Below, one piece after another: positions 1 to 64,000 of a DNA stretch of 64,000 nucleotides. Source of the stretch: Candidatus Nealsonbacteria bacterium (GTDB lineage Bacteria > Patescibacteriota > Minisyncoccia > Minisyncoccales > JANBVM01). The position numbers and the translations under genes were made by a program. A model generated the notes under the pieces. The model did no database searches and had not been told where the DNA came from. It worked only from the letters and a program-made list of their open reading frames with translations. How positions within the stretch are numbered: the stretch's first letter is position 1; each line of letters starts with the position of its first letter. The stretch covers positions 431,159 through 495,158 of the forward strand of contig CP179887.1 in assembly GCA_047456295.1 (NCBI GenBank), read 5' to 3'.

Positions 1-336
1 TGGCTCCCAGGAAAATCCTTTATATTTATTACATCTCTTTTTACAATTTCTTTCCTTTAAGGGTTTACAGACAGCTATATTTTTCCTTGAATAATTCTGA
101 TAACATTTGATATCTTCTCTCTTTAGGGCTAAGATTGGATGTTCTGGTGTTATTTTTAAAGTTTTTAATTTTGAGATTCCTATCTCTAACATCTCTCCCT
201 GGTAATCCCTTTCAAAAACCTGTTTTGTTTCTCTAAATCTTCCTTGATGAGTTAGAACCTTTTCTTTGGTTTTAATTTTACTAATGGGTCGGGGTAAATA
301 ATTTTCACCGATAACTTTTGTATCTTTAGTCACACA
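1..336 (-). mobile_element. Intein, N-terminal part only (continues beyond window)
   Basis: Own translation after ...FAMNLI: CVTKDTKVIGENYLPRPISKIK...LKITPEHPILALK... This gives a block A-like C-V-T-x-D-T-x-V start (Cys codon 336..334) and a block B-like T-P-E-H. The host motif breaks exactly where the family normally continues C-A-A-G-T-G. Confidence 0.6.
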
Positions 337-726
337 AATTAGATTCATGGCAAAATCTACCGCAACCTTGTTTTCCAAGATAATAATCTTGGAGTCCTGC
401 CCGCCAATTTCAATTATTGTCTTTACATTAGGAATGAAAAAACAAGTTCCTTTGGCATGGGTCGTAATCTCGTTCTTAATTAAATCAGCCCCGGTAATTA
501 CCCCTGCTAAATGACGGGCTGATCCAGTAGTTCCCACTCCACCAATATCAACATTTATACTGTGGTTTTTAATGTGATTTTTTAACTCCCTTAATCCTTC
601 CTGAACAGCCTTAATAGGGTTTCCTTCTGTTCTGCGATAAAGGGAAAATAAAATCTGGTTTCTTTCATCAATTAAAACAAACTTGGTAGAAATAGAACCT
701 ACATCAATACCTAAATATGTCTTCAT
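1..726 (-). CDS. BcrA/BadF/HgdC-type ATPase (2-hydroxyacyl-CoA dehydratase activase-like), partial, intein-interrupted
   Basis: Not in the ORF track because it runs off the window. Own translation from ATG 726..724: MKTYLGIDVGSISTKFVLIDERNQ...GGVGTTGSARHLAG...TIIEIGGQDSKIIILENKVAVDFAMNLI, then intein sequence. ASKHA/BcrAD_BadFG-like phosphate-binding motifs. ATGA start/stop overlap with ORF 723..1796. Confidence 0.75.
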   Translation of the reverse strand, partial: MKTYLGIDVGSISTKFVLIDERNQILFSLYRRTEGNPIKAVQEGLRELKNHIKNHSINVDIGGVGTTGSARHLAGVITGADLIKNEITTHAKGTCFFIPNVKTIIEIGGQDSKIIILENKVAVDFAMNLICVTKDTKVIGENYLPRPISKIKTKEKVLTHQGRFRETKQVFERDYQGEMLEIGISKLKTLKITPEHPILALKREDIKCYQNYSRKNIAVCKPLKERNCKKRCNKYKGFSWEP

Positions 727-1796
727 GTTTTTTTATTTTTGAAATGATTTATTACTACATCTACAAAAGCTTCAATCCTAGTATTTATTCCGGCCTCAGC
801 CACCTGTTCGTCCAATGATAATGATAAAAATGGAATCCCGCTTTCTTGATGAATCTTTTCCAAGATAGGCCTCACAGTGACCTCCGGCATGCATCCAAAA
901 GGTAAAAGATGAACCACACCATTAAAATCTTTTTTCACATAATGAAGCATCTCATATATTGCGTCCCTGCCATGACCGCCCACCGTTGATTTTAAATAAG
1001 GATTTATCTTTCGTTGGATTAACCAATCCTTCCAGGGAAAAATCACTTTTTTAAGATGGTAACTAAGCTCCATCTCCCGGTGAACCTCCATTCCCTCATT
1101 GCCCAGTTTTTTTTCAACCTCAAAATTAATAGTGGAATCAGTAACCGTGTAGATTTCACCTATTAAAGCGACTTTAGGCAAAACCTTGTTTTTGTCAATC
1201 TTGATTCTGGAAAACCTTTTTAAAACCTCTTTTTTCAATTCCGAGAAATATTTTTCTTTATTCAATTCTTCAAGTTTTAAAAAGAACCAAAACAATAATT
1301 TGTCTGTTGTTCCTTTTTCCATTTCTCTCGGCCTATAGTATTGAGCCATTTTTTCAATCCTTTCAATGAGTATTAGTTTTTTAAAAAAGAATCTTATTGC
1401 TCTTAACATCTGCCAAAAGGAAGCTTTAGAGATCTCCTTTATTTTTGAATAGAGTTGTCTTGGTGAAACCTTAAGATTAACAAAGTTGATTTCCCAGCCA
1501 TTATCTTTAAGCACTTTTTCTTGAATCGCTCCATAATACCTCTGACGGCAAGAACCTCCAACATTCTCTGTCATAAAAATGGTATTGGCCCCCTTTCTCA
1601 AGGCCGGCATGTAATTGCCAATGGTTACCTTCATTGGAAAACAAAACATTTCAGGCGCCATTTTAGCTCCCTCTGCAATGGTTTTTGAATTTGTTTTCTC
1701 AGGAGGAATAACCTCCAAACCCACCCCTTCCAAAAGAGACTTAAAGGCAATGGTATAATTTCCCCATCCAGCAAAAGTAACAATTGGTTTTTCCAT
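723..1796 (-). CDS. Activase-associated dehydratase-like subunit (HgdB/DUF2229-like)
   Basis: 357-aa ORF, translationally coupled to the activase gene. Conserved-looking Cys-containing segments (PEMFCFPMKV, GGSCRQRYYG, LLPFGCMPE) resemble 2-hydroxyacyl-CoA dehydratase / YjiM-type partners, from memory. Confidence 0.5.
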   Translation of the reverse strand: MEKPIVTFAGWGNYTIAFKSLLEGVGLEVIPPEKTNSKTIAEGAKMAPEMFCFPMKVTIGNYMPALRKGANTIFMTENVGGSCRQRYYGAIQEKVLKDNGWEINFVNLKVSPRQLYSKIKEISKASFWQMLRAIRFFFKKLILIERIEKMAQYYRPREMEKGTTDKLLFWFFLKLEELNKEKYFSELKKEVLKRFSRIKIDKNKVLPKVALIGEIYTVTDSTINFEVEKKLGNEGMEVHREMELSYHLKKVIFPWKDWLIQRKINPYLKSTVGGHGRDAIYEMLHYVKKDFNGVVHLLPFGCMPEVTVRPILEKIHQESGIPFLSLSLDEQVAEAGINTRIEAFVDVVINHFKNKKT

Positions 1797-1809
1797 GTTT
1801 TTGAAAATA

Positions 1810-2709
1810 TTAATGGAGGGTATCTATAAAAGCTTCCAGCCTTGTCTGAAGACCTGACTCACCAGTATGTTCATCAAGTATTATGTATAAAAACGGGATT
1901 TTTCTCTTTTTAAACTCTTGTTCAACAAATTCCTTTATTACACCATCACAACCGCACTGAAAAGAAGATATTTCAATCCCTCCTACAATATCATATTTAA
2001 AGATTTCCTGAATTTTTTCAATTATTTCTTTACCAAATTCCCAGTGAAAATCAATTATGTCTGACTGTTCCGGTTTAATCTCCTTTTTAAAAGGAACAGG
2101 AACCTCATTTATCAATAAAGGCTGAGTCCCCAATCTCTCCAATTTCTCTTTTGTCCTTAGATTAACATAAACATCATAGAGATTGTAGGGGTGAGAAACC
2201 AAAACAATCTTTGGTTTTTTGGATAATATTTTTTTAAAAAACCTTTGTTTTTGTTTTTGTTTTTGTTTTTCTTCGTTTAAAAAAGCATCTGTTATAGCTT
2301 TTTGTATTTCTTTACTGTTTTTGTTCAGTTTCTTACCTAATTTAACAAGGGTCTTTTTAATCTTTTCTTTTCTTTCGTCAAAGGTTTCAGTTAAAATCGG
2401 AGTTTTAACCAATATCTTTGCCAAATCAGGTAGAGCAAAAAATTTAGGACAGTATTCTAACTTCTCATTATTTGCCTTTAACCGAGGTACAAAAATCAGA
2501 TCGCATTTCCCGTCCAGCCATAATAAGTGACCCCAGTAAACCTTGGTGGAAAAACAGGTTTCAGGGTCAGCTATCTTTACTCCCATTTCTACAATCTCTC
2601 TATTGGTTACAGGAGAAAATAAAACCTCAAAACCAAGACTTTTAAAAAACTCTTCCCAAAAATGAGTCCTTTTCCAATAGATTAAGGCTTTAGGAATACC
2701 AATAATCAT
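1810..2709 (-). CDS. Activase-associated dehydratase-like subunit (DUF2229-like)
   Basis: 299-aa ORF starting MIIGIPKALIYWKRTHFWEEFFKSLGFEVLFSP...ADPETCFSTKV, which is the N-terminal pattern of the CoA-enzyme-activase-associated domain. Same operon as 723..1796 and the activase. Confidence 0.5.
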   Translation of the reverse strand: MIIGIPKALIYWKRTHFWEEFFKSLGFEVLFSPVTNREIVEMGVKIADPETCFSTKVYWGHLLWLDGKCDLIFVPRLKANNEKLEYCPKFFALPDLAKILVKTPILTETFDERKEKIKKTLVKLGKKLNKNSKEIQKAITDAFLNEEKQKQKQKQRFFKKILSKKPKIVLVSHPYNLYDVYVNLRTKEKLERLGTQPLLINEVPVPFKKEIKPEQSDIIDFHWEFGKEIIEKIQEIFKYDIVGGIEISSFQCGCDGVIKEFVEQEFKKRKIPFLYIILDEHTGESGLQTRLEAFIDTLH

Positions 2710-2711
2710 GT

Positions 2712-3956
2712 TTAAAAAAGGGTTTTTTGTTTAGACAGAGATTTCTGCTCTCCTTTGGAAAAAATCTTTACCTTTCCGTAAACTCCATCATAGCCGGGCT
2801 GAACAAAAACCTTTCCTTGTCTAACCCTTATTATTCCTTCTGCAATTTCAGACAGGGTGGCTACCTCAAGGTCTTGATAAGAAGCATTAAGTAAAACCTC
2901 AAATTCACTGCCAAGTTTCTCAATCAAAGACCTGTACTCTTTTTCAACCTGTTTTGAAGCAACCCCCACCTTAAGGACTTCACTAATTATTTCTCTTAAA
3001 GGAACCAAACTTTTAAAAGGAATTGCTCCTGGTGGTTTAAAACCCTTTGGCTCAACCGATATTTGTTCTATTCTGTTTAAAACACCTATGGTCAATGGTT
3101 TTCCGCAGTTGGGACAGATATTATTATATTTCTTTGTTTCTTCAGGTGAAAGACTGATGTTGCATATCCTGTGACCGTCGTAATGATATTTTCCTTCTTG
3201 AGGAAAAAATTCAATGGTATAAAGAAATCTCTGAGAATCTCTTGATTTCAGGGTTTCCATAATTGCTGGGTAACTTAACTCAGTATCAAAAACATTTGCC
3301 TCTCTGCCAATATTAGGTGCTGAATGAGCGTCTGAATTTGAAATCAAGGTTAATTTCTTTCCATCTGGTATACGCCATATCATTTCAGGATTAGCAGATA
3401 ATCCTGTTTCTAAAACAAAGATGTATTTTGAATAATCGTCAAAACACTCCCTGATTGAATCAAACCCGGATTTTGAACCAAAAACAGCAAACCAGGGGGT
3501 CATCACATGGGCAGGAATAATCAAACAATCTTCAGAAATATTCAGAACAATCTTTGCCAGTTCTTTTGCGTCCAATCCTAAAATTGGTCTTCCATCAGCA
3601 GATAAATTTCCAATTAAGTCTAAACGAGCATTAATCTTTTTTACAATTTCAAAGGAAGGAGCGAGAATCACAATGTGGATTTTACGAACCCTTCCTCTCT
3701 TTGAATAAATGCAGCTGATTTCAGAAGTCAGGATAAAACGCGTTTTACTATTGCCTTTAATTTTAAAAAGCCCGCTTTCAGCAGGTTCTAATCCATCTTT
3801 TAGATTCTTAAACCAATAAGGATGAGTAAAATCTCCTGTGCCCAAAACCTTAATTCCTTTGATTTCTGCCCATTTATCAAGGTTTTCCAGATCCATCTTG
3901 GGAGAGGTAGCTCTTGAGTATTTTGAATGCAAATGAAGGTCGGCAATGAATCTCAT
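2712..3956 (-). CDS. Endonuclease Q (PHP-domain, zinc-finger DNA repair endonuclease)
   Basis: ADLHLHSKYSRA, GTGDFTHP, ADGRP, PAHVMTPW, LETGLSA, SNSDAHS, GREANVF, EGKYHYDGH, CPNCGKP, PGYDGVYG occur in the colinear order I recall for archaeal/Bacillus EndoQ. Confidence 0.85.
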   Translation of the reverse strand: MRFIADLHLHSKYSRATSPKMDLENLDKWAEIKGIKVLGTGDFTHPYWFKNLKDGLEPAESGLFKIKGNSKTRFILTSEISCIYSKRGRVRKIHIVILAPSFEIVKKINARLDLIGNLSADGRPILGLDAKELAKIVLNISEDCLIIPAHVMTPWFAVFGSKSGFDSIRECFDDYSKYIFVLETGLSANPEMIWRIPDGKKLTLISNSDAHSAPNIGREANVFDTELSYPAIMETLKSRDSQRFLYTIEFFPQEGKYHYDGHRICNISLSPEETKKYNNICPNCGKPLTIGVLNRIEQISVEPKGFKPPGAIPFKSLVPLREIISEVLKVGVASKQVEKEYRSLIEKLGSEFEVLLNASYQDLEVATLSEIAEGIIRVRQGKVFVQPGYDGVYGKVKIFSKGEQKSLSKQKTLF

Positions 3957-4393
3957 CAGTCTTTTTTAAAGATTTTTTGTTCTAATAAACCAAAACCTGA
4001 TAAAACCAACAGGGTTAAAAAAGTAGTAACGGTAGCTAAAAAATAAAGTTTAATCCCCACCGCTATTCCAATTGATGCTACCACCCACAAACCAGCAGCA
4101 GTGGTTATGCCCACCACTCCAGATGGCTGACGAAAAATAACTCCTGCTCCCAGAAAACCAACACCAATAACCACGGCCTGAATCACCCTTATGGGATCAA
4201 AGGCCATTCCCAACTTTCCAATAAAGAAATTAACCATTTCAGAAGAAATAATGGTAAAGAAACAGGTGCCTAAGGCCACCATACTGTAGGTTCGCAGGCC
4301 TGCTTCTTTTTTCTTGTATTCTCTTTCCAAACCTATTAAAGCTCCCAAACAAATAGCTAAAAACAGCTGGGAGACAGATTGAAAGTCTATCAT
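3956..4393 (-). CDS. MgtC/SapB family membrane protein
   Basis: 145 aa with 4-5 hydrophobic helices and the family signature GLEREYKKKEAGLRTYSMVALG. Confidence 0.8.
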   Translation of the reverse strand: MIDFQSVSQLFLAICLGALIGLEREYKKKEAGLRTYSMVALGTCFFTIISSEMVNFFIGKLGMAFDPIRVIQAVVIGVGFLGAGVIFRQPSGVVGITTAAGLWVVASIGIAVGIKLYFLATVTTFLTLLVLSGFGLLEQKIFKKD

Positions 4394-4434
4394 ATAAATT
4401 TGTAAAGACTATATTAGTCTTTAATTTCCAGGAT

Positions 4435-4716
4435 TTACTCTTCCTCTATTTTATAAACGTTATACCCTTCCCTGACTTTTTGTTCAACCCTTAAACCAAC
4501 GGTTTCACCTTTTTTGGCTGTCTCAACCTTCTTGTGTTCAACCTCTATTGATTCAACTGTCTGTTCAAAATCTGTATCACCTCCTGTTATCCTGATATTA
4601 TCCCCTGTCTTCAGCCCATCGGATAACTTAATGATGGCTACTCCAATCTTGCCAAAATAATGAGTGACCTTCCCGACCAACTTCCCTTGTTTAAGAATAG
4701 ATGCTTTGTCTGGCAT
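4435..4716 (-). CDS. Small beta-barrel protein resembling EF-Tu domain 2
   Basis: 93 aa. G-rich strands (GKVTHYFGKIGVAIIKL..GLKTGDNIRI...KKGETVGLRV) look like translation-factor domain II. Function unknown. Confidence 0.4.
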   Translation of the reverse strand: MPDKASILKQGKLVGKVTHYFGKIGVAIIKLSDGLKTGDNIRITGGDTDFEQTVESIEVEHKKVETAKKGETVGLRVEQKVREGYNVYKIEEE

Positions 4717-4732
4717 ATTTAAATTGATATTG

Positions 4733-5287
4733 TTATTTCCCGACCTTTGATTTTCTTTTTTTAATTAATTTAATTAATTTCTTGACCAGTTTTTTAGGAT
4801 CTCTATCATAAACAATCCTTTTTGTCCCTCTGAAAGGACCTGTGGCTATGTATCTTATCTTATCTGCTGTTCCTCCTGTTCCCTCCAACACCCCAATAGG
4901 CTTTTGTATTTCAAAAGCAGTAACAAATTCATGTAAGGTTCCCATCCGGCCACAAACCACGATTACTCCGTCTACTGCCCTGGTCATTAATAGATTTCTG
5001 CCGCTATAATCAGCCCCAGTATAGACTATTACGTCAAAAGCATCTGTGGGAAGCCTGTAGGTCTTTAAATGAGCAACCTCAGAGCTTGCAGGGGAAAAAC
5101 CAATGGAAAATCCATCAACTTCTTTAAAACCCAAAGCAGCAAGATAAGGAACGCCTGTGGTAGCTCCTGTAACCAGGATACATCCCTGGCGGGCAATCTC
5201 CCTGCCAACCTCCTTGGCTATACTTTTTATCTTTTTACAGCAATGGGATGTCTGGGCTGCTCCAGAAACTGCAATCTTATAGGCCAT
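4733..5287 (-). CDS. TIGR00725/LOG-like Rossmann-fold protein
   Basis: IAVSGAA...EVGREIARQGCILVTGATTGVPY...GRMGTLHEF resembles the SLOG/LOG-like nucleotide-binding family. Confidence 0.55.
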   Translation of the reverse strand: MAYKIAVSGAAQTSHCCKKIKSIAKEVGREIARQGCILVTGATTGVPYLAALGFKEVDGFSIGFSPASSEVAHLKTYRLPTDAFDVIVYTGADYSGRNLLMTRAVDGVIVVCGRMGTLHEFVTAFEIQKPIGVLEGTGGTADKIRYIATGPFRGTKRIVYDRDPKKLVKKLIKLIKKRKSKVGK

Positions 5288-5305
5288 AAATATATCTTAT
5301 CAAAC

Positions 5306-5501
5306 TAAAAACGGGAAGTAAAACGTCCCGTCTTTAGAGAGAAGGGAACAATTTTCTATAAAATTGGTTTGAGCTCGAACCCAGTTGGACAATCACTGGA
5401 GAATTCTTTTCAACCTCCTTCATTAAAAAATTGTTTGTCCTACGGAAACAATTCCGTACCCCCTCAATTTCTAATTTTAGATAATCAAAAACTTTTGTCA
5501 A
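5306..5501 (-). promoter_or_regulatory. Candidate structured leader or small RNA (promoter to intrinsic terminator)
   Basis: On the minus strand: TTGACA (5501..5496), 16-nt spacer, TAAAAT (5479..5474). About 165 nt follow with several hairpins and a 9-bp long-range pairing (AACAATTTT/AAAATTGTT). Then a stem ACGGGA/TCCCGT plus a T-run (5332..5306), about 20 nt before the ATG at 5287. Confidence 0.35.
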
Positions 5502-5546
5502 GTTCTGGTTAGAAGGGTCCAATTATTACCTGTCTTGCTTTTATTT

Positions 5547-5618
5547 TGCCCCTGGCAGGAATCGAACCTGCATCTGAAACTCCGGAGGTTTCTACTTTAT
5601 CCATTAAGCTACAGGGAC
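5547..5618 (-). tRNA. tRNA-Arg (anticodon CCG)
   Basis: 72-nt cloverleaf folded by hand: acceptor GTCCCTG/CAGGGGC, D arm GCTT-AATGGATA-AAGT, anticodon arm GAAAC-CTCCGGA-GTTTC, T arm GCAGG-TTCGATT-CCTGC. No encoded CCA. Confidence 0.9.
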
Positions 5619-5679
5619 AACATATCAAAAAGATAAAAATTAAAAAATGAGTTATACTTAATTCAAAGAATCAGATTTT

Positions 5680-6378
5680 TCATAAAGGCTTTTCTGCTAC
5701 CAGGTAGATGTTCTGACGATTTCCTTTTCTGCTTTTTATAATTCCTGATTTTATAATTCTCAAACCAGCCTTTCTTACCAAATCCTCTATTTCTTTTTTG
5801 AAAAAATAATGATAATATCTCTTTGTCTTTTTACCCCAGGGTATAAAAAGGTCTCCCCAGTCTAATTCTGACCTTCTGATTATTTTTAAGAAAGTATATT
5901 TTAATAACAAACGCATATCCTTTGGCCGATGGAGCTTCCAGACAGTCAGAACTATCAATCCCCTGGGTCTTAAAACTCTTTTCACCTCCTTTAAAAATTG
6001 AATTCCAAAGTTTTTTACCGGTATCTGATGCAAAACAGCAATACTGTAAACCTTATCAAAAGAATTATCAGGAAAAGATAAATTTAAGGCCTCTTCCACC
6101 TGAAATCTGGCCTGGGGATATTTATCTTTTGCAATTTTAATTAATTCTGCACAATTATCAAACCCGTAATAATCAATCTTTCTTTCGTTAAAAAATGGGA
6201 AGTATCTGCCGTTTCCGCAACCCAAATCTAAAACCTTGTCATTGGGAATCAAATAATCATCAAATAAAAATCTCATCTCTGACCAGGGAAACTTCCTTGT
6301 TCTTGAAAAATCCTTGGCAATTAAGATATAGTCTTCCTTGGTCTTTTCCAATAGATATTGAGCATAATCTCTTTTCAT
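5680..6378 (-). CDS. Class I SAM-dependent methyltransferase
   Basis: Motif I VLDLGCGNGRY and a post-I acidic residue. The ORF track starts at TTG 6390; ATG at 6378 (MKRDYAQYLLEK...) is the more likely start. Confidence 0.75.
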   Translation of the reverse strand: MKRDYAQYLLEKTKEDYILIAKDFSRTRKFPWSEMRFLFDDYLIPNDKVLDLGCGNGRYFPFFNERKIDYYGFDNCAELIKIAKDKYPQARFQVEEALNLSFPDNSFDKVYSIAVLHQIPVKNFGIQFLKEVKRVLRPRGLIVLTVWKLHRPKDMRLLLKYTFLKIIRRSELDWGDLFIPWGKKTKRYYHYFFKKEIEDLVRKAGLRIIKSGIIKSRKGNRQNIYLVAEKPL

Positions 6379-7980
6379 ATGAAAATCCAAAAATTAATCA
6401 TTAAAGACTTAATCAAAGACCGGGCTAGAACCTCGGCTGATTTAGTCTCCTTTAAGAGAAAGATTGCTAAAAAATACAAGATTCCCTGCCCGAGCAATAT
6501 TCAGTTATTAAAAGCTTATCACGAATTATTAAAAGAGAAAAGGATAAATAAAATAGAGAGGATCGAGACCCTGCTCAGGACCAGACCTGTCCGTTCCCTT
6601 TCAGGAATCATTAATGTTTCAGTGCTGACAAAACCATATCCCTGTCCTGGCAAATGTCTTTATTGTCCTGATGAAAAAGGCGTGCCAAAGAGTTATTTAT
6701 CCGGAGAACCAGCAGTACAAAGGGCTAAAAAATTAAGATATCATCCCTATCTCCAGGTGAAAAAAAGAATAGAAATGTTGAACGCCCAGGGTCATCCTAC
6801 TGACAAAATCGATCTGAGGATAATAGGGGGAACATGGTCATATTATCCCAAACAATATCAAACATGGTTTGTAAAAAGCTGTTTTAATGCCTGTAATAAA
6901 AAACAAGCTAACAATTTAATTGAGGCTCAAAGATTAAACGAAAGGGCAAAACACAGAATCATTGGATTGTCTGTGGAAACAAGGCCTGATTTTGTTGATG
7001 AAAAAGAAATAAAACGAATGAGAAGATTAGGGATTACCAAGGTGGAAATGGGAATCCAGAGTGTCTATGATGAGGTTTTAACCCTAAACCAGAGAGGGCA
7101 TCAGGTTGAAGCTATTATAAAAGCTACCAAACTATTAAAGGATGCAGGTTTTAAAGTTTCCTATCAAGTAATGCCAAACCTTCCTGGCTCCAACCCTAAA
7201 AAAGACGTGGAAATGTTTGACCAACTCTTTAAAAATCCTGATTTTAAACCAGATTTGCTGAAAATATATCCCTGCGCCCTCTTAAAACAAGCTCCTTTAT
7301 ACAAATTATATCTGAAAGGAAAATACAAACCCTATTCCAGGAAAACCTTATTTAATATCATAAAAAAAGCAAAAAAGAAAACCCCTTATTATGTAAGAAT
7401 AGAAAGAATAGCAAGAGACATTCCTTCACAAGAAATCATTACAGGACCTGCCAAGATATCCAATATGAGGCAGTTGGTAAAAGAAAAAATAAAAAAAGAG
7501 GGCTGGACCTGTAAATGTATCAGGTGCAGAGAAGTAAAAGACAGATATGATGTAAAAGAAAAACTATATTTATTTAGAGAAGACTATAATGCTTCTGAAG
7601 GAAAAGAAATATTTTTAACTTTTGAGAATAAAGAACGAACCAAACTCTATAGTCTATTAAGGTTAAGAATACCCTCTTTTTCTCTTAGAGATTCAAACGA
7701 CAAGCATTTTCTATCTGTTTTGGAAAACGCAGCTATTATTCGAGGAATACATACCTATGGTCAATTAGTCCCAATTGCCGAGAAAAAAAAGGCTCCTCAA
7801 CACAAAGGCCTTGGGAAAAAATTAATTAAAAGGGCTGAAAAAATAAGCGAAAAAGAATTTGGTTTAAAAAAAATAGCTGTAATTTCAGCTGTTGGAGCCC
7901 GGGGATATTACCGCAGATTGGGATATAAGCTAAAGAATGACTATATGTTAAGAAACATCTCCAAAATCTTTAGGTCATAA
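6379..7980 (+). CDS. elp3: Elp3-like radical-SAM / GNAT protein (tRNA wobble uridine modification homolog)
   Basis: PYPCPGKCLYCPDEKGVPKSYLSGEPAVQRA radical-SAM cluster region, long colinear Elp3-like body, and a C-terminal GNAT segment (HKGLGKKLIKRAE...ARGYYRRLGY). The ORF track starts at TTG 6358; ATG 6379 is likely. Confidence 0.85.
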   Translation: MKIQKLIIKDLIKDRARTSADLVSFKRKIAKKYKIPCPSNIQLLKAYHELLKEKRINKIERIETLLRTRPVRSLSGIINVSVLTKPYPCPGKCLYCPDEKGVPKSYLSGEPAVQRAKKLRYHPYLQVKKRIEMLNAQGHPTDKIDLRIIGGTWSYYPKQYQTWFVKSCFNACNKKQANNLIEAQRLNERAKHRIIGLSVETRPDFVDEKEIKRMRRLGITKVEMGIQSVYDEVLTLNQRGHQVEAIIKATKLLKDAGFKVSYQVMPNLPGSNPKKDVEMFDQLFKNPDFKPDLLKIYPCALLKQAPLYKLYLKGKYKPYSRKTLFNIIKKAKKKTPYYVRIERIARDIPSQEIITGPAKISNMRQLVKEKIKKEGWTCKCIRCREVKDRYDVKEKLYLFREDYNASEGKEIFLTFENKERTKLYSLLRLRIPSFSLRDSNDKHFLSVLENAAIIRGIHTYGQLVPIAEKKKAPQHKGLGKKLIKRAEKISEKEFGLKKIAVISAVGARGYYRRLGYKLKNDYMLRNISKIFRS

Positions 7981-8009
7981 AATGCTTTCAGGTTTTATTC
8001 TTTGACAGT

Positions 8010-8894
8010 TTAATAAAGGATTTTTGTCATTAAATAACCTAAAATTGAAAAAAAGGCAATAGGAGGCAAAGCGGGAATTGGTTTCCGTTTTTTTTGAGAA
8101 ACAAAAAACCAGAAACTAACAAAAAGGCCGAACAAAGAAAAAAAGGCAACAATCAAAGAATTAAAAATTCCTGAAGGAATTAAAGAAGAACAAAGGAGTA
8201 ATGGAAAAACCATATCTCCTCCGCCTAAAATTAAAAATCTGCCACCGGGCTTAATCTCTTTTAAACTCTCCTGGAAGCCAGAAAGGTCAGGGGGAATAAT
8301 CATTCCCAAGATAGCTTTACTCTTTATCATCTCTTTTGCCATCTCAACCATGTGTTTTGTTTTATAAACAGCAATAAGGTCGTAAATTGAAAAAATGATT
8401 AAAAAGATTATTACTGCCTCAGGAGAGAAGGCTAAACCCAACATGCTCCCTGCCCCGGCTATCCCCAACATTATACAGAGGTCTTGAATTAAAATTAATG
8501 GTTTTTTCCACCACCAGATGATTAAGAACCCCATTAAAAGGAAAGAGGGTGTGACTGGAATCCAGCTATTGATAACCAGCATTCCGCCCCAGAAAACAGC
8601 TAACACAAAAAGGGCCTTAAAGATTGTACTTTTTTGTTTCTTTAATTTTATAAAATGGATTAAAAAATAGATAAATAAGGTAGCTAAAAAAAATTGAATT
8701 ATGAATTGCAAAAAAGGAATTTGAGGAATGTCAATTTTTTTAACAGTAACAATTTCATTAATTCTAAAAGCAGTGACAATTCCCAGTCCCAGGGTTAAAA
8801 AAAATAAAAAGGCTTCGATAATAAAAACCTTCCATATGTTTTGAAGAAAGCTTTTCCTTTCCTCATTTATTTGTGCCTGGGTCTGTTCTGGCAT
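8010..8894 (-). CDS. Presenilin / signal-peptide-peptidase-like intramembrane aspartyl protease
   Basis: Polytopic, with about 8-9 helices. YD (SIYDLIAVY), GxGD-like (LGGGDMVFP) and PAL (PIPALPPIA) motifs appear in the canonical order. Confidence 0.7.
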   Translation of the reverse strand: MPEQTQAQINEERKSFLQNIWKVFIIEAFLFFLTLGLGIVTAFRINEIVTVKKIDIPQIPFLQFIIQFFLATLFIYFLIHFIKLKKQKSTIFKALFVLAVFWGGMLVINSWIPVTPSFLLMGFLIIWWWKKPLILIQDLCIMLGIAGAGSMLGLAFSPEAVIIFLIIFSIYDLIAVYKTKHMVEMAKEMIKSKAILGMIIPPDLSGFQESLKEIKPGGRFLILGGGDMVFPLLLCSSLIPSGIFNSLIVAFFSLFGLFVSFWFFVSQKKRKPIPALPPIAFFSILGYLMTKILY

Positions 8895-8945
8895 TTTACA
8901 GAAAGAAGAAATTCAAAAAACCAAACTCTTTTTTAAAAAAGTGTT

Positions 8946-9137
8946 TCATTTTTTCAATTTTAAAATTTCCTCTATTGGATAATTAGGAGATTTTCTTTTT
9001 ATCTTTTCAATGATTTTTTTCTTTTTTTCTTTGGTTTTTGCTGCCAAATATTCTTTTTTTAGCTTTTTGACTTTCTCCTTTCTTTTTCGCTTAATTTTTA
9101 TCTTAAACCGTCTCCTCTTTACAGAAATTTTGCTCAT
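8946..9137 (-). CDS. Small lysine-rich basic protein, function unknown
   Basis: 63-aa ORF, more than half K/R, tightly packed between neighbours. Confidence 0.4.
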   Translation of the reverse strand: MSKISVKRRRFKIKIKRKRKEKVKKLKKEYLAAKTKEKKKKIIEKIKRKSPNYPIEEILKLKK

Positions 9138-9171
9138 ATTATCTCTTAATTAATTTTTTGTCTCGACTTTT

Positions 9172-10131
9172 TTAAACATTATCTTTTATTCTTGAAAATC
9201 TAGTCAACCCAGAACAAGAAACAATTTCAATACCTCTTTTCTCAAGCTCATCTAAAAACAAATTAACGCCTAAAGAATCAGAACTCATATGTCCTGCAAT
9301 CACCACGTTTAAATTGGCAGCTTCAGCTTCTTTTTTATGCTCCTCTGAAATATGCATTCCAATAATGGTGCCGATACCTGCTATTGCCATTTTTTCGTAA
9401 AGCTTTGGTGAGCCTTCAGTCCCTCCGGTTATTTCAGTAAGGGCTATCTTACCGCAACGGTTTTCTTTATTTCCCACGAAAATCTTGGGCCCCACACCAA
9501 GCTTCATTGCCTCTTTATATTCTGGAATCTGTTCCAAAAACTCTATTAAATCCTCAAGCCTCATCAAGCCATTTTCTTTTGTAATCTTTTCTCTAAGAAA
9601 TTTTGCTGCCAGGTTGTCACAGGCAGTATGAAGACACATTAAGTTAAATCCCAACAGTTTGGCTGCATCAACCGTCCTTTGATGATTGAATCTGTTCGTT
9701 CCCCTGGCCACCTCTGAGATTCTTTCTCTCATCAAACCCTCAGCAACATTTATGGGCACTCCATACTGATTTAAAACATCGCACTGAAGCTCCATTACCT
9801 CGTGTAAATTAGCTAAAGCCTTTCCCAAAGGATGGTGAGAAATAATTAAATCAATATTGCCTATTTCTTTGGCCAATAAGATTTCAGCAGGATCAATATC
9901 AATTCCAACCAAAACCCTTTTTATCTCTTTGTCCTCTGATATATTTAAGATTCTTGAATCCAAATAAGGATTTTTTAAGGATTCTATATCAAAGTGTTTT
10001 TTCTCTTCCTCTGACATCTTTTCGTACTTTTTCTGTTTTCTTTTCAAAAAACCCTCTACCCCCTGCCTTTTCCTGAAATCAGCTTCTATTGCTTTTTGTA
10101 TTGCTATATTGTAAATCTCTTTGGTTTTCAT
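9172..10131 (-). CDS. NIF3 (Nif3/DUF34) family dinuclear-metal protein
   Basis: DLIISHHPL, LHTACDN and a C-terminal AGHMSSD segment resemble the NIF3/YbgI family. Confidence 0.6.
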   Translation of the reverse strand: MKTKEIYNIAIQKAIEADFRKRQGVEGFLKRKQKKYEKMSEEEKKHFDIESLKNPYLDSRILNISEDKEIKRVLVGIDIDPAEILLAKEIGNIDLIISHHPLGKALANLHEVMELQCDVLNQYGVPINVAEGLMRERISEVARGTNRFNHQRTVDAAKLLGFNLMCLHTACDNLAAKFLREKITKENGLMRLEDLIEFLEQIPEYKEAMKLGVGPKIFVGNKENRCGKIALTEITGGTEGSPKLYEKMAIAGIGTIIGMHISEEHKKEAEAANLNVVIAGHMSSDSLGVNLFLDELEKRGIEIVSCSGLTRFSRIKDNV

Positions 10132-10310
10132 TTTTTCTCACTGATATTAGAGTTTTTCTTAATAATGTATCTTTTGAAAATCTTCTGATATAGCTGTTCA
10201 ATTAATTTTTCCTGTTCTTTCAAATCCCAAACCTCTCGGCGAATCCGAGCCTTTTCCCGACGAACATATTTGCGTAATGATTTTGGTAATCTTTTTCTCT
10301 CCATAACCAA
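10128..10310 (-). CDS. Small basic protein, function unknown
   Basis: 60-aa R/K-rich ORF with a 4-nt overlap to the downstream NIF3 gene. Confidence 0.35.
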   Translation of the reverse strand: MVMERKRLPKSLRKYVRREKARIRREVWDLKEQEKLIEQLYQKIFKRYIIKKNSNISEKK

Positions 10311-10398
10311 AAAATAATTTAACCGTGTAACAATTTAATAGTTTTCTCATTTTAATTCAAAGAATCAAGGTTCTGAAACGCAAAGCGTTTCATGGTTC

Positions 10399-13374
10399 TT
10401 ATTCTCCCTTAATGACGGCTAAAGGCACTAATCTTGCAACTTTTTTGGACAATCCAGCATTATGGACTACTTGTACCACATTATCAATATCTTTGTAAGC
10501 AATAGGGGCTTCCTCAGCAATTCCTCTTGGGCTCCAGCATTTAATGATAATTCCTTTTTGTTCCAATCTCTTTATCACTTCTTGTCCAGAAATTCTTCTT
10601 GTTGCCTCTCTTCTTGACATTGTCCTGCCAGCTCCATGATTTACTGTATACCAAGCCTCCTTAGATTTTTCTGTTCCTGCTAAAACATAAGAGGCAGTTC
10701 CCATTGACCCTGGAATCAAAACTGGTTGACCAACCCCTCGATATTTTTCTGGAATCTCGGGATGACCAGGAGGAAAAGCCCGGGTTGCTCCCTTCCGATG
10801 GACAATTAATTTCATTTTTTCTCCATTAACTTCGTGCTCTTCGATTTTAGCAATATTATGGGCAACATCATAAAGCAGCTTAAGATTCTCTTTTTCTCCC
10901 AATATCTTCTTCCAAACCTTTTTTATATAAAAAGCCATCATGTGTCTGTTCGCCCAAGCATAATTACATGCTGCACACATGGCCTTGAAAAATCTTTGAC
11001 CTTCTGGAGAGTTAAATGGTACACAGGCTAATTCTCTATCTGGCAGTCTTATTCCATATCTTGGCAAAGCTTGCATTACTACTCTTAAATAATCAGTACA
11101 ATTTTGATGTCCAAGACCCCTTGAACCACTATGAATCATTACTACTACTTGGTCTTTAAATAATCCAAAAGATTGAGCAACTTTCTCATCGAAAATCTCT
11201 TCTACTTTTTGTATTTCACAAAAATGATTGCCTGATCCGAGGGTCCCAACCTGGTTTCTCCCTCTATTCTTAGCTCTCTCAGAAACACAGGAAGCATCGG
11301 CTTGTTCCATTTTCCCCTTTTCTTCACAATTTTCAATATCTTCCTCCTCTCCGTAGCCCTGCCTTACTAATTCAGGCACTCCGCCCTCTAAAATTTTATT
11401 GACTTGATTGATTGAAAGCTTTATTTGCCTCCCCTTTCCCAATCCTGAAGGAATTTCTTTTTGGATTTCAGTAGCTAAATTTTCTAAACGAGCTTTTATT
11501 TCTTTTTCAGTGTGATTTGATTTTAATAATCTAACGCCGCAGTTTGAAACCACAAAATTATTAGCTACAAAATTATGATCTGGATGATTTACAGTAAAGT
11601 CGTAAACTAAACCTGCATAAGGAATCTTCTCAATTCTTTCTATTTTTTCCCAAACTAATCCCTGATTTTTATAAACGTGTTTTCTCTTGTATTCCTTAAA
11701 GGAAGGGAAGTTAAAAGCAATCCGAGGATTCCCGCGTTTCTTTTGGATTCCCCATCTATTTTCTTTAAAAAGAGAGTGGTAAAGGAATTGAGGAGGCGTA
11801 TATTTGTCACTATACTTTCTTATTAATTTTTTAAAATCGCCTTTCTTCTTATAGGCATTTCTTATTCCTTTTCTTGCTTGAGTTCTAAGAGTAACAACTT
11901 TTAATTTCCTTCTTAAGTAATTAGCTGCCAAACAAGCTTCTTTTTGTTTTCTTCGATTATATTCATACCCAATGGTCTCAAAAAGCTTAATGACATTCTC
12001 TGCATTTTCCTTTATCTGTAATCTAAAACCTGTTGTATTCCCTAATTTTCCCTTGTATCGATAGCCAGGCACCTCCTTAATTTGAGATGTCTGAATATTA
12101 AACTCTTTTAAGAGCTTAACGATGTCCTTTAAGAATAGCTTTGCATTTTCTTTCAATCTTTCCGACTTATTCATATTTAATGTGGGAGCATAAAAGTTGT
12201 ATTTATTCAGGGTCGATGGGGCTGAAAGCTCTGCTCCAAAAAAGGAAGCTAAAAACAATCTTTTTTGCCATAAAGGGCAATTAAAAATCCATTTCGGAAT
12301 TCGATAGGCCTGGTGAGCCTTTAATCCATAGGGAGTGCCTAAAGCTATTAAAAGAGAAGCTAAACTCGCTGAGCCATTTTTAATCACATATTCAGTTCTT
12401 GAAAATTCATAAGTTCTATAGAAAGTAGTGATTGAGTGATCCCTTTTTCTAGAATAAATCCGAGATGGTTTAAACCCTAATTTCGAAATATCTTTCTGAA
12501 TTTCTCTTAAATCTTCTGGATCTCCATAAAACTGAATTTGGGCATTTTTACTAAAACTTATTGATCCATCACCAAAAATATAGCCTATTATCCTTAAAAT
12601 AGACGGCAAAAAAGAGGAATTATAAGATAAAGGTAAAAGGTTTCGAGATTTCAGTTGGTTTAGAATTTGAGTAATTGCATGACCTGGCTCATTAATTCTT
12701 CCTAGTTTTACTAAAACTTTTTTTAGATGTTCTTCGTCTAAAAGTATCTTTTTAGACGATTCTTCGTATTTCACGCCCTTAAATGGATAAATTAAAACTT
12801 CGTCACGACTATTCAAAAACCTCATTTCTTTCATGCCTTCTTTGGTTTGTATTGGATGGTTTCCAGTAGCTTTAATTTTCTCTCCGGCTTCGGTAACAAT
12901 TTGATAAATGGTTGGATTATTATATCTTTTGAAAAAATGTATTATTGGAACATCGCTAATTTTTTTCTTTTCAAAATTTACAACTTTTACCTTTCTACTG
13001 TTCCAGGAATATCCAAGCTCTCTGATAGAAATGTAAGTTCCGTTTTCAAGTAAAACTTTACTGTCGGGAGGAAGGCAGTTCTCGTCGTAACCAACAAAAC
13101 CTGGGGAAATAATTCCTTCAGGAATTTTCATTGCACCCACACCACCAATAGGTGGCCCATAACCCGAGTGCAAATCAGGCATACCTACAGCATATTTTAC
13201 AATTCCAGGCAGAGTAGTTATATTAACTAACTGTTTTAGGGCATGGTTTTCAATATGGTCCAATATTTTTTCCGAAGCATAAATTCTAGCCGGAACCCTC
13301 ATGTCAGAACGAAAGCTTTTCGGGACTTCCCAAAGCCAATCTGATATTTTTTTGAAGTCTTGTTTTGATACCAT
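10399..13374 (-). CDS. rtcB: RNA ligase RtcB, interrupted by an intein
   Basis: Extein motifs MPDLHSGYG, GYDEN|CGVR (split), GSGNHF, HSGSRGLGH, NHGAGR. The joined exteins are about 479 aa. The ORF track starts at GTG 13428; ATG 13374 (MVSKQDFKKISDW) is likely. Confidence 0.9.
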   Translation of the reverse strand: MVSKQDFKKISDWLWEVPKSFRSDMRVPARIYASEKILDHIENHALKQLVNITTLPGIVKYAVGMPDLHSGYGPPIGGVGAMKIPEGIISPGFVGYDENCLPPDSKVLLENGTYISIRELGYSWNSRKVKVVNFEKKKISDVPIIHFFKRYNNPTIYQIVTEAGEKIKATGNHPIQTKEGMKEMRFLNSRDEVLIYPFKGVKYEESSKKILLDEEHLKKVLVKLGRINEPGHAITQILNQLKSRNLLPLSYNSSFLPSILRIIGYIFGDGSISFSKNAQIQFYGDPEDLREIQKDISKLGFKPSRIYSRKRDHSITTFYRTYEFSRTEYVIKNGSASLASLLIALGTPYGLKAHQAYRIPKWIFNCPLWQKRLFLASFFGAELSAPSTLNKYNFYAPTLNMNKSERLKENAKLFLKDIVKLLKEFNIQTSQIKEVPGYRYKGKLGNTTGFRLQIKENAENVIKLFETIGYEYNRRKQKEACLAANYLRRKLKVVTLRTQARKGIRNAYKKKGDFKKLIRKYSDKYTPPQFLYHSLFKENRWGIQKKRGNPRIAFNFPSFKEYKRKHVYKNQGLVWEKIERIEKIPYAGLVYDFTVNHPDHNFVANNFVVSNCGVRLLKSNHTEKEIKARLENLATEIQKEIPSGLGKGRQIKLSINQVNKILEGGVPELVRQGYGEEEDIENCEEKGKMEQADASCVSERAKNRGRNQVGTLGSGNHFCEIQKVEEIFDEKVAQSFGLFKDQVVVMIHSGSRGLGHQNCTDYLRVVMQALPRYGIRLPDRELACVPFNSPEGQRFFKAMCAACNYAWANRHMMAFYIKKVWKKILGEKENLKLLYDVAHNIAKIEEHEVNGEKMKLIVHRKGATRAFPPGHPEIPEKYRGVGQPVLIPGSMGTASYVLAGTEKSKEAWYTVNHGAGRTMSRREATRRISGQEVIKRLEQKGIIIKCWSPRGIAEEAPIAYKDIDNVVQVVHNAGLSKKVARLVPLAVIKGE
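11542..13077 (-). mobile_element. Intein with LAGLIDADG homing endonuclease, in RtcB
   Basis: 512 aa. Cys1 (codon 13077..13075) begins CLPPDSKVLLENG. Block B is ATGNHPI. LAGLIDADG-like motifs are IIGYIFGDGSI and ASFFGAELSAP. It ends FVVSN|C (Asn codon 11544..11542, +1 Cys 11541..11539). Confidence 0.9.
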
Positions 13375-13460
13375 ATCTATGTATTTTATCTTAAATTTAA
13401 GGAAAATTAAAGAGGTGCCACAAGACACACTCTTTTTAATTTATGTTCAGAAAAGAAATC

Positions 13461-13868
13461 TCAAATATCAAATATCACGGTCACCTCCCAGACTCCATCT
13501 CTTCCTTGATGAATATCTATTTCGTGATAAGTCACTCCTTTAATATCTTCTTTGAATCTTTCTATTTTTTGACCAATCAGTTCTCCTTCAATTTCAGTAT
13601 CAGTAAAGCTTTTAAATTTTACATTATTATAAATTTCCTTATTGATTTGAGTTAAATATAAAGCCTCGCTTAAAAAGTCAACCAAAAGAGTTTCTAAACC
13701 AATTGATTTTATTCTTATTTTCCTAACCTTTCTTTGTTTACTTTTAACTTCAGGTTGAAGAATGCTTGCCATCCCCTTTAACATATTCAAAAAAAGCTCT
13801 TTTTTATCTTTTCCAAAAGCTTTGACCTTAACATCAGCCGTATGTTCAAGGATTTGATATTTTTCCAT
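13461..13868 (-). CDS. Archease (RtcB activator)
   Basis: 135 aa. N-terminal YQILEHTADVKVKAFG and C-terminal VTYHEIDI are typical of archease. It lies directly upstream of rtcB. Confidence 0.85.
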   Translation of the reverse strand: MEKYQILEHTADVKVKAFGKDKKELFLNMLKGMASILQPEVKSKQRKVRKIRIKSIGLETLLVDFLSEALYLTQINKEIYNNVKFKSFTDTEIEGELIGQKIERFKEDIKGVTYHEIDIHQGRDGVWEVTVIFDI

Positions 13869-13878
13869 AATTTAATGG

Positions 13879-15174
13879 TTAACCTAATTTCTCAAATTCC
13901 TCCCTAACCACTTCTCTGTCATCCCAGGGCATCTTCTTGTCTTTTGATATAAATATACAGGGTTCACATCCTTTACCTGTAATCACTACCACGTCTCCTG
14001 TTCTGGCACTCCTTAAAGAGTTTCTAATTGCCTCTCTCCTATCTAATATTTTTTTTGCCCTTGAACCTGCTCCTCCTGCCACCTGATTTATAATATCCAT
14101 TGGGTCTTCGTCATGAGGATCTTCATTGGTAACAATAACATCACTGCAATATTTTGCTGCCAATTCTCCTAAAACAGGCCTCTTCCATTTATCCCTTCCT
14201 CCGCCTGAAGCACCTAAAACACATATCAATTTTTTAGGATTAAAATTGTTTTTAATTGTCTGATAAACCTTTTCTAAAGCATTGGGGGTAACGGCGTAAT
14301 CAACAATTACTTTAAAAGGTTCTGAAATTACCATCTCCATCCTGCCTGGCATTCCCTTAATCTTCTCTAAAGCATTTTTACAGGTTTCAAGGTCAATATC
14401 CTGGGACAAACCAACACAAATTGCTGCTAGGGCATTGTAGATATTAAAATCACCAAGGAGTTTAATATCAAACACAATATCATCAATCTTAAAAGTGATA
14501 CCTCTTGTATCTGTTTTATAATCAGAAACTATTATTTTATGGTTTAAGGATTTATCATCAGCTCCTGTTTGTTGTAGCTTAATTGATAAACCATAACCAT
14601 ATTTTTTATCAGCCCTGAAATTCAAAAAATAGTCTATATTTTTATCGTCCAGATTTAGAACATGGATATCTTTGACAGCTTGAAAAAGCTTTCCTTTAGC
14701 CTGACGATATTTTTCAAAAGAACCATGGGCTTCAATATGTTCTGGGGTCAAATTGGTAAATACAGCTATATTAAAATCAATAAACCTGTGTCTGTGCTGT
14801 TTTATCCCTTCTGAACTCACTTCCAAGACTACATATTGACAACCTTTATTCAAAGCCTGTCTTAAAAATCTCTGTAATTTAAAGCGACCAGGCATTGTCA
14901 TTCTCAAGACATTTTCTTCTTCTTTTTTGCCAATCTTTAATTCTATTGAAGAAAAAGAAGCAATCTTATACCCTCCTTGTTCCAGAATCTTAGAAATCAT
15001 TTTAACCACTGTTGTCTTTCCATTGGTTCCTGTTACCCCAATTATCTTCATTTTTTTTGATGGAAATCGATAGATAAAAGCCCCCAAAAAAGCCAAGAAA
15101 AAATGGTACCAGCTTATCAAAAAACAAGGAAGGATTTTCTTTATTAATTTTTTAAATCTATTTAACATCTCCAT
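13879..15174 (-). CDS. Mur ligase family protein (MurE-like)
   Basis: P-loop IGVTGTNGKTT, central and C-terminal Mur-ligase-like segments (DYAVTP, NEDP). There is an N-terminal hydrophobic segment instead of a typical MurE N-domain. Confidence 0.7.
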   Translation of the reverse strand: MEMLNRFKKLIKKILPCFLISWYHFFLAFLGAFIYRFPSKKMKIIGVTGTNGKTTVVKMISKILEQGGYKIASFSSIELKIGKKEEENVLRMTMPGRFKLQRFLRQALNKGCQYVVLEVSSEGIKQHRHRFIDFNIAVFTNLTPEHIEAHGSFEKYRQAKGKLFQAVKDIHVLNLDDKNIDYFLNFRADKKYGYGLSIKLQQTGADDKSLNHKIIVSDYKTDTRGITFKIDDIVFDIKLLGDFNIYNALAAICVGLSQDIDLETCKNALEKIKGMPGRMEMVISEPFKVIVDYAVTPNALEKVYQTIKNNFNPKKLICVLGASGGGRDKWKRPVLGELAAKYCSDVIVTNEDPHDEDPMDIINQVAGGAGSRAKKILDRREAIRNSLRSARTGDVVVITGKGCEPCIFISKDKKMPWDDREVVREEFEKLG

Positions 15175-15240
15175 TATTAATTTTATTTTAATTTAACCTT
15201 GAAAAAAGAGGTTGTTTGAGTTAAACATAAACCAGATTAT

Positions 15241-17196
15241 ATGTTTAAATCAATAACAAAATTTAAACCTACTGGTGATCAACCCAAGGCAATTGAATCT
15301 TTGAGTAAAAATTTAAAAAAAGGAGTGAAACACCAGATTTTATTAGGAGTAACAGGGTCTGGAAAAACAGCTACCATGGGCTGGGTAATAGAAAGGGTTC
15401 AAAGACCCACTCTTATTATCAGCCCAAATAAGACATTGTGCGCTCAACTATTTCAGGAATTTAAAGAATTCTTCCCTAAAAACGCTGTCCATTACTTTGT
15501 TTCTTACTATGATTATTATCAACCAGAAGCTTACATCCCTCAGACCGATACCTATATCCAAAAAGATGCCAAGATAAACAAGGAGCTTGACAGACTAAGA
15601 CATGCAGCTGTCCAGGATTTAATGGTGAGAAAAGACGTCATTGTCATAGCTTCTGTCTCCTGTATTTATAATATAGGTTCACCAAAAATTTATCAAAAAG
15701 TTTCTCTTCAAATCAAGCAGGGCCAGAAAATAAAAAGAGGCAAATTGATATCCCATTTAACTTCTTTACAGTATCAAAGAAATGATATTGATTTCAAACC
15801 AGGGAGCTTCAGGGTAAGGGGAAACGTAATTGATGTTTATTTAATCACCGGCAAACAAATTTTAAGAATAGAATTCCTTTCAGACAGGATTGAAAAACTT
15901 TTAATTGGAGAAGCTGATTTTAATCCCCAATATAAACTAATAACCCATAACTACAGACTATTTCCTGCTTATTTCTGGGTCACTCCTCAGGAAAGCTTGA
16001 ATATTGCCACAGGGAATATACGCCTTGAGCTCCAAGAACAGTTAGAAAAATTAAAAAACCAAAAAAAATTACTAGAAGTCCAGAGGTTAAAACAAAGAAC
16101 AAACTATGATTTGGAAATGTTAAAAGAAACAGGGTTCTGTCATGGAATTGAAAATTATTCAAGACATCTGGAATTCAGAAAACCAGGCAAACCGCCGTTT
16201 AGTTTGATAAACTACTTTCCAAAAGATTTCCTTGTCTTTATTGATGAATCTCACCAGACCTTACCCCAGCTCCATGCCATGGCAATCCAGGACAGGGCGA
16301 GAAAAAACACCCTAATTGAACATGGTTTCCGTCTCCCGTCAGCTATTGACAACCGTCCCCTAACCTTTGAAGAGTTTGAAAAAAGAATAAACCAGGTGGT
16401 CTATGTGTCTGCTACTCCGGGAAAGCAGGAAAAGAGAAAAACCATTTATCAGAATCAAGGGAAAAATGGTAAAAAATACATTGTAGAACAGCTAATCAGG
16501 CCAACTGGATTATTGGAGCCATCAATTAAGGTTCAACCAACAAAAAACCAGGCGAACAACCTGGTTTCAGAAATTAAAAAAAGGATTAACAAAAAACAAC
16601 GGGTCTTAGCTATCACCTTAACAAAGAGATTGAGTGAAGCCCTGTCTGATTATTTGATTGAAAAAGGAATATCCTGCCAGTGGCTCCACTCAGAAATAAA
16701 AACCCTGAAAAGGCCCCAGATCCTTAAAGAGTTAAGGCTGGGAAAATATGACGTGCTGGTCGGAATAAACCTTTTAAGAGAGGGTCTGGACCTGCCCGAG
16801 GTCTCCCTGGTAGCTATTTTAGATGCTGACAAAGAAGGCTTTTTAAGGTCAGAAACAACCTTAATTCAGACCATGGGAAGAGCATCCAGACACACTGAAG
16901 GTCACATAATCTTATACGCAGACAAAATTACAAAATCAATGGAAGGGGCAATAAGAGAGATAAAAAGGAGAAGAGAAATCCAAACAGAGTATAATAAAAT
17001 CCATCATATTGTTCCAAAACAGATTGTAAAAAAGATAAGAAACTGGCCTTTTGTCTCTAAAAAGAAAGAGATTTCAACTGAATTTTGGATGATTAAAGAC
17101 AAAAAACTCTTGGAAAAAGAGATGAAAAAGGCTGCCAAGAACCTGGATTTTGAAAGAGCAGCTGAAATCAGGGACTTGATAAATAAACTAAAATAA
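15241..17196 (+). CDS. uvrB: Excinuclease ABC subunit B
   Basis: GVTGSGKT, beta-hairpin region YYDYYQPEAY, DESH box, helicase motifs, and a C-terminal UVR domain (AAKNLDFERAAEIRD). Confidence 0.95.
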   Translation: MFKSITKFKPTGDQPKAIESLSKNLKKGVKHQILLGVTGSGKTATMGWVIERVQRPTLIISPNKTLCAQLFQEFKEFFPKNAVHYFVSYYDYYQPEAYIPQTDTYIQKDAKINKELDRLRHAAVQDLMVRKDVIVIASVSCIYNIGSPKIYQKVSLQIKQGQKIKRGKLISHLTSLQYQRNDIDFKPGSFRVRGNVIDVYLITGKQILRIEFLSDRIEKLLIGEADFNPQYKLITHNYRLFPAYFWVTPQESLNIATGNIRLELQEQLEKLKNQKKLLEVQRLKQRTNYDLEMLKETGFCHGIENYSRHLEFRKPGKPPFSLINYFPKDFLVFIDESHQTLPQLHAMAIQDRARKNTLIEHGFRLPSAIDNRPLTFEEFEKRINQVVYVSATPGKQEKRKTIYQNQGKNGKKYIVEQLIRPTGLLEPSIKVQPTKNQANNLVSEIKKRINKKQRVLAITLTKRLSEALSDYLIEKGISCQWLHSEIKTLKRPQILKELRLGKYDVLVGINLLREGLDLPEVSLVAILDADKEGFLRSETTLIQTMGRASRHTEGHIILYADKITKSMEGAIREIKRRREIQTEYNKIHHIVPKQIVKKIRNWPFVSKKKEISTEFWMIKDKKLLEKEMKKAAKNLDFERAAEIRDLINKLK

Positions 17197-17221
17197 TTTA
17201 AGATACATTTATTAAAACAAT

Positions 17222-17485
17222 ATGCCTATTACCACATCGGCTAAAAAAGCCCTCAGGCAAAGCAAAACAAGGAAAATAAGGAATACCAGAAGGAAAAAAG
17301 AAATGAAAAACCTTTTAAAAAAGGTTAAAGATTTGGTTTCTCAAAATAAAATAGAAGAGGTAAAAAAATTATTACCCAGGGTGTATAAAGTTTTAGACAA
17401 AGCGGCCAAAGCTGGATTAATCAAAAAAAACACGGCTGGAAGAAAAAAATCAAGAATAACAAAATCAATACTCAGGCCTCGGTAA
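17222..17485 (+). CDS. rpsT: Ribosomal protein S20
   Basis: 87 aa. SAKKALRQSKTRKIRNTRRK and KAAKAGLIKKNTAGRKKSR match the bS20 pattern. Confidence 0.85.
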   Translation: MPITTSAKKALRQSKTRKIRNTRRKKEMKNLLKKVKDLVSQNKIEEVKKLLPRVYKVLDKAAKAGLIKKNTAGRKKSRITKSILRPR

Positions 17486-18398
17486 TTAAAAGATCCAGGG
17501 CTGCTTCCGGCCCTATCCTGCCTGTCTTAACATTAAGGTCTACCCTAAAAATCTTTTGGTAGATTTTTTTTAATTCTAAGATTTCAAACTTTCTTGAAAG
17601 AGCACAACTTTTTTTAACAACAAAAGGATGTAATTTGGTTGAACCAAAAGGAGAAAGATTTCTTTCAATAAGGTCTTTTATAACCAGAAGGTTTCGGAAC
17701 TGGAAATTAATCATTGAAAACAAATAAAAAGGGCTGTCTCCTTTTTCCAAATGGGATTTTAATAAACTCAAGGCTCTTTTTTTGTCTCTTGAGGCTATGG
17801 CATCAATTGTTTTAAAAATATTGGGCTCAATCTTTGGTCTCACCAACAGTTCAATGTCTTTTTCCCTGATTTCCTGACCGTCTTTAAAACTAACCAGTTT
17901 ACTAATCTCATTTACCATCTGCCATAGATTATTATCAACAAAAGCAACAATTTTATCCAATGCCTGGTTATCAATCTTGGCCCCCAGGTTTTTAAATTCC
18001 ATCCTTGTCCATTTCTTAAGACTCTCACCTTTTAAGAGCTCGAATCTTTGAGATTTAGCCTGCTTTTTTAAAAAAACAAGTAAAGAGTCCTTTTTAGGGA
18101 TTTCATTCTCTTCATAAAACACCAATATGTTCTCTGAATTAACAAAAACCTTTGCTTTTTCCAAAAATTTCTTTTTAAATTCAGTATTGGAGAAAACATT
18201 GGTTAAGATTATCAGTTTTTTTTCTTTGAATATGGAAATCTGTTTTGTCTCGTCGTAAAAATCTGAAAAAATCAATCTATTACCATCAAGATATTTCAAG
18301 TTTAATCCGCTTTTACGAATTTTTTGATAACCCTTAATTATCTCGCTTAATTTCTGACGAGACCTATAAGTATCTGGACCGTAGAGAAAAATTATCAT
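17472..18398 (-). CDS. holA: DNA polymerase III delta subunit
   Basis: 308 aa. Its N-terminus (IIFLYGPDTY) and overall length and pattern fit HolA. Weakly conserved family. Confidence 0.65.
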   Translation of the reverse strand: MIIFLYGPDTYRSRQKLSEIIKGYQKIRKSGLNLKYLDGNRLIFSDFYDETKQISIFKEKKLIILTNVFSNTEFKKKFLEKAKVFVNSENILVFYEENEIPKKDSLLVFLKKQAKSQRFELLKGESLKKWTRMEFKNLGAKIDNQALDKIVAFVDNNLWQMVNEISKLVSFKDGQEIREKDIELLVRPKIEPNIFKTIDAIASRDKKRALSLLKSHLEKGDSPFYLFSMINFQFRNLLVIKDLIERNLSPFGSTKLHPFVVKKSCALSRKFEILELKKIYQKIFRVDLNVKTGRIGPEAALDLLITEA

Positions 18399-18422
18399 AA
18401 TAAGTATTGACCTGTTAATTTG

Positions 18423-19313
18423 TTAAGTTTTCAATCTTGGCATGGGTTGACATTTAGGACAAAAATAACTTGATCTCCCTCCAAGCTTCTTTCTTTTAAT
18501 TGCAGTCTTGCATCTCAAACACTTTCCTCCCTCTCTTTTATAAACCCTTGCCCATTCATTAAAATCACCTTTTGTGCCGTCGAGCCTTCTGAAATCAGAA
18601 AAGCTGTCTCCTTTTAGATTGATTCCCTTTTTTAAAATCTTCTTAATGGCCTTATAAATCTCCCTCATCTCTCTTTCCTTTAATTCTTTAACGTCTTTAA
18701 ATGGGTTCACTCTTGCCTCCCAAAGAATCTCACTTGAATAAATATTTCCAATTCCAGCAATATTTTTTTGATCCAGCAAAGCCTGTTTGATTCTTCCTTT
18801 TTTCTTCAAGATATCTTTAAATCTACCGAAGGTGAATTCTTTTTCCAGGGGTTCAGGACCCAAATCCTTAAATATCTTGGATGTCTCTAATTCATTTTTA
18901 TCCCAAAGTTCGATTTTGGCAAACTTTCTCAAGTCTGACAAAGCCAATTGTTCACCATTATCAAAAAAGAAGATTACGTGTAAAAACCTGTTTTTGGGGT
19001 CATCACGCAGGGAGCCGGGAATCTCAGAAACCCATTGTCCTTTTTCAAGTTTCCATTTCCCCAGCAATAAGTGACCTGTCATTTTTTGGTGAATCAAAAG
19101 GGTCTTATCATCAGACAGGTCAATGAGAATGTTCTTTCCCCTTCTTCTGATATTCTTAATCTTTTTTCTTTTTAATTCTTTCTTAAACTTTTCAAAGCTC
19201 TCTGGCTTTTTTATTATCTTGCTATCATCTGTCCAGACATCAATAAAGGTCCTCTTAAGGACCTTTGTTTTCAAATCTAAAACAGTTGTTTCTACCTCTG
19301 GCAACTCTGGCAT
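18423..19313 (-). CDS. mutM: Formamidopyrimidine-DNA glycosylase
   Basis: N-terminal MPELPEVET, H2TH region, and C-terminal zinc finger CLRC...CPKCQ. Confidence 0.9.
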   Translation of the reverse strand: MPELPEVETTVLDLKTKVLKRTFIDVWTDDSKIIKKPESFEKFKKELKRKKIKNIRRRGKNILIDLSDDKTLLIHQKMTGHLLLGKWKLEKGQWVSEIPGSLRDDPKNRFLHVIFFFDNGEQLALSDLRKFAKIELWDKNELETSKIFKDLGPEPLEKEFTFGRFKDILKKKGRIKQALLDQKNIAGIGNIYSSEILWEARVNPFKDVKELKEREMREIYKAIKKILKKGINLKGDSFSDFRRLDGTKGDFNEWARVYKREGGKCLRCKTAIKRKKLGGRSSYFCPKCQPMPRLKT

Positions 19314-19317
19314 AAAT

Positions 19318-19686
19318 CTATTTCAGGACATTCTTTATCTTTTCAATAATCTCTCCCGGGGTAAAGTGAGCTTTAATTAAATAATCAACCGCTCCCATCT
19401 TCAAACCTTTTTCCACCTCTTCTTTCTGTCCAAGGTTGGACAGAATAATTATGGGAATTGAAGCTATACTTGCATCTGCCTTTATCTTTGATAAAACTTC
19501 GAAACCGTCAATGCTGGGCAGTATAAGGTCAAGCAAAACCAGGTCCGGCTTACTTTCTTTTATTTTTTTTAATCCGTCTTCTCCGTCCACTGCTTCAATT
19601 ATACTAAAACCTTCATCAGTCAGTTTTCTGGTAATAAGTTCTCTCAAGAATTTATCATCTTCAATTATTAGTATTTTAGTATCCAT
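19318..19686 (-). CDS. Single-domain response regulator (receiver only)
   Basis: 122 aa. ILIIEDD, LVLLDLILP, and a conserved K in DYLIKAHF. Confidence 0.85.
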   Translation of the reverse strand: MDTKILIIEDDKFLRELITRKLTDEGFSIIEAVDGEDGLKKIKESKPDLVLLDLILPSIDGFEVLSKIKADASIASIPIIILSNLGQKEEVEKGLKMGAVDYLIKAHFTPGEIIEKIKNVLK

Positions 19687-19723
19687 ACATTAATAATATA
19701 TTAATTTAAAAAAAGGTTAAACC

Positions 19724-20095
19724 CTACTTACCGATTTGCTTGGCTACCTTATCAAGCACCTCTTGAGGGTCAAACTCTGTCTTGATCAACCAATCCTTGG
19801 CCCCCAATTCTTTAGCCTTACCCAATTCTACTGGTTGTCCGGAATTAGAAATAATGATAATAGGAATCTTTTTTAATTCCGGATCTTTATTCATTTCTTC
19901 CATAACTTCAAAACCCCCCATCTTTGGCATAACAAGGTCCAACAAGATAATGTCGGGCTTTATCTCTCTCATTGATTTTAATCCCTCTTCTCCATTTTTA
20001 GTAACCGTGACATCATATCCTTCCTGGGTCAGCTTTTTTTCGAGAAGATTAATCATGATATCTTCATCCTCTATTAATAAAATTTTTTTAGGCAT
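19724..20095 (-). CDS. Single-domain response regulator (receiver only)
   Basis: 123 aa. ILLIEDE, IILLDLVMP, DWLIKT. Confidence 0.85.
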   Translation of the reverse strand: MPKKILLIEDEDIMINLLEKKLTQEGYDVTVTKNGEEGLKSMREIKPDIILLDLVMPKMGGFEVMEEMNKDPELKKIPIIIISNSGQPVELGKAKELGAKDWLIKTEFDPQEVLDKVAKQIGK

Positions 20096-20147
20096 ATTAA
20101 TTTAAATTATTTATATTATATATTATATCTTATAACCTTTTGAAAAA

Positions 20148-21683
20148 TTAGGCAATCTTATTTTTAGCCTTTACTGGAAGGGAAAAGTAAAAGGTTGTTC
20201 CTTTTCCTTCTTTTGACTCAAACCAGATTTTGCCTTCATGGGCCTCAATAATGTTTTTTGAGATAAAGAGCCCTAATCCTGAACCCTCGGTTTCCTTTTT
20301 CATTACATTTGCTCCCCGGAAAAACTTTGTAAACACCCTTTCCTGCTGATTCTTGGCAATTCCTATGCCTGAATCTGCCACTGAAACCACTATTTCCTTT
20401 TTATCATAAGTCAAACTGACTGTCACATTTTTGTTCTCAGGGGTATATTTTACAGCATTATCAAGGATGTTTTGAAATGCTAAACTCATCTTGTCAACAT
20501 CCATCATGACTTCCGGCATCTTCTCTTTTGGTTTTTTGAATTTAAAATTAATCTTTCTTTTCTTAATTTCCCCTTTATAAGAGTCTATCACTGTCTGAAT
20601 CAATTTAGTAATATCATATGGAGCGGGTTTATAAAGATATCTTCCTTCCTCAATCCTTGTCACATTCAAGAGGTCATTGATTAATCTAATCATTCTTTCA
20701 TTAGACCAGAAGGTTTTTTTAATAAACTCTCTCTGTTCTGAGGTTATTTTTCCCAGATCTCCATCCAATAGCATTTTTAAGGTCCATTTGATGGCTGAAA
20801 TAGGCGTCCTTAACTGGTGAGCTGTAATGGAAACAAATTCAGTCTTCATGCGCTCAACTATCTTTTCCCGGCTCACATCGTGTAAAACAATCAGGTGTCC
20901 TGCACTTTTCCCTTTTATTATTAAAGGAATGGTAGACACCTCCAGGGTAAAATTTTCTGTAACCTTTAACTCCTTTCTGAACAAGGGTTCAACTCTTCTG
21001 CCCAAGAGAGAAGCCAAGGGTCTTAATTCCGACAGGTGGAAAAATTCTGAAACAGGTTTTCCGATTAATTTTTCCTTTTCTATTCCAAAAAACTTTTCGG
21101 CCTGGGGGTTCATCAAAGATAGCTTGCCATCTTTATCAAAAAGTAAAAGTCCGTCTCTAAAACTGGTAATTATCTCCTGGGTTCTATTTTTTTCCTGCTC
21201 AGCGCTCTTCCATGCTTCTTCGGTGTCTTCCAGCATGTTCATTAAGGCAATCTGACTCTTTTTTAATTCCTCCTCTCCCTCCTTAATCTTGCTTAAATCA
21301 AAAAAACCCAAGAAATAACCAACTACATCTCCTTTTTCGTCTTTTCTTACTTTTGTAAAAACCTGAACAGGTATTTTTTTCTCTTTTCCCGAAGAAAAGC
21401 TTATTTCTCTTCCTTTGACAAATCCTTTCTCCAGGGTCTCTTTTGTCATCTCTTGAATCTTGCTTTTTTCAAACAACTTCTCAATAGGTTCTCCGATAAG
21501 CTCATAAGATTTAAGGTTAGAAAGCGCTTCAAAAGAAGGATTAACCTCTAACATTACTCCAATGGGACTGACAAAACAAATCGGCAGGGGAGAAAAATTA
21601 AAAAGATCGTGGATATAATTCTCAAGAGAAACTAAGTCGTCTGCCAAAAGAGAAGCTTTTCTGGTTTCTTCGTCTTTTACCAT
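20148..21683 (-). CDS. PAS-domain sensor histidine kinase (cytoplasmic)
   Basis: Two PAS-like segments, H-box FVSITAHQLRTP, N box LDNAVKYT, G boxes DSGIGI and GSGLGL. Confidence 0.85.
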   Translation of the reverse strand: MVKDEETRKASLLADDLVSLENYIHDLFNFSPLPICFVSPIGVMLEVNPSFEALSNLKSYELIGEPIEKLFEKSKIQEMTKETLEKGFVKGREISFSSGKEKKIPVQVFTKVRKDEKGDVVGYFLGFFDLSKIKEGEEELKKSQIALMNMLEDTEEAWKSAEQEKNRTQEIITSFRDGLLLFDKDGKLSLMNPQAEKFFGIEKEKLIGKPVSEFFHLSELRPLASLLGRRVEPLFRKELKVTENFTLEVSTIPLIIKGKSAGHLIVLHDVSREKIVERMKTEFVSITAHQLRTPISAIKWTLKMLLDGDLGKITSEQREFIKKTFWSNERMIRLINDLLNVTRIEEGRYLYKPAPYDITKLIQTVIDSYKGEIKKRKINFKFKKPKEKMPEVMMDVDKMSLAFQNILDNAVKYTPENKNVTVSLTYDKKEIVVSVADSGIGIAKNQQERVFTKFFRGANVMKKETEGSGLGLFISKNIIEAHEGKIWFESKEGKGTTFYFSLPVKAKNKIA

Positions 21684-21787
21684 TTTATTTTATGAATATT
21701 TGTAATAATTGTTATCTTAAAAGATATGCTTATATTCTATCAAATTAGAAAATTTTTAAGATCTTTTGTAAGCTCTTGGTTCGGTTT

Positions 21788-22396
21788 TCATTCCCATTTA
21801 ACCAGATATTCATGATATTCATCTCCCCTAAAAAAGCATTTAGTCTCTTCACATATTATTTTAGAAGTTTTTACTACCATTAGGACAATCCCGGAAAAAT
21901 AACCCCTTAAATAATGGCAATAAGTAGGAGAAAGATTAAAATCTTTTATTCTTATAATGGCGTACTTTTCCTTTTCATTCAGTTCAACCGGAATCAATTC
22001 TCCCTGTGTCCAGTGTTTTCTCCACATCTTTGGGGCTTCTTTTAAAACAATTCTTTTAAGAGAAAAGAAATACCTCATAAAAAGTTTAACAATAAACGAT
22101 ATCTTGGTAGCGAAAATTCCCATTTCTTTAATCTTTTCATCATCAAAATTAAAAACTTTTTTGATTGTTAAAAGAGAAATGGCTCTCAGTCCTACTGGAT
22201 AAAAATTTAAATTCTTAACCTCTTTGTATTTTATGGGAAAACCTAATTTTTCCAATTCTTCTTCCAGTTTCTTCAAACCCTCTTCTCCTTTTTCTTTGAG
22301 AATGTATTCTCCGTCTGTTTTAAAAACCACCCCCCTTACCTCACCCTTAACCTCCATTATTTTTTTGGCGGTTTCTTTATTAAGTTCTTGGTTCAT
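21788..22396 (-). CDS. Hypothetical protein, possible ligand-binding partner of the two-component genes
   Basis: 202-aa ORF in the same strand block. The C-terminal CEETKCFFRGDEYHEYLVKW vaguely resembles V4R/DUF2378-type sensor folds. Weak. Confidence 0.3.
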   Translation of the reverse strand: MNQELNKETAKKIMEVKGEVRGVVFKTDGEYILKEKGEEGLKKLEEELEKLGFPIKYKEVKNLNFYPVGLRAISLLTIKKVFNFDDEKIKEMGIFATKISFIVKLFMRYFFSLKRIVLKEAPKMWRKHWTQGELIPVELNEKEKYAIIRIKDFNLSPTYCHYLRGYFSGIVLMVVKTSKIICEETKCFFRGDEYHEYLVKWE

Positions 22397-22530
22397 ATAT
22401 ATAATATTTTTTAAAATTTTAATAGACCTTTATATTTTTAAAATCTCTAAATCTTTATTTTATTTCCACCTTATAATATATCCCTAAAGAAGATTCTCTC
22501 TTAATCCTTCAGGTTTTTTCTATTGACTCC

Positions 22531-23445
22531 TTAACCTCCTTTTTCTTCTTTTAATCTTTTTATTTCTTTTTTTAATTCCACCATTTTCATTTCTCTTCCT
22601 ACAGCAAACTTTTGAAACCTTTCCAGCTCCTGCAGCTTGTCTTGAAGTTCCTTTGTTCTCTGTTTAACCTCTCTTTCAAGTCCTTGTGCCAACTCCTCCA
22701 ACTCCCTGGTTCTGGCTTTAACCTTTATCTCTAAGGTGGCTTTGGCATCCTCTAAAGCGTTTTTTACCTCTTTAAACTCTCCCACCTTGTTTTCAAGCTC
22801 AAGGTTTAGAGTCTTTAATTTAGACTGACTCTTTGTTAAATCTTCGGTCTGGATTCTCATTCTTTCTGAGAGCCGGCTGGTAATAATAAACAGCAAAGAA
22901 AATGACGCTATTATTATGATTAAACGGCTGAGGGTACCTATGGGGTTTTTAAAAATATCCCCGCCCGCAAAAAGAGTGTAATGGGGTAAAATTTCAAGAT
23001 ATTCTAAACACGCCAAGGTAAAGAAACATGAAAGACTAATCAACACTATAAGTAAATTATACTTTTTAGGTAAAAGGAATATACCGTAAACTATAAAAAA
23101 TGTGTAAAAAAGAACCCCGATTGACTCTATGCCTCCGAGATAATGAACAATAATGGTTAATATCAGAATCTGAAGAACAAAAAATCCGAAATGAGCCTTA
23201 TTGATAATAGAAGCATCTCTTTGTCTCTTTATAAAGAAAATAAAAATAAACAGGCACAAAATCCAAAAAATAATCCAGAAATTAAACCAGAGAGAAAAAG
23301 GTATTTTTAATGCGTACCTTAATAAGATGACGATAATAAAGAAAAACACCAAGATGTTTATCACTGAACGAAGACCCCACAGCACTTTTTCCAATAAATC
23401 CTCCCTTTCCTGAACTGACAGCTCCTTTTTATTTTGTTTATCCAT
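22531..23445 (-). CDS. Polytopic membrane protein with C-terminal coiled coil (sensor-like, no kinase domain)
   Basis: About 6 hydrophobic helices, then heptad-rich RTRELEE/QRTKELQ segments of the kind seen in signalling helices. Confidence 0.4.
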   Translation of the reverse strand: MDKQNKKELSVQEREDLLEKVLWGLRSVINILVFFFIIVILLRYALKIPFSLWFNFWIIFWILCLFIFIFFIKRQRDASIINKAHFGFFVLQILILTIIVHYLGGIESIGVLFYTFFIVYGIFLLPKKYNLLIVLISLSCFFTLACLEYLEILPHYTLFAGGDIFKNPIGTLSRLIIIIASFSLLFIITSRLSERMRIQTEDLTKSQSKLKTLNLELENKVGEFKEVKNALEDAKATLEIKVKARTRELEELAQGLEREVKQRTKELQDKLQELERFQKFAVGREMKMVELKKEIKRLKEEKGG

Positions 23446-23493
23446 TTCTTCAAAAGATATTTAGATTATTAAATTAATTTATTGCTTTTTATA

Positions 23494-24444
23494 TTACAAT
23501 AATCTTAATCTCCTTTCTTTTATTATATTCTGTTCTTTTAGTCCTGGCAATCTTTTAATAAAGGTATTAAAGTCCATGTCTTTAAAGAGTTGAATAATCT
23601 TTTCTTTATCATATTTGCCCCATTGACACTTTTTTAGGTTGAAGTCAATCAAGACGTTTTTTTTAATCTCGGCCAGCTCCTTGCTAAAAAAAGCTTGCTC
23701 TTTTTGCTGAAACAGCAATTCTCTTGTTCTCGGCTTTACTTTCTCTATTTGTTTACCTTTTTTTTCCAATTGTCTGTATAGGTTTTCAATTGTTCCAAAT
23801 TCTTTTAATAAACTAATTGCTGTCTTTTCTCCTATCCCTGCCACACCTGGAATATTATCAGAAGGATCACCCCTTAATGCCCTGAAGTCAACGAGCTGGT
23901 CGGGAAGCAATCCTGAATACCTTTCCTTAACTGAATCCTTATCATATAATATGGTGTTTTTCACACCTTTTTTTAAAAGATAAACCTTTGTATGAGTATC
24001 AATCAACTGGAGAGTATCTAAGTCTCCGCTTAAGATAATTGTTTCTACTTTTGGATAAATCTGTTTTTTAGGAAATTTTTTACTGATTGTTCCGATAATG
24101 TCATCAGCCTCAAAACCTTTTTTTTCAAAGACAGGGACATTAAAGGCATTTAAAATCTCTTTTATCTTTGGTATCTGATTGTAGAGTTCTTTTGGGGTGG
24201 GTGGTCTTTTGGCTTTATACTCTTTGAATTTTTTGTGGCGAAAGGTAGGAGCAGGAAAGTCAAAACAGGCTACAATAAAGTTTGGCTGAAATTCCTTGAT
24301 TGTTTTGAAAAAAACCAATAAAAAGCCGTATACAGCATTAACCAGTTCTCCTTTTTTTGTACTCAAAGGAGGCAGGGCATGGAAAGCCCTATGAATAACC
24401 GAGTTGCTGTCAATAACGATTAATCGCTTTTTTTGTTCGGCCAT
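23494..24444 (-). CDS. Stand-alone 5'-3' exonuclease (Pol I N-terminal / FEN-like)
   Basis: LIVIDSNSVIHRAFHALP, EADDIIGT, GDLDTLQL, and H3TH GIGEKTA. Confidence 0.85.
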   Translation of the reverse strand: MAEQKKRLIVIDSNSVIHRAFHALPPLSTKKGELVNAVYGFLLVFFKTIKEFQPNFIVACFDFPAPTFRHKKFKEYKAKRPPTPKELYNQIPKIKEILNAFNVPVFEKKGFEADDIIGTISKKFPKKQIYPKVETIILSGDLDTLQLIDTHTKVYLLKKGVKNTILYDKDSVKERYSGLLPDQLVDFRALRGDPSDNIPGVAGIGEKTAISLLKEFGTIENLYRQLEKKGKQIEKVKPRTRELLFQQKEQAFFSKELAEIKKNVLIDFNLKKCQWGKYDKEKIIQLFKDMDFNTFIKRLPGLKEQNIIKERRLRLL

Positions 24445-24887
24445 CTTATTGTGATATTTCTTTTGTTTTTATTATTAAAGGTAAAGGTGATAAAGATTGT
24501 GTTTTTGGGTAGGGTTTTCAAGATGTTGTCAGCCCACTCAACAGCAACAATGCTTTTAGAATCAGAAACAATTTTTCTAAAACCCAAATCTAAAATCTCT
24601 TTTACGTTTTTAATCCTGTAGCAATCAATGTGATAGAAAAATTTAAAGTCAGGATTTTGCACCTTAAACTTTTTCAAAATAACAAAGGTTGGGCTCAAAA
24701 TCCTTTTTTTAATTCCCAATCCCCTGGCAAAACCCTGTAAAAAGGTTGTTTTTCCTCCTCCTAATTCTCCTTGCAAAGCCAAGACCTGAGCTCTTGTTCC
24801 TTTTTTTTCTTTAAGTATTTTTTTTGACAGGACTTCCCCCAGTTTTTTGGTTTGAGAAGGATTATTGGTTATTTTTTTCAATATCAT
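24420..24887 (-). CDS. tsaE: tRNA t6A biosynthesis ATPase TsaE
   Basis: LQGELGGGKTTFLQGFARGLG, SPTF, HIDCYR. Confidence 0.8.
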   Translation of the reverse strand: MILKKITNNPSQTKKLGEVLSKKILKEKKGTRAQVLALQGELGGGKTTFLQGFARGLGIKKRILSPTFVILKKFKVQNPDFKFFYHIDCYRIKNVKEILDLGFRKIVSDSKSIVAVEWADNILKTLPKNTIFITFTFNNKNKRNITIRWPNKKSD

Positions 24888-24995
24888 TTAATCTATCAAT
24901 AAAATAAATACATTTTTGATTTTATTAAAAGATTGACTTTTAAACAAGAATAATATAAATTCAATTAATCAACCCTTAGACTATTTTAAACTTTT

Positions 24996-26333
24996 ATGCC
25001 CAGTATTTCAAAAAAAATCACGGGCCAAGTAATAATTTCTCCTGATGTTTTGCTTGAGGTTCAAAAAGAGATAAAAAACATTACCGGGTTTAAGGAAAAG
25101 ATTGAAGCTGCCTTAGAAGGAAGGATTACCGAACTCTTGGAGATTATTTTAGCAGGAGCAATTTTATTGGATGCTTCTGATATCCATGTTGAACCCAAAG
25201 AAGAGCAGACAAAGATTCGTATCAGGGTTGACGGACTCTTACAAGACGTTTTGTTTTTAAACAGACAAACATACGAAAAACTTCTTTCAAGGATAAAGCT
25301 CCTTTCAGGTTTAAAATTAAATATTGACGATCGCCCCCAGGATGGGCGTTTTTCTATTTCTGTGCCAGAAAATACCCAGCAAACCATATCAAAATCTTAT
25401 TCAATAGAAATCAGGACATCTACCTTGCCAGCTGAATATGGAGAAACAGTTGTTCTTAGAATCTTAAACCCCAAGAGTTTAATTAATCTTGAGGCCTTGG
25501 GACTAAGGAATGATTTGTTGAAAATCTTTAATAAACAGATAAAACAACCCAATGGAATGATTATTGTAACAGGCCCTACTGGCTCTGGTAAAACCACCAC
25601 CCTTTATGCTTTCTTAAAAGAAATCCAAAAACCAGAAAGTAAGATAATCACCATTGAAGACCCTATTGAATATCATTTAAAAGGAATCTCCCAGACCCAG
25701 GTAAATCCTACCAAGGGTTATGATTTTGCCAATGGCTTAAGGTCTATTATGCGCCAAGATCCTGACGTGGTCTTGGTAGGAGAAATCAGGGATCTGGAAA
25801 CAGCCAGTATTGCTCTTCAGGCTGCTTTAACCGGACACCTTGTCTTCACCACCTTACATACCAATGATGCTGCAGGAACAGTAGCCAGGATACAGGCCTT
25901 AGGGGAAAAAGCCATTAATATAGCCCCTGCCATAAACATGGCTGTTGCTCAAAGACTTATTAGAAAGGTTTGTAAAAAATGCCTTAAAAAGGAAAGGGTT
26001 TCTTCTTCTGTTTTAGAAAAATTAAAAGAATCCTTAAAAGGTCTTCCAAAGGAAATTAAAATCCCGAAATTAGGACCTGAATTAAAGATTCCCAAGGCTG
26101 TGGGGTGTAAAGAATGCAATTCTACAGGTTATCGGGGAAGAATCGCTATATTTGAAGCTTTTTTAATTGACGATGAGTTAGAAAAATTCATATTAACCTC
26201 ACCTTCTGTTGCTGCTTTGAGAGAAAAAGCAATAGAAAAAGGAATGATAACCATATATCAGGACGCTATAATAAGGGTTTTAGAAGGAATAACCACCATT
26301 GAAGAGGTGGAAAGAATAACAGGCGAACAATAA
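24996..26333 (+). CDS. Type II/IV secretion ATPase (PilB/GspE family)
   Basis: Walker A GPTGSGKTTT, Asp box, Walker B VVLVGEIRD, His box TGHLVFTTLHTN, tetracysteine CKKC...CKEC. Confidence 0.85.
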   Translation: MPSISKKITGQVIISPDVLLEVQKEIKNITGFKEKIEAALEGRITELLEIILAGAILLDASDIHVEPKEEQTKIRIRVDGLLQDVLFLNRQTYEKLLSRIKLLSGLKLNIDDRPQDGRFSISVPENTQQTISKSYSIEIRTSTLPAEYGETVVLRILNPKSLINLEALGLRNDLLKIFNKQIKQPNGMIIVTGPTGSGKTTTLYAFLKEIQKPESKIITIEDPIEYHLKGISQTQVNPTKGYDFANGLRSIMRQDPDVVLVGEIRDLETASIALQAALTGHLVFTTLHTNDAAGTVARIQALGEKAINIAPAINMAVAQRLIRKVCKKCLKKERVSSSVLEKLKESLKGLPKEIKIPKLGPELKIPKAVGCKECNSTGYRGRIAIFEAFLIDDELEKFILTSPSVAALREKAIEKGMITIYQDAIIRVLEGITTIEEVERITGEQ

Positions 26334-26336
26334 AAA

Positions 26337-26458
26337 GCCCCGAGGCTGGGGGTCAACTTAGGTATTAGGAACACAAAGCTTAGAATTTTTCCGAGGAGTA
26401 GCTTCGCCATAGCCAAGCTATCCGGCTGAGAAAAACTCCCAACCCCCAGCCCTGAGGC
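26337..26458. other. Long-stem structured intergenic element (unclassified)
   Basis: GCCCCGAGGCTGGGGGT (26337..) pairs with ACCCCCAGCCCTGAGGC (..26458): 17 positions with 2 mismatches and 1 wobble. It encloses about 88 nt that include the hairpin GGAGTAGCTT-cgccatagcc-AAGCTATCC. A T-run follows. Confidence 0.25.
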
Positions 26459-26486
26459 TCTATTTTCATCTTTATTTTAATATAGT

Positions 26487-27767
26487 ATGAAGAATTTGTC
26501 AAATTCTCCAGGGTATCTTTCTCAAACAAGGGTTCTTTTTCGAGGATATAAAAATATATTAATAACAATCTTTCTCTTTCTTTTTTCTGCCCTATCTGTC
26601 CGGGCAGATTCTTTTTTAGATGTTGTTATTAATGAGATTGCCTGGATGGGAACGGCAGCTAACAGCGCCGATGAATGGATAGAATTATATAACAACGCTA
26701 ATCAAGATATTAATCTTGGGGGCTGGGGACTATACGAAGCTGGGGGAGAAACTTTAATTGAGCCCTTAACTGGAGTAATTAAGGCAAAATCCTATTATCT
26801 TATTGAAAGAACAGATAATACAACAATACGTGATATTCCAGCCAGCCAAGAGCCGAGTGGTTGGGGAGGTTATGGATTGAAGAACAGTGGAGAATATTTA
26901 CAACTTTTGGATAATAATTCTCAAGTAATTGATGAAGTTAATTGTTTAGATAGTTGGTTTGCAGGTGATAACGAAACCAAACAAACAATGGAAAGAAAAG
27001 ATCCCCAACTTCCAGGAAATAGTCCTGAAAACTGGCAAACCTCTAAGAATCCTGGCGGAACGCCAAAAGCAAAAAATGATATTTTAGAGAAAACAGAACC
27101 TCAATCAGGGCCTACTCAAGAATCCAAGAAAGAGCCTGAATTAAAGGTTTATCCTACGGGCATTGTCTTTAACGAAATTCTACCCTCTCCTGTTGGGCCT
27201 GATAAAGAAGAAGAATGGATTGAGATTCTAAACCACAACAGTATTGATGTTGATTTGTCTGGTTGGAAAATCTCAGACACTCTTGGGGTTGTTAAAACAT
27301 ATATTTTTCCCGAAGGGACAAAAATTAAAACTGGTGGTTTTTTAGTTCTCTGGCGAACAGAAACAAAAATTACTTTAAATAATGATGGCGACAAGTTAAA
27401 CCTTATACATCCTGATGATAAAGTAATAAATAGCGTGGTTTATGAAAAAGCTCCTCGGGGACAATCCTTCAATCTCACAGATTCTACATGGGTTTGGAGT
27501 AATACGCTTACTCCGGGAAGTGAAAATATTATACCGTCTCCTGAAATTTTAAAAGATAAAGAACAAGGCCAATCTCAAGATAAAACCTTTGAAAAATCAA
27601 CACAAGACGTTGAACAAAACAAACAAGAATTAACCGCCACAATCCCTTCCTTTACCAAAAATATCTTTAAGTCTTCAGGTATCTTTTTTACTGCCTTATT
27701 TATTGCTGTGTTCTCAGGAATAATAATCCTAATTCTTAAAAAGAAAATCAAAAAACAGCAACAATAA
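26487..27767 (+). CDS. Secreted, C-terminally anchored protein with two lamin-tail (LTD) domains
   Basis: Signal peptide. Two copies of the LTD-like core (VVINEIAWMGT..ADEWIELYN and IVFNEILPSP...EEWIEILN). C-terminal hydrophobic helix plus KKKIKK. Confidence 0.7.
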   Translation: MKNLSNSPGYLSQTRVLFRGYKNILITIFLFLFSALSVRADSFLDVVINEIAWMGTAANSADEWIELYNNANQDINLGGWGLYEAGGETLIEPLTGVIKAKSYYLIERTDNTTIRDIPASQEPSGWGGYGLKNSGEYLQLLDNNSQVIDEVNCLDSWFAGDNETKQTMERKDPQLPGNSPENWQTSKNPGGTPKAKNDILEKTEPQSGPTQESKKEPELKVYPTGIVFNEILPSPVGPDKEEEWIEILNHNSIDVDLSGWKISDTLGVVKTYIFPEGTKIKTGGFLVLWRTETKITLNNDGDKLNLIHPDDKVINSVVYEKAPRGQSFNLTDSTWVWSNTLTPGSENIIPSPEILKDKEQGQSQDKTFEKSTQDVEQNKQELTATIPSFTKNIFKSSGIFFTALFIAVFSGIIILILKKKIKKQQQ

Positions 27768-27811
27768 TTCAAGATTGATTTTTAAAGAAAAATAAACTAT
27801 ACTCAAATATT

Positions 27812-28546
27812 ATGTCAGGACACTCGCATGCCAAAACAGTAAAACACAAAAAAGAACTTAGCGCCAAAAAGAGGGGTCAGATTTTCTCTAAAATGGCTAG
27901 GTTAATTTCAGTTGCAGTAAAAGAAGGAGGTTCCAATCCTGATATTAATGCCAAACTACGAATGGCTATTGAAACAGCCCGTTATTATAAGATGCCCAAC
28001 AGTAATATTGAACGGGCAATAAAGAGAGGGAGCGGTGAATTGACAGGAGGAAAACTGGAAGAATTTCTTTTTGAGGCCTACGGTCCAGGTGGAACTGCCC
28101 TTCTTATTGAAGGAATCACTGATAATAAAAACCGGGCCCTGGGAGATGTTAAAAAAACCTTAAACCAGCATAATGGGAAAATGGTTGGAGAAGGAGCGGT
28201 AAGATGGATGTTTGAAAGAAAAGGATGTATAACCGTAAACCTTAAAAAACAAACCGAAGACCTACAAGATAAAGAAAAGCTAGAATTACAAGTAATTGAG
28301 TCTGGAGCTGAAGACGTTCAGTGGAACAATGATGATATGGATATCTATATCAGTGTTGAGGATTTAGAAAAAACAAAAAAGGTTTTAGAGCAAAAAGGCA
28401 TTAAAATCGAATCAAGCACCTTGGACTGGAAACCAAAAGAAACACTTAAACTAACAGAAAAAGACAAAGCTTCTTGTGTAAAACTTTTTGATGCTTTAGA
28501 TGAAAATGATAATGTTCAAGATATTTATTCTAATTTTAAATTATGA
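27812..28546 (+). CDS. yebC: YebC/PmpR family transcriptional regulator
   Basis: MSGHSHAKTVKHKK start and colinear YebC pattern. Confidence 0.9.
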   Translation: MSGHSHAKTVKHKKELSAKKRGQIFSKMARLISVAVKEGGSNPDINAKLRMAIETARYYKMPNSNIERAIKRGSGELTGGKLEEFLFEAYGPGGTALLIEGITDNKNRALGDVKKTLNQHNGKMVGEGAVRWMFERKGCITVNLKKQTEDLQDKEKLELQVIESGAEDVQWNNDDMDIYISVEDLEKTKKVLEQKGIKIESSTLDWKPKETLKLTEKDKASCVKLFDALDENDNVQDIYSNFKL

Positions 28547-29010
28547 TTATTCTGGGCATTGATCCTGGAACAGCCAGAACAGGTTATGGGATTATAAAAA
28601 AATCAAGGTTTTTAAAGTGTATAGATTATAATGTAATCTATACCAAACCTAATCCAAACGCAGGAAAACGTTTAAAAGAAATAAATAACAAGCTCTCTAA
28701 AATAATTAAAAAATATCAACCAGATATTTTAGCAATAGAAAACGTTTATTTTTTTAAAAATTTAAAGACAGCCATTCCTGTTTCTCAGGCAAAGGGAGCA
28801 ATTCTTTTGACAGCTGCAAAAAAGAACCTTCCTGTTTACGAATTCTCCCCTCTCCAGGTAAAACTGGCAGTCACCGGGAACGGACGGGCAGACAAGAAAG
28901 AGGTTCAGGAAAAAGTAAAAGAGATGCTTAAACTGAAAGAAATCCCAAAACCAGATGATGCAGCCGATGCCCTGGCCATTGCCATCACCTACCTTTTAAA
29001 AGAAGCTTAA
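28543..29010 (+). CDS. ruvC: Holliday junction resolvase RuvC
   Basis: ILGIDPGTARTGYG, AIENVYF, DAADALAIA. 4-nt overlap with yebC. Confidence 0.9.
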   Translation: MIILGIDPGTARTGYGIIKKSRFLKCIDYNVIYTKPNPNAGKRLKEINNKLSKIIKKYQPDILAIENVYFFKNLKTAIPVSQAKGAILLTAAKKNLPVYEFSPLQVKLAVTGNGRADKKEVQEKVKEMLKLKEIPKPDDAADALAIAITYLLKEA

Positions 29011-29038
29011 GAATTCTCTCTTTAAAACTTAAGAGGTC

Positions 29039-29066
29039 TTGACAAGGTTACTTGAACGCTTATAAT
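29039..29066 (+). promoter_or_regulatory. Near-consensus sigma70-type promoter
   Basis: TTGACA (29039..29044), 16-nt spacer, TATAAT (29061..29066). Confidence 0.5.
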
Positions 29067-29137
29067 ACTTTTTAAGATTCCCTAAAAACAGGGGTCAAAG
29101 GTCGGAAAATTAAAAAGTATCCAAAAGCATAAACATC

Positions 29138-29260
29138 ATGGCTTACGAAGACGAATTTTCCACTTACTCTGCTGGAGAAGATTACAACGAAGAGCCAGAA
29201 GATGAGTTGGATGAAAAGCCAGAAGATGAAGAACTTGACGACGAATTTAGTGAAGATTAA
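29138..29260 (+). CDS. 40-aa extremely acidic micro-protein (candidate)
   Basis: Below the ORF-track cutoff. Own translation: MAYEDEFSTYSAGEDYNEEPEDELDEKPEDEELDDEFSED. Bracketed by a consensus promoter and a hairpin terminator. No clear SD. Confidence 0.4.
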   Translation: MAYEDEFSTYSAGEDYNEEPEDELDEKPEDEELDDEFSED

Positions 29261-29262
29261 TT

Positions 29263-29285
29263 AAAACCCCTTATTAAGGGGTTTT
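29263..29285. terminator. Bidirectional intrinsic terminator
   Basis: AAAACCCCTTATTAAGGGGTTTT between the convergent micro-ORF and tyrS. Confidence 0.6.
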
Positions 29286-29313
29286 AAACTTCAAGATAGT
29301 TTTTATTTGGTTT

Positions 29314-30507
29314 TTAAATTATCTTTATAAATCTTCTCCTGCCAATCTTAATCACCGAACCCTTACTAATTTTAACAACTTCCTGCCAGTCTTTTTTCAA
29401 AACTCCGTCAATCTTTACAGCTTTTTGCAATATGAGTCTCTTTGCTTCTGATTTTGAGGAAACCAGTTTTGTTTCTACTAACAGGTCTAAGATATTAAAT
29501 CTTTCTTTTTTTATTTTTATTTTATTAATTTTTGAAGGTATTTTCTTTTCTCTAAAAACCCTGTTAAATTCTTGTTCAGCTCTTTCAGCTACATCTTTAG
29601 TATAATATATTCTAACTATTTCCTTTGCTAATTTGGCTTTTAAATCTCTTGGATTAACCTTTTTGGATTTTAATTCCTTTTCCATTCTTTTAATCTTTGA
29701 TAAGGGTATTTCACTACACAGCTCAAAATAATGAATAATTAATTTATCTTTAAGAGACATAATCTTTCCATACATTTCATCTGGTTTGTCGGTCAGATTA
29801 ACAACATTACCGTAACTCTTACTCATTTTCCTTCCATCTAAACCCAACAACAAGGGAACGGTTAAAATAAACTTTTTTTTATTATTGTAAATCTTTTGAA
29901 GTTTCCTTCCCACCAGCATATTAAAAGTCTGGTCTGTGCCCCCAACCTCTAAATCAATATTCATTGCAACAGAATCATATCCCTGCATTAATGGATACAA
30001 TAATTCACTCACCCATACCTCTTTTCCCTTTTTTAATCTTTCCTGAAACATATCCCTTTCCAAGAGACGAGATGTTGTGAAATGAGACGCTAGCTTTATC
30101 AAATCTCCAAACTTAAGTTTGGACAACCAATCATGATTATATTTAATTTTAATCTTAGAGATATCAAGAATCTTTGAAACCTGTTTTTTATAATCCAGTA
30201 TATTTTTTTTAATCTGAACTAAAGTAAGCGGTTTTCTTTTCTTGTCTCTTTTTGAAGGGTCTCCCAGTTGAGCAGTAAAGGTACCGATAAGGAAAATTAC
30301 CTCGTGTCCCAAATCTTGAAATTCTTTTAATTTCCTTAAAGGAACAGCGTTTCCCAGATGAATATTGGGTGAAGTCGGGTCAATACCAAGATAAAGCTTA
30401 ATCTTACGTTTCTGCATCAAACCCTTTAATTCCTTTTTACTGGGTAAAACCTGTTCAACCCTCCTAGTTAAGACCTCTTCAATTTTTCTAGGACTGGTAT
30501 TAAGCAT
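29314..30507 (-). CDS. tyrS: Tyrosyl-tRNA synthetase
   Basis: HLGN (NIHLGNAVP), KMSKS, and a C-terminal S4-like domain. Confidence 0.9.
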   Translation of the reverse strand: MLNTSPRKIEEVLTRRVEQVLPSKKELKGLMQKRKIKLYLGIDPTSPNIHLGNAVPLRKLKEFQDLGHEVIFLIGTFTAQLGDPSKRDKKRKPLTLVQIKKNILDYKKQVSKILDISKIKIKYNHDWLSKLKFGDLIKLASHFTTSRLLERDMFQERLKKGKEVWVSELLYPLMQGYDSVAMNIDLEVGGTDQTFNMLVGRKLQKIYNNKKKFILTVPLLLGLDGRKMSKSYGNVVNLTDKPDEMYGKIMSLKDKLIIHYFELCSEIPLSKIKRMEKELKSKKVNPRDLKAKLAKEIVRIYYTKDVAERAEQEFNRVFREKKIPSKINKIKIKKERFNILDLLVETKLVSSKSEAKRLILQKAVKIDGVLKKDWQEVVKISKGSVIKIGRRRFIKII

Positions 30508-30593
30508 ATTTTTATTATAGATTAAAAACTGAGAAGTTTAAACCTTCTATTTTTTGAAAAAATAAAAAAGTTTTATTATGACAGACAAAAACA

Positions 30594-32600
30594 ATGCCAA
30601 AAAGAAAATATCATAGAAAAACCTACAAAAAACGTAAAAAGAAAAAGAGTACTAATGATTTGATGACTAATCTTCTCCTCTTTGGTTTTTTATTTTCTGT
30701 TCTCCTTTCTTTGTTTTTATTCATTTATTATGTTAAAGATTTTCCCCGGCCTGAAATATTTACAGAAAGACAGCTTGCCCAATCCACAAAGATTTATGAT
30801 AGAACAGGCCAAGTTCTCTTATATGAAATTTATGGTGAAGAAAAAAGAACCTGGGTTTCTCTAGACTCAATACCCAAACACCTACAACAAGCTGTGATTG
30901 CAGCTGAAGATTCAGATTTTTATTATCATTTTGGAATAGATTTAAAGGGAATTCTCAGGTCAATCCTGGTTGATTTAAGGATTGGACAACCTCTTTACGG
31001 AGGATCCACCATTCCCCAGCAATTAATCAGGTCAACCTTTTTATCTCCTGAAAAAACAATTGAAAGAAAATTACGTGAAATTATTTTGTCTTTAGAATTA
31101 GATCGCCGTTACCCTAAAGATAAAATCCTTGAGTGGTATTTAAATCAGGTCCCTTTTGGTCAAAATGCCTACGGGGTAGAAACAGCGAGCCAAACCTACT
31201 TTAACAAGTCTGTTACTGATGTTTCTTTGACTGAATCAGCTATTTTAGCTGCTTTAATCAGAGCCCCTTATCGCCTTTCCCCTTACGGAGAAAATAAACA
31301 AGATCTTTTTATCAGAAAAGACTATGTTCTAAACAGAATGGCAAAAGAAGGATTCTTATCTGAAGAATCAGCTGAAAATGCTAAAAAACAAGAAATAACC
31401 TTTATTGAAAGGCCTATTCAAATTAAAGCCCCTTATTTTACCTTATGGGTAAAACAGCAATTAGAAAGAAAATACGGTGAAGAATTCTTAAGAAAAAAAG
31501 GATTGAAAATATATACTTCTTTGGATTGGGAGGTTCAGGAAATAGCCAGAGAAGTGGTAAAAAACAGGGTTGAACAAAATAAAGTATATAATGCCCACAA
31601 TGCAGGCTTGGTAGCTATTAATCCTGCCACAGGCGAGGTTTTAGCTATGACCGTAGGAACAGGAGACTATTATTCTCCTTCTTTTCCAGAAGACTGTGTT
31701 GAGGGAGAAAAGTGTTTGTTTGACCCTATGTTCAATGTGGTGGTAGGAACAGAAAGCAATCCTGGCCGGCAACCAGGTTCAGCGTTTAAACCCTTTATAT
31801 ATGCTACTGCTTTTAAAAAGGGCTATGATGATAAATACACTATAATTGATGAACCTACTAATTTTGGCATGTATGGAGGAGAAGAATATATTCCTCGAAA
31901 TTACGACAATCTCTTCAGAGGAGAGGTAACCCTGAGACAGTGTTTGGCCCAATCCTTAAATGTTCCTTCAGTAAAAGTCCTTCTTGAATTAGCTGGATTA
32001 GAAGAAAGTATAAAGACTGCCAAAGACTTAGGCATTAATACCCTGACACCCCCCTACTTTCCCTCCATTGTCTTGGGAGGATGGGAGGTGAAGTTACTGG
32101 AAATAACCTCAGCTTACGGGGTTCTTGCCAATGATGGTTTAAAGATTCCACCTGTTGCTATTTTAAAAATAGAGGATTCAATGGGAAACATTATTGAAGA
32201 AAATAAAAAATCACCCATAAGGGTTTTAGAAAGTGAGGTGGCAAGATTAGTTAATGATATTCTGTCAGACAATGAGGCCAGAAGCCCCATGTTTGGATCT
32301 TCTTCGGTTTTATATATTAAAAATTACCAGGTGGCTGCTAAAACCGGAACAACGCAAGATTACAGGGATGCCTGGACAATTGGATATACTCCTTCGGTTG
32401 TGCTGGGAGTCTGGGTGGGAAACAATAATAATGAATCTATGGCAAAAAAGCCAGGAGTTGTCCTGGCAGGTCCCATTTTTCATGGCTTTATGGAAAAAGT
32501 ATTACCAATGTTCCCGAAACAAAGCTTTAAGAAACCAGAGCTTAAAAATGAACTTGATGCAGCCACTTCAACAATCCCCCATAATCAGGATATTGAATAA
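30594..32600 (+). CDS. Bifunctional penicillin-binding protein (PBP1A-type glycosyltransferase/transpeptidase)
   Basis: N-terminal TM helix, GT51 motifs (EDSDFYYHFG, GGSTIPQQL, RKLRE), transpeptidase SAFKP, and KTGTT. Confidence 0.85.
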   Translation: MPKRKYHRKTYKKRKKKKSTNDLMTNLLLFGFLFSVLLSLFLFIYYVKDFPRPEIFTERQLAQSTKIYDRTGQVLLYEIYGEEKRTWVSLDSIPKHLQQAVIAAEDSDFYYHFGIDLKGILRSILVDLRIGQPLYGGSTIPQQLIRSTFLSPEKTIERKLREIILSLELDRRYPKDKILEWYLNQVPFGQNAYGVETASQTYFNKSVTDVSLTESAILAALIRAPYRLSPYGENKQDLFIRKDYVLNRMAKEGFLSEESAENAKKQEITFIERPIQIKAPYFTLWVKQQLERKYGEEFLRKKGLKIYTSLDWEVQEIAREVVKNRVEQNKVYNAHNAGLVAINPATGEVLAMTVGTGDYYSPSFPEDCVEGEKCLFDPMFNVVVGTESNPGRQPGSAFKPFIYATAFKKGYDDKYTIIDEPTNFGMYGGEEYIPRNYDNLFRGEVTLRQCLAQSLNVPSVKVLLELAGLEESIKTAKDLGINTLTPPYFPSIVLGGWEVKLLEITSAYGVLANDGLKIPPVAILKIEDSMGNIIEENKKSPIRVLESEVARLVNDILSDNEARSPMFGSSSVLYIKNYQVAAKTGTTQDYRDAWTIGYTPSVVLGVWVGNNNNESMAKKPGVVLAGPIFHGFMEKVLPMFPKQSFKKPELKNELDAATSTIPHNQDIE

Positions 32601-32637
32601 ATATCAGACGGTAAATAAAATAAGTCTGCCCGAATAA

Positions 32638-33762
32638 CTAACTAGCCTTAATAGGCATTATAATATAAAGATAATCTTTGCTGCCCAAGGGTTTTAAGGT
32701 AGCTGGACCTTCTTCACTTGTCAGTTCAAAACTTAAATTTTCTCCTTTCATTTCTGAAACCCCATCAATAAGAAAGCGGTGGTTAAAAGAAACCAAGATG
32801 TCCTTACCTTTAATCCTTCCCTTAAAAAAGCTTTTGTACTCGCCCAGATCAGGGCTTTGACTCAAGACCTCAATTCTTCCACCCTTTGAGTCAATCTTTA
32901 TTTTAACCTCATTTATTTTCCCGCTAAAAAGACTTGCTGTCTTAATCTGGTTTAAAAACTCTTTTCGTTGAACCTGAACCTGGGTTTCGTATTTTTTAGG
33001 AATTATCTCTTCATAATTTGGATATTCGCCTCCAATTAGTTTTGACGTAAATTGGATATGAGGATGGGTAACCTCCCCAACCATGTATTCAAATAAAATC
33101 TGATTGGGAGATAAATATATCTTTAAATCTCCTTCTTTTTCTCCAAAAATACCAATAATCTCTTTTGCCGCAGACTGGGGCAAGATTAAAGAATATTCTT
33201 TGGAAAGATTGGTTTTTAAAAAGAGTTTTTTCTCTGACAACCTGAAACTATCGGTGGCCACTATTTTGATTAAGTCTTTTTGAAACAAGAAAAAGATGCC
33301 GGAGATTTCTGGTCTGGCAGTTGAAGAAGAGGGAATGTTTAAAACCTGGTTTAGGGCCTGACAAAAATTATAATTATTAACTGTAATAACATCACCCTCT
33401 TTGGGTTGAGGAATAATAGGAAAATCTTCAGGATTCAATCCTTTTATTTTGGTTGCATAATTTCCACATTTTAAATCTAAAATAAGATTTTTTACTTCTA
33501 GGCTTACAGGCTTACTGGGAAGAAAAGTAAATAGATTAGATAAAAATCTGGTTGGTATACAAATTTGTCCTTGTTTTTCCACTCTGGCCAAACTTTGCCA
33601 ATTAATACCTGACTCTAGATTGGTGGTTGATAGTCTTAAAAAATTCTTTTCTGTTTTTAAAAGAGTGTTTTGTAAAATAGGTAAGGTTAAGGATTTTTGG
33701 GATATTTTTTCAACCACCTTAATTCCTTCTTTTAGTTTTTCTTTTAATATAGTTAGTTTCAT
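32638..33762 (-). CDS. dnaN: DNA polymerase III beta sliding clamp
   Basis: 374 aa, three-domain clamp pattern, immediately downstream of dnaA. Confidence 0.9.
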   Translation of the reverse strand: MKLTILKEKLKEGIKVVEKISQKSLTLPILQNTLLKTEKNFLRLSTTNLESGINWQSLARVEKQGQICIPTRFLSNLFTFLPSKPVSLEVKNLILDLKCGNYATKIKGLNPEDFPIIPQPKEGDVITVNNYNFCQALNQVLNIPSSSTARPEISGIFFLFQKDLIKIVATDSFRLSEKKLFLKTNLSKEYSLILPQSAAKEIIGIFGEKEGDLKIYLSPNQILFEYMVGEVTHPHIQFTSKLIGGEYPNYEEIIPKKYETQVQVQRKEFLNQIKTASLFSGKINEVKIKIDSKGGRIEVLSQSPDLGEYKSFFKGRIKGKDILVSFNHRFLIDGVSEMKGENLSFELTSEEGPATLKPLGSKDYLYIIMPIKAS

Positions 33763-33812
33763 TGTTGTTGTTGTGTTTCTAATTTATATATGTTTTTAAA
33801 AACAAATGAATT

Positions 33813-33921
33813 GGGGAATATCTGGGGATTTATCTGGGATTTTGTCTGGGAAAACCCGTTTAATTTTTAGGGTTTTAATTTTAGCCCTTATTATCTAAAG
33901 TTTTTCCCAAGATTATCCACA
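33813..33921. promoter_or_regulatory. Possible origin-associated elements in the dnaA-dnaN spacer
   Basis: Perfect DnaA box TTATCCACA at 33913..33921, overlapping the dnaA stop codon. Three tandem copies of (T)ATCTGGG-like 12-13-nt units at 33813..33850. Confidence 0.35.
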
Positions 33922-35262
33922 CAGAACTCTATGTTTTATTGTCTCTATTTCCTCACCTAAGCTCTCATTTTTTTCCAGTTCTTTTAAAATCTTTTCGTAA
34001 GAATAAATAGCCGTGGTATGGTCTTTGCCCCCAAATCTCCTGCCAATAAAGGGGAAAGAGGCTTTTAATTCTTTTCTTAATAAATACATAGCTATTTGTC
34101 TTGGCCGAACAATTTCTTTTTTTCTTGAGACAGAGATTAAATCCTTTTCTTTTAAATCGTAAAAATTAGCCACGACCCGAAGTATTTTTTTTACATTAAC
34201 AACCCTGTTGGGAGAAGAGATGAGATTTTTTAATAAAGATTTTGTTATCTTCAGATCAGGCGGATTGTTGTTTAATCTCTGGTAGGCAATTAAGATGTTT
34301 AGGGCCCCCTCCAGCTCTCTGATATTTCTTTTAATATTAGAAGCAATATAATTTAAAATCTCTTCTGAAAAATCGGTTTTCCTTTCCTGACACTTTGATT
34401 TTAAAATAGCTATTCTTGTTTCCAGGTCAGGAAGGGATATGTCAACTATCATCCCTCCCTCAAATCGAGACCTCAATCTTTCAGCCAAAGCAGGGATGGC
34501 TTTGGGAGATCGGTCAGAAGAAAGGATAATTTGCTTATTCTTTTCATATAAACTATTAAAGGTATAAAAGAACTCTTCCTGCGTCTTTTCCTTACCGGTT
34601 AAAAACTGAACATCATCGATAATCAAAACATCAATCTTTTGATATATGGATTTTAACTTTTCAATCTGGCGATTTCTAATTGAAGCAATAACCTTGGAAA
34701 CAAATTTTTCTGTTGGAATATACTTGACCTTCTTTCGTTTAAACTTTTTAACTATTTCATTACCGATTGCTTGTAATAAATGGGTCTTTCCCAGTCCCAC
34801 CCCTCCATAAACAAAGAGAGGGTTGTAGACCTGTCCAGGATTTTGGGTTGTTGCCCATCCTGCTGCATGAGCCAATTCATTAAAAGGACCCACAATAAAA
34901 TTTTCAAAGGTATATCTGGGATTAAGGTTTGTTTCTTTTCCCACTTTAAATTCCCGAAACTCTAACTGTTCGTCTTCTGGAGAAAAAGAAATAAAATTTT
35001 TTACAAGTTTTAATCCTGATTTTCCTACCTCATATTTCACTCCCTTAATCCCCCTGTTTAGATTATATAAGGTCTTAAAGATTGTTTTATTATACTTTTG
35101 TTCAAGCCACTCTTTGGCAAATGAATTGGGAACAGATATAAAAACCATCCCGTCTTTTTGAGAGATAATTTGAGTGTTTTTAAACCAGGTGGCAAAATTG
35201 GCTGGAGATATTTGTAATTGAATTTGGGCTAAAACCGCCTGCCAGAGTTCTTCTTGAGTCAT
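33913..35262 (-). CDS. dnaA: Chromosomal replication initiator DnaA
   Basis: GGVGLGKTHL, IDDVQFL, box VII, and C-terminal DNA-binding domain (RQIAMYL..., DHTT). Confidence 0.95.
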   Translation of the reverse strand: MTQEELWQAVLAQIQLQISPANFATWFKNTQIISQKDGMVFISVPNSFAKEWLEQKYNKTIFKTLYNLNRGIKGVKYEVGKSGLKLVKNFISFSPEDEQLEFREFKVGKETNLNPRYTFENFIVGPFNELAHAAGWATTQNPGQVYNPLFVYGGVGLGKTHLLQAIGNEIVKKFKRKKVKYIPTEKFVSKVIASIRNRQIEKLKSIYQKIDVLIIDDVQFLTGKEKTQEEFFYTFNSLYEKNKQIILSSDRSPKAIPALAERLRSRFEGGMIVDISLPDLETRIAILKSKCQERKTDFSEEILNYIASNIKRNIRELEGALNILIAYQRLNNNPPDLKITKSLLKNLISSPNRVVNVKKILRVVANFYDLKEKDLISVSRKKEIVRPRQIAMYLLRKELKASFPFIGRRFGGKDHTTAIYSYEKILKELEKNESLGEEIETIKHRVLCG

Positions 35263-35474
35263 AATAAATTAGTTTTTCTAATCTTACTCTTTTTAATTAT
35301 ACTATAAGTCAAGGGAATGTAAAATTAAGTGAAAATCCTGTTTTTTGTTAATAAATTGGGTAAAAACTGTGAATCGATATCTTAAAAAACCAGCCTTAAT
35401 CTTTAATAAATTTGATAAAATACCGACTTATTAAAAGATTGACTTACTGTGTTTTTATGTTTAGAATAAACAAT

Positions 35475-35609
35475 ATGTCAATTACCTATCGTCCCAAAAA
35501 AAGGAAGAGAAAAAGAACACACGGTTTTTTAAGAAGAAAAAGAACCAAATCAGGAAAAAGGGTTTTAAAAAGAAGGAGGAAAAAAGGTCGTAAAAGACTA
35601 ACAGTTTAA
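35475..35609 (+). CDS. rpmH: Ribosomal protein L34
   Basis: [44 protein letters not shown]. The ORF track is over-extended to TTG 35412. Confidence 0.9.
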
Positions 35610-35613
35610 TCTA

Positions 35614-35958
35614 ATGTTGGCAAAAAAGAATCGGGTAAGGAAAAAAAAGGATTTTGAAAGGATTCTAAAAGGAGGAGAGGGTTTTAAGGAAGATTTTTTA
35701 ATTTTAAAAGTTAAGAAAAATAAATCAAACAAGATCCGTTTCGGTTTTATAGTTGCCCAGAAGGTTTCAAAAAAAGCTGTGGTGCGCAACAAGATTAAGA
35801 GAAGGCTAAGGGAGATAGTGAGGTTAAAAATGGAAGAAATAAAAAAAGGAACAGAAGGTGTATTTATAACTCTTCCCGGGATAGAAACAAGGGATTTTAG
35901 GGAAATTGAGAGTATAGTAGAAAAACTATTTAAAAAAGCAGGGGTTTTAAATTTATGA
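35614..35958 (+). CDS. rnpA: RNase P protein component
   Basis: 114 aa. KKAVVRNKIKRRLRE (RNR motif). Canonical position after rpmH. Confidence 0.85.
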   Translation: MLAKKNRVRKKKDFERILKGGEGFKEDFLILKVKKNKSNKIRFGFIVAQKVSKKAVVRNKIKRRLREIVRLKMEEIKKGTEGVFITLPGIETRDFREIESIVEKLFKKAGVLNL

Positions 35959-36683
35959 ATTTTCTCATCAATGCCTTTAATACATTATTATATCAACCGT
36001 TATTTAACGCCTTGATTTTATTATACGAGTATCTACCAGGGCATGATTTTGGAGTAGCAGTGATTGTCTTAACCATTTTACTCAGACTGCTTCTCTATCC
36101 ATTAATGGCCCAGGCCATAAGGTCTCAAAAGACCTTAGCTGATCTCCAACCCAAGATTCAAGAAGCCAAAGAAAGGTTTAAGGATAATCAGGAAAGACAA
36201 ATGAAGGAAATCATGAGTCTTTATAAGGACAAAAAAATCAATCCCTTCGGTATGTTCTTACCCATATTAATTCAATTGCCTGTCTTGATTGCTCTTTTCT
36301 GGGTATTTAAGAATGGATTGCAATCAGAAGAAATAACCATGCTGTATAGTTTTGTTCCCCATCCAGGACAAATTAATTACCTTTTTTTAGGATTGATAAA
36401 CCTTTCTCAGGTGAATATACCCATAGCTGTTTTAACCAGCATCACCCAATTCTTTCAATTAAAGACCCAAAATCCAAAACCCAGAACCCAGAAGAAAGAA
36501 AAAAAAGACAGCATGAGTTACTTTTCACAAGCAAGCAAAAAACAAATGCCTTACTTTTTTTCAGCCTTTACCTTTATTTTTCTTTTAAAGCTGCCTGCTG
36601 CCATTGCCCTTTATTGGATGGTTACTTCTTTGTTTTCAATAATCCAACAACATGTTTTAAATAATTATGATAGATCTAAATAG
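35955..36683 (+). CDS. yidC: Membrane protein insertase YidC (short form)
   Basis: 242 aa. YidC/Oxa1 core pattern (LLRLLLYPL, NPFGMFLPILIQLPV, ALYW). Confidence 0.85.
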   Translation: MNFLINAFNTLLYQPLFNALILLYEYLPGHDFGVAVIVLTILLRLLLYPLMAQAIRSQKTLADLQPKIQEAKERFKDNQERQMKEIMSLYKDKKINPFGMFLPILIQLPVLIALFWVFKNGLQSEEITMLYSFVPHPGQINYLFLGLINLSQVNIPIAVLTSITQFFQLKTQNPKPRTQKKEKKDSMSYFSQASKKQMPYFFSAFTFIFLLKLPAAIALYWMVTSLFSIIQQHVLNNYDRSK

Positions 36684-37128
36684 TCTAAAAGAAATTAAAA
36701 AAACCACAAGAGAATTCTTTGAAAAAACCACTTTTAATGTAGAGATTGAGTTTTTGCCTCAAAAAGACCTTACCTTGCCTATTCATTTAAGAACCGATAG
36801 TCCCCAGATTTTAATTGGAGGAGGAGGGCAAACCCTGACCGACATCCAGCACTTATTGAAGATAATCTTAAAAAGAAAAATTCAAGAAGGCTTCTACGTT
36901 GATTTAGACATTAATGGTTATAAAAAAAAGAAAATTGAATATCTGAAAGAGCTAGCCATCTCAGTTGCTGACGAGGTAGCTTTAATGAAAAAAGAAAAAA
37001 GCCTTCCTTTTATGCCAGCTTATGAAAGAAGGATTATCCATTTAGAATTAGCTGAAAGAGGAGATATTACCACAGAGAGTATTGGCAGGGAACCTGAAAG
37101 GAAAATAATAATTAGGCCATACCCTTGA
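36667..37128 (+). CDS. jag: Jag/SpoIIIJ-associated KH-R3H RNA-binding protein
   Basis: GGGGQTL KH-like loop and R3H (ERRIIHLELA). Canonical position after yidC. Confidence 0.8.
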   Translation: MIDLNSLKEIKKTTREFFEKTTFNVEIEFLPQKDLTLPIHLRTDSPQILIGGGGQTLTDIQHLLKIILKRKIQEGFYVDLDINGYKKKKIEYLKELAISVADEVALMKKEKSLPFMPAYERRIIHLELAERGDITTESIGREPERKIIIRPYP

Positions 37129-37221
37129 CAAAGATTTTATTTGTTATTATGGTTGAATCAGTAATTAATACTTTTATTAAGGATTGAATATACAAAGATA
37201 AGAAATAAGGAGGTGAAAAAA

Positions 37222-37491
37222 ATGGGTAGACGAAAAATGCATTTTGATAAAAGTGGCGATCGAATAGGTCATACTAATAAAGACGGGATACACTACGATA
37301 GAGGTGGCGATCGAATAGGTCATGACAGTAAAGACGGGATGCACTACGATAGAGATGGTGACAGAATAGGTCATACTAATAAAGACGGGATACACTACGA
37401 TAGAGGTGGCGACAGAATAGGTTATACTAATAAAGACGGGATACACTACAATAGAGATGGCGACAGAATAGGTTATGATGAAGATTATTAA
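37222..37491 (+). CDS. His/Asp/Gly-rich mini-protein built from 17-aa tandem repeats
   Basis: AAGGAGG (37207..37213) lies 8 nt before ATG 37222. The product is 5 repeats of H-Y-D-R-G-G-D-R-I-G-H-T-N-K-D-G-I, reminiscent of the YD-repeat consensus. No signal peptide. A hairpin terminator follows. Confidence 0.55.
   Translation: MGRRKMHFDKSGDRIGHTNKDGIHYDRGGDRIGHDSKDGMHYDRDGDRIGHTNKDGIHYDRGGDRIGYTNKDGIHYNRDGDRIGYDEDY
37240..37488 (+). repeat. 51-bp tandem repeat, about 4.9 copies
   Basis: Units start at 37240, 37291, 37342, 37393 and 37444, all nearly identical at the DNA level. Confidence 0.9.
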
Positions 37492-37528
37492 AACCACTAA
37501 GTAGTGAATTATAAATCCAAACCATAAC

Positions 37529-37557
37529 GGTATCTTTTTTTATGATACCTTTTTTTT
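37529..37557 (+). terminator. Intrinsic terminator of the repeat gene
   Basis: GGTATC-ttttttta-GATACC followed by T8. Confidence 0.6.
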
Positions 37558-37579
37558 ATGAAACTTTTGTTCTAGGAAT

Positions 37580-37630
37580 ATTGGTTAGAGATATGAGAGA
37601 AGAAAAGTAATAATCAGGCCTTATCCTTAA
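37580..37630 (+). pseudogene. Degenerate duplicate of the jag 3' end
   Basis: Translates IG*RYERRKVIIRPYP* against the jag C-terminus IGREPERKIIIRPYP* (37081..37128). DNA similarity runs over about 50 nt. Confidence 0.6.
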
Positions 37631-37720
37631 TACTGGTGTTGTTAATGAAAAAGAGCACTACTACATACAAAAACAAAAGGGTCATAAATACCCTTTTTAT
37701 TTTCAAAACCCAGATAAAGC

Positions 37721-38101
37721 TTAAAGAGAAGGCAATTGAAGGGTGATTAATTCAGGGTTAATAACCTGTAAAATTAAATAAGAGGAGAGAATAATGATCA
37801 ATCCCAGAACAGCAGAAGTAAGTTTTTCTTTAGCTTCTCCAGTCTTGTCTACATTTCCTCCTGAGGTTAACCATTGAAAACCACCCTGGATAAACGTAAA
37901 AAAAGCAGAAATACCTGCTATTGAGATGATGAAGTAATAAAACCAGGCAATTATTTCATTTAAATCCTGTTTTTCATTTAAATCAAATTCCCCGAATTTT
38001 GGATATTCCAGATTCAAATCAAGAGATGCCAGAGTCATATGGGGTAAAAACAGGATTAGAGTCAGGATAAGCGAGAGAATTTGTTTTTTAAAATCAGTCA
38101 T
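37721..38101 (-). CDS. TrbC/VirB2-like T4SS pilin candidate
   Basis: 126 aa. Signal peptide, then two hydrophobic helices separated by a short polar loop (FQWLTSGGNVDKTGEAKEK). Directly downstream of VirB4. Confidence 0.55.
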   Translation of the reverse strand: MTDFKKQILSLILTLILFLPHMTLASLDLNLEYPKFGEFDLNEKQDLNEIIAWFYYFIISIAGISAFFTFIQGGFQWLTSGGNVDKTGEAKEKLTSAVLGLIIILSSYLILQVINPELITLQLPSL

Positions 38102-38156
38102 TTTTATTAATACATTAACTCTTTTTTATTATACCACAATTTCAGGAAAACAATTA

Positions 38157-41100
38157 TTAACCTGCTTCCTTGGCCTTTTTTATTCTTAGAACTTCTTCAG
38201 GGCTGGTGGTAATTATCTGGTCTTCGGTATAAGAAGCGACCACTTTCATTGCCACGTGCTTTTGTCCGGCAAAGAACATCCCCTCTCCTACCTCTGCTTC
38301 CAGCAATAAATACTTTTCTTCATCGGTTAGATTGAATGCTTTTTGGACAGCATCAATGGTGGCTGTCGACTGTTTCATTAAAACCTGCAAGGAAGAATTG
38401 GTAATGATTGGCTGTCCGTAATTGGATTTCATAAAGTCGTTAAGGTCCTGGGTAATGGTGGTTACTCCCAGCCAGTATTTTCTGGCTCTCTTGCAAATTC
38501 CAAAGAGAAAGGAAGCCCCATCTTCATTTTGCATTATCCACCAGGCTTCATCAACCACCAGGATTCTCTTTTTCAATTCTGACCTGACCTCGTTCCAGAT
38601 ATATCTCATAATAATAAACATTGCCATGGCCCTTAATTCATCTTCTATGTCCCTTATTCCAAAAACAACAAAGGGTTTATCCATTGAAATATTTGTGGGG
38701 TGATTGAAAAATTGAGCAAAGGTTCCTTTGGTGAACTTCCTCACCCTCCTGACCAATGATTCAGCCCCTTCCATTCCTTCTAAAACAGATTCAAGATCTT
38801 CCATTAAAGGTATTCTCTCTCTCCAGGTAGAGGGATCGGTCTCTGGGGTGATGTCTTTTGCAGCATAGGTTTCAGCTAAAGCCCGATCAATAATGGCATC
38901 TTCTTCTGGGGTCAATCCTCCCAGCATAATCCTTAAAAGTCCCACCAGATTAATAATGTTTGACCTTAACACGTCTTCTGGTTTTTCATCTTCCCTTGGT
39001 GTGGGTAGGTCAAAAGGATTAATATGACTCTGGGAAGCCAGAGAAATATTAAAGAAAGAACCTCCCACTGCATCAGACAGGTGTTTATATTCGTTTTCAG
39101 GGTCTAATACAATTACTTCCACCCCTGTCATCAAAGACCTTAAAATATCTAACTTGATGGCATAAGAGTTGTGAACAAACATTCCTGCAGTGCCTGCTAA
39201 AAACACTTCATTGTCAACAGTTAAATCATAAACATATTTATTGTTTTTGTTTCTAATTTTCTTAATTTTAACAATTGGATCCCAGAAAAGATCAGAGTTA
39301 GCTAATATTTTCAACTGAGCCAATTTTTCTTCAACCTGAGGGATTTTATTTACTAAAACATCTTGATAGTTTTGCCAGATAAATTGAGCAGATTTTTGAA
39401 TTGTTTTATAGCTTGTATTACCTTCAGGTTTTGTTACTAAAGCTGACCGGAGAGAGCTATTATAATTTTTCATTGGAATAGCCATTTCTTTAAAACCCAA
39501 ATGAATTGTTTCTTTAATCTTTTTTAAAGAGTAGGATTGGCCATTTACTGTTTCAATTAACCTAAAGGCGTTACAGCAAAAAGGATTAACTTCTCTGTTT
39601 TTAACAACCTGCCAGCTATGACCTAAAGCTTGCCATAAATCTCTATTTAATTCTTTATCATTCTTTCCTAAATTGATTATTGTGCTTAATTCTGGAAGTT
39701 CGGTTAAAACCCTAAAGGTAGAAGTTAAATCTTCAAAATACTGGATTCTTTGTTCAATTTTATTTATTACTTTTAACAGATGTTGAGGAGAAGGGCGGCG
39801 AACACCTCTTTTCCACTCAGAGATTTCTGTTATTCCATAAAGCTGAGGACCAAAAAGATCATGAATTTCTTTAAAAATAGTTTCTAATGTTGGAACAATG
39901 TCAACATTAGTATTACCTGTTTTTTTAATAATTTCAGAAAGCTGATCCCTTTTTCTTTTTGAAATAAAATTAATATCTTGTGCAAACTTCCTGAGATTAT
40001 CCTGGCCAGAAATAGTAAGCTTCCAGTAAGTCTTTTTGTGTTTCCAGCTAGGAATTTTCTTTTTTGTTTTTGAGGTTCTTGCAATGATTCCAAAAAAATA
40101 CAAAAGATAGCTAATTTCTGAAATTAACCTTTTGGATTTAGAGACAGCTGAAATATATGCATTAGCTTCTGTTCCTCCATCTCCTTCAAAATAAGCTGAT
40201 AGGTATTGGGCAATTTTTTGTTTTTCTAAATTAAATATGAATGGCCAGACTTTTTTTTGCTTTGATTTACCTTTTCCTCCTAAAGCCTTTACTATCTCTA
40301 TAAACACCCGAGAACTAGTAATTATGCCTCTATTATCATAATAAAAAGGAATCTTTAATTCAGAAAAAGAGGAATCTATTTCTTTAAGCACCTCTTTATC
40401 TTCATTACTTATAATTATGACATCTTCCCTAATAGTTCCTTCAGCTGTAATAAGGCCAGCTATTTTTAAAAATCCCGATGTAATCTGAAAATCAATATTT
40501 AAAGAATATTGCTTTTTCCCGTTTTTTGAAACAACCTTTAGATTTTTAAATTTTGGGTCATTAGGTTTAATCTTAAGATAATCTAAAATCTTCCAGAAAT
40601 ATTGAATAGGAATACGACGGCCAACTCTATATTTATAAAGATAACGATGGAGATTTTTATCTAAATTAGCCTTCTTTAAGGCTTCATAATTCTCTTCAAT
40701 CAGATATTCTCCACCAGCCACATAAATCCCTTTTGAATATCTAAGCAATTCTAAAAGATTTAAAGATTTTAAAGGAGAATCAGTTTCAGAAACCTGCCGG
40801 GGAACAGGAACAAATTCACCCTCTTTTATTTCAGAACCCTTGGCAGTCTTTATTTTTCCATTTTTTAAAACCAGCATATTATGATCACTTGTTGTAGTAA
40901 TTTTTCTGCCGCTTTGGGTAGTAAATTTATAAAAAACATTTGGTGCTTTTTTCCTGGCAGCTACTGTCACTTCTGACCACTTTGCTTTTAAGTTTTTATC
41001 AAAACTGTAAACTTTAATTTTAGGATCAATTACTCCTTCTAATTCTTCGTCAATTTTAGTTATTCCCTGTTTTTTAATTAATCCTTCAACCAAAGACCCT

Positions 41101-41933
41101 ATTTTTGTTAATTGAATTTCATTTCCATTCTTTATTAAGACTGGTTCAGATCCTAAAATTGACTTTCCTGAACCCGCCTTTCCGAATAAAACCTCATTGG
41201 CATTCTCTAAACCAAAACGGTCAAATAGAATAAGGGAATTGTTGTGTCTGTTGATACCATATAAAATCCCGTCATTAGAACTCAAATCAAAAGAAACAAA
41301 AGGAAAGGTTGAAGAAAGGGGGCCGGTATTCATTGAGGTATGGACCTGGAGCTGGTCCAAACCATAAGGAGCAGTGGAATTAAAACCTTCTCTTTGCTGG
41401 TAAAGGGAGGGTTTAATATAAATCAGTCTGGATTCCAGAATCGACCTCAGATTGGTTTCTATATCCCTTAATTCTTTAGGGGTGTTTCCATAGACGGTTA
41501 AATAAATGCCAAGCTTAAACATCCTTTCCTGGGCAGTTTGTAAGCTGTCCCTCAAAGATTCAAGGTCTTGATGGGCAACCTCTAGGACTGGATCCCTGAT
41601 CAAGCCTTTTTCTTGTCTTTCATTGATTTCAGCTATGACTTCTGCCACCTTTTTCCTTAATTTCTTTAAAATCATTCCGGTTTCAACAGGATGAATGTGT
41701 AATCCAATATTCATTGGGGTGTCCAGATTAATGATCGGAGAAAGCCAACCTGTGCTTATGTATCTGGGATAAGAGAAGATAAAAAAGGACCTAGACAATC
41801 TTTTGCCAAATTCCAAACGGTCCGGCCTCAAGGAAGTGAGAGAAGAAGGCGCAATAATGTCTTTTATCCCTATTGCCGGAGCTTCAAATATTTGTTCAGG
41901 TTTTTCTTTCTTTTTAAAAAAAGGAAATTTCAT
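38157..41933 (-). CDS. virB4: VirB4/TrbE-type T4SS ATPase, interrupted by an intein
   Basis: Walker A FGKAGSGK|S split by the intein, Walker B ILVVDEAWW, downstream TQDLNDF. The joined exteins are 593 aa. Confidence 0.85.
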   Translation of the reverse strand: MKFPFFKKKEKPEQIFEAPAIGIKDIIAPSSLTSLRPDRLEFGKRLSRSFFIFSYPRYISTGWLSPIINLDTPMNIGLHIHPVETGMILKKLRKKVAEVIAEINERQEKGLIRDPVLEVAHQDLESLRDSLQTAQERMFKLGIYLTVYGNTPKELRDIETNLRSILESRLIYIKPSLYQQREGFNSTAPYGLDQLQVHTSMNTGPLSSTFPFVSFDLSSNDGILYGINRHNNSLILFDRFGLENANEVLFGKAGSGKSILGSEPVLIKNGNEIQLTKIGSLVEGLIKKQGITKIDEELEGVIDPKIKVYSFDKNLKAKWSEVTVAARKKAPNVFYKFTTQSGRKITTTSDHNMLVLKNGKIKTAKGSEIKEGEFVPVPRQVSETDSPLKSLNLLELLRYSKGIYVAGGEYLIEENYEALKKANLDKNLHRYLYKYRVGRRIPIQYFWKILDYLKIKPNDPKFKNLKVVSKNGKKQYSLNIDFQITSGFLKIAGLITAEGTIREDVIIISNEDKEVLKEIDSSFSELKIPFYYDNRGIITSSRVFIEIVKALGGKGKSKQKKVWPFIFNLEKQKIAQYLSAYFEGDGGTEANAYISAVSKSKRLISEISYLLYFFGIIARTSKTKKKIPSWKHKKTYWKLTISGQDNLRKFAQDINFISKRKRDQLSEIIKKTGNTNVDIVPTLETIFKEIHDLFGPQLYGITEISEWKRGVRRPSPQHLLKVINKIEQRIQYFEDLTSTFRVLTELPELSTIINLGKNDKELNRDLWQALGHSWQVVKNREVNPFCCNAFRLIETVNGQSYSLKKIKETIHLGFKEMAIPMKNYNSSLRSALVTKPEGNTSYKTIQKSAQFIWQNYQDVLVNKIPQVEEKLAQLKILANSDLFWDPIVKIKKIRNKNNKYVYDLTVDNEVFLAGTAGMFVHNSYAIKLDILRSLMTGVEVIVLDPENEYKHLSDAVGGSFFNISLASQSHINPFDLPTPREDEKPEDVLRSNIINLVGLLRIMLGGLTPEEDAIIDRALAETYAAKDITPETDPSTWRERIPLMEDLESVLEGMEGAESLVRRVRKFTKGTFAQFFNHPTNISMDKPFVVFGIRDIEDELRAMAMFIIMRYIWNEVRSELKKRILVVDEAWWIMQNEDGASFLFGICKRARKYWLGVTTITQDLNDFMKSNYGQPIITNSSLQVLMKQSTATIDAVQKAFNLTDEEKYLLLEAEVGEGMFFAGQKHVAMKVVASYTEDQIITTSPEEVLRIKKAKEAG
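39168..41162 (-). mobile_element. Intein with LAGLIDADG homing endonuclease, in the VirB4 P-loop
   Basis: 665 aa. Ser1 (codon 41162..41160) begins SILGSEPVLIKNG. Block B is TTTSDHNML. LAGLIDADG-like motifs are LKIAGLITAEGTI and LSAYFEGDGG. It ends GMFVHN|S (Asn 39170..39168, +1 Ser 39167..39165). Confidence 0.85.
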
Positions 41934-41954
41934 TTATTTTATTTAATTAATATT

Positions 41955-42593
41955 CTACTGGACTAATTCAGGAGGTATTTCCGGGTAATAACCCACCTCA
42001 GCTTCTTCTGGATGATACAAGCTCCAGAAAAGCTCGATTAATTCAGGAGTGTTTAAAGGAATACACTGGAGACCGCACCTCCTTAAGCCTAAAGCAACAA
42101 ACTCCATTCTTTGCCAGAGCTGGGATTTTGCTCTTTGAAACCTTTCTTCTTGTAAGGAAAGCTTTTCTTTTTTTTCACCTCTTTCTCTGGGTGTTATGCC
42201 AGGAAGCTCAACTAAGGTAAAAGGCACAACCACAAAAAAATTCTTTGACATGATGGCTCCCCCTGCAATCAATTCCTCGATAAATTTTTCATATTCCCCA
42301 ATCTGGAGTTTTAAAAGCTCGTTTTCTTCTTTAGCTTCCAGTTCCTTTAGTTTATCCAGATAACCTGTAATATTTAACCTTCTTGATTGAACAACTATCT
42401 CAAGAGAAAAATCAAGAGAATTTAAAAAACTCTGGAATTGATAAATAATGGCTGTTTGTTCGTCTTCAGACTTTAAAGCAAAGTTAAGAGAAGAAACCAT
42501 TATGACTCCTCTCAAAGCCTTGTTCTTTAAAACAATCACTCCTTCTTTGATTTGGTCTAACTCTAAAAATTGTTGAGTAGCTGTTTGAGGCAT
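41955..42593 (-). CDS. T4SS-associated hypothetical protein
   Basis: 212 aa between the PrgI-like gene and virB4. The N-terminal pattern (LELDQIKEGVIVLKNKALRGVIMVSSLNFALKSEDE) resembles the pre-ATPase region of VirB4/TraC-type proteins. Speculative. Confidence 0.35.
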   Translation of the reverse strand: MPQTATQQFLELDQIKEGVIVLKNKALRGVIMVSSLNFALKSEDEQTAIIYQFQSFLNSLDFSLEIVVQSRRLNITGYLDKLKELEAKEENELLKLQIGEYEKFIEELIAGGAIMSKNFFVVVPFTLVELPGITPRERGEKKEKLSLQEERFQRAKSQLWQRMEFVALGLRRCGLQCIPLNTPELIELFWSLYHPEEAEVGYYPEIPPELVQ

Positions 42594-42595
42594 AA

Positions 42596-43006
42596 TTATT
42601 TGGTTTTTGTTTCTATTTTTGTTTTAATTTTTTTCAACTGACTCTTTCCTGCTATTTTTAAGGGAAGTTCGTCTTTTTCTACTGGTTCTTGTTTTATCAC
42701 TCTTTCTTTGAAAACTGGTTTTTTTTCTTCCTTTTTCTTCCAGAGATACATTTTAGGTGAGAGATTGTATTTCAAAAAGTGTCCTAAAAGACCAGCAAGA
42801 GGGATACCTCCTATCTTTAAAAAAGCAAAAGCTAAAGCTATTCCTCCTAAAACAATGCAGGAGAGTATAAATATGCTGAAAGAAACAGTAAAATAAAGCA
42901 CAAAACAGATAGCTCCTGCAATACCCACAAAGATAAATTGTTTAAAGGTTAAAGGTCCCACTATCTTTGGTTCGTGTTCAATGAATTGGGGAATGGTAAA
43001 TCGCAT
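42596..43006 (-). CDS. PrgI/VirB3-like small membrane protein
   Basis: 136 aa. FTIPQFIEHEPKIVGPLTFKQFIFVG followed by two TM helices, as in the PrgI family from memory. Confidence 0.55.
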   Translation of the reverse strand: MRFTIPQFIEHEPKIVGPLTFKQFIFVGIAGAICFVLYFTVSFSIFILSCIVLGGIALAFAFLKIGGIPLAGLLGHFLKYNLSPKMYLWKKKEEKKPVFKERVIKQEPVEKDELPLKIAGKSQLKKIKTKIETKTK

Positions 43007-43128
43007 ATATGATTCTTAAGGTTGTTATTTATTTTTTAATTTTAAACTATTGTATTTAAAACTTCTACAAGGTTTAAATATATATAAAACCAGTAAAAAC
43101 TAGATACTAAAAACCTTAATATTAAAAC

Positions 43129-43548
43129 CTATTCAACTGGTTCTCTATAAACATCTTCTTTAAGAGGAGCAGCTGGTCTTTCTTTTGGGGATGGAGCAAC
43201 CTTCATTCCAGCAGGAGGAGCAATCTCTATCTTATACAGTTCTTCTAGGTTTGGTTTTACTGGATAGAAAATAAAACGGTTTATTTCCTGGGCAACTTTT
43301 TTAGCAGATTCTTTTTCTACTCCCGCCTCCTTTTCTAAGGTTTCTTGAAATTCGTCTGGTGGCAACACTCCAACTAAAACCTGACCCACATATTCAACAA
43401 TTGGGTCAAGATTTTCTAAAATATTATATCTTTTACAAACATCATAAATATTATCACTTGTTTCCTCGCTAGAAAGAGCATCCTTTAATTCCTGGGGAAG
43501 TTTTTCATATAACTTCCAGAATTGTTCGGAAGTATATTTTTTGGGCAT
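43129..43548 (-). CDS. Hypothetical protein
   Basis: 139-aa acidic ORF with no recognisable motif. Confidence 0.3.
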   Translation of the reverse strand: MPKKYTSEQFWKLYEKLPQELKDALSSEETSDNIYDVCKRYNILENLDPIVEYVGQVLVGVLPPDEFQETLEKEAGVEKESAKKVAQEINRFIFYPVKPNLEELYKIEIAPPAGMKVAPSPKERPAAPLKEDVYREPVE

Positions 43549-43630
43549 AATTTTAAAGTTTTTATATTATTTAAATTGATAATGAGGGATGAATACTATA
43601 ATGTTCTAGGCACACACCTTTGTCGGTTTT

Positions 43631-43840
43631 TTAAATAATGTAATTATTTAGTAATTGTACCATTTCATTTGGTGTTTTCCCATTTAAGACACAATACTCT
43701 AGAATCCTTCGTTTTTAATAATTTTATCAATAGTTCTTGTTTTAATCAAGATAGCTTGTTTTTCTAGCCTCCAATAGAGTTTAATGGTAGTTATGTTCTC
43801 TGGACAGGATTAGCCTGTCCAAACTTCTTTTATATGCCAT
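43631..43840 (-). pseudogene. Internally deleted relic of an IS481/IS3-like transposase gene
   Basis: Own translation: starts MAY (ATG 43840..43838), as in the 54962 copy, and ends EYCVLNGKTPNEMVQLLNNYII* (43699..43631), typical of an rve-integrase C-terminus. Stops and deletions lie in between. Confidence 0.45.
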
Positions 43841-43902
43841 ATACATATATTCTAACACTAGGGTAGTGCAAAGGTATTGAACCATAACAATTGCTTGACA
43901 AA
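43801..43902. repeat. Shared hairpin plus 71-nt left-end repeat with outward TTGACA (copy 1)
   Basis: Hairpin TGGACAGG-attag-CCTGTCCA at 43801..43821. 43832..43902 matches the reverse complement of 54900..54970 with 6 mismatches in 71 nt (hand alignment). TTGACA at 43895..43900 faces the gene at 43963. Confidence 0.65.
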
Positions 43903-43962
43903 GAAAAATAGTGTCATAGGATAAGCATAGAATTTAATATTAATAATAGGGAGTGAAATAAA

Positions 43963-44763
43963 ATGATTATTAGTAATGAAAAAGAAATTCAAGCTTTAGA
44001 AGAGGGTGGAATGAGTAACAAAGAATTAGAATACTGGAGGCAGTATTCAGAATTTATGATGAGCAAATATCGAGATGCCTACATTAACAGCCCTTATTTT
44101 CAAGAAGAACTCAGGGCAATTAATGAATTCATGGAACCAAAGGAGAAAGAAAGATGGTTAGACCTGGGATGCGGAGCACTGCCTGTTTCAGAACTCCTAC
44201 TAACCAAAAAGGTAGATTTGGAACTTTGGGCAGGAGATATTATTCTTGCACCAGCTGAAAAAAAGATTGAAGAGCTAGGAAATCCTCCGGTAAAGTTATT
44301 CTACATTGATTTGACAAAAAAACTAAAGATTCCAGATAACTTTTTTGACGGGATTGGAGCAAGTAAAGTTTTGCCCTATATACCAGAATCCCAAGGAGAA
44401 AAAGGAAAAGAGGCCTTAAGACAAATTTTTAAAGAATTATTCAGAATCTTAAAGCCAGGCGGAACATTAGTATGGAGTGGTTCAATAAAAAATGTCAGTA
44501 GATTTCGGGGAACCTTGCTGGCATTAGGATATATATTGAATCCTTACCAATGGATCAAACAGAGGTGCTTCTTACCAGTTTTTGCAGCAAAAGTAAACGA
44601 AGTTTTCAAACCAATGGTTGAGAAGATAAAAGAGGGCACATATCCTGTGCTTTCCCAAGAGGAGAACGAAGATATTATCCTTTCGGTTGGCTTTGAAAAT
44701 CCAGAGTGGAGGCTAACTTTCGGAAAACAAGTTGTAGTTAATAAAGTTACCAAACCCCTCTAA
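43963..44763 (+). CDS. Class I SAM-dependent methyltransferase (cargo gene)
   Basis: WLDLGCGALP motif I and LKPGGTLVWS. Looks like a small-molecule/protein MTase, not a DNA MTase. Confidence 0.7.
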   Translation: MIISNEKEIQALEEGGMSNKELEYWRQYSEFMMSKYRDAYINSPYFQEELRAINEFMEPKEKERWLDLGCGALPVSELLLTKKVDLELWAGDIILAPAEKKIEELGNPPVKLFYIDLTKKLKIPDNFFDGIGASKVLPYIPESQGEKGKEALRQIFKELFRILKPGGTLVWSGSIKNVSRFRGTLLALGYILNPYQWIKQRCFLPVFAAKVNEVFKPMVEKIKEGTYPVLSQEENEDIILSVGFENPEWRLTFGKQVVVNKVTKPL

Positions 44764-44834
44764 TATTTAATTGTTTAGTCTTTAGAAAAATGATAAAATT
44801 TGATAATTGATTCTAAAGACTTTTTTTATTACTC

Positions 44835-46478
44835 ATGGACATTCTTGCTTACTCAGGGTTCATAAATAGTTTCCTGGTGTTGGCTATAGGAGTTTTCGTC
44901 TATCTAAAAAGCAAGAGAGAGTTAAAAAATAAGCTTTTCTTTTTGCTTTGTTTTTCAGTGTTCATCTGGCAGGCCAGCTACGGTTTCTGGCAGATGGCCA
45001 AAAGCGAAGAGGAAAGCTTGTTTTTTCTTAGATTCATAACAATTAGCAGTGTTTTTTCCTCGGTCCTTTTCCTCCACCTCGTTTTAAGTATTCTGAGTAT
45101 AGTAAAGGAAAAAAAGCCACTCCTGCAGTGGGCTTATATAATCACTTTTGTAATTATTTCTTTAGTTTTTACTCCCTTTTATATCTCTGGTTTAAGAGAA
45201 TATCCTTTTTATCAGTATTGGCCGGTTGCAGGTTTTTCCACTCATGTGAATATAATTTGGGGATTGGTTTTGTCGGTTAGTGCCTTCAATCTACTAATAA
45301 AGAGATATAAAGAATCAAAAGGAGAGAGTAAAAATCAAATAGCTTATTTCCTTTTAGCCCTTTTCGTACTTTTTATTGGAGGGCTTTTTAACGTCCCACA
45401 ATGGTATGGGGTTCCGCTTTTCCCCTACGGTAATTTTTTGATTTTCCTATATCCCTTAATAATTGCTTTTGCAATCATCAGATATCATCTCTTTGAGATT
45501 AGAGTTATTTTAACTGAAATCTTGGTATTGATAATGGGTTTTGTACTGCTGATACTTCCATTCATTATGACAACGAGCTTTTTAAGAAATTTGACTATTA
45601 CCATCTTTATATCCTTTGTATTTTTAGGTTACTTACTAATTAGAAGTACACATCAGGAGGTTCAGAAAAGAAAGGAGGCAGAAGAATTAGCCAATAAACT
45701 CCAAAAAGCAAGCAGTGAGCTTCGAAAGGCCTATATTGAATTAAAAAAAGCTTCAGAAAATATCAAAGAACTATCCGAGATGAAGACAGAGTTTCTGAAG
45801 GTGGTAAACCATCAGTTAAGAACACCTGTTTCCATAATCAAAGGTATGTCTTCCATGTTAGTTGAGGGAACCCTAACAAAGAAAAAGCAAAAAGAGTATG
45901 TTAAAAAACTCTATCTTTCTTCTGAGAGACTGCACACTATCTTAGATGATATTTTAGTAGCTCAGAACTTGGCAGGAGGTCCTACCAGCGTTGAATTAAG
46001 GCCATGTAAGATAGAGGAGGTTATTGAAAGACTAGTTAATCACCAGAAATCTATAGCTGAAGTTAAGGGTTTGAAAATATCGTTCAGTAAACCAAAAGAA
46101 AACATTCCAATAGCCCTACTCGATGAAGAAATAATAAATAGAATAATATCTCGTTTAATTGATAATGCCATACTATATACAGATAAAGGGAAGATTGAGA
46201 TTTCTCTTGAATTAAAAGAAGAAAAGACTAAAAAATTCATCCAGATATCAGTTAAAGACTCAGGTATTGGCCTGGACAAAAAAGACAAAAAGAATCTCTT
46301 TAGACTCTTCCATAGAGGGGAAAAAGCTACCTCTTTACACCCCAATGGCTCAGGTTTAGGACTCTTTATTGTTAAAAACCTGATAGAATCCCATAAGGGT
46401 ACAGTTAAAGCTGAAAGTAAAGGCAGAGATAAGGGTAGTACCTTTGTTATTAGCTTGCCTTTTTTGACGGAAGTTTGA
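44835..46478 (+). CDS. Membrane sensor histidine kinase with N-terminal multi-TM domain, no cognate regulator nearby
   Basis: About 7-8 TM helices, coiled coil, H-box LKVVNHQLRTP, N box IDNAILYT, DSGIGL, GSGLGL. Confidence 0.85.
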   Translation: MDILAYSGFINSFLVLAIGVFVYLKSKRELKNKLFFLLCFSVFIWQASYGFWQMAKSEEESLFFLRFITISSVFSSVLFLHLVLSILSIVKEKKPLLQWAYIITFVIISLVFTPFYISGLREYPFYQYWPVAGFSTHVNIIWGLVLSVSAFNLLIKRYKESKGESKNQIAYFLLALFVLFIGGLFNVPQWYGVPLFPYGNFLIFLYPLIIAFAIIRYHLFEIRVILTEILVLIMGFVLLILPFIMTTSFLRNLTITIFISFVFLGYLLIRSTHQEVQKRKEAEELANKLQKASSELRKAYIELKKASENIKELSEMKTEFLKVVNHQLRTPVSIIKGMSSMLVEGTLTKKKQKEYVKKLYLSSERLHTILDDILVAQNLAGGPTSVELRPCKIEEVIERLVNHQKSIAEVKGLKISFSKPKENIPIALLDEEIINRIISRLIDNAILYTDKGKIEISLELKEEKTKKFIQISVKDSGIGLDKKDKKNLFRLFHRGEKATSLHPNGSGLGLFIVKNLIESHKGTVKAESKGRDKGSTFVISLPFLTEV

Positions 46479-46506
46479 TAATAACTACTCATTTCCTAAA
46501 AATAAT

Positions 46507-46536
46507 ACCTAATTTATTAGGTTTTTTGGCTTGACA
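46507..46536 (+). promoter_or_regulatory. Terminator hairpin of the kinase gene, immediately followed by a GCTTGACAAA promoter box
   Basis: ACCTAA-ttta-TTAGGT plus T-run (46507..46527), then TTGACA at 46531..46536 in the same GCTTGACAAA context as at 43893 and 48103. Confidence 0.5.
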
Positions 46537-46667
46537 AACTTTTCAGAAGGTCTTATGAAGAAAGTAGTAGGTAATATATTAATAATTATAGAAAGGAGGT
46601 TTTTAAAATTAAAAAGTGGGACAAGAAACTTCAGAAAGCAAATACCGCAAAGAAAATTATAAAGATC

Positions 46668-47633
46668 ATGATAAACGCACCGGAAGAATATAAAGATAAG
46701 GCTTGGCAACGACTTCTAAAACAAAAACTTGATTTTCCTTCTCTTGCTAAGATAATTAAGGAAGCACCAAAGGTATACAAAGATAAAATATGGCAGGCGG
46801 TTCTAAAACATAAACCTTGCTATGCCACTTTTGCACGGGACTTTATATCGAAACACGCTAATATTCCCATAGAATACAGAATTGAAGGTTGGAAGAACCT
46901 TGTCAAAGAGTGGGATGAATTTGATATTAGATTTATTGTTGATTTGAATTATCTTACAGAAAAATTCTGGGAAGAACTTCTGAAACAAAAACTCAACACA
47001 GATGAAATGTATGAGATAATTAGATGTGCTCCAGAAAAACACAAGAAAGAAGCTTGGGAGCGATTCTTAAAACTAGAAGCATACGATTGTAAACCCTGTC
47101 TGATAATGATGTGTAGGCATTCTTTAACAAGCAGTCACAGCATAGGATTTCCCGAAAACTATAAAATAAAAGTTTGGGAGGAGTTTCTAAAAAGAAAACC
47201 TGGTAACGATGAACTTTTTTTAGTTATAAAGAAAGCTCCAGAAAAGTACTACAGAACAAGGGCGTGGGAAGAACTCAGAAAGGGAACATTTATACCTAAT
47301 GATATCTGTATTAAAATTCTAAATAGAGGCGCTCCAAAATATAAATATGATTCTTATGGTGTTAAAGAAATTCTAAGTAGAGGCATTCCAATAAAATACA
47401 AAGATGAAGTTTGGGCACAGTTCTTAAAACAAAACCCCAGCAATTACGAACTTTTTTTAGTAATTGAAAAAGCTTCAGAAGAGTGTTACAAACTAAAAGC
47501 CTGGGATAAATTTTTAGAACAAAATCCCGATAGCAATGATTTAAACCTGGTAATTACCTTTGCTCCAGAGGAGTATAGTAAAAAAGCTCAAGAAGTTTTA
47601 AATAAAGTTTTAAAAAAAGAAATATATATCTAA
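46668..47633 (+). CDS. Novel alpha-helical tandem-repeat protein (about 30-aa APExYKxKAWxxFLKQxP units)
   Basis: About 10 repeats visible by eye. The C-terminal third is paralogous to 55129..56139. The reading frame is open from 46575, and the repeat pattern continues upstream of the ATG (see findings). Confidence 0.6.
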   Translation: MINAPEEYKDKAWQRLLKQKLDFPSLAKIIKEAPKVYKDKIWQAVLKHKPCYATFARDFISKHANIPIEYRIEGWKNLVKEWDEFDIRFIVDLNYLTEKFWEELLKQKLNTDEMYEIIRCAPEKHKKEAWERFLKLEAYDCKPCLIMMCRHSLTSSHSIGFPENYKIKVWEEFLKRKPGNDELFLVIKKAPEKYYRTRAWEELRKGTFIPNDICIKILNRGAPKYKYDSYGVKEILSRGIPIKYKDEVWAQFLKQNPSNYELFLVIEKASEECYKLKAWDKFLEQNPDSNDLNLVITFAPEEYSKKAQEVLNKVLKKEIYI

Positions 47634-47661
47634 GGGATAGTTTATAACTATCCATTTTTTT
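47634..47661 (+). terminator. Intrinsic terminator (shared with paralog at 55101..55127)
   Basis: GGGATAG-tttataa-CTATCC plus T-run. Confidence 0.6.
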
Positions 47662-47705
47662 ATTTCTGATCTAATTACAATGATTCTTCTGATTTTCAAG
47701 GAAAG
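47652..47705. repeat. Cassette end motif, copy A
   Basis: Contains ATCTAATTACAATGAT (47669..47684), identical to the reverse complement of 54075..54090. Similarity extends about 55 nt (..CTTCTG..TTT.AAGGAAAG). Confidence 0.65.
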
Positions 47706-47719
47706 CGCTGGGATTTTTA

Positions 47720-48049
47720 GCCACCCAAAAATTCGAAGTGGGAAGCCTTAATGCTTTCTCTTTTAAGAAGGATGGTTAATATATCAGGATTTAACTGTAT
47801 CTTATGTTTTAGTTTCCTTATTTTTCAACCAACTATTAAGGATATTCATTGGGATAGTGATGAAACCCTATTAATACAGGTATCAATCCCTGTATTCCTT
47901 TTTTCCATGTATGTAGACACCCATCTTTTTAAGGTACGATAAAAGAATGAAGGAATCTTAGCTATGTTTCTCAATGACTCTTTGCCTTCAAGGATAGGTT
48001 TAATCCATCAATATTTCTCTTCTTGGATTAAATTGGGCATAGTTTTCAT
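47720..48049 (-). pseudogene. N-terminal relic of an IS481/IS3-like transposase (HTH region)
   Basis: Own translation from ATG 48049: MKTMPNLIQEEKY*WIKPILEGKESLRNIAKIPSFFYRTLKRWVSTYMEKRNTG.., with an in-frame TGA and later frameshifts (..GLIPVLIGFHHYPNEYP.., ..LNPDILTILLKRE..). No catalytic domain follows. Confidence 0.5.
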
Positions 48050-48065
48050 ATGCCCTTAGATTATC

Positions 48066-48112
48066 AGAAAAGTGCAAAAAGTGTGTATACATTGACACAT
48101 GGGCTTGACAAA
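48066..48112 (+). promoter_or_regulatory. Diverged copy of the left-end/outward promoter module
   Basis: AGTGCAAAAAGTGT...GGGCTTGACAAA with TTGACA at 48105..48110, a 17-nt spacer and TGgTACTAT. It drives the gene at 48177. Confidence 0.5.
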
Positions 48113-48176
48113 TTAGAAACAAAGTGGTACTATTACATTACATTAAAAATTAAATATAACTAAAGGAGGAAAAAAA

Positions 48177-48524
48177 ATGACAGACCTTGCTGATTTATTA
48201 AAAGTAATAAAAGAAAAAAAAGAAAGTAAAGAATTTAAAAAACTCAAAAAAGATGTTGAAAAAGAACAGACTGCAATGGTATTAGAGTTATTGGTTAATT
48301 ATAAAATATTCGAGAGATTGGGGAAAGAATTCGACGACGCGATAGAAGAATTAGATAAGGAAAGACAAAAAGACACTTTGGACTTAGCAAAAATCAAAGC
48401 CGCAAAGACAAAATTAAAGACAGCTGAAAAAAAATACAAGGAAGACAAGAAAAAATGGCTATCGGAAAAAGAATTAGTTCGGATGAAATTGAAAAAAAGA
48501 AGTCATAGAAGAAAGTTAAAGTAA
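48177..48524 (+). CDS. Lys/Glu-rich coiled-coil protein, paralogous to the middle of 55129..56139
   Basis: AMVLELLVNYKIFERLGKEFD...KKWLSEKELVRMKLKKRS aligns with AMVTKLIAHYEISENLGKELD...RNWLLEKNLVRTRLKLKS. Strong SD AAGGAGG. Confidence 0.45.
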   Translation: MTDLADLLKVIKEKKESKEFKKLKKDVEKEQTAMVLELLVNYKIFERLGKEFDDAIEELDKERQKDTLDLAKIKAAKTKLKTAEKKYKEDKKKWLSEKELVRMKLKKRSHRRKLK

Positions 48525-48611
48525 AGGCTTAAAAATTTTTATTTTGCTTAATATAAATTTTTTTAGCCGTTTTTTTTTGTATGTGAAAACTTATTCTTCT
48601 TCTTCTTCAGA

Positions 48612-51203
48612 TTATCCTCCTTTAAGTTCTTCTAATAGACTTTCTACTGCTTTTTCGTCTTTTGTTAATTTCCATTTATCGATACCTCTTCGAGCCTTTG
48701 TAAGATTTAATTTATAATCCTCTATATCTTTTTGGATTTCTTTAGACGTTTCTGTATTAATCTCTTTTATTCTTTTTTCTCTTTTCTCAATCCTTTGCCT
48801 TATTACCCCTTTTTCCACCGGTAAGACCGCTTTCAACTCCTCTTTACTTAGAACCTCTATTTGTTTTTCTAATTTACGTCTTTCTCTAATAATTTCCCTG
48901 AATTCTTTTATTTGTTTATTAATATGAGAAATAAATTCTTTTCCTTGTTTTCTAAGTGTTCTTACTTTTTTTGTTCCTCTTTTTCTCTTTATCTCAGGTA
49001 AAGGAGCTGGAGATTCTGTTAATTCTCTTATTTCCTTTTCCATTGTAGATAGTGGTGTTGTACCTTTTGTCCCTTTATAACCCCATTGTTTTCCCGCAGG
49101 ACTGGTATCAAAGTAGCGGACTAAACGAGGATTTATTTTTTTAAGTTCTTCTTCTCCAATACTGTTTATTCCTCCTGTTCCTTCAAAGAAATCATCGGTT
49201 GTTTCTTTATCAAAACTATCTCTAACTTTAGCTAAATGTCCAGAAGTCCAGTTACGGCTTCCCCTTCTAACTGCTAAGGATTTTAAAGATGAAGCACTCA
49301 TTTCTGCTACTTTTGCCGGCTTGAGTTTACCAACATGAATTGAGGAAGCAGCAATATTTTTAAGGTCTTTTTCAAGAAATTGCTTTCTTATATCATCAGT
49401 AATATCTTCTATATTTATCTTATATTTAATCTTAATTTCTTCCTCTATTCCTTCATCGCCTAACATATCAATCATTTCTTTTCTCGCTTCCTCTATTTTG
49501 TTTTTCGTTTCCTCTTTTTTATCCTTTGGTGCAAGACCTATTATTACCTCTTCAGTCATCATATCAGGAAGGGCATTTGCTATTTCTCCAACATGTTTTT
49601 TAGCATAATCTTTGTTAACTGTTCCTTCGGCATCCCCGATTATTTTATTCTTGAATTTTTCATCAGTTTTAGCGAGTTCTCCCTCTTTTGCCATATAAGA
49701 TGCATGGGCGACCCTGCCCCGCTTTCCAAGGGTTCCCATATATAATTGTTTATTTTCAAGACTCATTTCCTTAAAATCATCTGACACACCCATCACCCTC
49801 TTTTGAGCCCTGGCTTGATATTTTAAAAGGGGAGCAACGGTTAATTTTTTAAAGCCTTTAAGAGGCACCCTTGATAATCCTTTAGCGGCAACTCCTGCTA
49901 AACCGCCTGCTGCCATACCTAGTCCACCGGTAGCAACGCCAAGACCTATCTTTGCCATCGTCTTTGGCAGGTCTTGTACTCCTTGGATTACTGCGCGAGC
50001 TGCTTCAGGAGCAGAATCCTTACTTAATTTCCACCCAATAATAAGTACAGAAAGACCAATAACAGGATCAATAAGGTCTTCAAGAAGCCCTGAGAGATAC
50101 TTAATATCATTATCCAGAAGAGCAGCTTGGGCATCTTCTTGGGTAGCACCACTATCTATTTCCGCAAACTTCTCAGGTGCTTTGAATATTGCAGGCTCTG
50201 ATTTTGCCATCATATAACTTGAAAGGAAAATGAAGAAAGAAAGAGGTATTGCAACAATTACCCACCGGATGAGTTCTTCCCACCAATTGTCCCAGTTAAG
50301 AATGCCTGGAAACAATAATTTGACTTTTGAGCCTGAGGGGAAAATATAAGAGAGAAAGGCAATGGGAGCAAATATCATTAAAATCCAGAGCCATACGATT
50401 CTCAATATGAATATATAGGCTACTGCCAGATAAACAACAGAAGAATATGCAAGGAAAATAAGCCCTATAACTCCGTAAGCTACAAAGGCAGCAAGCTGGA
50501 ATACTAGAGCTGCAATTACCTCACCCATATCAAAAAAATCCGTACCCCCTGGCATCGCTAACCAAATCCTTGCAAGAACTACCATCATTTCAGTCCATAT
50601 TTTCGTTGAAACATTTATAGCCGAAGATCCTAAAGTCCCCATAAAACCTTGGTAGAAAAAATTTGTTACAATGTTTCCAATATCAACAATAAAGCCAACG
50701 ATTACAGGGGTGAAATTTACTAAAATAGCAATAATAATAAGTTTTGGTAGGGCTTTTTTTGCTTCATAATCTTTTATTCTCAAGATAGTAGCTAAACCAA
50801 TAAAAACTAATACAAGTATAAAAAACATGTTAACCAAGCCGCTTGTAAACTCCCAACCCACAGTAACTAATGAATCAGGGCCCAATGCACTTGGGGTCAC
50901 TCCCACAGATAACGATATTTCAGCGAGATGTTCGAGTATGAGCGCTATGATTATATAAAGAACTCCGGCTGCGAACGACATAAAGAAAATGGGCAACATT
51001 GTGAGAAATACAATAAGCCTGATAGGAACAGTGACAAGGTAGGTTATAATCTTTCCAATAAGGCACCATAGATCAAGTCCACAACCCCACACAGCCTTAG
51101 TAGTCTGTAAAGGTAAAAGAGATAGGAATAATGCGATTCCTAAGGCCAAGAACAGAACTCTTTTGTTTTGAGAAAGTATTTTACTCATAGAACCAAATCT
51201 CAT
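48612..51203 (-). CDS. VirB6/TrbL-like polytopic membrane protein with large C-terminal cytoplasmic domain
   Basis: 863 aa. About 9-10 TM helices in the first 400 aa or so, a Gly-rich segment, and a long charged coiled-coil tail. Adjacent to the other T4SS-like genes. Assigned from architecture only. Confidence 0.45.
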   Translation of the reverse strand: MRFGSMSKILSQNKRVLFLALGIALFLSLLPLQTTKAVWGCGLDLWCLIGKIITYLVTVPIRLIVFLTMLPIFFMSFAAGVLYIIIALILEHLAEISLSVGVTPSALGPDSLVTVGWEFTSGLVNMFFILVLVFIGLATILRIKDYEAKKALPKLIIIAILVNFTPVIVGFIVDIGNIVTNFFYQGFMGTLGSSAINVSTKIWTEMMVVLARIWLAMPGGTDFFDMGEVIAALVFQLAAFVAYGVIGLIFLAYSSVVYLAVAYIFILRIVWLWILMIFAPIAFLSYIFPSGSKVKLLFPGILNWDNWWEELIRWVIVAIPLSFFIFLSSYMMAKSEPAIFKAPEKFAEIDSGATQEDAQAALLDNDIKYLSGLLEDLIDPVIGLSVLIIGWKLSKDSAPEAARAVIQGVQDLPKTMAKIGLGVATGGLGMAAGGLAGVAAKGLSRVPLKGFKKLTVAPLLKYQARAQKRVMGVSDDFKEMSLENKQLYMGTLGKRGRVAHASYMAKEGELAKTDEKFKNKIIGDAEGTVNKDYAKKHVGEIANALPDMMTEEVIIGLAPKDKKEETKNKIEEARKEMIDMLGDEGIEEEIKIKYKINIEDITDDIRKQFLEKDLKNIAASSIHVGKLKPAKVAEMSASSLKSLAVRRGSRNWTSGHLAKVRDSFDKETTDDFFEGTGGINSIGEEELKKINPRLVRYFDTSPAGKQWGYKGTKGTTPLSTMEKEIRELTESPAPLPEIKRKRGTKKVRTLRKQGKEFISHINKQIKEFREIIRERRKLEKQIEVLSKEELKAVLPVEKGVIRQRIEKREKRIKEINTETSKEIQKDIEDYKLNLTKARRGIDKWKLTKDEKAVESLLEELKGG

Positions 51204-51234
51204 AATAATATATTATATTATAATACCACAAAAC

Positions 51235-53154
51235 TTAAAAGGTAATTGTCCACCATTTTTCTGTAAAGCCCAAGACCCTTAAGATGGTGTTTATAATGGT
51301 CCAGGCAAGAAAGATGATTGCGTATCCCTGTCCAGCTGATTTCCAGATTGACCTTATATTAATCACAGTACCAGGAGCTCCCATTGAAAAATAAGAAACC
51401 ACAAAGGTTGCTATTGTTAATATTACCAAAGCAATCAATCCAATTCTCCATAAAATAAAGTCAAGTATGTTCTTAAAAAGCAAGAAAACATGTTTGAATT
51501 GACAGGGTTCTCTTTCATTCCAGGGAGTCTTTGGATTGTCTGAACTTCTGCCGCAGGGAACCAGACCGAATTGACCTGGTGGTACAGGCTGGACATAGGT
51601 AAAGCTCCAGGGAGATTCTCTCCACATTCCTGCTTCTTCACAATCTTTATCAAGACAGGCTCTCACCCACCAGTTATAGTCTCCCAAACAAGAAAGAGAT
51701 ACAAAATCAGAATTAGAAGAAACAATGGTGAGTTGAATTGCTGCTTGGCCTGCTATGCAATTTTGATCATCTTCTTCCGGAGATTTTAAGGCATAATCAA
51801 TCTTATACTGATAGAACTTTGCTCCTAGAACTGAATTCCAGGAAACACGGTTTTCATAGGTATAAAAAGTACCCCCATTATCAGGAGAAGGATTGGAAGG
51901 GATATTAAGGGTAAAGGTTGTAAAACTCTCTGGACTGCTCCAATCCCCGCACACCTCACCTGTTGCATCACCACAGATTCTGACCCGAAACCAATATTGG
52001 GTATCTTGAATTAAAGTAGGGTAATCCACAGAAACTTCTGAGCTCCCAACAATCCCACTATCCACAATTTTATCATCAGCAAAAGAGCTCTCAGAACAAA
52101 CCTGATAATTGTAGGATGCTGCTCCCACCACATCATTCCAATCAAAATTAACCGGGATTATTTCATTATCAATATTTATGTCACCCGAGATTGCACCAGT
52201 GGTTTTAAAAAACCAGGTTTCACCAAAATCACTACAGCTAATACCATCTTCTCTTAAACAAGATTTAACATGCCAGCCGTATTTTGTATCAGTCTCTAAA
52301 AAGCTCCAAACATCAGCAAGAGGAGCTTCATAAGAAGTAGTGAGAATGGGTCCAATAATTATTGTATCATTCTTTTTAATCTCATAGAGAAAAGAACGGG
52401 CCCAATAAGTTTCTTCTTCAGGTCCAATCCATTCTAAAGAATCAAACAGGCTTACTACTGGAACTTTTTCTGGTGGACCTGGATCATAGAAAGGATTGAT
52501 GAGTTCTGGTGGCGTGATTTCCTTTTCCTCGGTGGTAAAGCTCCATCTGGGACTGAAATCTGCGCAATCTACAGCTGATTCTTCGTTTCCGCAACTTAAT
52601 CCACAACTGGTCAAATCTTCATTAGAGCAGGCTGCAATCTCCCATTGGTATGTTGTTGTTGCAGCAAAAACCCAGAGATAACCAATGTCAAACTCTATCC
52701 TGGACTCAAGACTGCCGAACGTATGATAAACCCCTCCCCCTTTTAAAATCCGACCATAATAAGACTGAGCGTTGCCAACATCGCACCAGTCAAGAGAAAC
52801 AGGAATTGGAACATTAACAGCTTCATTTTCAGGAGACAGAAGTCCGTCTATACAAATTTCACACTTGTTGCGATCGTCAGCTGGCAGCCAGTCACCAAAA
52901 GAAGTAAAACCTGTACAATCAGCGCCATTGCTACTGCAATATTTGGTTGCTTCCCTTTTTACAGCACTTCCTTGTTCATCACATTTGTATTCTGTCCAGG
53001 CATCACATACATAGTTTGATGGTCTAAACTCGGTAGGCGAAACCGAGGTGTCGCAGCAAGGACCAGAACTACATGCATCTTGGGCAAGAACCTGACTTTT
53101 ACAAAAAAGAAATAAAAAAGAAAAGATTAGAATAAATTTAAATAATTTTCTCAT
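51235..53154 (-). CDS. Secreted Cys-rich repeat adhesin with pilin-like C-terminal two-helix membrane domain
   Basis: Signal peptide and a Cys-rich head. Four roughly 100-aa FN3-like modules each end W.F(T/K)T. The C-terminus (PCGR...CQFKHVFLLF...two hydrophobic helices) mirrors the 37721 pilin architecture. Confidence 0.5.
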   Translation of the reverse strand: MRKLFKFILIFSFLFLFCKSQVLAQDACSSGPCCDTSVSPTEFRPSNYVCDAWTEYKCDEQGSAVKREATKYCSSNGADCTGFTSFGDWLPADDRNKCEICIDGLLSPENEAVNVPIPVSLDWCDVGNAQSYYGRILKGGGVYHTFGSLESRIEFDIGYLWVFAATTTYQWEIAACSNEDLTSCGLSCGNEESAVDCADFSPRWSFTTEEKEITPPELINPFYDPGPPEKVPVVSLFDSLEWIGPEEETYWARSFLYEIKKNDTIIIGPILTTSYEAPLADVWSFLETDTKYGWHVKSCLREDGISCSDFGETWFFKTTGAISGDINIDNEIIPVNFDWNDVVGAASYNYQVCSESSFADDKIVDSGIVGSSEVSVDYPTLIQDTQYWFRVRICGDATGEVCGDWSSPESFTTFTLNIPSNPSPDNGGTFYTYENRVSWNSVLGAKFYQYKIDYALKSPEEDDQNCIAGQAAIQLTIVSSNSDFVSLSCLGDYNWWVRACLDKDCEEAGMWRESPWSFTYVQPVPPGQFGLVPCGRSSDNPKTPWNEREPCQFKHVFLLFKNILDFILWRIGLIALVILTIATFVVSYFSMGAPGTVINIRSIWKSAGQGYAIIFLAWTIINTILRVLGFTEKWWTITF

Positions 53155-53156
53155 TA

Positions 53157-53978
53157 TTAAATCTTAAAACTTTTTGTTAATTTAAGCCAGTCTTTAACAT
53201 CCAGGGTTTCTGCTCTTTGGCTGGGTTGAAACCCATTTTTTAAAAGCCAATCCTTAACCTCTTTTTTATCCATTTTTAATTTCTTTGATAAATTATTCAC
53301 CAGTTGTTTCCTCGGCTGGGAAAAGCCAGCCTTAACGATTTCAAAGAATTGTTTAGTTAGTTTATTTGAGACTTTAAGTTTTTTGGGAACTATTTTAATA
53401 ATGGCTGAATCAACTTTTGGTTCAGGCCAAAAGGATTTTTTGGAAACAAAAGAAATAATCTTGGGTTCAGCGTAAAACTGGACAGAAACAGCCAGAAGAT
53501 TCATTCTTGTAAAACTGCAGATTCTTTTTGCAACCTCTCTTTGAACCATTAAAATGATTTCCTTTGGCTGGTTTTTCATTTCCAGAAACCCTCTTATCAA
53601 AGGAGAGGTTAAATAATAAGGAATATTAGCTACAATTTTATATGGTTTTGAGGCATAAAGTTCAGGTTCTAATCTTAAAATGTCTCCTTCAATAATCTCA
53701 ACATTCTTGATATTCTGAGAAGTCAACACTTCTTTTAAGATTCCACACATTTTTTTATCTTTTTCTATTGCCATAACCTTCTTTGCTTTTCTTGCCAATT
53801 CCAGTGTCAGGTTTCCAATCCCAGAACCTATTTCCAGGACAATGTCATTTTTTGAAAGACGAGCTGTTTTAATTATTTTTTTTAATACCATGTTATCAAT
53901 TAAAAAGTTTTGCCCTAATCTTTTCAAAGGATAAACACCATGTTTTCTCAACAGTTTTTTCACAGTTTTTACATCCAT
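53157..53978 (-). CDS. rsmA: 16S rRNA (adenine1518/1519-N6)-dimethyltransferase
   Basis: LGQNFLID, EIGSGIGNLT, NIPYYLTSP. Confidence 0.9.
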   Translation of the reverse strand: MDVKTVKKLLRKHGVYPLKRLGQNFLIDNMVLKKIIKTARLSKNDIVLEIGSGIGNLTLELARKAKKVMAIEKDKKMCGILKEVLTSQNIKNVEIIEGDILRLEPELYASKPYKIVANIPYYLTSPLIRGFLEMKNQPKEIILMVQREVAKRICSFTRMNLLAVSVQFYAEPKIISFVSKKSFWPEPKVDSAIIKIVPKKLKVSNKLTKQFFEIVKAGFSQPRKQLVNNLSKKLKMDKKEVKDWLLKNGFQPSQRAETLDVKDWLKLTKSFKI

Positions 53979-54052
53979 GTTTTATTTTAACACAAAAACA
54001 AAATATATCCTGTTTGATTAACATGACCATCTTTTAATAACAAGCCCTAATC

Positions 54053-54109
54053 CTTTCCTTAAAAGAACAGAAGGATCATTGTAATTAGATTAAAAATAAA
54101 AAAAATTGG
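54053..54109. repeat. Cassette end motif, copy B (inverted relative to 47652..47705)
   Basis: ATCATTGTAATTAGAT at 54075..54090 is the reverse complement of the copy A core. Flanks are similar. Confidence 0.65.
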
Positions 54110-54122
54110 TGCTAGGCACCAA
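54098..54122 (-). terminator. Intrinsic terminator of the zinc-ribbon gene
   Basis: TTGGTGC-cta-GCACCAA followed by a T-run on the minus strand. Confidence 0.6.
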
Positions 54123-54152
54123 AAGAATATTTTTGTTTTAATTTAACTATTT

Positions 54153-54827
54153 TTAAACAGGAGTTTCCTTTAATTCTTTTACACGGTCTTCGACATTTAT
54201 TCCACAGAAAGGACAAAACGAGACTATTGATGTTAATTGTACTCCACAAGAGGGACAATAGAATTCACTTGCCTTTTCCTTAACTTGTGCAACCTTCGCG
54301 AGCTTCTCTTTTAATTCCTCAATTGTTTTTTTAGCTTCCTTTTCTACCTCTCTTTTAGCTTGTTCAATTTTTATTAGTTTCTCTTTTAAATCACTGATTG
54401 TTTTTCTAGTCTTTTTTCCTAGTTTCTCCTCTAATTTCTCTTCGGGTTTCCCCTTGGGCTTTATCTGTGTAATAGTGAATTGAATATGCTCATTTAACTT
54501 ATCTGTTGTTTTGTAAATAAGCCAATTACTTTTAATTCTATATTGAACCTTCCATTCTTTTTCCTCTTGACCATCAACTGCGGTTGACAAGATACCTTTT
54601 CTAAAACTACCACGATCATCCTCTATTACTACTCCCGCTTTACATTTTTTGCAAATCAATGATAAATAAATATAACGAGAAAAAACCCACGTTAGGCCAT
54701 TATTATTAACTCTAAATTTATTAGCTTTTATTTCTCCTCCACAACATTCATTATGAAACATTCTTAAATTTCTAAATTTTGTTTTCTTATACCCTTTTCT
54801 TTCTTCTACATTAATCGTAAAATCCAT
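54153..54827 (-). CDS. Zinc-ribbon / coiled-coil protein, function unknown (cargo gene)
   Basis: 224 aa. N-terminal Cys cluster (HNECCGG...CKKCKAG), central K/E coiled coil with a duplicated KEKL..I..A segment, and C-terminal CPSCG...CPFCG ribbon. Confidence 0.45.
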   Translation of the reverse strand: MDFTINVEERKGYKKTKFRNLRMFHNECCGGEIKANKFRVNNNGLTWVFSRYIYLSLICKKCKAGVVIEDDRGSFRKGILSTAVDGQEEKEWKVQYRIKSNWLIYKTTDKLNEHIQFTITQIKPKGKPEEKLEEKLGKKTRKTISDLKEKLIKIEQAKREVEKEAKKTIEELKEKLAKVAQVKEKASEFYCPSCGVQLTSIVSFCPFCGINVEDRVKELKETPV

Positions 54828-54899
54828 TTTTTTAAAACCTCCATTTGTTTTTATTTAATTGTAAATTTAATCTATCTCTTTCTACCTCATTTTTCCCAT

Positions 54900-54970
54900 T
54901 TTGTCAAACATATGTTATGATTCAATACCTTCGCACTACCCTAGTGTTAAAATATATGTATATGGCATAT
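54900..54970. repeat. 71-nt left-end repeat with outward TTGACA (copy 2)
   Basis: Reverse complement matches 43832..43902. TTGACA (complement of 54902..54907) faces the gene at 54827. Confidence 0.65.
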
Positions 54971-55057
54971 ACAAACAATCCAAAGCTTCCACAAGTAAGA
55001 ATGGAAGCTGTAAGACTTCTTCAAAAAGGTTGGTCAACATTCCCTACTAGAGTCTGA
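54962..55057 (+). pseudogene. 5' fragment of an IS481-like transposase gene
   Basis: MAYTNNPKLPQVRMEAVRLLQKGWSTFPTRV*. The N-terminal pattern (NP.LP.VR.EAV.L...GWS) matches IS481-type HTH N-termini as I recall them. It is truncated after 31 codons and followed by the hairpin 55068..55088. Confidence 0.5.
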
Positions 55058-55100
55058 ACAGGCTACCTGGACAGGCTAAGCCTGTCCAAAGAACAAAAAT

Positions 55101-55127
55101 AAAAAAAGGGATAGTTATAAGCTATCC
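55101..55127 (-). terminator. Intrinsic terminator (paralog of 47634..47661)
   Basis: GGATAG-cttataa-CTATCCC plus a T-run on the minus strand. Confidence 0.6.
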
Positions 55128-55128
55128 T

Positions 55129-56139
55129 TTAAATATAATACTTTCTTTTATTCAAAACTTTCAGAGCTTCTTTTCTATATTCTTCTGAAGCAAAGGTAAT
55201 CACCAGATTTAAATCATTGCCATCAGGGTTTTGTTCTAAAAATTTACTCCAAGCTTTTCTTTTGTACCCTTCTGGAATTTTCTCTTTCTCAATTGCTAAA
55301 AAAAGTTCGTAATTACTGGGGTTTTGCCTTAAGAACTTTTCCCACGCTTTTTCTTTGACTTCTTCTGGAGCTTTTTCTATTACTAAGAAAATTTCATAGG
55401 TAGTAAATGCTTGTTTTAAATGTTTTTTCCACTCGATGATTTTTCCCGGTTTTTCAAGTTTCCCTTTTTCTTCCCAAAGTTTGACCCAACGGCGATTTAA
55501 TTTAAGTATTCTTATTAATGCTTTATGAGGTAGTGTTCCTTCAGATTGCACTGATTTTAACTTCAGTCTCGTCCGAACTAAATTTTTTTCCAATAGCCAA
55601 TTTCTTTCTGCTTTCTCGTATTTTTCTTCAGATTCCTTTAAATCTTCTTCTGCTTTTTTTATTCCTTCTAAGTTTAAGGTGCCTTTTTCTATTCCCCTAA
55701 TTATTTTTTCCATCTTCCTGTCGAGTTCTTTCCCCAAGTTCTCTGATATTTCATAATGAGCTATTAATTTTGTTACCATTGCAACCCGCTCTTTCTTTTT
55801 AAGTTCTTTAAATGCTTCCGGGGCATCTCTTATAATTTCCATAATTTCCTCTGGAGTATTTGTTCTCTGAAGTTTTTTATCCCAGCCTTTAATTCTTGAT
55901 CTAATTTTTAACCCCCACTTTTTTCTTTTTGGTCTTCCTCCTTCTCCAGCCTTCTCTAACCAAGAATCAAGAACAACAATAGTTAAAGGGATACTTACTA
56001 TGAAGTCAATAACAATCCAGATAATCGCGTATAGTCCCGGTCCCAAAAAAGCGCTAGGTATAGAAAGTATAGAAAAAATGAAAGAGAATACAAAAAACCC
56101 TCCAATAACCAAACCAATAACATCACCAACTTTACCCAT
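55129..56139 (-). CDS. Membrane-anchored fusion paralog: 2 TM + coiled coil (48177-like) + helical repeats (46668-like)
   Basis: N-terminal two hydrophobic helices. The middle aligns with the 48177 protein. The C-terminus shares the runs QNPSNYELFL, KFLEQNPD and NDLNLVITFA with the 46668 protein. Confidence 0.5.
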   Translation of the reverse strand: MGKVGDVIGLVIGGFFVFSFIFSILSIPSAFLGPGLYAIIWIVIDFIVSIPLTIVVLDSWLEKAGEGGRPKRKKWGLKIRSRIKGWDKKLQRTNTPEEIMEIIRDAPEAFKELKKKERVAMVTKLIAHYEISENLGKELDRKMEKIIRGIEKGTLNLEGIKKAEEDLKESEEKYEKAERNWLLEKNLVRTRLKLKSVQSEGTLPHKALIRILKLNRRWVKLWEEKGKLEKPGKIIEWKKHLKQAFTTYEIFLVIEKAPEEVKEKAWEKFLRQNPSNYELFLAIEKEKIPEGYKRKAWSKFLEQNPDGNDLNLVITFASEEYRKEALKVLNKRKYYI

Positions 56140-56338
56140 CTTTTAAGATACCTCCAAGATATTTTATTTTTAATGTAATTTTATTCTATTTGTCTTCTAT
56201 CACCTCTTTGAATTTTTGTCAAAAGCCTTCAATTACTTTACAAAGCTAAGAGTGGTCAATATCTATCTGAATCTGGACATCGCTGATTTAAGACTTGACA
56301 ATTCTATTCAGTATTAGAAAATAGAAGAATAAGGAAAG

Positions 56339-57385
56339 ATGTCTAATTACCTTAAGGAAATCAAACGAGTTATAAAACCGCTTTTTGTAGCGCTTATTTT
56401 AATTATCTTGATTTTTATTTCCAGCTCAAAAAAGGATAAAAATATTTCTCTTTTGAGCATGGATTTACCAGACAACAATTCTCCTCAAAGTGCTTTTGCT
56501 GATCCATCCCAAAAATCCCGGCCAGAATTGCCGGAATTTCTTTTAGTCCAAGAAAATTCTTTTCGGGCCACCTATCCTCCTTTTACCATTACCCCCAAGG
56601 TTTTAGGAGCTATGGTAGAAGGTTTTGATTTTGAAGCCCAGAGAGCGATTATTGAATATATTGTTGAATCAGGAGATAGTCCTTGGTCTATTGCTGCTAA
56701 ATTTGACATTTCTTCAGATACCCTGCTTTGGGCTAATAATTTAAAACAGAATCCATTGATTAAACTTGGTCAGAAATTAATCATTCCTCCTGTCTCAGGC
56801 TTAATACATCATGTTAAAGCAGGAGATACAGTGGGTGAGGTTGCTAAAAAGTATAAGGCCAAGACAGAAGACATCATTTCTTTCAATGATCTCTCGAATG
56901 AGGCTGATATCTTTGCTGGTGATATTTTGGTTATTCCAGATGGAGTAATAACTGTTCCAACAGTGAGTTATGCTGCAACCTGGGTTCCAATAGGTAAGAC
57001 CTATTTTATGTGTCCTATTGCTCAACCCTGCCGGATTACCCAGGGAATTCATTGGTATAATGCTATTGATTTTAGTCATGGCAGATGCGGGGAAACAATT
57101 TATGCTGCTGCCGAAGGCAAGGTATTAAGAGTAAGACTGACTAATTCCACCTCTCAATGGGCTTTCGGGGGAGCTGGGAATCACTTAACGATTTTGCATC
57201 CCAATGGAGTGGTGACAATGTATGGACATATTTCTACCAGTCTGGTTCAACCAGGCGATGGGGTCTATCAGGGACAACCCATAGCTTTAATGGGCGGACA
57301 GCCTGGAACAGCCGGAGCAGGAATGTCTACTGGCTGCCATTTACATTTTGGAGTCAGCAACGCTGAAAATCCATTTGCCAGATAA
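56339..57385 (+). CDS. LysM-domain M23 peptidoglycan endopeptidase
   Basis: N-terminal TM helix, two LysM repeats (VESGDSPWSIAAKFDIS.., VKAGDTVGEVAKKYKAK..), and an M23 core (AIDFSH, NHLTILHPNG, GCHLHFGV). Confidence 0.85.
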   Translation: MSNYLKEIKRVIKPLFVALILIILIFISSSKKDKNISLLSMDLPDNNSPQSAFADPSQKSRPELPEFLLVQENSFRATYPPFTITPKVLGAMVEGFDFEAQRAIIEYIVESGDSPWSIAAKFDISSDTLLWANNLKQNPLIKLGQKLIIPPVSGLIHHVKAGDTVGEVAKKYKAKTEDIISFNDLSNEADIFAGDILVIPDGVITVPTVSYAATWVPIGKTYFMCPIAQPCRITQGIHWYNAIDFSHGRCGETIYAAAEGKVLRVRLTNSTSQWAFGGAGNHLTILHPNGVVTMYGHISTSLVQPGDGVYQGQPIALMGGQPGTAGAGMSTGCHLHFGVSNAENPFAR

Positions 57386-57506
57386 ATCTTACAAATAAAG
57401 TTTAATAAATTTAAGGTTATTGTCTGTCACTTAAAACAAAAACCCATTACCGGGTTTTTTTTGTAAGAGCTCAACTCCTAACTTAGACTTAAAATAATTA
57501 TATGAA

Positions 57507-57869
57507 TCATTTGCATTTTAAACAAAACCTTGCTTCAGGATATATTTTCAGCCGTTCAACAGGAATTTCTCTGCCGCATTTTTCGCAAATCCCATATTTC
57601 CCTTTTTTGATTTTATCTAAGGCTGAATTAATGTTTTTGAGACGTATCTCCAAGATATGTTCCAGGGGTAAAAGCCTGGTGTATTCTTCAACTTCGTCAG
57701 CAGCAATTTCCATGTCAGCTGTTGATTCCCCGTTCCAGTTGGGAAAACGGGTATCCCAGTCTCCTTTTAATTTCTTGTCCTTTTCAGCAAAACCCTCCAG
57801 ATTCTTTTCAATCTGGGCTTTTTCCTTTTCTAATTTTTTTCTTAATTCTTTGAAAGTTTTTTTATCCAT
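57507..57869 (-). CDS. DksA/TraR-family C4 zinc-finger protein
   Basis: Coiled-coil N-terminus plus CEKCGREIPVERLKIYPEARFCLKC. Confidence 0.75.
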   Translation of the reverse strand: MDKKTFKELRKKLEKEKAQIEKNLEGFAEKDKKLKGDWDTRFPNWNGESTADMEIAADEVEEYTRLLPLEHILEIRLKNINSALDKIKKGKYGICEKCGREIPVERLKIYPEARFCLKCK

Positions 57870-57895
57870 GATTTCAGATTATTAATGATAAGAAC

Positions 57896-58918
57896 TTATT
57901 CTTCAATTAAAGGATAGAAATATTCCCAATCAAAATTCCAAGGGTCGGTTTTCCGTTCTGGTGCAATCTCATTTTGACCGAGAATATTCTCAAGGGGAAT
58001 ATTGTATTGCTGCCGAAGATAATTTACTAACTGAGATAGAGATTGGTACTGGGTTTCATTTGGAGATTCAGTTTTTGTGTAAATAAGTTCAATGCCAACT
58101 GAGAAGTTATTAATAATATCTATTCTACTACCATCTGGCATTTTGCCAGCCCCAGCATGGTAAGCAACAGCTTCATCGGGAGATAGTTGATAGATGGTTC
58201 CATCTCGAGTAATAAGATAATGAGAAGTTACTTTATACATTCTGAATTGTTCAATAACCCTTTCCATATCATAAACATCTCCTCCGATAGCATTATAAAC
58301 AGAATGAATAATAATCGTGTCAATTGTCCGGGTAGCAGTAGGAATATAATAGCCCCAATCAAGAATTCTCTCATTAATCAAGGGAATTATAATTTCTGGT
58401 TCCTCAGCAATTTCTTCTTCCATTTCTTCTTCTCTTTCTGATGGTAACTCTTCTTCTGGGAGAACAAGTTCTTCTTTTAAAGGAGTGATTTCTTGTTTTG
58501 AAGGAAATATATCTTTAAAGATTGCTCTTTCATAAACAAAAAACCAATAAAAAAACCCAATAATGAGAACAGAAAGTAAAATAAACCCTATCCTGACCAA
58601 GAATTTCCTGGAAGAAGCAGGTCTTTTTGGGGGTTTGGGAATAAGGGTTTCCCTGGCTACTTTTTCTCTTTCTTGTTCTGGCTGTGCTTTGGTTTTCTTC
58701 TTCTCGGTTTCCAGGCCAATGATTCTTTCTCTTTCTTTTTCAACCTCAGTCTCCCGGAGTCTTTTGATGTCTTTTTGCATTGTCCTTACCTCTGCTCTTT
58801 TTAAAAACTCCAGTTTCTCTTCTTTTTCTTCTGGTCCAGCCTGTTTTACCTCTTTTTTAAAAGATTCCCCCTCCTCTTTTTTACTTTCTTCTGGTATAAG
58901 GTTTTTTTCTTCTATCAT
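57896..58918 (-). CDS. Membrane-anchored N-acetylmuramoyl-L-alanine amidase (Amidase_2/PGRP type)
   Basis: Charged N-terminus, one TM helix, then IDTIIIHSVYN, SHYLITRDGTIYQL, AYHAG, SVGIEL. Confidence 0.75.
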   Translation of the reverse strand: MIEEKNLIPEESKKEEGESFKKEVKQAGPEEKEEKLEFLKRAEVRTMQKDIKRLRETEVEKERERIIGLETEKKKTKAQPEQEREKVARETLIPKPPKRPASSRKFLVRIGFILLSVLIIGFFYWFFVYERAIFKDIFPSKQEITPLKEELVLPEEELPSEREEEMEEEIAEEPEIIIPLINERILDWGYYIPTATRTIDTIIIHSVYNAIGGDVYDMERVIEQFRMYKVTSHYLITRDGTIYQLSPDEAVAYHAGAGKMPDGSRIDIINNFSVGIELIYTKTESPNETQYQSLSQLVNYLRQQYNIPLENILGQNEIAPERKTDPWNFDWEYFYPLIEE

Positions 58919-61001
58919 AAGGTTTTTTATATTGATTTATCGATAGATTTATTCTTCCCTGTTCATCAATAGAGATTACCTTAACAGAAATGATATCCCC
59001 CATCTTAAGAGCCTTTTTTACTTTATAAGGGGGGAATTTAGAAATGCGTACCATGCCTTCCTGGCCAGGTAGAATCTCCACAAAAGCACCGAAATTTAAA
59101 ATCCTTTTTACCTTACCCTGAAACACCTCTCCTATCCTTATTTCTCTTGTAATGTTTTTTATCCAGGCAACAGCTTTTTTAGCAGCATCTTCTTTTTCAG
59201 CAGTAATAAAGACCCTGCCTGAATCTTCAATGTCAATTGATACCCCGCATTCTTCAATTATTTCATTGATTACCTTTCCTCCAGGCCCGATTACCTTTCT
59301 GATCTTTTCAGGATTAATCTGGATAACTAGAATTCTTGGGGCAAATGGAGATAGTTTTGGTCTGGGTTTTTCCAATACCTGTGTCATCTTTTTTAGAATC
59401 TGGAGCCTGGCCTCCCTTCCTTTTTTTAATGATTGCTTTAAAATCTGTTCTGATATGCCGTCAATCTTAACATCCATCTGAATTACGGTTACTCCTTTGT
59501 TTGTCCCTGCCACCTTCAAATCCATGTCTCCATAATGATCTTCAGGCCCCTGGATGTCGGTTAAGAGCTTGTAATTACCCTTAGGGTCAATAATTAAGCC
59601 CAAGGCAATTCCAGCCACAGGAGACCTTATGGGCACTCCAGCATCCATTAAAGCCAGAGAAGAACTGGAAATAGAAGCCATGCTGGTGGAACCGTTTGAG
59701 GATAATATTTCAGAGACAATCCTGGTTGTATAAGGAAATTTATCAAAGGGAGGAATAACAGGCAAGAGAGCTTTTTCTGCCAGCAATCCATGACCGATCT
59801 CTCTTCTCCCTGGTGCTCTCATGGGTCTTACCTCTCCGACCGAATAAGGAGGGAAATTATAATGATGCATAAAGCGTTTTTTCCCCACGATTTCCATGCC
59901 TTCCACTAGTTGGACGTCTCCTGGAGCGCCCAGGGTCAGGATGGAAAGGGATTTTGTTTGCCCCCGGCAGAAAAGGCCTGAACCATGGGTTCTGGGTATA
60001 AGGCCTGTTTCACAGACAAGCCCTCTTATCTCGTCTAATCTTCTTCCATCAGGCCTTTTTTCATTATCAAGGATGTTTTTGTGCATTATGCTTTTGATTT
60101 CCTTTTCAAAAAATCTTTCAGCCTGATCTATTTGTTCAGGATAATTTTCCTGGAGAAAACTGATTAACTCTTGTTTTAATTGTTCTGTCTTGTTTGTCCT
60201 CTCTCCTTTTTCTTTTTGATACAGGGATTCTTTTAATCCATTGTTTAAGAATCCCTTGATTTCTCTTTCTAACTCAGGGTCTATTGTATCGGTCTTTAAG
60301 GTAATCTTTTTTTTGCCGATCTTTTCAGTAATTTCTTTTTCAAGATCAATTATTTTTTTTAAATATGTCTTTGAGAATTGATAGGCTTCCACGATTAATT
60401 TTTCTTCAACTTCATTAAGGTTTCCCTCAATCATATTAATCAAGACTTCCCCTTTTTTGGTGCCGGCAAAGACAAGATTCATGCTGCTCTTTTCCATTTC
60501 TTCGTAGGTCGGGTTTAAGATGAATTTATTATCAATCCTGCCGATTCTAACAGCAGCTACAGGTCCTTTCCAAGGGATGTCAGAGATGGAAAGAGCCAGG
60601 GAACATGCCAGCAGGGCTATGACGTCAGGTTCGTTTTGACCATCCCAGGAAAGAATGGTGGCTACCACCTGGATTTCCCTGCTCAGGTTTTCCGGAAAAA
60701 GAGGACGAATGGTTCTATCGATTAATCTGGCGTTACAGACAGCCTCATCAGAAGGCCTGGCCTCTCTTTTTATGTATCTTGAACCCCTGATTTTACCTGA
60801 AGCATAGAACCTTTCTTCATAATTTACTGTTAAGGGAAAGAAACTGAGACCCTCTTTTTCATAATTAGACATTACGGCCGTAGCCAGAACCAGGGTATCT
60901 CCATATTGAACAAGAACAGAACCATTGCTTTGTTCTGCTAAATTCTTGATATTTACTATTAATTCTCTTCCCCCAATTTCTAACTTGAATTTTTTAGCCA
61001 T
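58881..61001 (-). CDS. pnp: Polyribonucleotide nucleotidyltransferase
   Basis: Two RNase PH domains plus KH (GPGGKVINEI) and S1 (GKVKRILNFGAFVE). 706 aa. Confidence 0.95.
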   Translation of the reverse strand: MAKKFKLEIGGRELIVNIKNLAEQSNGSVLVQYGDTLVLATAVMSNYEKEGLSFFPLTVNYEERFYASGKIRGSRYIKREARPSDEAVCNARLIDRTIRPLFPENLSREIQVVATILSWDGQNEPDVIALLACSLALSISDIPWKGPVAAVRIGRIDNKFILNPTYEEMEKSSMNLVFAGTKKGEVLINMIEGNLNEVEEKLIVEAYQFSKTYLKKIIDLEKEITEKIGKKKITLKTDTIDPELEREIKGFLNNGLKESLYQKEKGERTNKTEQLKQELISFLQENYPEQIDQAERFFEKEIKSIMHKNILDNEKRPDGRRLDEIRGLVCETGLIPRTHGSGLFCRGQTKSLSILTLGAPGDVQLVEGMEIVGKKRFMHHYNFPPYSVGEVRPMRAPGRREIGHGLLAEKALLPVIPPFDKFPYTTRIVSEILSSNGSTSMASISSSSLALMDAGVPIRSPVAGIALGLIIDPKGNYKLLTDIQGPEDHYGDMDLKVAGTNKGVTVIQMDVKIDGISEQILKQSLKKGREARLQILKKMTQVLEKPRPKLSPFAPRILVIQINPEKIRKVIGPGGKVINEIIEECGVSIDIEDSGRVFITAEKEDAAKKAVAWIKNITREIRIGEVFQGKVKRILNFGAFVEILPGQEGMVRISKFPPYKVKKALKMGDIISVKVISIDEQGRINLSINQYKKPYDRRKKPYTRRK

Positions 61002-61053
61002 GGATAATTATGATTAAATAACAATTAATGAAAATCAGTGACCTCATCACCAA

Positions 61054-61557
61054 TTATTTTTTTAAGAGGTATTTTTTCGGGTTTTCCCCTATATCAGTGA
61101 ATTCATCAGCTGACTTTATCAATTTTGAAGAAGCTGATTTGCCAAAAGCAATAACCTCTACCCTTTTTCCCTGATTCTTCAAATATTCAACCACCTGGAG
61201 AAAATCACCGTCCCCTGAAGCCAGAACAATGGTGTCCACGCTGGAAGAGATTCTGATGGCATCAACAGCAATGCCTACGTCCCAGTCAGCTTTTTTCAAA
61301 CCACCATAAAATTCCTGTAAATCTCTTACCCTGGTTTCAAACCCCAGGGTTTTCAGGGCTCCGAAAAAAGCTTTTTCCTCCCCGGTTTTTGTTCTTACCA
61401 CATAGGCAAAGGCCCTGATTAAGATTCTCTGGCTGACCGCCAATTTTAAGATTGCTCCAAAATTGACCCGGGCCCCGTACAAATTCTTGGCAGAATGATA
61501 GAGGTTTTGGACATCGATTAAGAGAGCCACTCTTTGACCGAGATGTTTTATTACCAT
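61054..61557 (-). CDS. NYN/LabA-like domain protein
   Basis: ALLIDVQNLYHS start, SGDGDF motif. 167 aa. Confidence 0.7.
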   Translation of the reverse strand: MVIKHLGQRVALLIDVQNLYHSAKNLYGARVNFGAILKLAVSQRILIRAFAYVVRTKTGEEKAFFGALKTLGFETRVRDLQEFYGGLKKADWDVGIAVDAIRISSSVDTIVLASGDGDFLQVVEYLKNQGKRVEVIAFGKSASSKLIKSADEFTDIGENPKKYLLKK

Positions 61558-61558
61558 A

Positions 61559-61825
61559 TTACTTTTTCAAGCCTATTTTTTTGATAACGGCTTTGTATCT
61601 TTTTATGTTTTTTTCTTTCAAATACCCTAAGAGCTTCCTTCTTTTTGCAACCATTTTTAACAATCCTCTTTTTGAGTGAAGATCTTTGGGATGCTTTTTC
61701 AGGTGCAGCAGGAGGTTTTTGATTTCTTTTGACAATAAAGCCACCTGGACCCCTGGAGACCCTGTGTCCACATCATGTATTTTGTATGTTTTTATAATTG
61801 CTTCTTTGTTTTTCTTCTTTAACAT
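61559..61825 (-). CDS. rpsO: Ribosomal protein S15
   Basis: 88 aa. [33 protein letters not shown]. Upstream of pnp, as usual. Confidence 0.9.
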
Positions 61826-61913
61826 GGTTTTACAATTTATTTAATTATACCATTTTCATTTTAATTAAAAAAGAAAGCTAATAACTTTCTTGTATTGCTT
61901 ATTTTAGTTTGTG

Positions 61914-61985
61914 TGTCCCCGGCAGGAGTCGAACCTACATATCCAGCTTAGAAGGCAGGTGTTCTATCCGTTGAACTACGGGGAC
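61914..61985 (-). tRNA. tRNA-Arg (anticodon TCT)
   Basis: 72-nt cloverleaf by hand: acceptor GTCCCCG/CGGGGAC, D arm GTTC-AACGGATA-GAAC, anticodon loop CTTCTAA (one U-U mismatch in its stem), T arm GTAGG-TTCGACT-CCTGC. Confidence 0.8.
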
Positions 61986-62045
61986 CCTTAAATCCTAACA
62001 TCAGGATAAATCTACTTTAACCAAAAATTAATAAAAAATCAAATA

Positions 62046-62348
62046 TTAAGGAATAAAGGGATTAAGATATTTCTTAGTATCTGTTTGTCTAAATCTTTCC
62101 TCTTTTTCCTGCCAGGTTCTTAAAATCTCCTGATAGGTCTTTGTCTTAAACTGGAGTTGTTTTTCTGTGATCTTGAGCTCAGGTTCTTTTGTAAAAATAT
62201 GATATCTGTAAAAGACAAGGAAACCCAAGATTAAAGACAAGATAAATAATCCCCAAAAAGCTAAAAAGGCATTTTTTCCCAAAACCAATGGTATTTTTTT
62301 AAGAAAGACCTTGATATTCTTTAATTGGATTGTTTTTAATCTTGGCAT
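62046..62348 (-). CDS. Single-pass membrane protein downstream of pilO (pilus assembly accessory?)
   Basis: 100 aa with one TM helix. Assigned from operon position only. Confidence 0.3.
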   Translation of the reverse strand: MPRLKTIQLKNIKVFLKKIPLVLGKNAFLAFWGLFILSLILGFLVFYRYHIFTKEPELKITEKQLQFKTKTYQEILRTWQEKEERFRQTDTKKYLNPFIP

Positions 62349-62359
62349 AATTCAGCAGA

Positions 62360-62920
62360 TTATTTGGCAAAGACCTTTAAGGAAAGGTTGATTTTGGTAG
62401 CTCCCAGAGAAAACCCTTCAAACCCTTTTGACCTCAACTCTTGTTCTGTCAGGCGGGTAATATTCAGGTTTCTGATTTTAATCAGATAGGGGCTTAATTC
62501 AAGTTTTTCCAAGAACCTGAAGCATCTGGGAAAGGAACAGACAGACCTTATTTGAAATGCCATGGAAGGCCAGATATCCCCTTTTTCCTTTCTCGCTGAA
62601 GAAGGAGAAATATCTATGGCTATCTGGGTGTCCTGAGAATTTTCTTCCAAAAAAGAAATAAAGTCTACCGGCGCTGCTGGTTTGATAAACAGGGTCTTTG
62701 CTTTTTCCAGGTTTTCTTTTATTTCCCGGTAGTTTTTTCTGAATTCTTCAATATTCTTGATTTTATTTTCTAGAGAAACCAATTCTTGTTTTTTGGAGAT
62801 TAATTCCCGGGAGCCTTCCTGTATGTCTTTGTAGACAGGGCGGATTAAAAACATGAGCAAGAAAACGCCCAATAAAAGGAAGGTGGCTAAAAGCAAATTG
62901 ATTTTATTTTTCAGTGTCAT
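62360..62920 (-). CDS. pilO: PilO-like type IV pilus assembly protein
   Basis: N-terminal TM helix plus coiled coil and a C-terminal alpha/beta region. Follows pilN. Confidence 0.55.
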   Translation of the reverse strand: MTLKNKINLLLATFLLLGVFLLMFLIRPVYKDIQEGSRELISKKQELVSLENKIKNIEEFRKNYREIKENLEKAKTLFIKPAAPVDFISFLEENSQDTQIAIDISPSSARKEKGDIWPSMAFQIRSVCSFPRCFRFLEKLELSPYLIKIRNLNITRLTEQELRSKGFEGFSLGATKINLSLKVFAK

Positions 62921-62965
62921 TTTTAATTCTTAAAAGATAGGGTTTTTATCTTAGCAGGATTATTA

Positions 62966-63502
62966 TTAATCTATTTCCAGGGTAAGGCTGAAATTAATCC
63001 CGGTTGGTTTAATCCAGCTCTCTGGCGAAAAAGAAACTGCATAGAACCATTTTTCAAGCTCTTGTTTAAATTCCAGTAATGTATCTCTGTCTGGACAATA
63101 CCCGGATAGAGATATCCTTGGTTTTTCCTTTCCCTTTCTTATAATAAAACCAAAGCTGAAATCAGTCAGATAGGTTTTAGAAGGAAGGGTTTCATAAAGC
63201 TTTTCCAGGACCTGGGTTAAATCAAGATTTTCTTGGTAAAAAGAGTTTAAATCAGAAAGAAAAGCATTAGACTGTATTATTTCTTTTTCTATTTCTTGAT
63301 TGAGGAAGATTACCCTTTTTTTCTCTTCTAAAATTATTATTTGGGTTTCTAGGTCAGCGCCAACATAGACCCTTACCAATAACAAAACCAAAAACAAAGA
63401 AAACAAAAAAGATAAAAATAAGATTCCTAGAATTAAAATTAATCTTAAGTACCCCTGGTATAAAAGCTTTTCTTTTTGTTGTGGCGGCAATAGATTAATC
63501 AT
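62966..63502 (-). CDS. pilN: PilN-like type IV pilus assembly protein
   Basis: MINLLPPQQKEK N-terminus (the INLLP motif), a TM helix and a coiled coil. Confidence 0.7.
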   Translation of the reverse strand: MINLLPPQQKEKLLYQGYLRLILILGILFLSFLFSLFLVLLLVRVYVGADLETQIIILEEKKRVIFLNQEIEKEIIQSNAFLSDLNSFYQENLDLTQVLEKLYETLPSKTYLTDFSFGFIIRKGKEKPRISLSGYCPDRDTLLEFKQELEKWFYAVSFSPESWIKPTGINFSLTLEID

Positions 63503-64000
63503 AAGTCTTTGTTATTTTCCAGCATACCCCTTAAGGCCAGTCCCAGAACTGTGGCGTATCCCAATGATTTTTCAAGGCCAAGCCCGGGTATTCCTCTTTT
63601 ATCTCCAGGAAGAATATTTACCCAAGGGTTCCCGACTTCAACCGGTAATTTTAATTCCAGGGAAAGCAATTCTCCCAGGCCTTTTAGGTTTGAGCCTCCC
63701 CCGCAAAGCAGGATTCTTGAAACACCCATGGGAATGGATTTTTCTTCAAGGGGCTTGGGTTTACCTTTTTGATCAGATGATAAATGTTCCCCATGGCTAT
63801 GGGTTTGATAATAATGGAGGTGTTTTTTGATTTGTTGGGTCAAATCAACCAGGGCCGGCACAAGGGCTTCAAAGATTTTACTTCTTTCTTTTTGAATGCT
63901 GGATTTTTCTTTTTTTGTTTTTGGTTTAATCTTTTCTTCTAATCCATATTTTATCTTGAGTTTTTCAGCTTTTGCCATATCTATTCCCAGGCTTTTAGAG
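63499..64000 (-). CDS. pilM: PilM (actin-like pilus assembly ATPase fold), C-terminal part, runs off window
   Basis: The frame stays open upstream of the track's ATG to the window end (..SKSLGIDMAKAEKLKIKYGL..). C-terminal ILLCGGGSNLKGLGELLSLELKLPVEVGNPW. Confidence 0.75.
   Translation of the reverse strand, partial: SKSLGIDMAKAEKLKIKYGLEEKIKPKTKKEKSSIQKERSKIFEALVPALVDLTQQIKKHLHYYQTHSHGEHLSSDQKGKPKPLEEKSIPMGVSRILLCGGGSNLKGLGELLSLELKLPVEVGNPWVNILPGDKRGIPGLGLEKSLGYATVLGLALRGMLENNKDL

Follow-up and report, generated by a model that had tools for sequence, protein, structure and literature searches.

At the left edge of the window (by which we designate the whole 64,000-nucleotide stretch of Candidatus Nealsonbacteria DNA analysed here), the gene starting at ATG 726 very probably encodes an ATPase of the acyl-CoA-dehydratase-activase type (an 'archerase', with an ASKHA fold) that has been invaded by a class-1 intein with a LAGLIDADG homing endonuclease. 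The insertion is precise, falling between ...AMNLI and the Cys of CAAGTG, and it is polymorphic within one species-level population. The element is a genuine class-1 intein of the textbook type and, as such, a new instance of a well-known element; the main interest of the case, which we consider moderate, resides in the targeting of both cluster-ligand cysteines of the host family and of its partner protein, in the occurrence of occupied and empty alleles, and in an unexplained four-cysteine (Cys4) module within the intein.

The activase gene and the visible part of its intein

Read on the minus strand, the frame that opens at ATG 726 runs for 242 codons to base 1 without meeting a stop. The features of this frame, together with the two genes located upstream of it, are the following (coordinates in the window):

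1810-2709, minus strand: DUF2229 protein of 299 aa that opens the operon (PF09989, 149.5 bits; C-terminal end weakly similar to HGD-D)
723-1796, minus strand: DUF2229/HGD-D protein of 357 aa, the upstream partner (PF09989, 49.1 bits; PF06050, 29.1 bits)
337-726, minus strand: N-extein, activase residues 1-130 (matches to PF01869 and TIGR00241; 98% identity to the intein-free 326-aa alleles P0003-P0006)
1-336, minus strand: first 112 residues (131-242) of the class-1 intein, cut by the window edge (TIGR01445; identity to the inteins of the orthologues L002 and L003)
334-336, minus strand: TGT codon of Cys1, the nucleophile at the N-terminal splice site (limit of the DNA alignments with five intein-free alleles: 333-335)
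130-159, minus strand: intein block B, LKITPEHPIL with T193-x-x-H196 (read from the translation)
31-105, minus strand: conserved Cys4 motif C208-x11-C220-x7-C228-x3-C232, after block B (translation and orthologue comparison)

The N-extein (nt 726-337), which ends in ...VDFAMNLI, matches the Pfam family BcrAD_BadFG (PF01869) at 74.5 bits (cutoff 31.5) and aligns to profile positions 3-125 of the NCBIfam model TIGR00241 ('acyl-CoA dehydratase activase'), for which the window fragment, covering as it does only half of the protein, falls short of the cutoff (85.8 against 125.4 bits; P0003, an intein-free allele, reaches 207.8 bits). The translation and the two profile matches thereby confirm the first-pass annotation of this DNA, made from the sequence alone, which had read from ATG 726 on the minus strand 130 aa of a BadF/BcrA/HgdC-type ATPase ending in VDFAMNLI. 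It had also remarked that the intein was absent from the ORF track, and this is indeed so, since the list leaves out ORFs truncated by a sequence end, as this one is by the window edge. The closest matches of the extein belong to Patescibacteria/CPR (Nealsonbacteria, Paceibacterales and Parcubacteria). The G+C content of the window is 35%.

The activase is the third gene of a tightly packed minus-strand operon, its ATG overlapping the upstream stop (ATGA, 726-723), and the same three-gene order is encountered in the loci L002, L003, L007 and L008; in L007, DUF498 and radical-SAM genes come after the activase. The DUF2229 and DUF2229/HGD-D operon partners are the presumed electron acceptors of the activase, with the 357-aa protein as the putative electron-accepting subunit. 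The same set of domains, BcrAD_BadFG, DUF2229 and HGD-D, occurs in the lipid-ether enzymes PlsA (an anaerobic plasmalogen synthase) and Ger (a glycerol ester reductase) (PMC13159169), which we treat as no more than a lead on function. PlsA/PlsR and Ger are large fusions (architecture BBDHDDH), whereas the operon consists of three small genes, one of which carries the sole activase domain.

From residue 131 onwards (nt 336-1) the frame reads CVTKDTKVIGENYLP...LKITPEHPIL..., with the N-terminal splice junction lying between nt 337 and 336. An HMM search for intein domains, proposed as a check in the first-pass annotation, placed the NCBIfam model TIGR01445 ('intein N-terminal splicing region') on residues 131-199 at 24.9 bits (barely above its cutoff of 24.5), the alignment beginning exactly at residue 131, directly after the uninterrupted host sequence ...VDFAMNLI; Pfam Intein_splicing and Vint gave sub-threshold matches on the fragment alone. 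The intein blocks A and B previously read after VDFAMNLI are thus substantiated by Cys131, by T193-P-E-H196 and by the TIGR01445 score. Furthermore, the 112 visible intein residues share 75-76% identity with the L002 intein (tblastn) and 61% with the L003 intein, and the visible stretch deviates at none of the columns fully conserved across 46 full-length orthologues (in block B, these orthologues all have H196 and nearly all T193).

Left of base 1 we expect another ~305 residues of intein and a C-extein of 196 residues; the LAGLIDADG domain, blocks F/G, the terminal Asn and the C-extein of the window copy would lie beyond the window edge. Genome and metagenome contigs matched at orthologues only and did not yield this missing part; nor did the protein collection, where searches with the L002 intein and with a chimeric query (C-terminal part of the L002 intein joined to the P0003 C-extein) recovered no fragment with a P0003-like C-extein. 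The Logan contig found via the neighbouring gene gave no leftward extension, ending at window position 65. We infer the C-terminal junction of the window's own copy from its orthologues and from the intactness of the visible part; this particular copy could be truncated, degenerate or split.

Empty alleles and same-site inteins in orthologues

A protein search recovered four proteins of 326 aa (P0003-P0006), 97-98% identical to residues 1-130, which continue ...VDFAMNLI-CAAGTGSFLDAQ... and are intein-free, reading ...VDFAMNLI/CAAGTGSFLD (here and below a slash marks the junction). The continuation C-A-A-G-T-G, put forward beforehand as the family motif, is thus what these alleles carry. At the nucleotide level, intein-free alleles are present in five independent samples (Logan DRR463592, SRR26080958, SRR26080961 and DRR310882; JGI 3300029812) and are colinear with the window over up to 5.3 kb at 97.8-98.6% identity. 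The alignment of each of them ends at window position 333-335, past the shared Cys codon, after which the allele reads CAAGTG; at the junction, the window and the intein-free alleles share only this Cys codon, which in the latter is that of the CAAGTG Cys (empty-site sequence in L007: ...GATTTTGCCATGAATCTAATT/TGTGCTGCAGGCACAGGTTC...). On the N-extein side we detected no co-conversion tract, the SNP density between the window and the intein-free alleles being flat (~2%) up to the junction, and as no such tract is visible, recent homing is not directly shown; precise intein loss would yield the same presence/absence polymorphism as homing.

The complete element can be followed in two full-length orthologues with the same operon context, L002 (738 aa, from a Paceibacterales MAG) and L003 (741 aa, from a MAG labelled Saccharibacteria), both of which read ...DFAMNLI/CLTKDTKV...(417-418 aa)...AVHN/CAAGTGSFLDAQ.... 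Their C-terminal junctions (...ITAVHN/CAAGTG in L002 and ...LSAVHN/CAAGTG in L003) are those foreseen by the first-pass annotation, which had predicted an intein C-terminus of the form HN/CAAGTG. In L002 and L003, respectively, Pfam Intein_splicing scores 47.9 and 49.1 bits (cutoff 35.8) and LAGLIDADG_3 (PF14528) 28.4 and 27.0 bits (cutoff 22.5), while the NCBIfam model TIGR01443 (intein_Cterm) reaches 26.6 bits on a full-length orthologue (cutoff 15.6). With proteins grouped at 90% identity, further searches yielded 50 clusters whose intein occupies this site: 44 are full-length (389-465 aa) and 6 are mini-inteins (140-184 aa) devoid of endonuclease. All 50 end in the terminal Asn, whereas the penultimate His is kept in 27 and replaced in the other 23, some of which may splice poorly. 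Of the 44 full-length copies, 34 fit the pattern of the first LAGLIDADG motif (mostly LLGYYLAEG) and 29 that of the second (mostly ILKGFFRGDG), acidic residue included in both cases.

The AlphaFold model of the orthologue P0123 (mean pLDDT 82.8) has an insert that matches the TliVMA intein (7QSU, TM 0.70), PI-SceI and PI-PfuI, and also I-DmoI, and its two extein halves, when combined, match HadI (4EHT, TM 0.90) and HgdC (1HUX, TM 0.88). As judged from this model and from the five intein-free alleles, excision of the insert would restore a contiguous and conserved host protein. With the solved inteins (TliVMA, 7QSU/7QSS; PI-SceI, 1VDE; PI-PfuI, 1DQ3; PI-TkoII, 2CW7) the element, as known in full from its orthologues, has in common a Hint fold interrupted by a two-motif LAGLIDADG endonuclease, as well as Cys1, the TxxH of block B, the terminal Asn and the +1 Cys, the P0123 predicted structure matching them with E-values of 1e-18 to 1e-12 at a sequence identity of just 12-18%. 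It differs from them in its host protein, in the penultimate His (absent in many of the relatives found here), and in the 25-residue four-Cys motif that follows block B, which is not known from the TliVMA, PI-SceI, PI-PfuI and PI-TkoII inteins.

This Cys4 motif is found in 43 of the 44 full-length same-site inteins and in none of the 6 mini-inteins, and in P0161 it is lost together with the LAGLIDADG motifs. The AlphaFold orthologue model has a pLDDT <50 over the motif, for which reason we draw no structural inference from it. That the motif disappears along with the endonuclease points to a metal-stabilised DNA-recognition element; more broadly, it may be a metal-binding or a DNA-recognition module, and a regulatory role, in response to redox or metal, is conceivable but finds no support.

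The window contains two more inteins, one in RtcB (10402-13374, minus strand; Intein_splicing 72.2 bits, junction ...VVSN/CGV) and the other in a TraG/VirB4-like P-loop ATPase (38160-41933, minus strand; Intein_splicing 75.2 bits, LAGLIDADG_3 58.8 bits), so that the count of three inteins in 64 kb given in the first-pass annotation stands. Since a tblastn search of the window with the L002 intein had nt 1-336 as its sole match, the three are not recent copies of one another.

Cluster-ligand cysteines as insertion points

In an alignment to HgdC (PDB 1HUX), the Cys of CAAGTG (i.e. the +1 residue of the intein) corresponds to Cys127 and the later Cys of SRCTVF to Cys166 (Cys131 and Cys170 of P0003 align with 1HUX positions 127 and 166), and these two residues we take to be the two [4Fe-4S] ligands contributed by each HgdC monomer. 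Work by Locher et al. in 2001 is said to have found the [4Fe-4S] cluster of HgdC held by Cys127 and Cys166. The earlier proposal that the CAAGTG Cys is an iron-sulfur ligand serving as the +1 residue agrees with this numbering; the comparison with activase homologues that accompanied the proposal was carried out for HgdC and places the +1 Cys at Cys127. The [4Fe-4S] cluster of 'archerase' ATPases lies at the interface of the dimer (PMC7317905). The window shows only the first of the two ligand Cys sites.

The second site is likewise occupied elsewhere: activases from other CPR (P0230, P0232, P0235, P0236, P0253 and P0256) have an intact CAAGTG and carry a different intein directly before the equivalent of Cys166, with the junctions ...SSR/CLTED...CHN/CTIFAESD. 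Moreover, the partner-protein orthologues P0174 and P0196 have an intein (35-44% related to that of the activase) before a conserved Cys (LLPAM/CVPPE...N/CMPETTVRP); in the window, the corresponding position of the partner gene (Cys302, nt 893-891) carries no intein. Related inteins were also retrieved by protein search in SufB, NifU-like and radical-SAM proteins. Inteins generally sit at conserved catalytic residues, and those of mycobacterial SufB and of Pyrococcus RtcB and MoaA are reportedly inserted at metal- or cluster-related ones. The SufB, RtcB and MoaA inteins have in common with the activase intein the use of an essential host Cys as the +1 residue, which would leave the host inactive until spliced, and the RtcB intein of the window is another such case. 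As compared to them, the +1 residue here is an inter-subunit [4Fe-4S] ligand, and inteins have entered this family at each of the two ligand cysteines as well as in the partner subunit.

The exteins belong to the same family as the characterised archerase activators HgdC (1HUX), HadI (4EHT), BcrAD/MbdQP (9GAI) and DCCP-R (7YYL), with phmmer E-values of 1e-37 to 1e-41, and set beside these, both ligand cysteines are conserved and HGD-D-type genes lie adjacent here. The characterised activators are without intein, whereas the window activase is interrupted; unlike them, it has a C-terminal Cys-rich extension of ~60 aa (CTSFxCxGCPNxCEV..., as read in the intein-free allele), and its partners are DUF2229 proteins, whereas theirs are HgdAB/BcrBC. 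A literature search, extended to CPR and Patescibacteria, retrieved no paper that describes an intein in this activase family, and a text search of the intein survey by Novikova et al. 2016 likewise turned up no such host. The automatic annotation of JGI, on the other hand, already labels such activase proteins as intein-containing, and the first-pass view of the activase as an unusual host is only partly right.

Proposed splicing and homing, and alternative explanations

Archerases are homodimeric ASKHA ATPases that hold one [4Fe-4S] cluster between their subunits and deliver low-potential electrons to a partner. In the scenario that we propose, which follows the well-established class-1 mechanism, the full precursor would be translated as a whole, Cys1 would form a thioester, and the +1 Cys (the ligand equivalent to HgdC Cys127) would attack it; the terminal Asn would then cyclise and the exteins would be ligated into a normal activase of 326 aa, dimerisation around the cluster becoming possible only after splicing. 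The unspliced activase should be non-functional, given that its ASKHA fold is interrupted by the insert and that the +1 Cys serves as a cluster ligand. The endonuclease domain, for its part, would cut intein-free alleles at the 'AATCTAATT/TGTGCTGCAGG' site, with repair copying the intein in (homing), a process that would account for the presence/absence polymorphism in one species-level population. That occupied alleles occur alongside empty ones at ~98% identity fits homing.

A frameshift, or an assembly chimera that artificially joins the activase near position 336 to a foreign intein fragment (e.g. from one of the other two inteins), appears to us extremely improbable. The location of the feature at the window edge would suit such an artefact, as would the behaviour of the Logan contig DRR463593 (from the same kind of sample), which also breaks off within the intein, at window position 65, and thus hints at assembly difficulty; up to this break, however, the contig reproduces the window with 100% identity, junction included, and the same junction, frame and residue recur across unrelated samples, in L002, L003, P0001, P0002 and some 50 clusters. 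As DRR463593 is identical across the junction and the intein-free alleles are colinear up to it, the switch at nt 336/337 is neither frameshift nor chimera (the first-pass annotation had named such an event near 336 as fatal to its reading; we looked for one and found none), and the two other inteins of the window are in any case dissimilar to that of the activase (tblastn match confined to nt 1-336). We likewise hold it very unlikely that the window copy is a decaying or inactive remnant, be it of a pseudogenised activase or of an intein devoid of its endonuclease or of splicing competence. All stages of such a decay do exist among the relatives (the six mini-inteins of 140-184 aa, P0161, and the 23 of 50 clusters with a replaced penultimate His), and the C-terminal two thirds of the window copy are out of sight; against this, the visible 112 residues are stop-free and keep Cys1, TxxH and all the columns invariant in 46 orthologues, the copy has the Cys4 module (confined to full-length, endonuclease-bearing copies), and upstream of it the operon is undamaged, with translational coupling.

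A further alternative, which we deem unlikely, is that of a conditional switch, by which Cys1, the +1 ligand Cys and the Cys4 motif would make splicing, and with it the maturation of the activase, dependent on redox or metal supply. It draws on the use of both cluster-ligand cysteines of the family as +1 residues (at the first site by the window intein, at the second by P0232 and others), on the retention of the Cys4 motif in 43 of 44 full-length copies, and on the inteins of Pyrococcus abyssi MoaA and PolII, in which Cys1 and Cys+1 form disulfide 'redox traps'. The loss of the Cys4 motif from mini-inteins together with the endonuclease is, however, a better fit to DNA recognition than to regulation; intein-free alleles are common in the same species, which means that the host does not need the intein; and insertion at conserved catalytic residues is a general rule of inteins. 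When extended to the whole intein family of the CPR archerase system (both activase ligand cysteines and the partner Cys), with Cys4, Cys1 and Cys+1 sensing redox or metal, the maturation-switch idea remains, in our estimation, a doubtful one; if true, the electron-activating ATPase would be assembled only under suitable anoxic, metal-replete conditions.

On the reading that we favour, namely a class-1 homing intein in an archerase, the element has practical consequences, for it breaks assemblies and misleads gene callers (with NCBI models starting inside the gene), which matters for the annotation of CPR genomes. The public intein-plus and intein-minus alleles at ~98% identity furnish a ready target sequence for homing assays. 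Furthermore, archerases are added as a host family to the list of intein targets, and they provide a clean case of a metal-cluster ligand that serves as the +1 nucleophile of an intein. With the second ligand Cys and the partner subunit also being intein targets, the archerase system offers a test bed in which inteins as pure parasites can be set against inteins as gates of enzyme maturation.

Insertion at conserved cysteines of the activase and its partner

In addition to the insertion site occupied in the window, a second activase site was identified in six database proteins (P0230, P0232, P0235, P0236, P0253 and P0256), in which an intein directly precedes the cysteine of SR|CT(I/V)F (the equivalent position is expected left of window base 1 and has no window coordinates). 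This cysteine is equivalent to HgdC Cys166, the other [4Fe-4S] ligand, and therefore both ligand cysteines serve as intein +1 residues in CPR activases. The gene adjacent to the activase belongs to the same operon:

1-726 plus 723-2709, minus strand: three-gene operon (Pfam BcrAD_BadFG, DUF2229 and HGD-D)
723-1796, minus strand: DUF2229/HGD-D partner gene, without an intein in the window copy (Cys302 at nt 891-893)

In partner orthologues from other genomes, P0174 and P0196 among them, the conserved Cys302 equivalent is preceded by an intein (LLPAM|C...N|CMPE) that shares 35-44% identity with that of the activase. In some genomes the activase and the partner gene appear to have both been invaded, as the members of several protein pairs (e.g. 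P0123/P0195 and P0125/P0200) have longest contigs of equal length. Remoter kin of the activase intein (26-31% identity; database proteins P0217, P0233, P0237, P0238, P0224 and P0225) were observed in iron-sulfur-related hosts, i.e. SufB, NifU_N/IscU-like proteins and radical-SAM enzymes.

Four-cysteine motif, strain heterogeneity and gene models

C-terminal to block B, the activase intein harbors a four-cysteine motif:

31-105, minus strand: C208-x11-C220-x7-C228-x3-C232

The motif is present in 43 of the 44 full-length same-site inteins, is missing from all six mini-inteins (which have no endonuclease) and from P0161 (a same-site copy devoid of LAGLIDADG motifs), and lies in a region of low AlphaFold confidence (<50); it may represent a Zn-binding or DNA-recognition element. 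An independent assembly of the intein-bearing strain (Logan contig DRR463593_4901) ends within the intein at window position 65, 64 nt short of the edge, and the sibling run DRR463592 carries the intein-free allele, which together suggest that the locus is heterogeneous between strains. Furthermore, the NCBI models of two intein-bearing activases, P0121 (612 aa, compared with 738 aa for the full ORF at positions 9620-11836 of the Paceibacterales MAG contig L002) and P0132 (610 aa), begin at an internal start, so that the larger part of the N-extein is missing, and bear no intein flag.

Other inteins in the window

10402-13374, minus strand: RtcB RNA ligase with an intein (Intein_splicing 72.2 bits)
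38160-41933, minus strand: TraG/VirB4-like P-loop ATPase (1258 aa) with a large LAGLIDADG-bearing intein (Intein_splicing 75.2 bits, LAGLIDADG_3 58.8 bits)

The RtcB intein (~500 aa; junctions ...YDEN|CLPPDSKV and ...FVVSN|CGVRLL) lacks the penultimate His, and that of the ATPase terminates at ...FVHN|S.

Activase extension and putative operon function

In CPR activases, the C-extein (beyond the left edge of the window) ends in an extension of ~60 aa (residues ~265-326 of the intein-free allele P0003) in which five cysteines are conserved (CTSFxCxGCPNxCEV...RCGKW). This extension is absent from HgdC and HadI and may constitute a further metal site. The plasmalogen synthase PlsA and the glycerol ester reductase Ger are fusion proteins with BcrAD_BadFG, DUF2229 and HGD-D (PMC13159169), a Pfam domain set identical to that of the operon, which distributes it over three genes instead. 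By analogy with these enzymes, the shared domain set makes it conceivable that the operon might function in ether-lipid synthesis in this CPR bacterium.

Follow-up and report, generated by a model that had tools for sequence, protein, structure and literature searches.

The IS481 family, which belongs to the IS3/IS481 group of DDE transposons, comprises insertion sequences (IS) of about 1 kb with a single transposase ORF, encoding an N-terminal HTH and an rve domain, and with TGT...ACA ends in imperfect inverted repeats. The target of IS481 itself is NCTAGN, and in yeast the element Ty3 docks at Pol III promoters. Within the IS481 family, 6 bp is the majority length of the target duplication (PMC10045372). 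Site-specific insertion is described for the IS1202 subgroup, which docks at XerCD sites (bioRxiv 10.1101/2022.12.17.520857), and for ISPpu9, which docks in REP sequences (PMC12288879), while IS elements whose end contains an outward -35 are known to create hybrid promoters (reviewed in PMC9330008).

The window analyzed here, a stretch of 64,000 nucleotides from a Nealsonbacteria genome of 689 kb, contains two oppositely oriented units that to an earlier note looked like promoter-bearing gene cassettes or a decayed cargo transposon, which it could not match to any described element type. We find that the apparent cassettes are a known element type in ordinary decay, and a new cassette type is not supported. 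The window elements are assigned here to two lineages (R-type and C-type). Intact relatives share with the IS481 family the single transposase ORF with its HTH and rve domains, the size, the TGT...ACA imperfect inverted repeats and, probably, a 6-bp target duplication. They differ in having a short transposase (289-300 aa) that scores below the trusted cut-off and a left terminus that consistently precedes a -35 box by 4-7 nt, and the window copies are dead fragments. The resemblance to hybrid-promoter IS elements lies in a TTGACA at the boundary between IS and flank, with a -10 17 nt further on, before the neighboring gene; here, however, the -35 belongs to the target and not to the IS. As in site-specific IS elements, position and orientation are stereotyped with respect to a functional site or short sequence of the host, but the putative motif would in this case be the sigma-70 -35 hexamer. 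We consider it likely that the region as a whole is a patchwork of three decayed IS481-like insertions combined with duplication and recombination in a fast-evolving gene family. Its features are as follows, with the supporting method in brackets.

43624..43889, minus strand: IS_A, an internally deleted R-type relic retaining the left terminus TGTTATGG... that ends at 43889, the 5' UTR, the ATG at 43840, the hairpin at 43801-43821, a fragment of the C-terminal part and, near 43624, what is probably the right terminus, placed by eye (profile matches and weak peptide alignments)
43895..43922, plus strand: native methyltransferase operon promoter (TTGACA, 16 nt, TAGGAT), 5 nt beyond the left terminus of IS_A (promoter scan, site table)
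43963-44763, plus strand: SAM methyltransferase gene, the first of three co-oriented genes spanning 43963..47633 (Pfam)
44835-46478, plus strand: 7TM histidine kinase gene (Pfam)
46668-47633, plus strand: 321-aa repeat protein gene, paralogous to the 336-aa gene but truncated in its own 5' part (protein alignment, blastn)
47635..47722, plus strand: terminator hairpin (47635-47653), T-run and end motif of ~68 nt (47655-47722) (terminator scan)
47739..48097, minus strand: IS_C, a pseudogene of the second IS481-like lineage (C-type) in which the left terminus, the 5' UTR and ~105 initial codons (HTH region), interrupted by three in-frame stops, survive but the DDE domain is missing (tblastn, DNA match, NCBIfam)
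48177-48524 (48105..48524 with promoter), plus strand: 115-aa coiled-coil gene, paralogous to the central part of the 336-aa gene (promoter scan, blastn, protein alignment)
54038..54122, minus strand: the end motif again (54104-54038), here following the terminator of the zinc-ribbon gene (54122-54106) (terminator scan)
54153-54827 (54153..54907 with promoter), minus strand: zinc-ribbon protein gene (homologue contexts, promoter alignment)
54913..55101, plus strand: R(B), a 5' fragment of an R-type element retaining the left terminus at 54913, the 5' UTR, the ATG at 54962, ~36 codons and the hairpin piece at 55068-55088, without a right end (nhmmer, six-frame HMM, tblastn)
55129-56139 (55109..56222 with promoter and terminator), minus strand: 336-aa TM/coiled-coil/repeat protein gene

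Decayed IS481-like elements and their intact relatives

The 71-75-nt repeat and the "MAY" relics of the two units originate from the left end of a ~1-kb IS481-like element, the R-type. The intact copy with a full transposase that the earlier note had suggested looking for is present on metagenome contig L012, where a homologous 5' region accompanies a 300-aa transposase starting MAY (MAYSKNPHLPRVRMQAV...). More than 7,500 transposases make up the family, and all of them, among them the intact relatives L012 and P0043, carry rve and HTH_23 domains. The best NCBIfam match of the intact copies is the IS481 model, with 166-173 bits over the whole model versus 99-110 bits for the IS3 model; since the 173-bit match, covering positions 2-283 of 284, scores under the NCBI trusted cut-off of 224 bits, we regard the lineage as divergent. 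Termini were set from copies with identical transposase at four or more different sites and read (T/C)GTAATGGTTCAATAGC on the left and GCTATTGAYTAGAAAAC(A/G) on the right, with TGTTATGG/TGTTATGA in the window copies; one intact element (L014) measures ~960 bp from terminus to terminus, and many family contigs are 940-1100 bp long. By best model match, TGT...ACA termini and size, the element is IS481-like and can thus, contrary to the earlier note, be matched to a described type. A candidate target-site duplication, TGCCTG, occurs in the left spacer of L023, L024 and L027 and in the right flank of L029, the pairing of contigs L023 and L029 as one site being unverified; none is visible around the window relics. 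The IS lineage is widespread, being found here on contigs of the small-genome candidate phyla radiation (CPR) and on uncharacterized metagenome contigs.

All the sequence features listed in the earlier note (hairpins, MAY starts, repeat, terminators and end motif) are present where it had placed them, and its reading of the MAY starts (ATGGCATAT, at 43840 on the minus and 54962 on the plus strand) as the beginnings of transposase genes proved correct. R(B) is matched by 115 of 120 intact family members at 54956-55036 (tblastn; best E = 2e-11), by the IS profile at 54899-55033 (nhmmer, E = 1e-20) and by the six-frame HMM search at profile positions 1-28 (E = 4e-10). In IS_A, the nhmmer profile built from four intact copies matches 43901-43825 (E = 2.5e-15, model positions 7-84), with a second, weak but colinear match at 43714-43659 (model positions 890-940, E = 4.7) and a weak resemblance of the peptide LNGKTPNEMVQ to positions 281-292 of the transposase HMM. 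The two 5' ends form a 75-nt repeat (43828-43902 versus 54974-54900, 91% identity; extended blastn match E = 4e-24), and the hairpins TGGACAGG-N5-CCTGTCCA at 43801-43821 and 55068-55088 belong to a 24-nt repeat of 92% identity, their fold energies being -14.5 and -16 kcal/mol. The hairpin is presumably a remnant of transposase codons ~110-122, and the IS_A peptide KRSLDRLILSREH aligns weakly with HMM positions 110-122.

The third module noted at 47.72-48.11 kb is likewise a transposase relic, IS_C. Positions 48046-47738 are matched by orfA of contig L016 (P0128) with 44% identity over 103 aa (tblastn, E = 2e-22), the DNA matches positions 41-422 of the L016 element (E = 3e-26), and the frameshift-corrected translation matches the NCBIfam IS481 model (E = 1e-6) and P0128 (E = 4e-26). 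All three relics lack the catalytic DDE domain, and only N-terminal transposase fragments were recognized in R(B) and IS_C. A MITE would be short and multicopy and keep both terminal inverted repeats; IS_A may have kept both termini, its right one having been positioned by eye, R(B) has no right terminus, and the 64 kb contain only two copies. Comparison of the window with itself by blastn confirmed the repeat pairs and revealed no further copies of the modules elsewhere in the 64 kb, each module being present there in two or three copies.

Insertions adjacent to native promoters

The repeat had been described as ending in an outward TTGACA. The repeat itself is real, but the TTGACA lies outside it: the hexamer is the native -35 of the neighboring gene and not IS sequence. 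We assign it to the target because orthologous promoters that carry no IS possess it, TTTGACAAAA being invariant in the zinc-ribbon promoters of L003, L007 and L008, and because the bases between terminus and TTGACA vary among identical IS copies. Intact relatives elsewhere show the same geometry, and what had been read as a repeat with an outward TTGACA at its end is therefore an IS end abutting a native promoter. In the window, the left termini of the three relics lie 5-7 nt upstream of the -35 of a divergent gene, namely those of the methyltransferase operon, the zinc-ribbon gene (-35 at 54907-54902, -10 TAGAAA at 54884-54879) and the 115-aa gene (TTGACA, 17 nt, TACTAT with an upstream TG; the -35 sits 7 nt outside the IS_C terminus). 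Across 11 independent sites, a TTGACA with at most one mismatch was found 4-7 nt outside the left terminus in every case, against a background of 2.5% of window positions; a -10-like hexamer followed at 16-17 nt in eight of the nine sites with enough flank, and the stricter pattern of a TTGACA-like box with TAnnnT at 16-18 nt occurred in seven of these nine (background 0.22%). The promoter at about 56.22 kb, previously singled out as a fourth one of the same kind, precedes the 336-aa gene (TTGACA at 56222-56217, 17 nt, TAGAAG) and merely fits the TTGACA-17-TAGAAx design common to other promoters examined.

Paralogous genes, the end motif and alternative readings

Three homologous pairs overlooked in the earlier note connect the genes of the region. 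Positions 47387-47672 and 55369-55090 (78% identity) correspond to the 3' ends and terminators of the 321-aa and 336-aa genes, 48143-48493 and 55911-55562 (67% identity) relate the 115-aa gene to the middle of the 336-aa gene, and a further pair joins 46607-46696 to 55894-55805. The 336-aa gene occupies a strain-variable slot, which in the close relative L002 holds an unrelated 169-aa gene between flanks that are 94-96% identical. Terminator-like hairpins lie at 47635-47653 (+), 54122-54106 (-) and 55127-55109 (-), the last being that of the 336-aa gene. The end motif has a core of 88% identity (47655-47696 versus 54104-54063) and 78.9% identity when extended to 47722 and 54038; within it, ATCTAATTACAATGAT occurs exactly twice in the window, a count not above chance for a 16-mer, while the longer blastn alignment has E = 7e-12. 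The second copy is 94% conserved in L002. Of the region's four terminators only two are followed by the motif, that of the 336-aa gene not being one of them, and the motif is not a structured palindrome.

The end motif had been taken for the end of a mobile element. It could, more specifically, be the right end of a C-type IS (last codons plus inverted repeat), so that in each unit a gene would lie between the right end of a C-type and the left end of an R-type element; the motif does lie 16 nt from the IS_C truncation point, on the expected strand, and by eye recalls ...ATTGA-TTAGA... in the right ends of intact copies. We nevertheless hold this to be unlikely: local alignments to seven IS right ends were no better than shuffled controls (z < 1.5), nhmmer and blastn gave no match to them either, and the divergence of the motif copies (78.9% identity) equals that of the adjacent 3' ends of the 321-aa and 336-aa genes (77.7%), the IS ends being 90.6% identical. 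Because of this equal divergence, the end motif is best read as the continuation of a paralogous 3' flank, presumably copied as part of a gene duplication. Unit A taken by itself might also be a decayed composite transposon, in which two minus-strand elements, IS_C and IS_A, once mobilized the methyltransferase/kinase/321-aa block and brought it to the divergent promoters that separate the 115-aa gene from the 139-aa gene. This reading, which we judge quite improbable, keeps some weight because the block is absent from the syntenic type IV secretion (T4SS)-like locus of one relative (L003), where a single 126-aa gene stands between the VirB6-like and 153-aa genes, and because two relics in direct orientation bracket it; R-type and C-type elements also lie side by side in L024 and L027, the C-type copy in L024 being cut off. 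Against it, a composite would have the same IS twice and an outer target duplication, whereas the bracketing relics come from two different lineages, have dissimilar ends and show no DNA similarity to each other, and neither a target-site duplication nor a direct repeat is found at 43624 and 48097. Moreover, the 321-aa gene is paralogous to local genes, and the GC content of the block equals that of the surrounding DNA. As for unit B, no IS lies 3' of it.

The proposal of mobile, promoter-bearing cassettes or a cargo transposon, extending from hairpin to end motif with its own outward promoter and variable cargo, draws on the same module order in both units, on a 74-nt direct repeat flanking the zinc-ribbon gene in L003, and on the unrelated gene in the neighboring 336-aa slot of L002. 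We consider it highly improbable. The zinc-ribbon gene, previously regarded as cargo, is an ancestral resident: its homologues occupy the same DksA/M23/KsgA neighborhood in five related lineages, and it keeps its conserved native promoter there. The TTGACA is flank and not element, the 5' module is a plain IS end, the end motif diverges like a paralogous flank, and the modules have no further copies in the window; pattern scans of public collections found no second cassette-like unit, four of the five giving no match and the fifth only the intact IS of L012. Integron gene cassettes, which resemble the units in that a conserved 3' element follows single genes and in offering variable content at a fixed slot, were considered and rejected as well. 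Each such cassette would end in an attC recombination site, with a tyrosine-recombinase integrase nearby. The units share no common attC-like site, their genes have their own promoters, the end motif is not found 3' of every unit, and inspection of the ORFs of 100 aa or more between 38 and 62 kb, ten of them scanned with Pfam, brought no integron integrase to notice.

Discussion

On the patchwork reading, two processes would have shaped the region: the insertion and subsequent decay of three IS481-like elements (two R-type and one C-type), and duplication and recombination within the fast-evolving family formed by the 336-aa, 321-aa and 115-aa genes. The family has in common a 3' end, a terminator and, as the end motif, about 70 nt of the DNA behind it; in the B copy, this paralogous segment would be split by the IS relic and the zinc-ribbon gene. 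The units would resemble each other on their 5' sides because IS docking at promoters is stereotyped.

Whether this IS481-like lineage is a promoter-docking transposon, integrating within ~6 bp just upstream of a consensus sigma-70 -35 hexamer with its transposase gene always pointing away, is in our view an evenly balanced question. Docking would spare the core of the host promoter and place the leaderless, extended -10 promoter of the IS back-to-back with a strong host promoter. Active targeting, if any, might proceed through recognition of TTGACA or through promoter-bound RNA polymerase or sigma; the promoter adjacency may well reflect target choice by the transposase and not selection alone, although selection could contribute to it.

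For the window itself, the result is one of housekeeping: what had looked like a new cassette system comes down to IS debris and shuffled paralogues around the T4SS-like locus of a CPR bacterium. The region also illustrates how, in a streamlined genome, variation is concentrated in a few slots, with one gene exchanged between relatives whose flanking DNA is 94-96% identical. If targeting is active, the lineage would provide, in bacteria, a counterpart to the promoter targeting of Ty3, which would account for the persistence of the IS in genomes with almost no spare DNA. The position 4-7 nt upstream of -35 boxes provides a simple, testable hypothesis of site-specific, low-damage transposition, and could also act as a promoter-finding marker in uncultivated bacteria.

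Organization of the locus and its repeats

The window, from Candidatus Nealsonbacteria (CPR/Patescibacteria), has a low GC content (about 35%). Its zinc-ribbon gene (54153-54827) encodes a product with the same sequence as NCBI protein ACKKMR_02665. The genes of the region are arranged as follows.

Gene order of the T4SS-like region
38157-41933, minus strand: VirB4-like protein, 1258 aa
next in order after the VirB4-like gene: TraC-like protein, 212 aa
between the TraC-like and 139-aa genes: PrgI-like protein, 136 aa
43129-43548, minus strand: 139-aa gene
after the 139-aa gene, all plus strand: methyltransferase, 7TM histidine kinase, 321-aa repeat protein, 115-aa protein
all minus strand: 863-aa VirB6-like membrane protein, 639-aa protein, KsgA, 224-aa zinc-ribbon protein, 336-aa protein
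last in order, after the 336-aa gene, plus strand: LysM-M23 peptidase

In translation, the VirB4-like gene (38157-41933, minus) has an insertion of ~580 aa after the Walker A sequence GKAGSGKS, ending in ...FVHNS and followed by YAIKLD, an arrangement suggestive of a P-loop intein. Self-BLAST of the window also revealed two palindromes outside the present finding, at 8909-8960 (52 nt, 85% self-complementarity) and 29261-29287 (27 nt, 96%).

Two units of common layout, unit A (43.63-47.71 kb, rightward) and unit B (55.09-54.05 kb, leftward), had been described in an earlier note as promoter-bearing cassettes or a decayed cargo transposon amid T4SS-like genes. All the repeats on which that description drew are present: the hairpin (24 nt, 92% identity between units), the 75-nt repeat (91%; E = 4e-24 for the extended match), the terminators and the end motif (88% over 42 nt, 79% over 68 nt), none of which has a further copy elsewhere in the 64 kb. 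The paralogy of the 321-aa, 115-aa and 336-aa genes was overlooked there; the following matches illustrate it.

Paralogous matches within the window
47387-47672 versus 55369-55090: 78%, gene 3' end and terminator
48143-48493 versus 55911-55562: 67%, paralogy of the 115-aa and 336-aa genes
46607-46696 versus 55894-55805: paralogous match

Within 46607-46696, the 61 nt lying 5' of the 321-aa ATG share homology with a stretch inside the 336-aa reading frame (codons ~82-112). This marks the 321-aa gene as a paralogue that has lost its 5' part; it probably shares a transcript with the methyltransferase and kinase genes. The spacer separating it from the kinase gene (46453-46598, plus) gives a sub-threshold match, over the full model length, to the Rfam lysM-TM7 RNA, a motif of CPR bacteria (27 bits versus a gathering score of 61.5). 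This match is probably due to chance, and the Rfam search of 43-57 kb returned only chance-level, sub-threshold matches.

The 5' module of both units is the left end of an IS481-like element

We scanned metagenome contigs with a pattern representing the repeat portion invariant across unit A, unit B and a close relative (contig L002), which identified contig L012, with an intact 300-aa ORF starting MAYSKNPHLPRVRMQAVLLVRQGWS... and a homologue of the 75-nt repeat before it. Exact patterns (the first 75-nt pattern and the hairpin) gave zero matches in genome, metagenome and viral collections, which evidently contain neither the source genome nor L002. Homologues of the L012 transposase number more than 7,500; they measure about 290-300 aa, combine HTH_23 and rve domains and mostly lie on ~1-kb contigs, as expected because repeats break assemblies. 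A search of viral contigs with the transposase found nothing. The best NCBIfam model for the L012 protein is IS481, with 173 bits over the entire model (cut-off 224); the IS3 model scores 110.

The short relics starting MAY, previously proposed to be remnants of a transposase gene start, are confirmed as such and are IS481-like. The stretch 54956-55036 is matched by 115 of 120 family members (tblastn; best E = 2e-11, 89% identity) and by the family protein profile (E = 4e-10, profile positions 1-28), while a DNA profile of four full copies matches 54899-55033 (E = 1e-20) and 43901-43825 (E = 2.5e-15); the repeat is therefore the left end of the IS together with its 5' UTR. Pfam searches of the raw relic translations found nothing. 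In unit A, a weak colinear match further along, together with the peptide LNGKTPNEMVQ at profile positions 281-292, suggests that the relic (IS_A, 43624-43889, minus) is an internally deleted copy retaining its C-terminal end. Reading this relic past the hairpin as the HTH region proved wrong, the transposase C-terminus being the best match. The hairpin aligns weakly to codons ~110-122 (KRTLxRxGLxKKR), of which it may be a remnant; intact IS copies have no hairpin at these codons, which makes it a derived trait of the lineage behind both window relics.

At 43845-43870 and 54935-54960 of the window, as in L012 and two further contigs (L013, L023), the promoter of the IS itself appears to be an extended -10 (TGnTAAAAT or TGTTAGAAT) only ~8-12 nt before the ATG without a Shine-Dalgarno sequence, so that the transposase mRNA would be leaderless or nearly so.

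Element termini and ownership of TTGACA

One transposase of this R-type lineage (P0043) occurs unchanged at no fewer than four different sites (at least four), and its copies share sequence only from CGTAATGGTTCAATAGC... to ...GCTATTGACTAGAAAACG, the left boundary being the exact start of three contigs. The termini are thus TGT/CGT...ACA/ACG, with TTGACA in the flank, and they agree with the TG...CA ends characteristic of IS481 and IS3 (PMC10045372). We also considered TTGACA as the terminal hexamer of the IS itself, replacing a host -35; this is ruled out because the 4-7 nt separating the left boundary from TGTCAA differ from site to site among the P0043 copies, because TTGACA is absent from their right end, and because the IS-free zinc-ribbon promoters of three related contigs (L003, L007 and L008) all carry an unvarying TTTGACAAAA, placed at an unchanged distance from the -10 (alignment A3).

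Left ends of the window relics and neighbouring -35 boxes
43889: left end of IS_A; methyltransferase gene -35 at 43895-43900
54913: left end of R(B), the unit B relic (54913-55101, plus); zinc-ribbon gene -35 at 54907-54902
48097: left end of the C-type relic; 115-aa gene -35 at 48105-48110

We likewise rejected the idea that unit B was inserted between copies of a 19-nt direct repeat (TTTTTTTATTTTTGTTCT / TTTTTTTTATTTTTAATCT), because TTTTTTTAT follows all seven terminators compared (window and four related contigs) and GTTCT is internal to the IS.

A second IS481-like lineage

The third module is a relic of a different, C-type element (IS_C, 47739-48097, minus). Its translation at 48046-47738 (minus), in one frame with three in-frame stops, matches the HTH ORF of a split IS481-like transposase in contig L016 (44% over 103 aa, E = 2e-22), and its DNA is colinear with positions 41 to 422 of the L016 IS. 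DNA similarity to R-type copies is absent, so that the module belongs to another IS481-like lineage; it breaks off ahead of the DDE domain. The L016 copy likewise adjoins TTGACA-17-TATAAT.

In two other contigs, L024 (1440-1547) and L027, a C-type left end begins 9 nt past an R-type right terminus and, by eye, closely resembles window 48090-48020 (reverse complement); both window lineages therefore travel side by side elsewhere too.

Resident genes, variable slots and the end motif

The zinc-ribbon gene had been taken for cargo. Its homologues (38-85% identity) in L002, L003-L006, L007, L008 and L009-L011 all lie in the same DksA / M23-peptidase / KsgA / T4SS neighbourhood, which identifies it as an ancestral resident. 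In L003 the order is KsgA, a 213-aa gene, T4SS pilin, a 1022-aa gene, a 126-aa gene (minus), a 153-aa gene, PrgI, TraC-like and VirB4, and only a small opposite-strand gene takes the place of the methyltransferase/kinase/321-aa block, which is therefore lineage-specific. This property, together with the position of the block between two IS relics in direct orientation, would suit a decayed composite transposon; however, the bracketing elements belong to different lineages, no target duplication is visible and the 321-aa gene is a local paralogue, making such an origin quite improbable.

L002, which is 94-96% identical to the window at the DNA level on both flanks, has an unrelated 169-aa multi-TM membrane-protein gene with its own TTGACA promoter (1607-2216) instead of the 336-aa gene and promoter (window 55130-56281). 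The swap extends from just past the M23 gene promoter to the stop codon, and the terminator hairpin GGATAGnTTATAACTATCC is common to both. In L003 a DUF4325 gene occupies this slot, which is empty in L008-L010. The 336-aa slot and the VirB6-like/139-aa slot are two hotspots that accumulate genes and IS debris.

The end motif (47655-47722 / 54104-54038) was also considered as an IS right end, and statistical support for this was absent: its similarity to the right ends of seven IS copies is not significant (z < 1.5), and neither IS profile resembles it. An origin of the motif, including ATCTAATTACAATGAT, as the C-type right end is unlikely. Identity between the units is 78.9% for the motif, 77.7% for the adjoining paralogous gene end and terminator, and 90.6% for the IS ends. 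The simplest reading would be that 47387-47722 is one paralogous segment, whose unit B counterpart (55369-55090 and 54104-54038) may have been interrupted by the IS relic and the zinc-ribbon gene. L003, from another Nealsonbacteria lineage, has a 74-nt direct repeat (86% identical; 9822-9895 and 10699-10772) after its variable DUF4325 gene and its zinc-ribbon gene, and L008 has a single copy (1176-1256); the L003 repeat occupies a place analogous to that of the end motif, but the sequences are unrelated and homology found no support.

Insertion next to promoters

All 11 independent R-type sites have TTGACA 4-7 nt beyond the left terminus, as an exact match in nine and with a single mismatch in two, against a background of 2.5% of window positions. 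A -10-like hexamer follows 16-17 nt beyond it in eight of the nine sites with enough flank (TATAAT and TACAAT twice each, TATATT, TATACT, TAGGAT, TAGAAA). The stricter combined pattern (TAnnnT at 16-18 nt), which TAGAAA does not match, occurs in 7/9 sites versus a background of 0.22%. Wherever gene calls exist, the neighbouring gene is divergent from the transposase gene; L013, the sole site without a -10, also lacks a divergent neighbour. This stereotyped position explains the promoter-side likeness of unit A, unit B and the third module, and the narrow 4-7 nt range appears to favour target choice over the survival of harmless insertions.

A comparison of P_C with P_D as an empty site was discarded, the alignment being ambiguous. 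The supposed fourth promoter of the series, TTGACA-17-TAGAAG at 56222-56194, has no IS adjacent and belongs to the 336-aa gene itself; promoters of relatives share its design (TTGACAAAA...GGTAGAAx).

A new type of cassette, as the earlier note envisaged, is thus unsupported: the elements are decayed members of a divergent IS481-like lineage, of an already known kind. We found no report of IS targeting upstream of -35 boxes in the searchable literature, a negative that does not by itself establish novelty. What goes beyond the routine is only the consistent docking of this IS lineage just upstream of -35 boxes, observed at 11 sites.

Follow-up and report, generated by a model that had tools for sequence, protein, structure and literature searches.

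Promoter-adjacent insertion has been described for TnGBS, ISLre2 and ISKra4, elements with Mutator-like DDE transposases that insert in one orientation, 15–17 bp upstream of the −35 element of sigma-A promoters, and leave the core promoter intact (PMC3942029). This behaviour was termed an atypical specificity among prokaryotic elements, and contact with the polymerase was proposed for TnGBS; IS481 is not mentioned there (PMC3942029). These elements are the closest precedent for the loci described here, in which the same promoter-upstream, oriented insertion was found (52/58 and 28/32 loci in two subfamilies, with a −10 element in 66%). The likeness is one of behaviour and not of membership, since the transposase is of the rve/IS481 type here, without a Mutator-like (p-MULT) transposase. 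The distance to the −35 element is 5–8 nt here, with the target duplication abutting the hexamer in one subfamily, against 15–17 bp there, and the hosts are Patescibacteria here, whereas Firmicutes and others are the hosts there.

Insertion sequences (IS) that bring fusion promoters or outward promoters with them form a second precedent and include IS1, IS2, IS30, IS257, ISAba125, IS481 and others (PMC9330008). There, as here, an IS end adjoins a promoter that reads into the neighbouring gene. In those systems the −35 element, or even the entire promoter, is part of the IS, whereas both hexamers lie in flanking DNA at the loci described here.

Like IS481, the type element from Bordetella pertussis, the present elements carry a single transposase ORF with helix-turn-helix, leucine-zipper-like and rve domains, and like the IS481 family they have terminal inverted repeats, with duplications of 4 or 6 bp. 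The sequence duplicated by IS481 itself is NCTAGN, and outward promoters are a known feature of that element. The inverted repeats of the present elements contain TTCAATAG, a motif that IS481 also has near its left end, within GATTCAATAGGTTG. Target duplications of the IS481 family are mostly 6 bp and sometimes 4 bp, and the IS1202 group was placed inside the IS481 radiation (PMC10045372). Members of the IS1202 group target dif/pdif sites, where they lie in a single orientation at 5 bp from the sequence bound by XerC (PMC10132070); taken with the placement of the group, this shows that the IS481 transposase lineage can evolve base-pair-exact targeting from a short site. Here, however, recombination sites rather than promoters are the target, and the elements of the IS1202 group are longer (~1.5 kb). 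In the literature searched, no description of promoter-adjacent specificity was found for IS481-like elements.

The window analysed here, a 64,000-nt stretch of contig CP179887.1 from a Candidatus Nealsonbacteria bacterium, contains three decayed copies of such elements. The reading preferred here, with a probability of about 0.8, is that sigma-70-type promoters already in place are the targets of an IS481-like clade from Patescibacteria, whose members integrate at the upstream edge of the promoter and always in the same orientation, and that the three copies in the window lie at such places. On this sequence evidence, the promoters are best regarded as landing sites and not as cargo of the element.

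Boxes and element remnants in the window

TTGACA hexamers at 43895(+), 54907(−), 48105(+) and 56222(−) define sites 1, 2, 3 and 4, respectively. They are followed after 16–17 nt by TAGGAT, TAGAAA, TACTAT and TAGAAG, and further downstream by ORFs starting at 43963, 54827, 48177 and 56139, each with a GGAG-type Shine-Dalgarno sequence. An earlier note on this DNA had proposed a common design of TTGACA box and −10 element for the four sites. The boxes, their 16–17 nt spacing, the Shine-Dalgarno sequences and the gene starts were all recovered; the −10 elements of sites 2 and 4 are poor, with the final T missing from both, and both fail a standard promoter scan. The leader of 55–65 nt given in the note corresponds to the distance from box to ATG, which is 62–77 nt at the four sites, and the predicted leaders are about 32–47 nt long. 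Also claimed had been the reuse of one design for a set of accessory genes. This did not hold, since site 4 and the equally good boxes at 46531, 37125 and 5501 stand without an IS, so that the box design is not specific to the four genes. Within the window, CTTGACAAA was counted 5 times against 1.06 expected, and the nhmmer family profiles gave no match at site 4. Sites 3 and 4 have a 21-nt leader match in common, which reflects the paralogy of their genes; site 4 and the 46531 box are best read as plain promoters. Judged by their consensus matches, the boxes in the window are predicted to function as promoters. The coordinates of boxes and remnants are collected in Table 1.

Table 1. Putative element remnants, shared blocks and promoter-like boxes in the window
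Feature	Coordinates	Strand	Basis or context
Second IS481-like transposase gene, of the MKTMP type: internal fragment	43696..43786	−	nhmmer profile positions 314–404, E 3.4e-7
Second block common to sites 1 and 2, perfect hairpin GGACAGGATTAGCCTGTCC at 43802–43820	43794..43821		28 nt, 93% to 55068–55095
Decayed MAYT-type IS481-like left end (site 1)	43825..43889	−	Left inverted repeat, tip 43889; nhmmer profile positions 2–63, E 2e-9 (match 43888–43828), envelope 43889–43825
5-nt spacer, IS tip to −35 (site 1)	43890..43894	+	Same place as the target-site duplication in intact relatives; family offset 5–6 nt
Promoter-like TTGACA-16-TAGGAT, outside the IS (site 1)	43895..43922	+	Upstream of methyltransferase gene 43963–44763 (Pfam Methyltransf_11)
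Fifth box, same design: GGCTTGACAAAC-17-TATGAA	46531..46559	+	Upstream of gene 46668; directly after a terminator; without IS; absent from the list in the earlier note
MKTMP-type IS481-like left end and ~105 degenerate codons (site 3)	47727..48096	−	nhmmer profile positions 4–351, E 3.7e-29 (match 48093–47749); alignment A7
8-nt spacer ACATGGGC, then promoter-like TTGACA (48105–48110)-17-TACTAT (site 3)	48097..48133	+	Upstream of gene 48177–48524
Promoter-like TTGACA-17-TAGAAA, weak −10 (site 2)	54879..54907	−	Upstream of zinc-ribbon gene 54827–54153 (Pfam zinc-ribbon)
Second MAYT-type left end, tip 54913 (site 2)	54913..55040	+	nhmmer profile positions 2–126, E 2.2e-23 (match 54914–55037); alignment A6
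Hairpin-block copy, GGACAGGCTAAGCCTGTCC at 55069–55087	55068..55095		Adjoins terminator of gene 55129–56139
Site 4: TTGACA-17-TAGAAG	56194..56222	−	Upstream of gene 56139–55129; without IS remnant

A weak match to the Rfam lysM-TM7 RNA at 46453–46598(+), below threshold (27 bits, E 0.15; the gathering score is 61.5), overlaps the 46531 box upstream of gene 46668. A small-RNA or riboswitch reading of the sites was dropped, with no Rfam family found at any site at gathering and E-value thresholds. Elsewhere, a perfect TTGACA-16-TATAAT promoter-like site was noted at 29039–29066(+), after the end of gene 28543–29010; no ORF of at least 90 aa lies between it and the convergent gene 29314–30507, and a small RNA or small peptide may be expressed from this site. 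The genes at 46668–47633(+), 48177–48524(+) and 55129–56139(−) belong to a rapidly rearranging paralogous family with (K/E)AWE.FL.QNP-type repeats and a coiled-coil module, with inverted copies at 71–83% DNA identity, common terminators and leaders common to two genes. The gene at 38157–41933(−) encodes a 1258-aa TraG/VirB4-type P-loop ATPase interrupted by an intein with a LAGLIDADG homing endonuclease (Pfam Intein_splicing, LAGLIDADG_3, P-loop_TraG), and a PrgI-like gene lies at 42596–43006.

Sites 1 and 2 were compared by aligning 43832–43902 with the reverse complement of 54900–54970, and the 6 mismatches in 71 positions reported in the earlier note were reproduced exactly; the repeat finder gave 75 nt at 91% and blastn an E-value of 4e-22. 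Broken down by part, the IS portion had 58/62 identical positions, the spacer 2/5, the box 8/8 and the sequence beyond the box 24/60, a pattern that argues for two landings beside two promoters and against a carried promoter. At both sites TTGACA starts 5 nt beyond the tip. The site-1 remnant keeps the extended −10 element of the transposase gene, TGTTAGAAT, and its start codon (43840–43838), with only about three codons left; it was also matched by the left-end HMM (E 1e-6), in agreement with alignment A6. At site 2 the transposase gene survives from its start at 54962 through codon 26, MAYTNNPKLPQVRMEAVRLLQKGWST, beyond which sequence has been deleted (peptide at 54962–55054); the counterpart of this peptide in the intact homologue L031 is the start of its 293-aa transposase, MAYTSNPQIGRVRLEAVKLLRKGWSTRKVARHLGY. 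The conserved 62-nt block of sites 1 and 2 consists of the left inverted repeat together with the transposase's own promoter (extended −10) and start codon. Throughout the MAYT clade the transposase gene is preceded by an extended −10 element, TGTTAAAAT or TGTTAGAAT, with 8 nt between its end and the ATG (alignment A6; 43838–43852, 54950–54964), and lacks a Shine-Dalgarno sequence; the mRNA is probably leaderless.

The second block common to sites 1 and 2 contains a hairpin with a perfect 7-bp stem, GGACAGG-N5-CCTGTCC, and agrees with the family right end at 11/16 positions. It was not reported by the right-end HMM, its two copies ranked 136 and 2933 of 128,000 with the PWM, and it was found nowhere else in viral_contigs and the fetched loci. 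The block may be the diverged right end of an internally deleted copy, in which case the copies at sites 1 and 2 would measure 96 bp and 183 bp; a MITE-like history is possible for both. The gap between the two shared blocks is ~10 nt at site 1 and ~115 nt at site 2, so the internal deletions differ. No target duplication was found around the window copies (TAGTTA vs ATTGC; ACATA vs AAAAT). The 43696–43786 fragment lies in the same intergenic region and orientation as the site-1 remnant and is stacked behind it. Considered and rejected was an insertion of a ~1-kb unit (IS stump, promoter and zinc-ribbon gene, 54105–55089) with an 18-nt duplication: with the right-hand boundary of the IS in place, nothing but two terminator T-runs was left of the apparent repeat.

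The remnant at site 3 has its tip at 48096 and its start codon at 48049–48047. Mutation of the tip, ATTACC in the family but ATTGAC here, has given rise to a spurious first TTGACA at 48092 (alignment A7); the TTGACA at 48105 starts 8 nt beyond the tip. An HMMER search with the remnant peptide (47849–48007, minus strand) returned four proteins, the best being P0001 (E 1.8e-6, 59% identity), and the matched proteins have Pfam HTH_28, HTH_32 and LZ_Tnp_IS481, that is, IS481-type N-termini. The earlier note had regarded 48066–48112 as a diverged copy of site 1. This was not borne out by blastn-short, which found nothing, or by local alignment, for which p was 0.003 when the box was included and 0.058 when it was left out; the segment belongs to a sister IS subfamily. 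A segment at 47655–47790, consisting of a T-run, ~40 nt and a short MKTMP-type transposase fragment, is duplicated in inverted orientation at 54010–54104, just upstream of ksgA (start 53978), and the ksgA promoter may once have carried the same MKTMP-type IS.

The adjacency of transposase remnants to three of the four boxes, which had been part of the original claim, is thus supported by nhmmer (E 2e-23, 2e-9 and 4e-29 for sites 2, 1 and 3). As judged from their homology, the three remnants are decayed insertions from two sister subfamilies of an IS481-like IS, MAYT-type at sites 1 and 2 and MKTMP-type at site 3.

Element family, ends and target-site duplications

Species-representative genomes were scanned with an alignment of the four proteins matched by the site-3 peptide, which yielded 37 loci, mostly from Patescibacteria. 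For the L031 transposase, 6451 relatives were obtained at E ≤ 1e-20, and 80 more loci were fetched from metagenomes. The nhmmer family profiles were built from full-length elements. Intact elements are ~0.93–1.0 kb long, with ~27-nt inverted repeats and a single transposase of 290–316 aa (rve/DDE core and N-terminal helix-turn-helix). With Pfam, rve, rve_3, HTH_28, HTH_32 and LZ_Tnp_IS481 were found among L002 and L031, which are intact relatives, and P0001 and P0004. IS481 was the best NCBIfam model for all three tested transposases, with two of the three below the curated cut-off (NF033577, cut-off 224 bits; L002 233.7, L016 214.7, L031 192.6).

Pfam, NCBIfam and PHROGs gave nothing significant for the pseudo-peptides, the best match being the PHROGs transposase phrog_151 (E 0.11), and word-indexed protein searches with the short pseudo-peptides gave no candidates. 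The 26-aa site-2 peptide gave only matches at E 4 in a tblastn search against plasmids, and an exact DNA pattern scan for the 75-nt core gave 0 matches in genome_contigs and metagenome_contigs.

The ends were defined from full-length copies. The closed genome OY970175.1 has seven copies, whose conserved stretch runs from GGTACTCTGCAC, at 47 nt from the ATG, to GACATGAAACA. Their flanks are unrelated, and in six copies both ends are directly abutted by a 4-bp direct repeat (TCTT, GCAA, GGGC, AACG, ACAA, TGCT). The terminal inverted repeats are CGTAATGGTTCAATAGCTTGG and the reverse complement CGTTTTCTGGTCAATAGCTTGG. Elements of the MAYT subfamily begin with CGTAATGGTTCAATAGC (tip CGTAATGG) and end with GCTATTGAC or TTAGAAAACG (tip AGAAAACG); several contigs begin exactly at the MAYT left end CGTAATGG. 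In 12/58 MAYT loci the 6 nt before the left tip are found again, unchanged, close to the right end; 500 permutations gave a mean of 1.0 such loci and never more than 6. Nine of these 12 recurring spacers sit directly after the right tip, and L031 is among the 12 (TAATAT). The duplication is therefore taken as 6 bp in the MAYT subfamily and 4 bp in the sister subfamily. An initial guess that TGTCAA forms the IS terminus was excluded by the tips that these duplications define.

Ten places with the identical transposase P0048 have differing flanks, and their 6-nt repeats pair across contigs (TATTGG, TAGTTT), which shows that chimeric assembly across the repeat affects many metagenome contigs. That only about a quarter of the metagenome loci have a matched duplication is probably explained by such chimeric assembly. 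Among the P0048 copies (L125–L134) and the relatives of the L031 transposase, many assemblies hold the IS alone, in contigs of ~936–954 nt collapsed at the repeat ends; longer contigs are often chimeric, and the left flank of one then pairs, by the 6-nt duplication, with the right flank of another.

Box position across the family

The left flanks of the MAYT subfamily were searched for TTGACA. With at most one mismatch, the hexamer was found 5–6 nt outside the tip in 52/58 metagenome loci (90%), compared to 3.6% of random windows; 41 of the 52 have it at 6 nt and 11 at 5 nt. Exact TTGACA at these offsets was found in 36/58 loci, compared to 0.3% of random windows. A −10-like hexamer follows at 16–18 nt from the box in 38/58 loci (66%; controls, 8%) and is TG-extended in 21/58 (controls, 0.6%). 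The right flanks gave 3/36, which equals background. In the sister subfamily, the box was present within one mismatch in 28/32 loci, in 26 of the 32 at exactly 8 nt from the tip. The flank consensus reads ATTACG/NNNNNN/TTGACAAA-N8-AAT-N-TGNTANAAT. A sub-clade formed by L013, L020 and L021, with transposases starting MSVNMAKTIQEERFRWIKP or similar, has an outward TTGAC box 5–8 nt from the right end and not from the left, which suggests that the targeting end was switched during evolution in this sub-clade.

In intact relatives the target duplication sits between the tip and the hexamer, and the hexamer is therefore target DNA. The earlier note was right in taking the conserved block for an IS terminal region, and in the systematic association of such regions with outward-facing TTGACA boxes. 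Its further proposal, that the IS supplies the −35 element, is at odds with the profile-defined tips, outside which the hexamer starts at 5–8 nt. The terminus thus lies elsewhere than the note had assumed, an outcome that it had itself named as speaking against its model; it had envisaged a box internal to the element, and the box is external.

The copies in OY970175.1 adjoin unrelated promoters, including those of hisG and glmS. Copies with identical transposase adjoin TTGACA, TTGAAA, TTGATG, TTGACT, TTGATA and TTTACA, so that the hexamer varies as natural −35 elements do, and a TG-extended −10 element is near-universal beside them.

These observations are consistent with the following mechanism. 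The TTGACA boxes would belong to the host, and elements of the clade would integrate in a single orientation immediately upstream of the −35 element of sigma-70-type promoters. The left tip would come to lie 5–6 nt from the hexamer where the duplication is 6 bp and 8 nt from it where the duplication is 4 bp, and the transposase gene would diverge from the host gene. The core promoter would be left intact and genes unbroken; for this reason copies would persist and later decay in place. The evidence for the promoter as target consists of remnant homology, tip positions, family-wide geometry, duplications, and the unrelated flanks of copies from the same genome or with identical transposase. We infer that the three window copies arrived by promoter-upstream integration.

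Alternative readings and significance

The alternative that survives best, although unlikely, concerns the window alone. Sites 1 and 2 could be copies of one segment (hairpin block, IS stump and −35 element) that was spread by recombination in the genome, so that the box is shared by common descent. The two blocks common to both sites are 93–94% identical, the 44–56 kb region is full of inverted paralogous segments (I1–I6), and an IS fragment of the other type is also duplicated upstream of ksgA. A duplicated segment, however, would not be expected to lose identity (2/5) exactly at the family-defined tip and to regain it only for the 8-nt box. The internal deletions between the blocks also differ (~10 nt vs ~115 nt), and the geometry at sites 1 and 2 equals that of ~80 independent loci. 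A small share of the weight is left to this reading because neither window copy has a target duplication and the hairpin block is shared.

Somewhat less probable is an origin without active targeting, in which insertion is random and purifying selection in gene-dense genomes spares only promoter-upstream copies. With 89% of the window coding, most random insertions would be lethal or costly, and the variation of the −35 element among identical copies is that of natural promoters. Selection of this kind cannot, however, produce single-base-pair spacing (26 of 28 at 8 nt in one subfamily; 41 and 11 of 52 at 6 and 5 nt in the other), nor a single orientation with right flanks at background, and other intergenic positions would be equally harmless. 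Spacing and orientation thus appear too exact for selection alone.

The least probable reading is that of the earlier note, in which the IS terminal repeat carries an outward −35 element and insertion forms fusion promoters that activate neighbouring accessory genes: outward −35 elements in IS ends and complete outward promoters are well documented, including for IS481 (PMC9330008), and the box is identical (8/8) at sites 1 and 2, but the hexamer lies 5–8 nt beyond the tip with the duplications in between, the spacer and the sequence after the box are unrelated between copies, the flank carries the −10 element as well, often TG-extended, and the flanking promoters serve housekeeping genes.

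Under the preferred reading of promoters as landing sites, target choice is presumably active, by read-out of TTGAC(A) or by way of promoter-bound RNA polymerase. Direct read-out of TTGAC(A) would parallel the IS1202-group relatives. The natural variation of the −35 element beside identical copies, together with the near-universal TG-extended −10 element, leans towards contact with RNA polymerase.

IS stumps beside strong promoters in these genomes should accordingly not be read as IS-driven gene activation. Homing to the upstream side of promoters has so far been tied to one transposase lineage, and a case with an rve/IS481 transposase and tighter spacing permits comparison of the recognition mechanism. 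Even odds may be given to the wider proposition that integration in a fixed orientation and exact to the base pair, at the upstream edge of sigma-70 −35 hexamers, evolved in a large IS481-like clade centred on Patescibacteria; promoter homing would then have arisen twice independently, the other case being the Mutator-like TnGBS, ISLre2 and ISKra4.

If this wider proposition is true, each copy would mark a genuine promoter in organisms without experimentally mapped promoters, and hundreds of independent insertions would provide a catalogue, drawn from sequence only, of promoter positions in Patescibacteria together with their consensus, TTGACAAA-N-TGnTAnAAT. In that case the transposase or its interaction with RNA polymerase would also offer a compact device, of natural origin, for promoter-adjacent insertion. 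Insertion at such places as a safe-harbour strategy would explain how many IS copies are tolerated in streamlined, ~89%-coding genomes, and why several remnants can accumulate at one promoter, of which the stacked fragments at 43696–43889 are an example.

Follow-up and report, generated by a model that had tools for sequence, protein, structure and literature searches.

The inverted repeats that bracket a 6.4-kb segment in a Candidatus Nealsonbacteria genome are very probably a passive by-product of gene duplication: they appear to be the diverged tails of two related genes on either side of a conserved T4SS block, rather than a device that acts on it. The window, a 64-kb stretch of DNA, comes from a metagenome-assembled genome (MAG) of this patescibacterial group (Patescibacteria). 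A preliminary description had proposed that the repeats are substrates for segment inversion or, alternatively, cassette right ends. The second suggestion was close to correct, as the repeats correspond to the 3' flanks (terminator and spacer) of two paralogous gene units. In the history we favor, the copying of a lineage-specific repeat-protein gene would have taken in its intrinsic terminator and ~50-65 nt of the spacer beyond it, and the copies would have settled in mirror orientation either side of the rsmA-pilin-membrane protein block before diverging to ~80% identity. Later, a 1,003-bp piece would have been inserted into the terminator T-tract of the right copy, so that the spacer (the inner pair of repeats) was parted from the terminator and gene end (the outer pair). 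An IS481-like element would have landed just past the left spacer and then decayed. We infer that the events took place in this order.

Anatomy of the inverted repeats

Gapped self-BLAST of the window recovered both of the inverted pairs previously described. The inner pair (47655-47705 against 54053-54104; 52 nt, 88.5%, E 1.7e-10) lies within 3-5 nt of the coordinates first given, and the 16-mer core said to be identical in its two copies, ATCTAATTACAATGAT, is indeed exact on opposite strands (Table 1). Consistent with this, an inverted-repeat search found inner arms of 42 nt (47655-47696 and 54063-54104) that are 88% complementary. The longer outer pair, described as the 3' ends and terminators of paralogous genes, is equally real (47399-47672 against 55090-55357; 280 nt, 78.6%, E 1.6e-61). 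What does not hold is that the pairs are nested: there is one repeat, with its right arm split by a 1-kb insertion. When the insertion is taken out, 47398-47705 and the right arm form a colinear alignment of 314 columns with 80% identity, and the longest exact match between the full arms is 19 nt. The two pairs are therefore a single ancestral inverted duplication of ~310 nt and 80% identity, running from the 3' end of a repeat-protein gene through the intrinsic terminator into ~50-65 nt of the spacer beyond. Homology of the left arm to the right-hand copy in one relative (L014) reaches 47719. Four further repeats absent from the preliminary description pair 48229-48493 with 55562-55817, 46607-46696 with 55805-55894, 43788-43821 with 55068-55101, and 43828-43909 with 54889-54974.

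Table 1. Features of the repeat-bracketed segment and its surroundings (positions in the window).
Feature	Position	Strand	Description
Left arm	47398..47719	+	3' end of 321-aa gene (stop 47633), hairpin 47635-47653 and T-tract, spacer C'
Left spacer C'	47655 to ~47705-47719	+	16-mer at 47669-47684
Right arm, proximal	55095..55358	-	3' end of 336-aa paralogue (stop 55129), hairpin 55127-55109, T-tract 55107-55095
Right arm, distal (spacer C')	54040..54104	-	16-mer at 54075-54090; between terminator of 224-aa gene and rsmA promoter
Putative intrinsic terminators	47635-47653 (+), 55127-55109 (-), 54122-54106 (-)		Each followed by TTTTTTT(T)AT; GC-containing stem-loop past stop codon; predicted from sequence
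Insertion splitting right arm	54092..55094	-	1,003 bp; absent from L015, present in L014
Insertion content	Leader module X 55101-54889, 224-aa zinc-ribbon gene 54827-54153, own terminator 54122-54106	-	
Leader module X, second copy	43788..43909	+	Hairpin and promoter-proximal sequence; upstream of 266-aa methyltransferase gene; inverted relative to copy at 54889-55101
321-aa repeat-protein gene	46668..47633	+	Motif APEEYK..AW..FL.QNP; lineage-specific family
336-aa paralogue	55129..56139	-	Mosaic: N-terminal transmembrane region, 115-aa-like segment, 321-aa-like C-terminus
115-aa coiled-coil ORF	48177..48524	+	Own promoter-like site TTGACA-17-TACTAT at 48105-48133
IS481-like transposase pseudogene	47738..48049	-	N-terminal HTH region; between C' and promoter of 115-aa gene
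Conserved operon-like block	48612..53978	-	rsmA, 639-aa pilin-like protein, 863-aa membrane protein
rsmA	53978-53157	-	Pfam RrnaAD PF00398, E 8e-57, profile positions 6-261 of 263; NCBI name RsmA
639-aa Cys-rich protein	53154-51235	-	C-terminal pilin-like domain
863-aa polytopic membrane protein	51203-48612	-	

The proteins encoded at the two arms are paralogous. The 321-aa and 336-aa products share 69% identity over 74 aa (E 9e-29), and the 115-aa ORF matches the 336-aa protein at 42% identity over 104 aa (E 2e-19). The 321-aa repeat protein has no match in Pfam or NCBIfam. One copy of the repeat-protein gene lies between a LysM-M23 gene and rsmA; its counterpart is flanked by the membrane-protein gene on one side and the 139-aa, PrgI and VirB4 genes on the other.

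A hairpin and T-tract resembling an intrinsic terminator, with a stem of 6-8 bp and a loop of 3-7 nt, stands directly 5' of every repeat copy. The first 11 nt of each inner arm (TTTTTTTATTT) are the T-tract of this predicted terminator and probably act as such, which makes the similarity over this stretch functionally convergent. Outside the T-tract, the spacer C' is identical between the arms at 35/40 nt, compared to ~80% in the coding part, a gap within sampling noise. The ATCTAATTACAATGAT core has only two sites in the window and none further even with 3 mismatches; by itself, a 16-mer with 3 mismatches allowed carries no significance (at least 2 matches in 41/100 shuffles), whereas a 37-nt degenerate pattern of the inner repeat matched in 0/100. 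The motif is not dispersed either: outside this locus, a metagenome scan placed the 21-mer motif in unrelated coding sequence only. The hairpin-plus-T-tract pattern had 0 matches in 185,579 species genomes, and the repeat had no match in Rfam. C' folds no better than shuffled sequence (z-scores of -0.4 to +1.9) and its core is not palindromic. Beyond the T-tract, C' is a spacer without demonstrated function.

The 1,003-bp unit that splits the right arm is flanked by a 13-nt direct repeat, TTTTTTTATTTTT, at 55107-55095 and 54104-54092, which is made up of the two terminator T-tracts. We infer from this direct repeat that the unit was inserted here rather than deleted in L015. Next to the left arm is a sequence that we interpret as the remnant of an IS481-like element, its exact family being uncertain. 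Its HTH region was recognized in a library search (E 1.8e-6) whose matches carry HTH_28, HTH_32 and LZ_Tnp_IS481, and residues 3-105 of P0201 align to it by tblastn at 44% identity (E 1.9e-22). The pseudogene has 3 in-frame stops and no DDE (rve) catalytic domain, and it is absent from the corresponding spot in L011 and L003.

In all these respects the locus resembles an inverted paralogous (segmental) duplication: diverged copies in mirror orientation share a gene end, terminator and spacer, one arm is split by a strain-polymorphic indel, and a truncated IS481-like pseudogene lies beside the other. Nothing essential differs, and only the Patescibacteria T4SS setting near dnaA has less often been described so finely. 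This is ordinary paralogy, insertion and IS decay, a form of genome-plasticity scarring around a conserved operon.

The bracketed genes and their T4SS setting

Of the gene names in the preliminary description, rsmA is secure, as its product matches RrnaAD over the full length of the profile. The adjacent "adhesin-pilin" gene can be called pilin-like on the strength of a sub-threshold T4SS_pilin match (E 0.014), the NCBI name "pilin" and synteny. The VirB6-like label of the membrane protein agrees with its position in a conserved cluster and with precomputed PF19590 matches on some homologues, but it has no direct family match: the 863-aa protein matched no VirB6, TrbL or PrgH profile in Pfam or NCBIfam. 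P0014 likewise has no PF19590 match in the current Pfam copy, although some homologues carry a precomputed one. The 115-aa ORF and the IS481-like pseudogene also lie within the bracketed segment.

The T4SS genes of the window, all ~3-20 kb from dnaA, encode an intein-containing VirB4/TraG-type ATPase, a PrgI-family protein, a small T4SS_pilin protein and a large polytopic membrane protein. A Patescibacteria T4SS cluster near dnaA comprises VirB4, PrgI/VirB3-like and VirB6-like proteins and VirB2-like pilins (PMC12102498). The present cluster is similar in its ATPase, PrgI, pilin and membrane protein and in its proximity to dnaA, but this lineage has accessory genes at two cluster junctions. 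At one junction, the accessory block consists of methyltransferase, histidine kinase, repeat-protein and 115-aa genes; at the other are the 336-aa and 224-aa pair. The accessory genes are absent from L013, L004 and L005.

Orientation and alleles in related genomes

Relatives that lack the repeat-protein genes (L004, L005 and L013) show the order LysM-M23(-), rsmA(+), pilin, membrane protein(+) and then, further on, 140-aa, PrgI, TraC-like VirB4(+). Relative to both flanks, the order and orientation of the block match those of the window, and since these genomes have no repeats, the orientation in the window is ancestral. Among close relatives, all five contigs that cross a junction are parental, at the left in L003, L012 and L011 and at the right in L014 and L015. 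Thus, comparison of relatives does not bear out the proposed inversion: assemblies of L003-L005 and L011-L015 show one orientation only, a constancy seen at the level of assemblies and compatible with a rare minority orientation in the population. Just one further assembly, L001, covers the region in full; it matches at 100% identity across 13.9 kb and evidently represents the same organism, quite possibly from the same data set, and hence cannot serve as an independent witness. L003 and L014 come from one JGI sample (3300029812); if they are one genome, that strain has the C' pair as well (~89% by manual count) with the arrangement unchanged.

The right-hand locus exists in three alleles among strains that are 94-96% identical, which indicates that the neighborhood of the terminator is recombinationally active. 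L015, 94-96% identical to the window, has an unsplit right arm in which the 3' end of a 336-like gene and its terminator lead directly into C' and rsmA. Its gene end is of the right-hand type (95.6% identity to 55095-55321, compared to 81% to the left arm), and hence this is not an inversion junction. L014 has another gene, of 169 aa, ahead of the same terminator. Copies of C' group mostly by locus, not by genome. The left C' is 36/37 identical between the window and L003/L012, and the right-hand core differs in relatives, reading ATCTAATTGCGATGAT in L014 and ATCTAATTGCAATTAT in L015. One derived base, the A in AATTACAAT, is common to both arms of this genome and missing from the relatives' right-hand copies; it could reflect parallel mutation or a short tract of gene conversion. 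A distantly related member of the family (L009), set in another context, has a similar terminator hairpin followed by vaguely similar sequence, and given this likeness the 3' flank may carry some constraint.

Alternatives to the proposed passive duplication

We consider it unlikely that the diverged arms support occasional RecA-dependent inversion, which would produce a neutral or mildly deleterious polymorphism with no regulatory role. The ~310 nt of inverted homology would provide a substrate, indels and gene replacement distinguish the strains in this neighborhood, and the common derived base might be a conversion tract. However, the arms are 80% identical, and their longest stretch without a mismatch falls short of the roughly 20-30 perfectly matched nt that efficient homologous recombination generally needs. 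Additionally, the right arm is interrupted by 1 kb, the five relative contigs contain no recombinant junction, and the arms evolve mostly by locus. It is also rather improbable that the neighborhood of hairpin, T-tract and C' is a preferred recombination junction at which accessory units are swapped. Here, the C' copies would be landing or recognition sequences of a putative mechanism that might also invert the block at low frequency. The three right-hand alleles, the replacement of a gene exactly up to the common terminator and the T-tract-flanked 1-kb unit are the observations behind this idea.

There is little to recommend the view that the inner repeats are ends of a mobile element (IS or MITE), or a cassette recombination site targeting terminator T-tracts. 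The 1,003-bp unit does vary in presence among strains and has 13-nt direct-repeat flanks, leader module X is present twice, the IS481-like pseudogene abuts the left C', and L014 has its own gene before the common terminator. Yet C' is not part of the 1,003-bp unit and occurs even where that unit is missing, in the empty-site strain L015; the window contains exactly two copies of it, the metagenome scan revealed no copy in any other context, and L003 and L011 have C' without any IS remnant. The direct repeat, being two T-tracts, may reflect microhomology, and searches gave no confirmation of an IS origin for leader module X. The locus recalls integron attC boundaries in having a short conserved sequence at the 3' ends of gene units whose content varies by strain. 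Unlike at those boundaries, there is no integrase in the window, C' occurs twice only and lacks the foldable imperfect palindrome behind attC-type hairpins, and the hairpin here is a plain terminator stem. As IS or MITE terminal repeats, the arms were rejected: they are 6.4 kb apart, enclose conserved core genes in ancestral order and have no target duplication outside.

Very doubtful is the possibility that selection has preserved both copies of C' as a conserved cis-regulatory or protein-binding site, for instance an operator lying downstream of the repeat-protein gene and upstream of rsmA. C' is slightly better conserved than the adjoining coding sequence, its left copy has barely changed between the window and L003/L012, and the remote homologue keeps a similar terminator and a faintly similar flank. 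But no such element is found in relatives where rsmA directly adjoins LysM-M23, so C' is not a control site for rsmA. Moreover, the left copy's downstream neighbor varies by strain, being either the IS remnant or, directly, the promoter of the small gene, and the core is non-palindromic and variable in the relatives' right-hand copies.

Least credible of all is a programmed invertible segment, in which a site-specific recombinase acting on the ATCTAATTACAATGAT cores would flip the 6.4-kb block, making the T4SS membrane and pilin genes variable in expression. Surface and secretion genes are often phase-variable in other bacteria, and an exact 16-mer core in inverted repeats around such genes recalls invertons (Hin/Gin/Cin segments, fim-type switches, shufflons and those of PhaseFinder-type surveys). 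The likeness lies in inverted repeats around surface-related genes. In contrast to invertons, this locus has no recombinase gene nearby: Pfam scans of the window (64 kb of the 689-kb genome), covering plausible ORFs of 90 aa or more apart from those embedded antisense within larger genes, found no integrase, resolvase, invertase or intact transposase domain. No assembly has a second orientation, relatives without repeats included, and the core varies among strains. The repeat itself is accounted for as the tail of a 310-nt paralogous region, not a short dedicated site, and a 6.4-kb segment that includes a housekeeping rRNA methyltransferase gene, rsmA, is atypical.

The preliminary description had also suggested that inversion would change which promoters face the T4SS membrane genes, which the layout contradicts. 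Both promoters, that of rsmA (~53985-54035) and that of the 115-aa gene, are inside the segment and move with their genes, and outside each repeat there is only a terminator. Flipping would therefore not rewire expression; it would change only the terminator preceding rsmA, leaving no ON/OFF logic. Nothing indicates that the block between the repeats flips, and programmed inversion is already largely refuted. Short inverted repeats around surface or secretion genes can thus resemble phase-variation switches, and caution is warranted where, as is probable here, they are diverged tails of duplicated genes. A few contigs from relatives sufficed to reveal that origin and the later splitting of one arm by an insertion. 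A mildly useful by-product of the comparison is a fine-scale view of accessory-gene turnover at two T4SS cluster junctions among Candidatus Nealsonbacteria strains, comprising insertion, gene replacement and IS decay.

Facing gene ends around the rsmA block

We conclude that the inverted repeats around the conserved block of rsmA, the pilin-like 639-aa gene and the 863-aa membrane-protein gene are best read as 3' flanks that have diverged between two paralogous gene copies facing each other across it. The preliminary description offered "cassette right ends" as its alternative reading, which was essentially right in the sense of the 3' ends of gene units. The repeats that it reported also hold up: a repeat search of the window and gapped self-BLAST both recovered the inner pair, its identical 16-mer core is exact in both arms with no other copy in the window, and the outer pair is present. 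A 37-nt degenerate version of the repeat had zero occurrences in shuffles, and three further inverted pairs fit into this arrangement. An intrinsic-terminator-like hairpin directly precedes each copy of the inner repeat. Because the repeat starts immediately after this hairpin, its first 11 nt are the terminator T-tract; we call the spacer beside the terminator C'. The terminator of the 336-aa gene is a paralogue of that of the 321-aa gene.

Coordinates of the features (window positions unless a related contig is named)
Feature	Position	Strand	Remarks
Inner pair, repeat search	47655-47696 vs 54063-54104		42 nt, 88%
Inner pair, gapped self-BLAST	47655-47705 vs 54053-54104		52 nt, 88.5%, E 1.7e-10
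16-mer ATCTAATTACAATGAT	47669-47684 and 54075-54090		exact
Outer pair	47399-47672 vs 55090-55357		280 nt, 78.6%
Further inverted pair	48229-48493 vs 55562-55817		
Further inverted pair	46607-46696 vs 55805-55894		
Further inverted pair	43788-43909 vs 54889-55101		leader module X
Terminator hairpin GGATAGTTTATAACTATCC + T-tract		plus	3' of 321-aa repeat-protein gene
Terminator hairpin TTGGTGCCTAGCACCAA + T-tract		minus	3' of 224-aa zinc-ribbon gene
Third terminator hairpin GGATAGCTTATAACTATCC + T-tract		minus	3' of 336-aa gene
Hairpin GGATAGYTTATAACTATCC			named alongside C' and leader module X
321-aa gene	46668-47633	plus	
Ribosome-binding site + ATT region	46590-46670; L003 4240-4170 (rc); L011 95-130		
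115-aa ORF	48177-48524	plus	promoter-like site 48105-48133
TGTTAAAAT upstream of rsmA	53979-54000; L004 1960-1984; L005 2550-2572; L014 3355-3371; L015 325-340		
1,003-bp piece or its site	54092-55094; L014 2238-3244; L015 195-245		
336-aa gene	55129-56139	minus	
IS481-like transposase N-terminal HTH pseudogene	47738-48049	minus	3 in-frame stops, no catalytic domain
RtcB RNA ligase gene	10399-13428	minus	
dnaA	33913-35262	minus	
Tandem array	37237-37491		period 51 nt, ~5 units, 75-84% identical
VirB4/TraG-type ATPase	38157-41933	minus	intein-containing, also with LAGLIDADG domain

The 321-aa and 336-aa proteins match at 69% over their last 74 residues (E 9e-29), and the 115-aa ORF corresponds to the 336-aa protein at residues 98-196 (42%, E 2e-19); we regard all three as paralogous. 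The family is mosaic, with the 336-aa protein combining a transmembrane N-terminus, a coiled coil like the 115-aa protein and a C-terminus like that of the 321-aa protein. A gene at the left-hand locus of the related contig L011 (114-813) has the same domain order without the transmembrane part. The family is also tiny, 5.8 billion sequences yielding only 6 clusters of it, and a database look-up of other contexts for the 115-aa ORF gave no record. In the 321-aa gene, homology to its paralogue starts 60 nt upstream of the listed ATG, and a strong ribosome-binding site, AAAGGAGG, lies 8 nt before an in-frame ATT (46608). Because this upstream homology is accompanied by a ribosome-binding site and ATT kept in three strains, a non-canonical ATT start codon is suggested.

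The split in the right-hand repeat

Past the 336-aa gene terminator, the minus strand reads TTTTTTTATTTTT and continues into unrelated sequence, which consists of leader module X (hairpin GGACAGGnTTAGCCTGTCC and the sequence up to a TTGACA box), the 224-aa gene and its terminator; 1,003 bp on, TTTTTTTATTTTT recurs and leads into AATCTAATTACAATGAT. When this piece is removed, the right arm forms a colinear alignment of 314 columns with 47398-47705, at 80% identity, the longest exact run between the arms being 19 nt. TTTTTTTATTTTT, a 13-nt direct repeat, bounds the piece at the terminator T-tract. We read the two nested pairs as one repeat, whose apparent nesting would have arisen by insertion of the 1,003 bp into the right-hand terminator T-tract, polymorphic among strains.

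In contig L015 (Logan DRR310881), 94-96% identical to the window, the 3' end of a 336-like gene leads through the terminator and C' straight to rsmA, with the 1-kb piece absent, and we take this contig as proof of the single-repeat reading. Its gene end is 95.6% identical to the right-hand type, compared to 81% to the left arm, and thus would mark an empty-site allele, not an inversion junction. The piece is present in L014 (JGI 3300029812), which is 94% identical, so that its presence or absence varies among strains 94-96% identical. In L014 an unrelated 169-aa multi-transmembrane gene (1709-2218) replaces the 336-aa gene, and the replacement stops exactly at the shared terminator hairpin; a search for homology between this gene and the 336-aa N-terminus found none. 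Contig L013 has a 224-aa gene homologue at a different locus (2262-2813).

Orientation of the block

The preliminary description had proposed an inversion of the 47.7-54.1 kb segment that would swap the promoters facing the membrane genes. Both promoters are internal to the segment, which holds the 115-aa gene's promoter-like site and the rsmA promoter region, with TGTTAAAAT conserved a few bases upstream of the ATG. Beyond each repeat, outside the segment, there is a terminator only. An inversion at C' would therefore merely exchange the upstream terminators and leave both transcription units intact, and no promoter swap would result. A Pfam search of plausible window ORFs of at least 90 aa found no integrase, resolvase, invertase or intact transposase domain. 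On the available sequence evidence, an inversion switch finds no support. At rsmA itself, TGTTAAAAT lies 5-8 nt before the ATG in distant and close relatives, with no ribosome-binding site visible; this suggests that the mRNA is leaderless and made from an extended -10 promoter.

Orientation in relatives also speaks against inversion. L004 and L005 (membrane protein ~34% identical) and L013 (CP179892.1, a 654-kb contig from a Nealsonbacteria assembly, with rsmA 70% identical) are without the repeat-protein genes. Their order is a divergent LysM-M23 gene, rsmA, one or more pilin-like genes, the membrane protein, a 140-aa gene, PrgI, a TraC-like gene and VirB4, with rsmA through VirB4 all on one strand. 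This matches the window exactly, so the block has the ancestral orientation with respect to its two flanks. What sets the window apart from these contigs is solely the insertion of accessory genes at two junctions: one holds the methyltransferase, histidine kinase, 321-aa and 115-aa genes, and the other the 336-aa and 224-aa genes. Among close relatives, the left junction is parental in L003, L011 and L012, and the right junction in L014 and L015. L003 and L014 share a sample of origin and, if they belong to one genome, would represent a strain in which a C' pair (~89% identical, counted by hand) flanks this block, again in the same orientation. The C' copies cluster mostly by locus, not by genome (one base is a possible exception), so nothing points to the arms having been homogenised. 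As far as the assemblies show, all relatives have a single orientation. L001 and L002 are 100% identical to the window, evidently from the same organism, and add nothing as an independent assembly. Scanning species genomes with a protein pattern from the 863-aa protein returned no relative, so the lineage is absent from that collection. The finding is ordinary; its residual interest lies in strain-level turnover of accessory genes at terminator junctions flanking a Patescibacteria T4SS cluster.

Other candidate roles for C' and the genomic setting

We considered C' as the terminal repeat of an insertion sequence (IS). The 360 nt past the left C' (~47720-48066) are missing at that position in L003 and L011, and the transposase pseudogene lies within them. 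Its 53-aa translation gave 4 matches in a whole-library HMMER search (best E 1.8e-6), three carrying HTH_28 and HTH_32 and two of these also LZ_Tnp_IS481; by tblastn, 103 residues of the best match are colinear with 48046-47738, across three in-frame stops (E 1.9e-22). C' exists in L003 and L011 without the remnant and is therefore not an IS end. Control of rsmA by C' was rejected, as relatives with rsmA beside LysM-M23 have no C'. A structured RNA or attC-like fold was ruled out: C' matches no Rfam family, and its fold is no better than those of shuffled sequences. Nor is C' a dispersed motif, its 21-mer ATCTAATTACAATGATYCTTC matching only three contigs in a metagenome-wide scan, all with one and the same unrelated coding sequence. 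The hairpin and T-tract pattern had zero matches in 185,579 species genomes.

Leader module X lies upstream of the methyltransferase and 224-aa genes as inverted copies with a 93-nt indel between them. Its short opposite-strand ORF MAYTNNPKLPQVRMEAVRLLQKGWST, which may resemble transposase N-termini, is frameshifted in L014, and an origin of the module as an IS 5' remnant was unsupported by Pfam, NCBIfam and tblastn with the IS481-like matches.

The window is part of a 689,429-bp contig, locus tags ACKKMR_026xx, of a Candidatus Nealsonbacteria (Patescibacteria/CPR) metagenome-assembled genome and also contains dnaA and a YidC gene. Beside the ATPase, the T4SS-like cluster includes a 212-aa protein, a PrgI-family protein and a 139-aa protein; farther along, the minus strand encodes the 863-aa protein, which is polytopic, the 639-aa protein, which is Cys-rich with a weak C-terminal match to T4SS_pilin, and rsmA. 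T4SS-like clusters near the replication origin have been described for Patescibacteria (PMC12102498), and the cluster here is of that kind. Like the ATPase gene, the RtcB RNA ligase gene is interrupted by an intein. The 51-nt-period tandem array sits between an R3H/Jag-like gene and a small T4SS_pilin gene.
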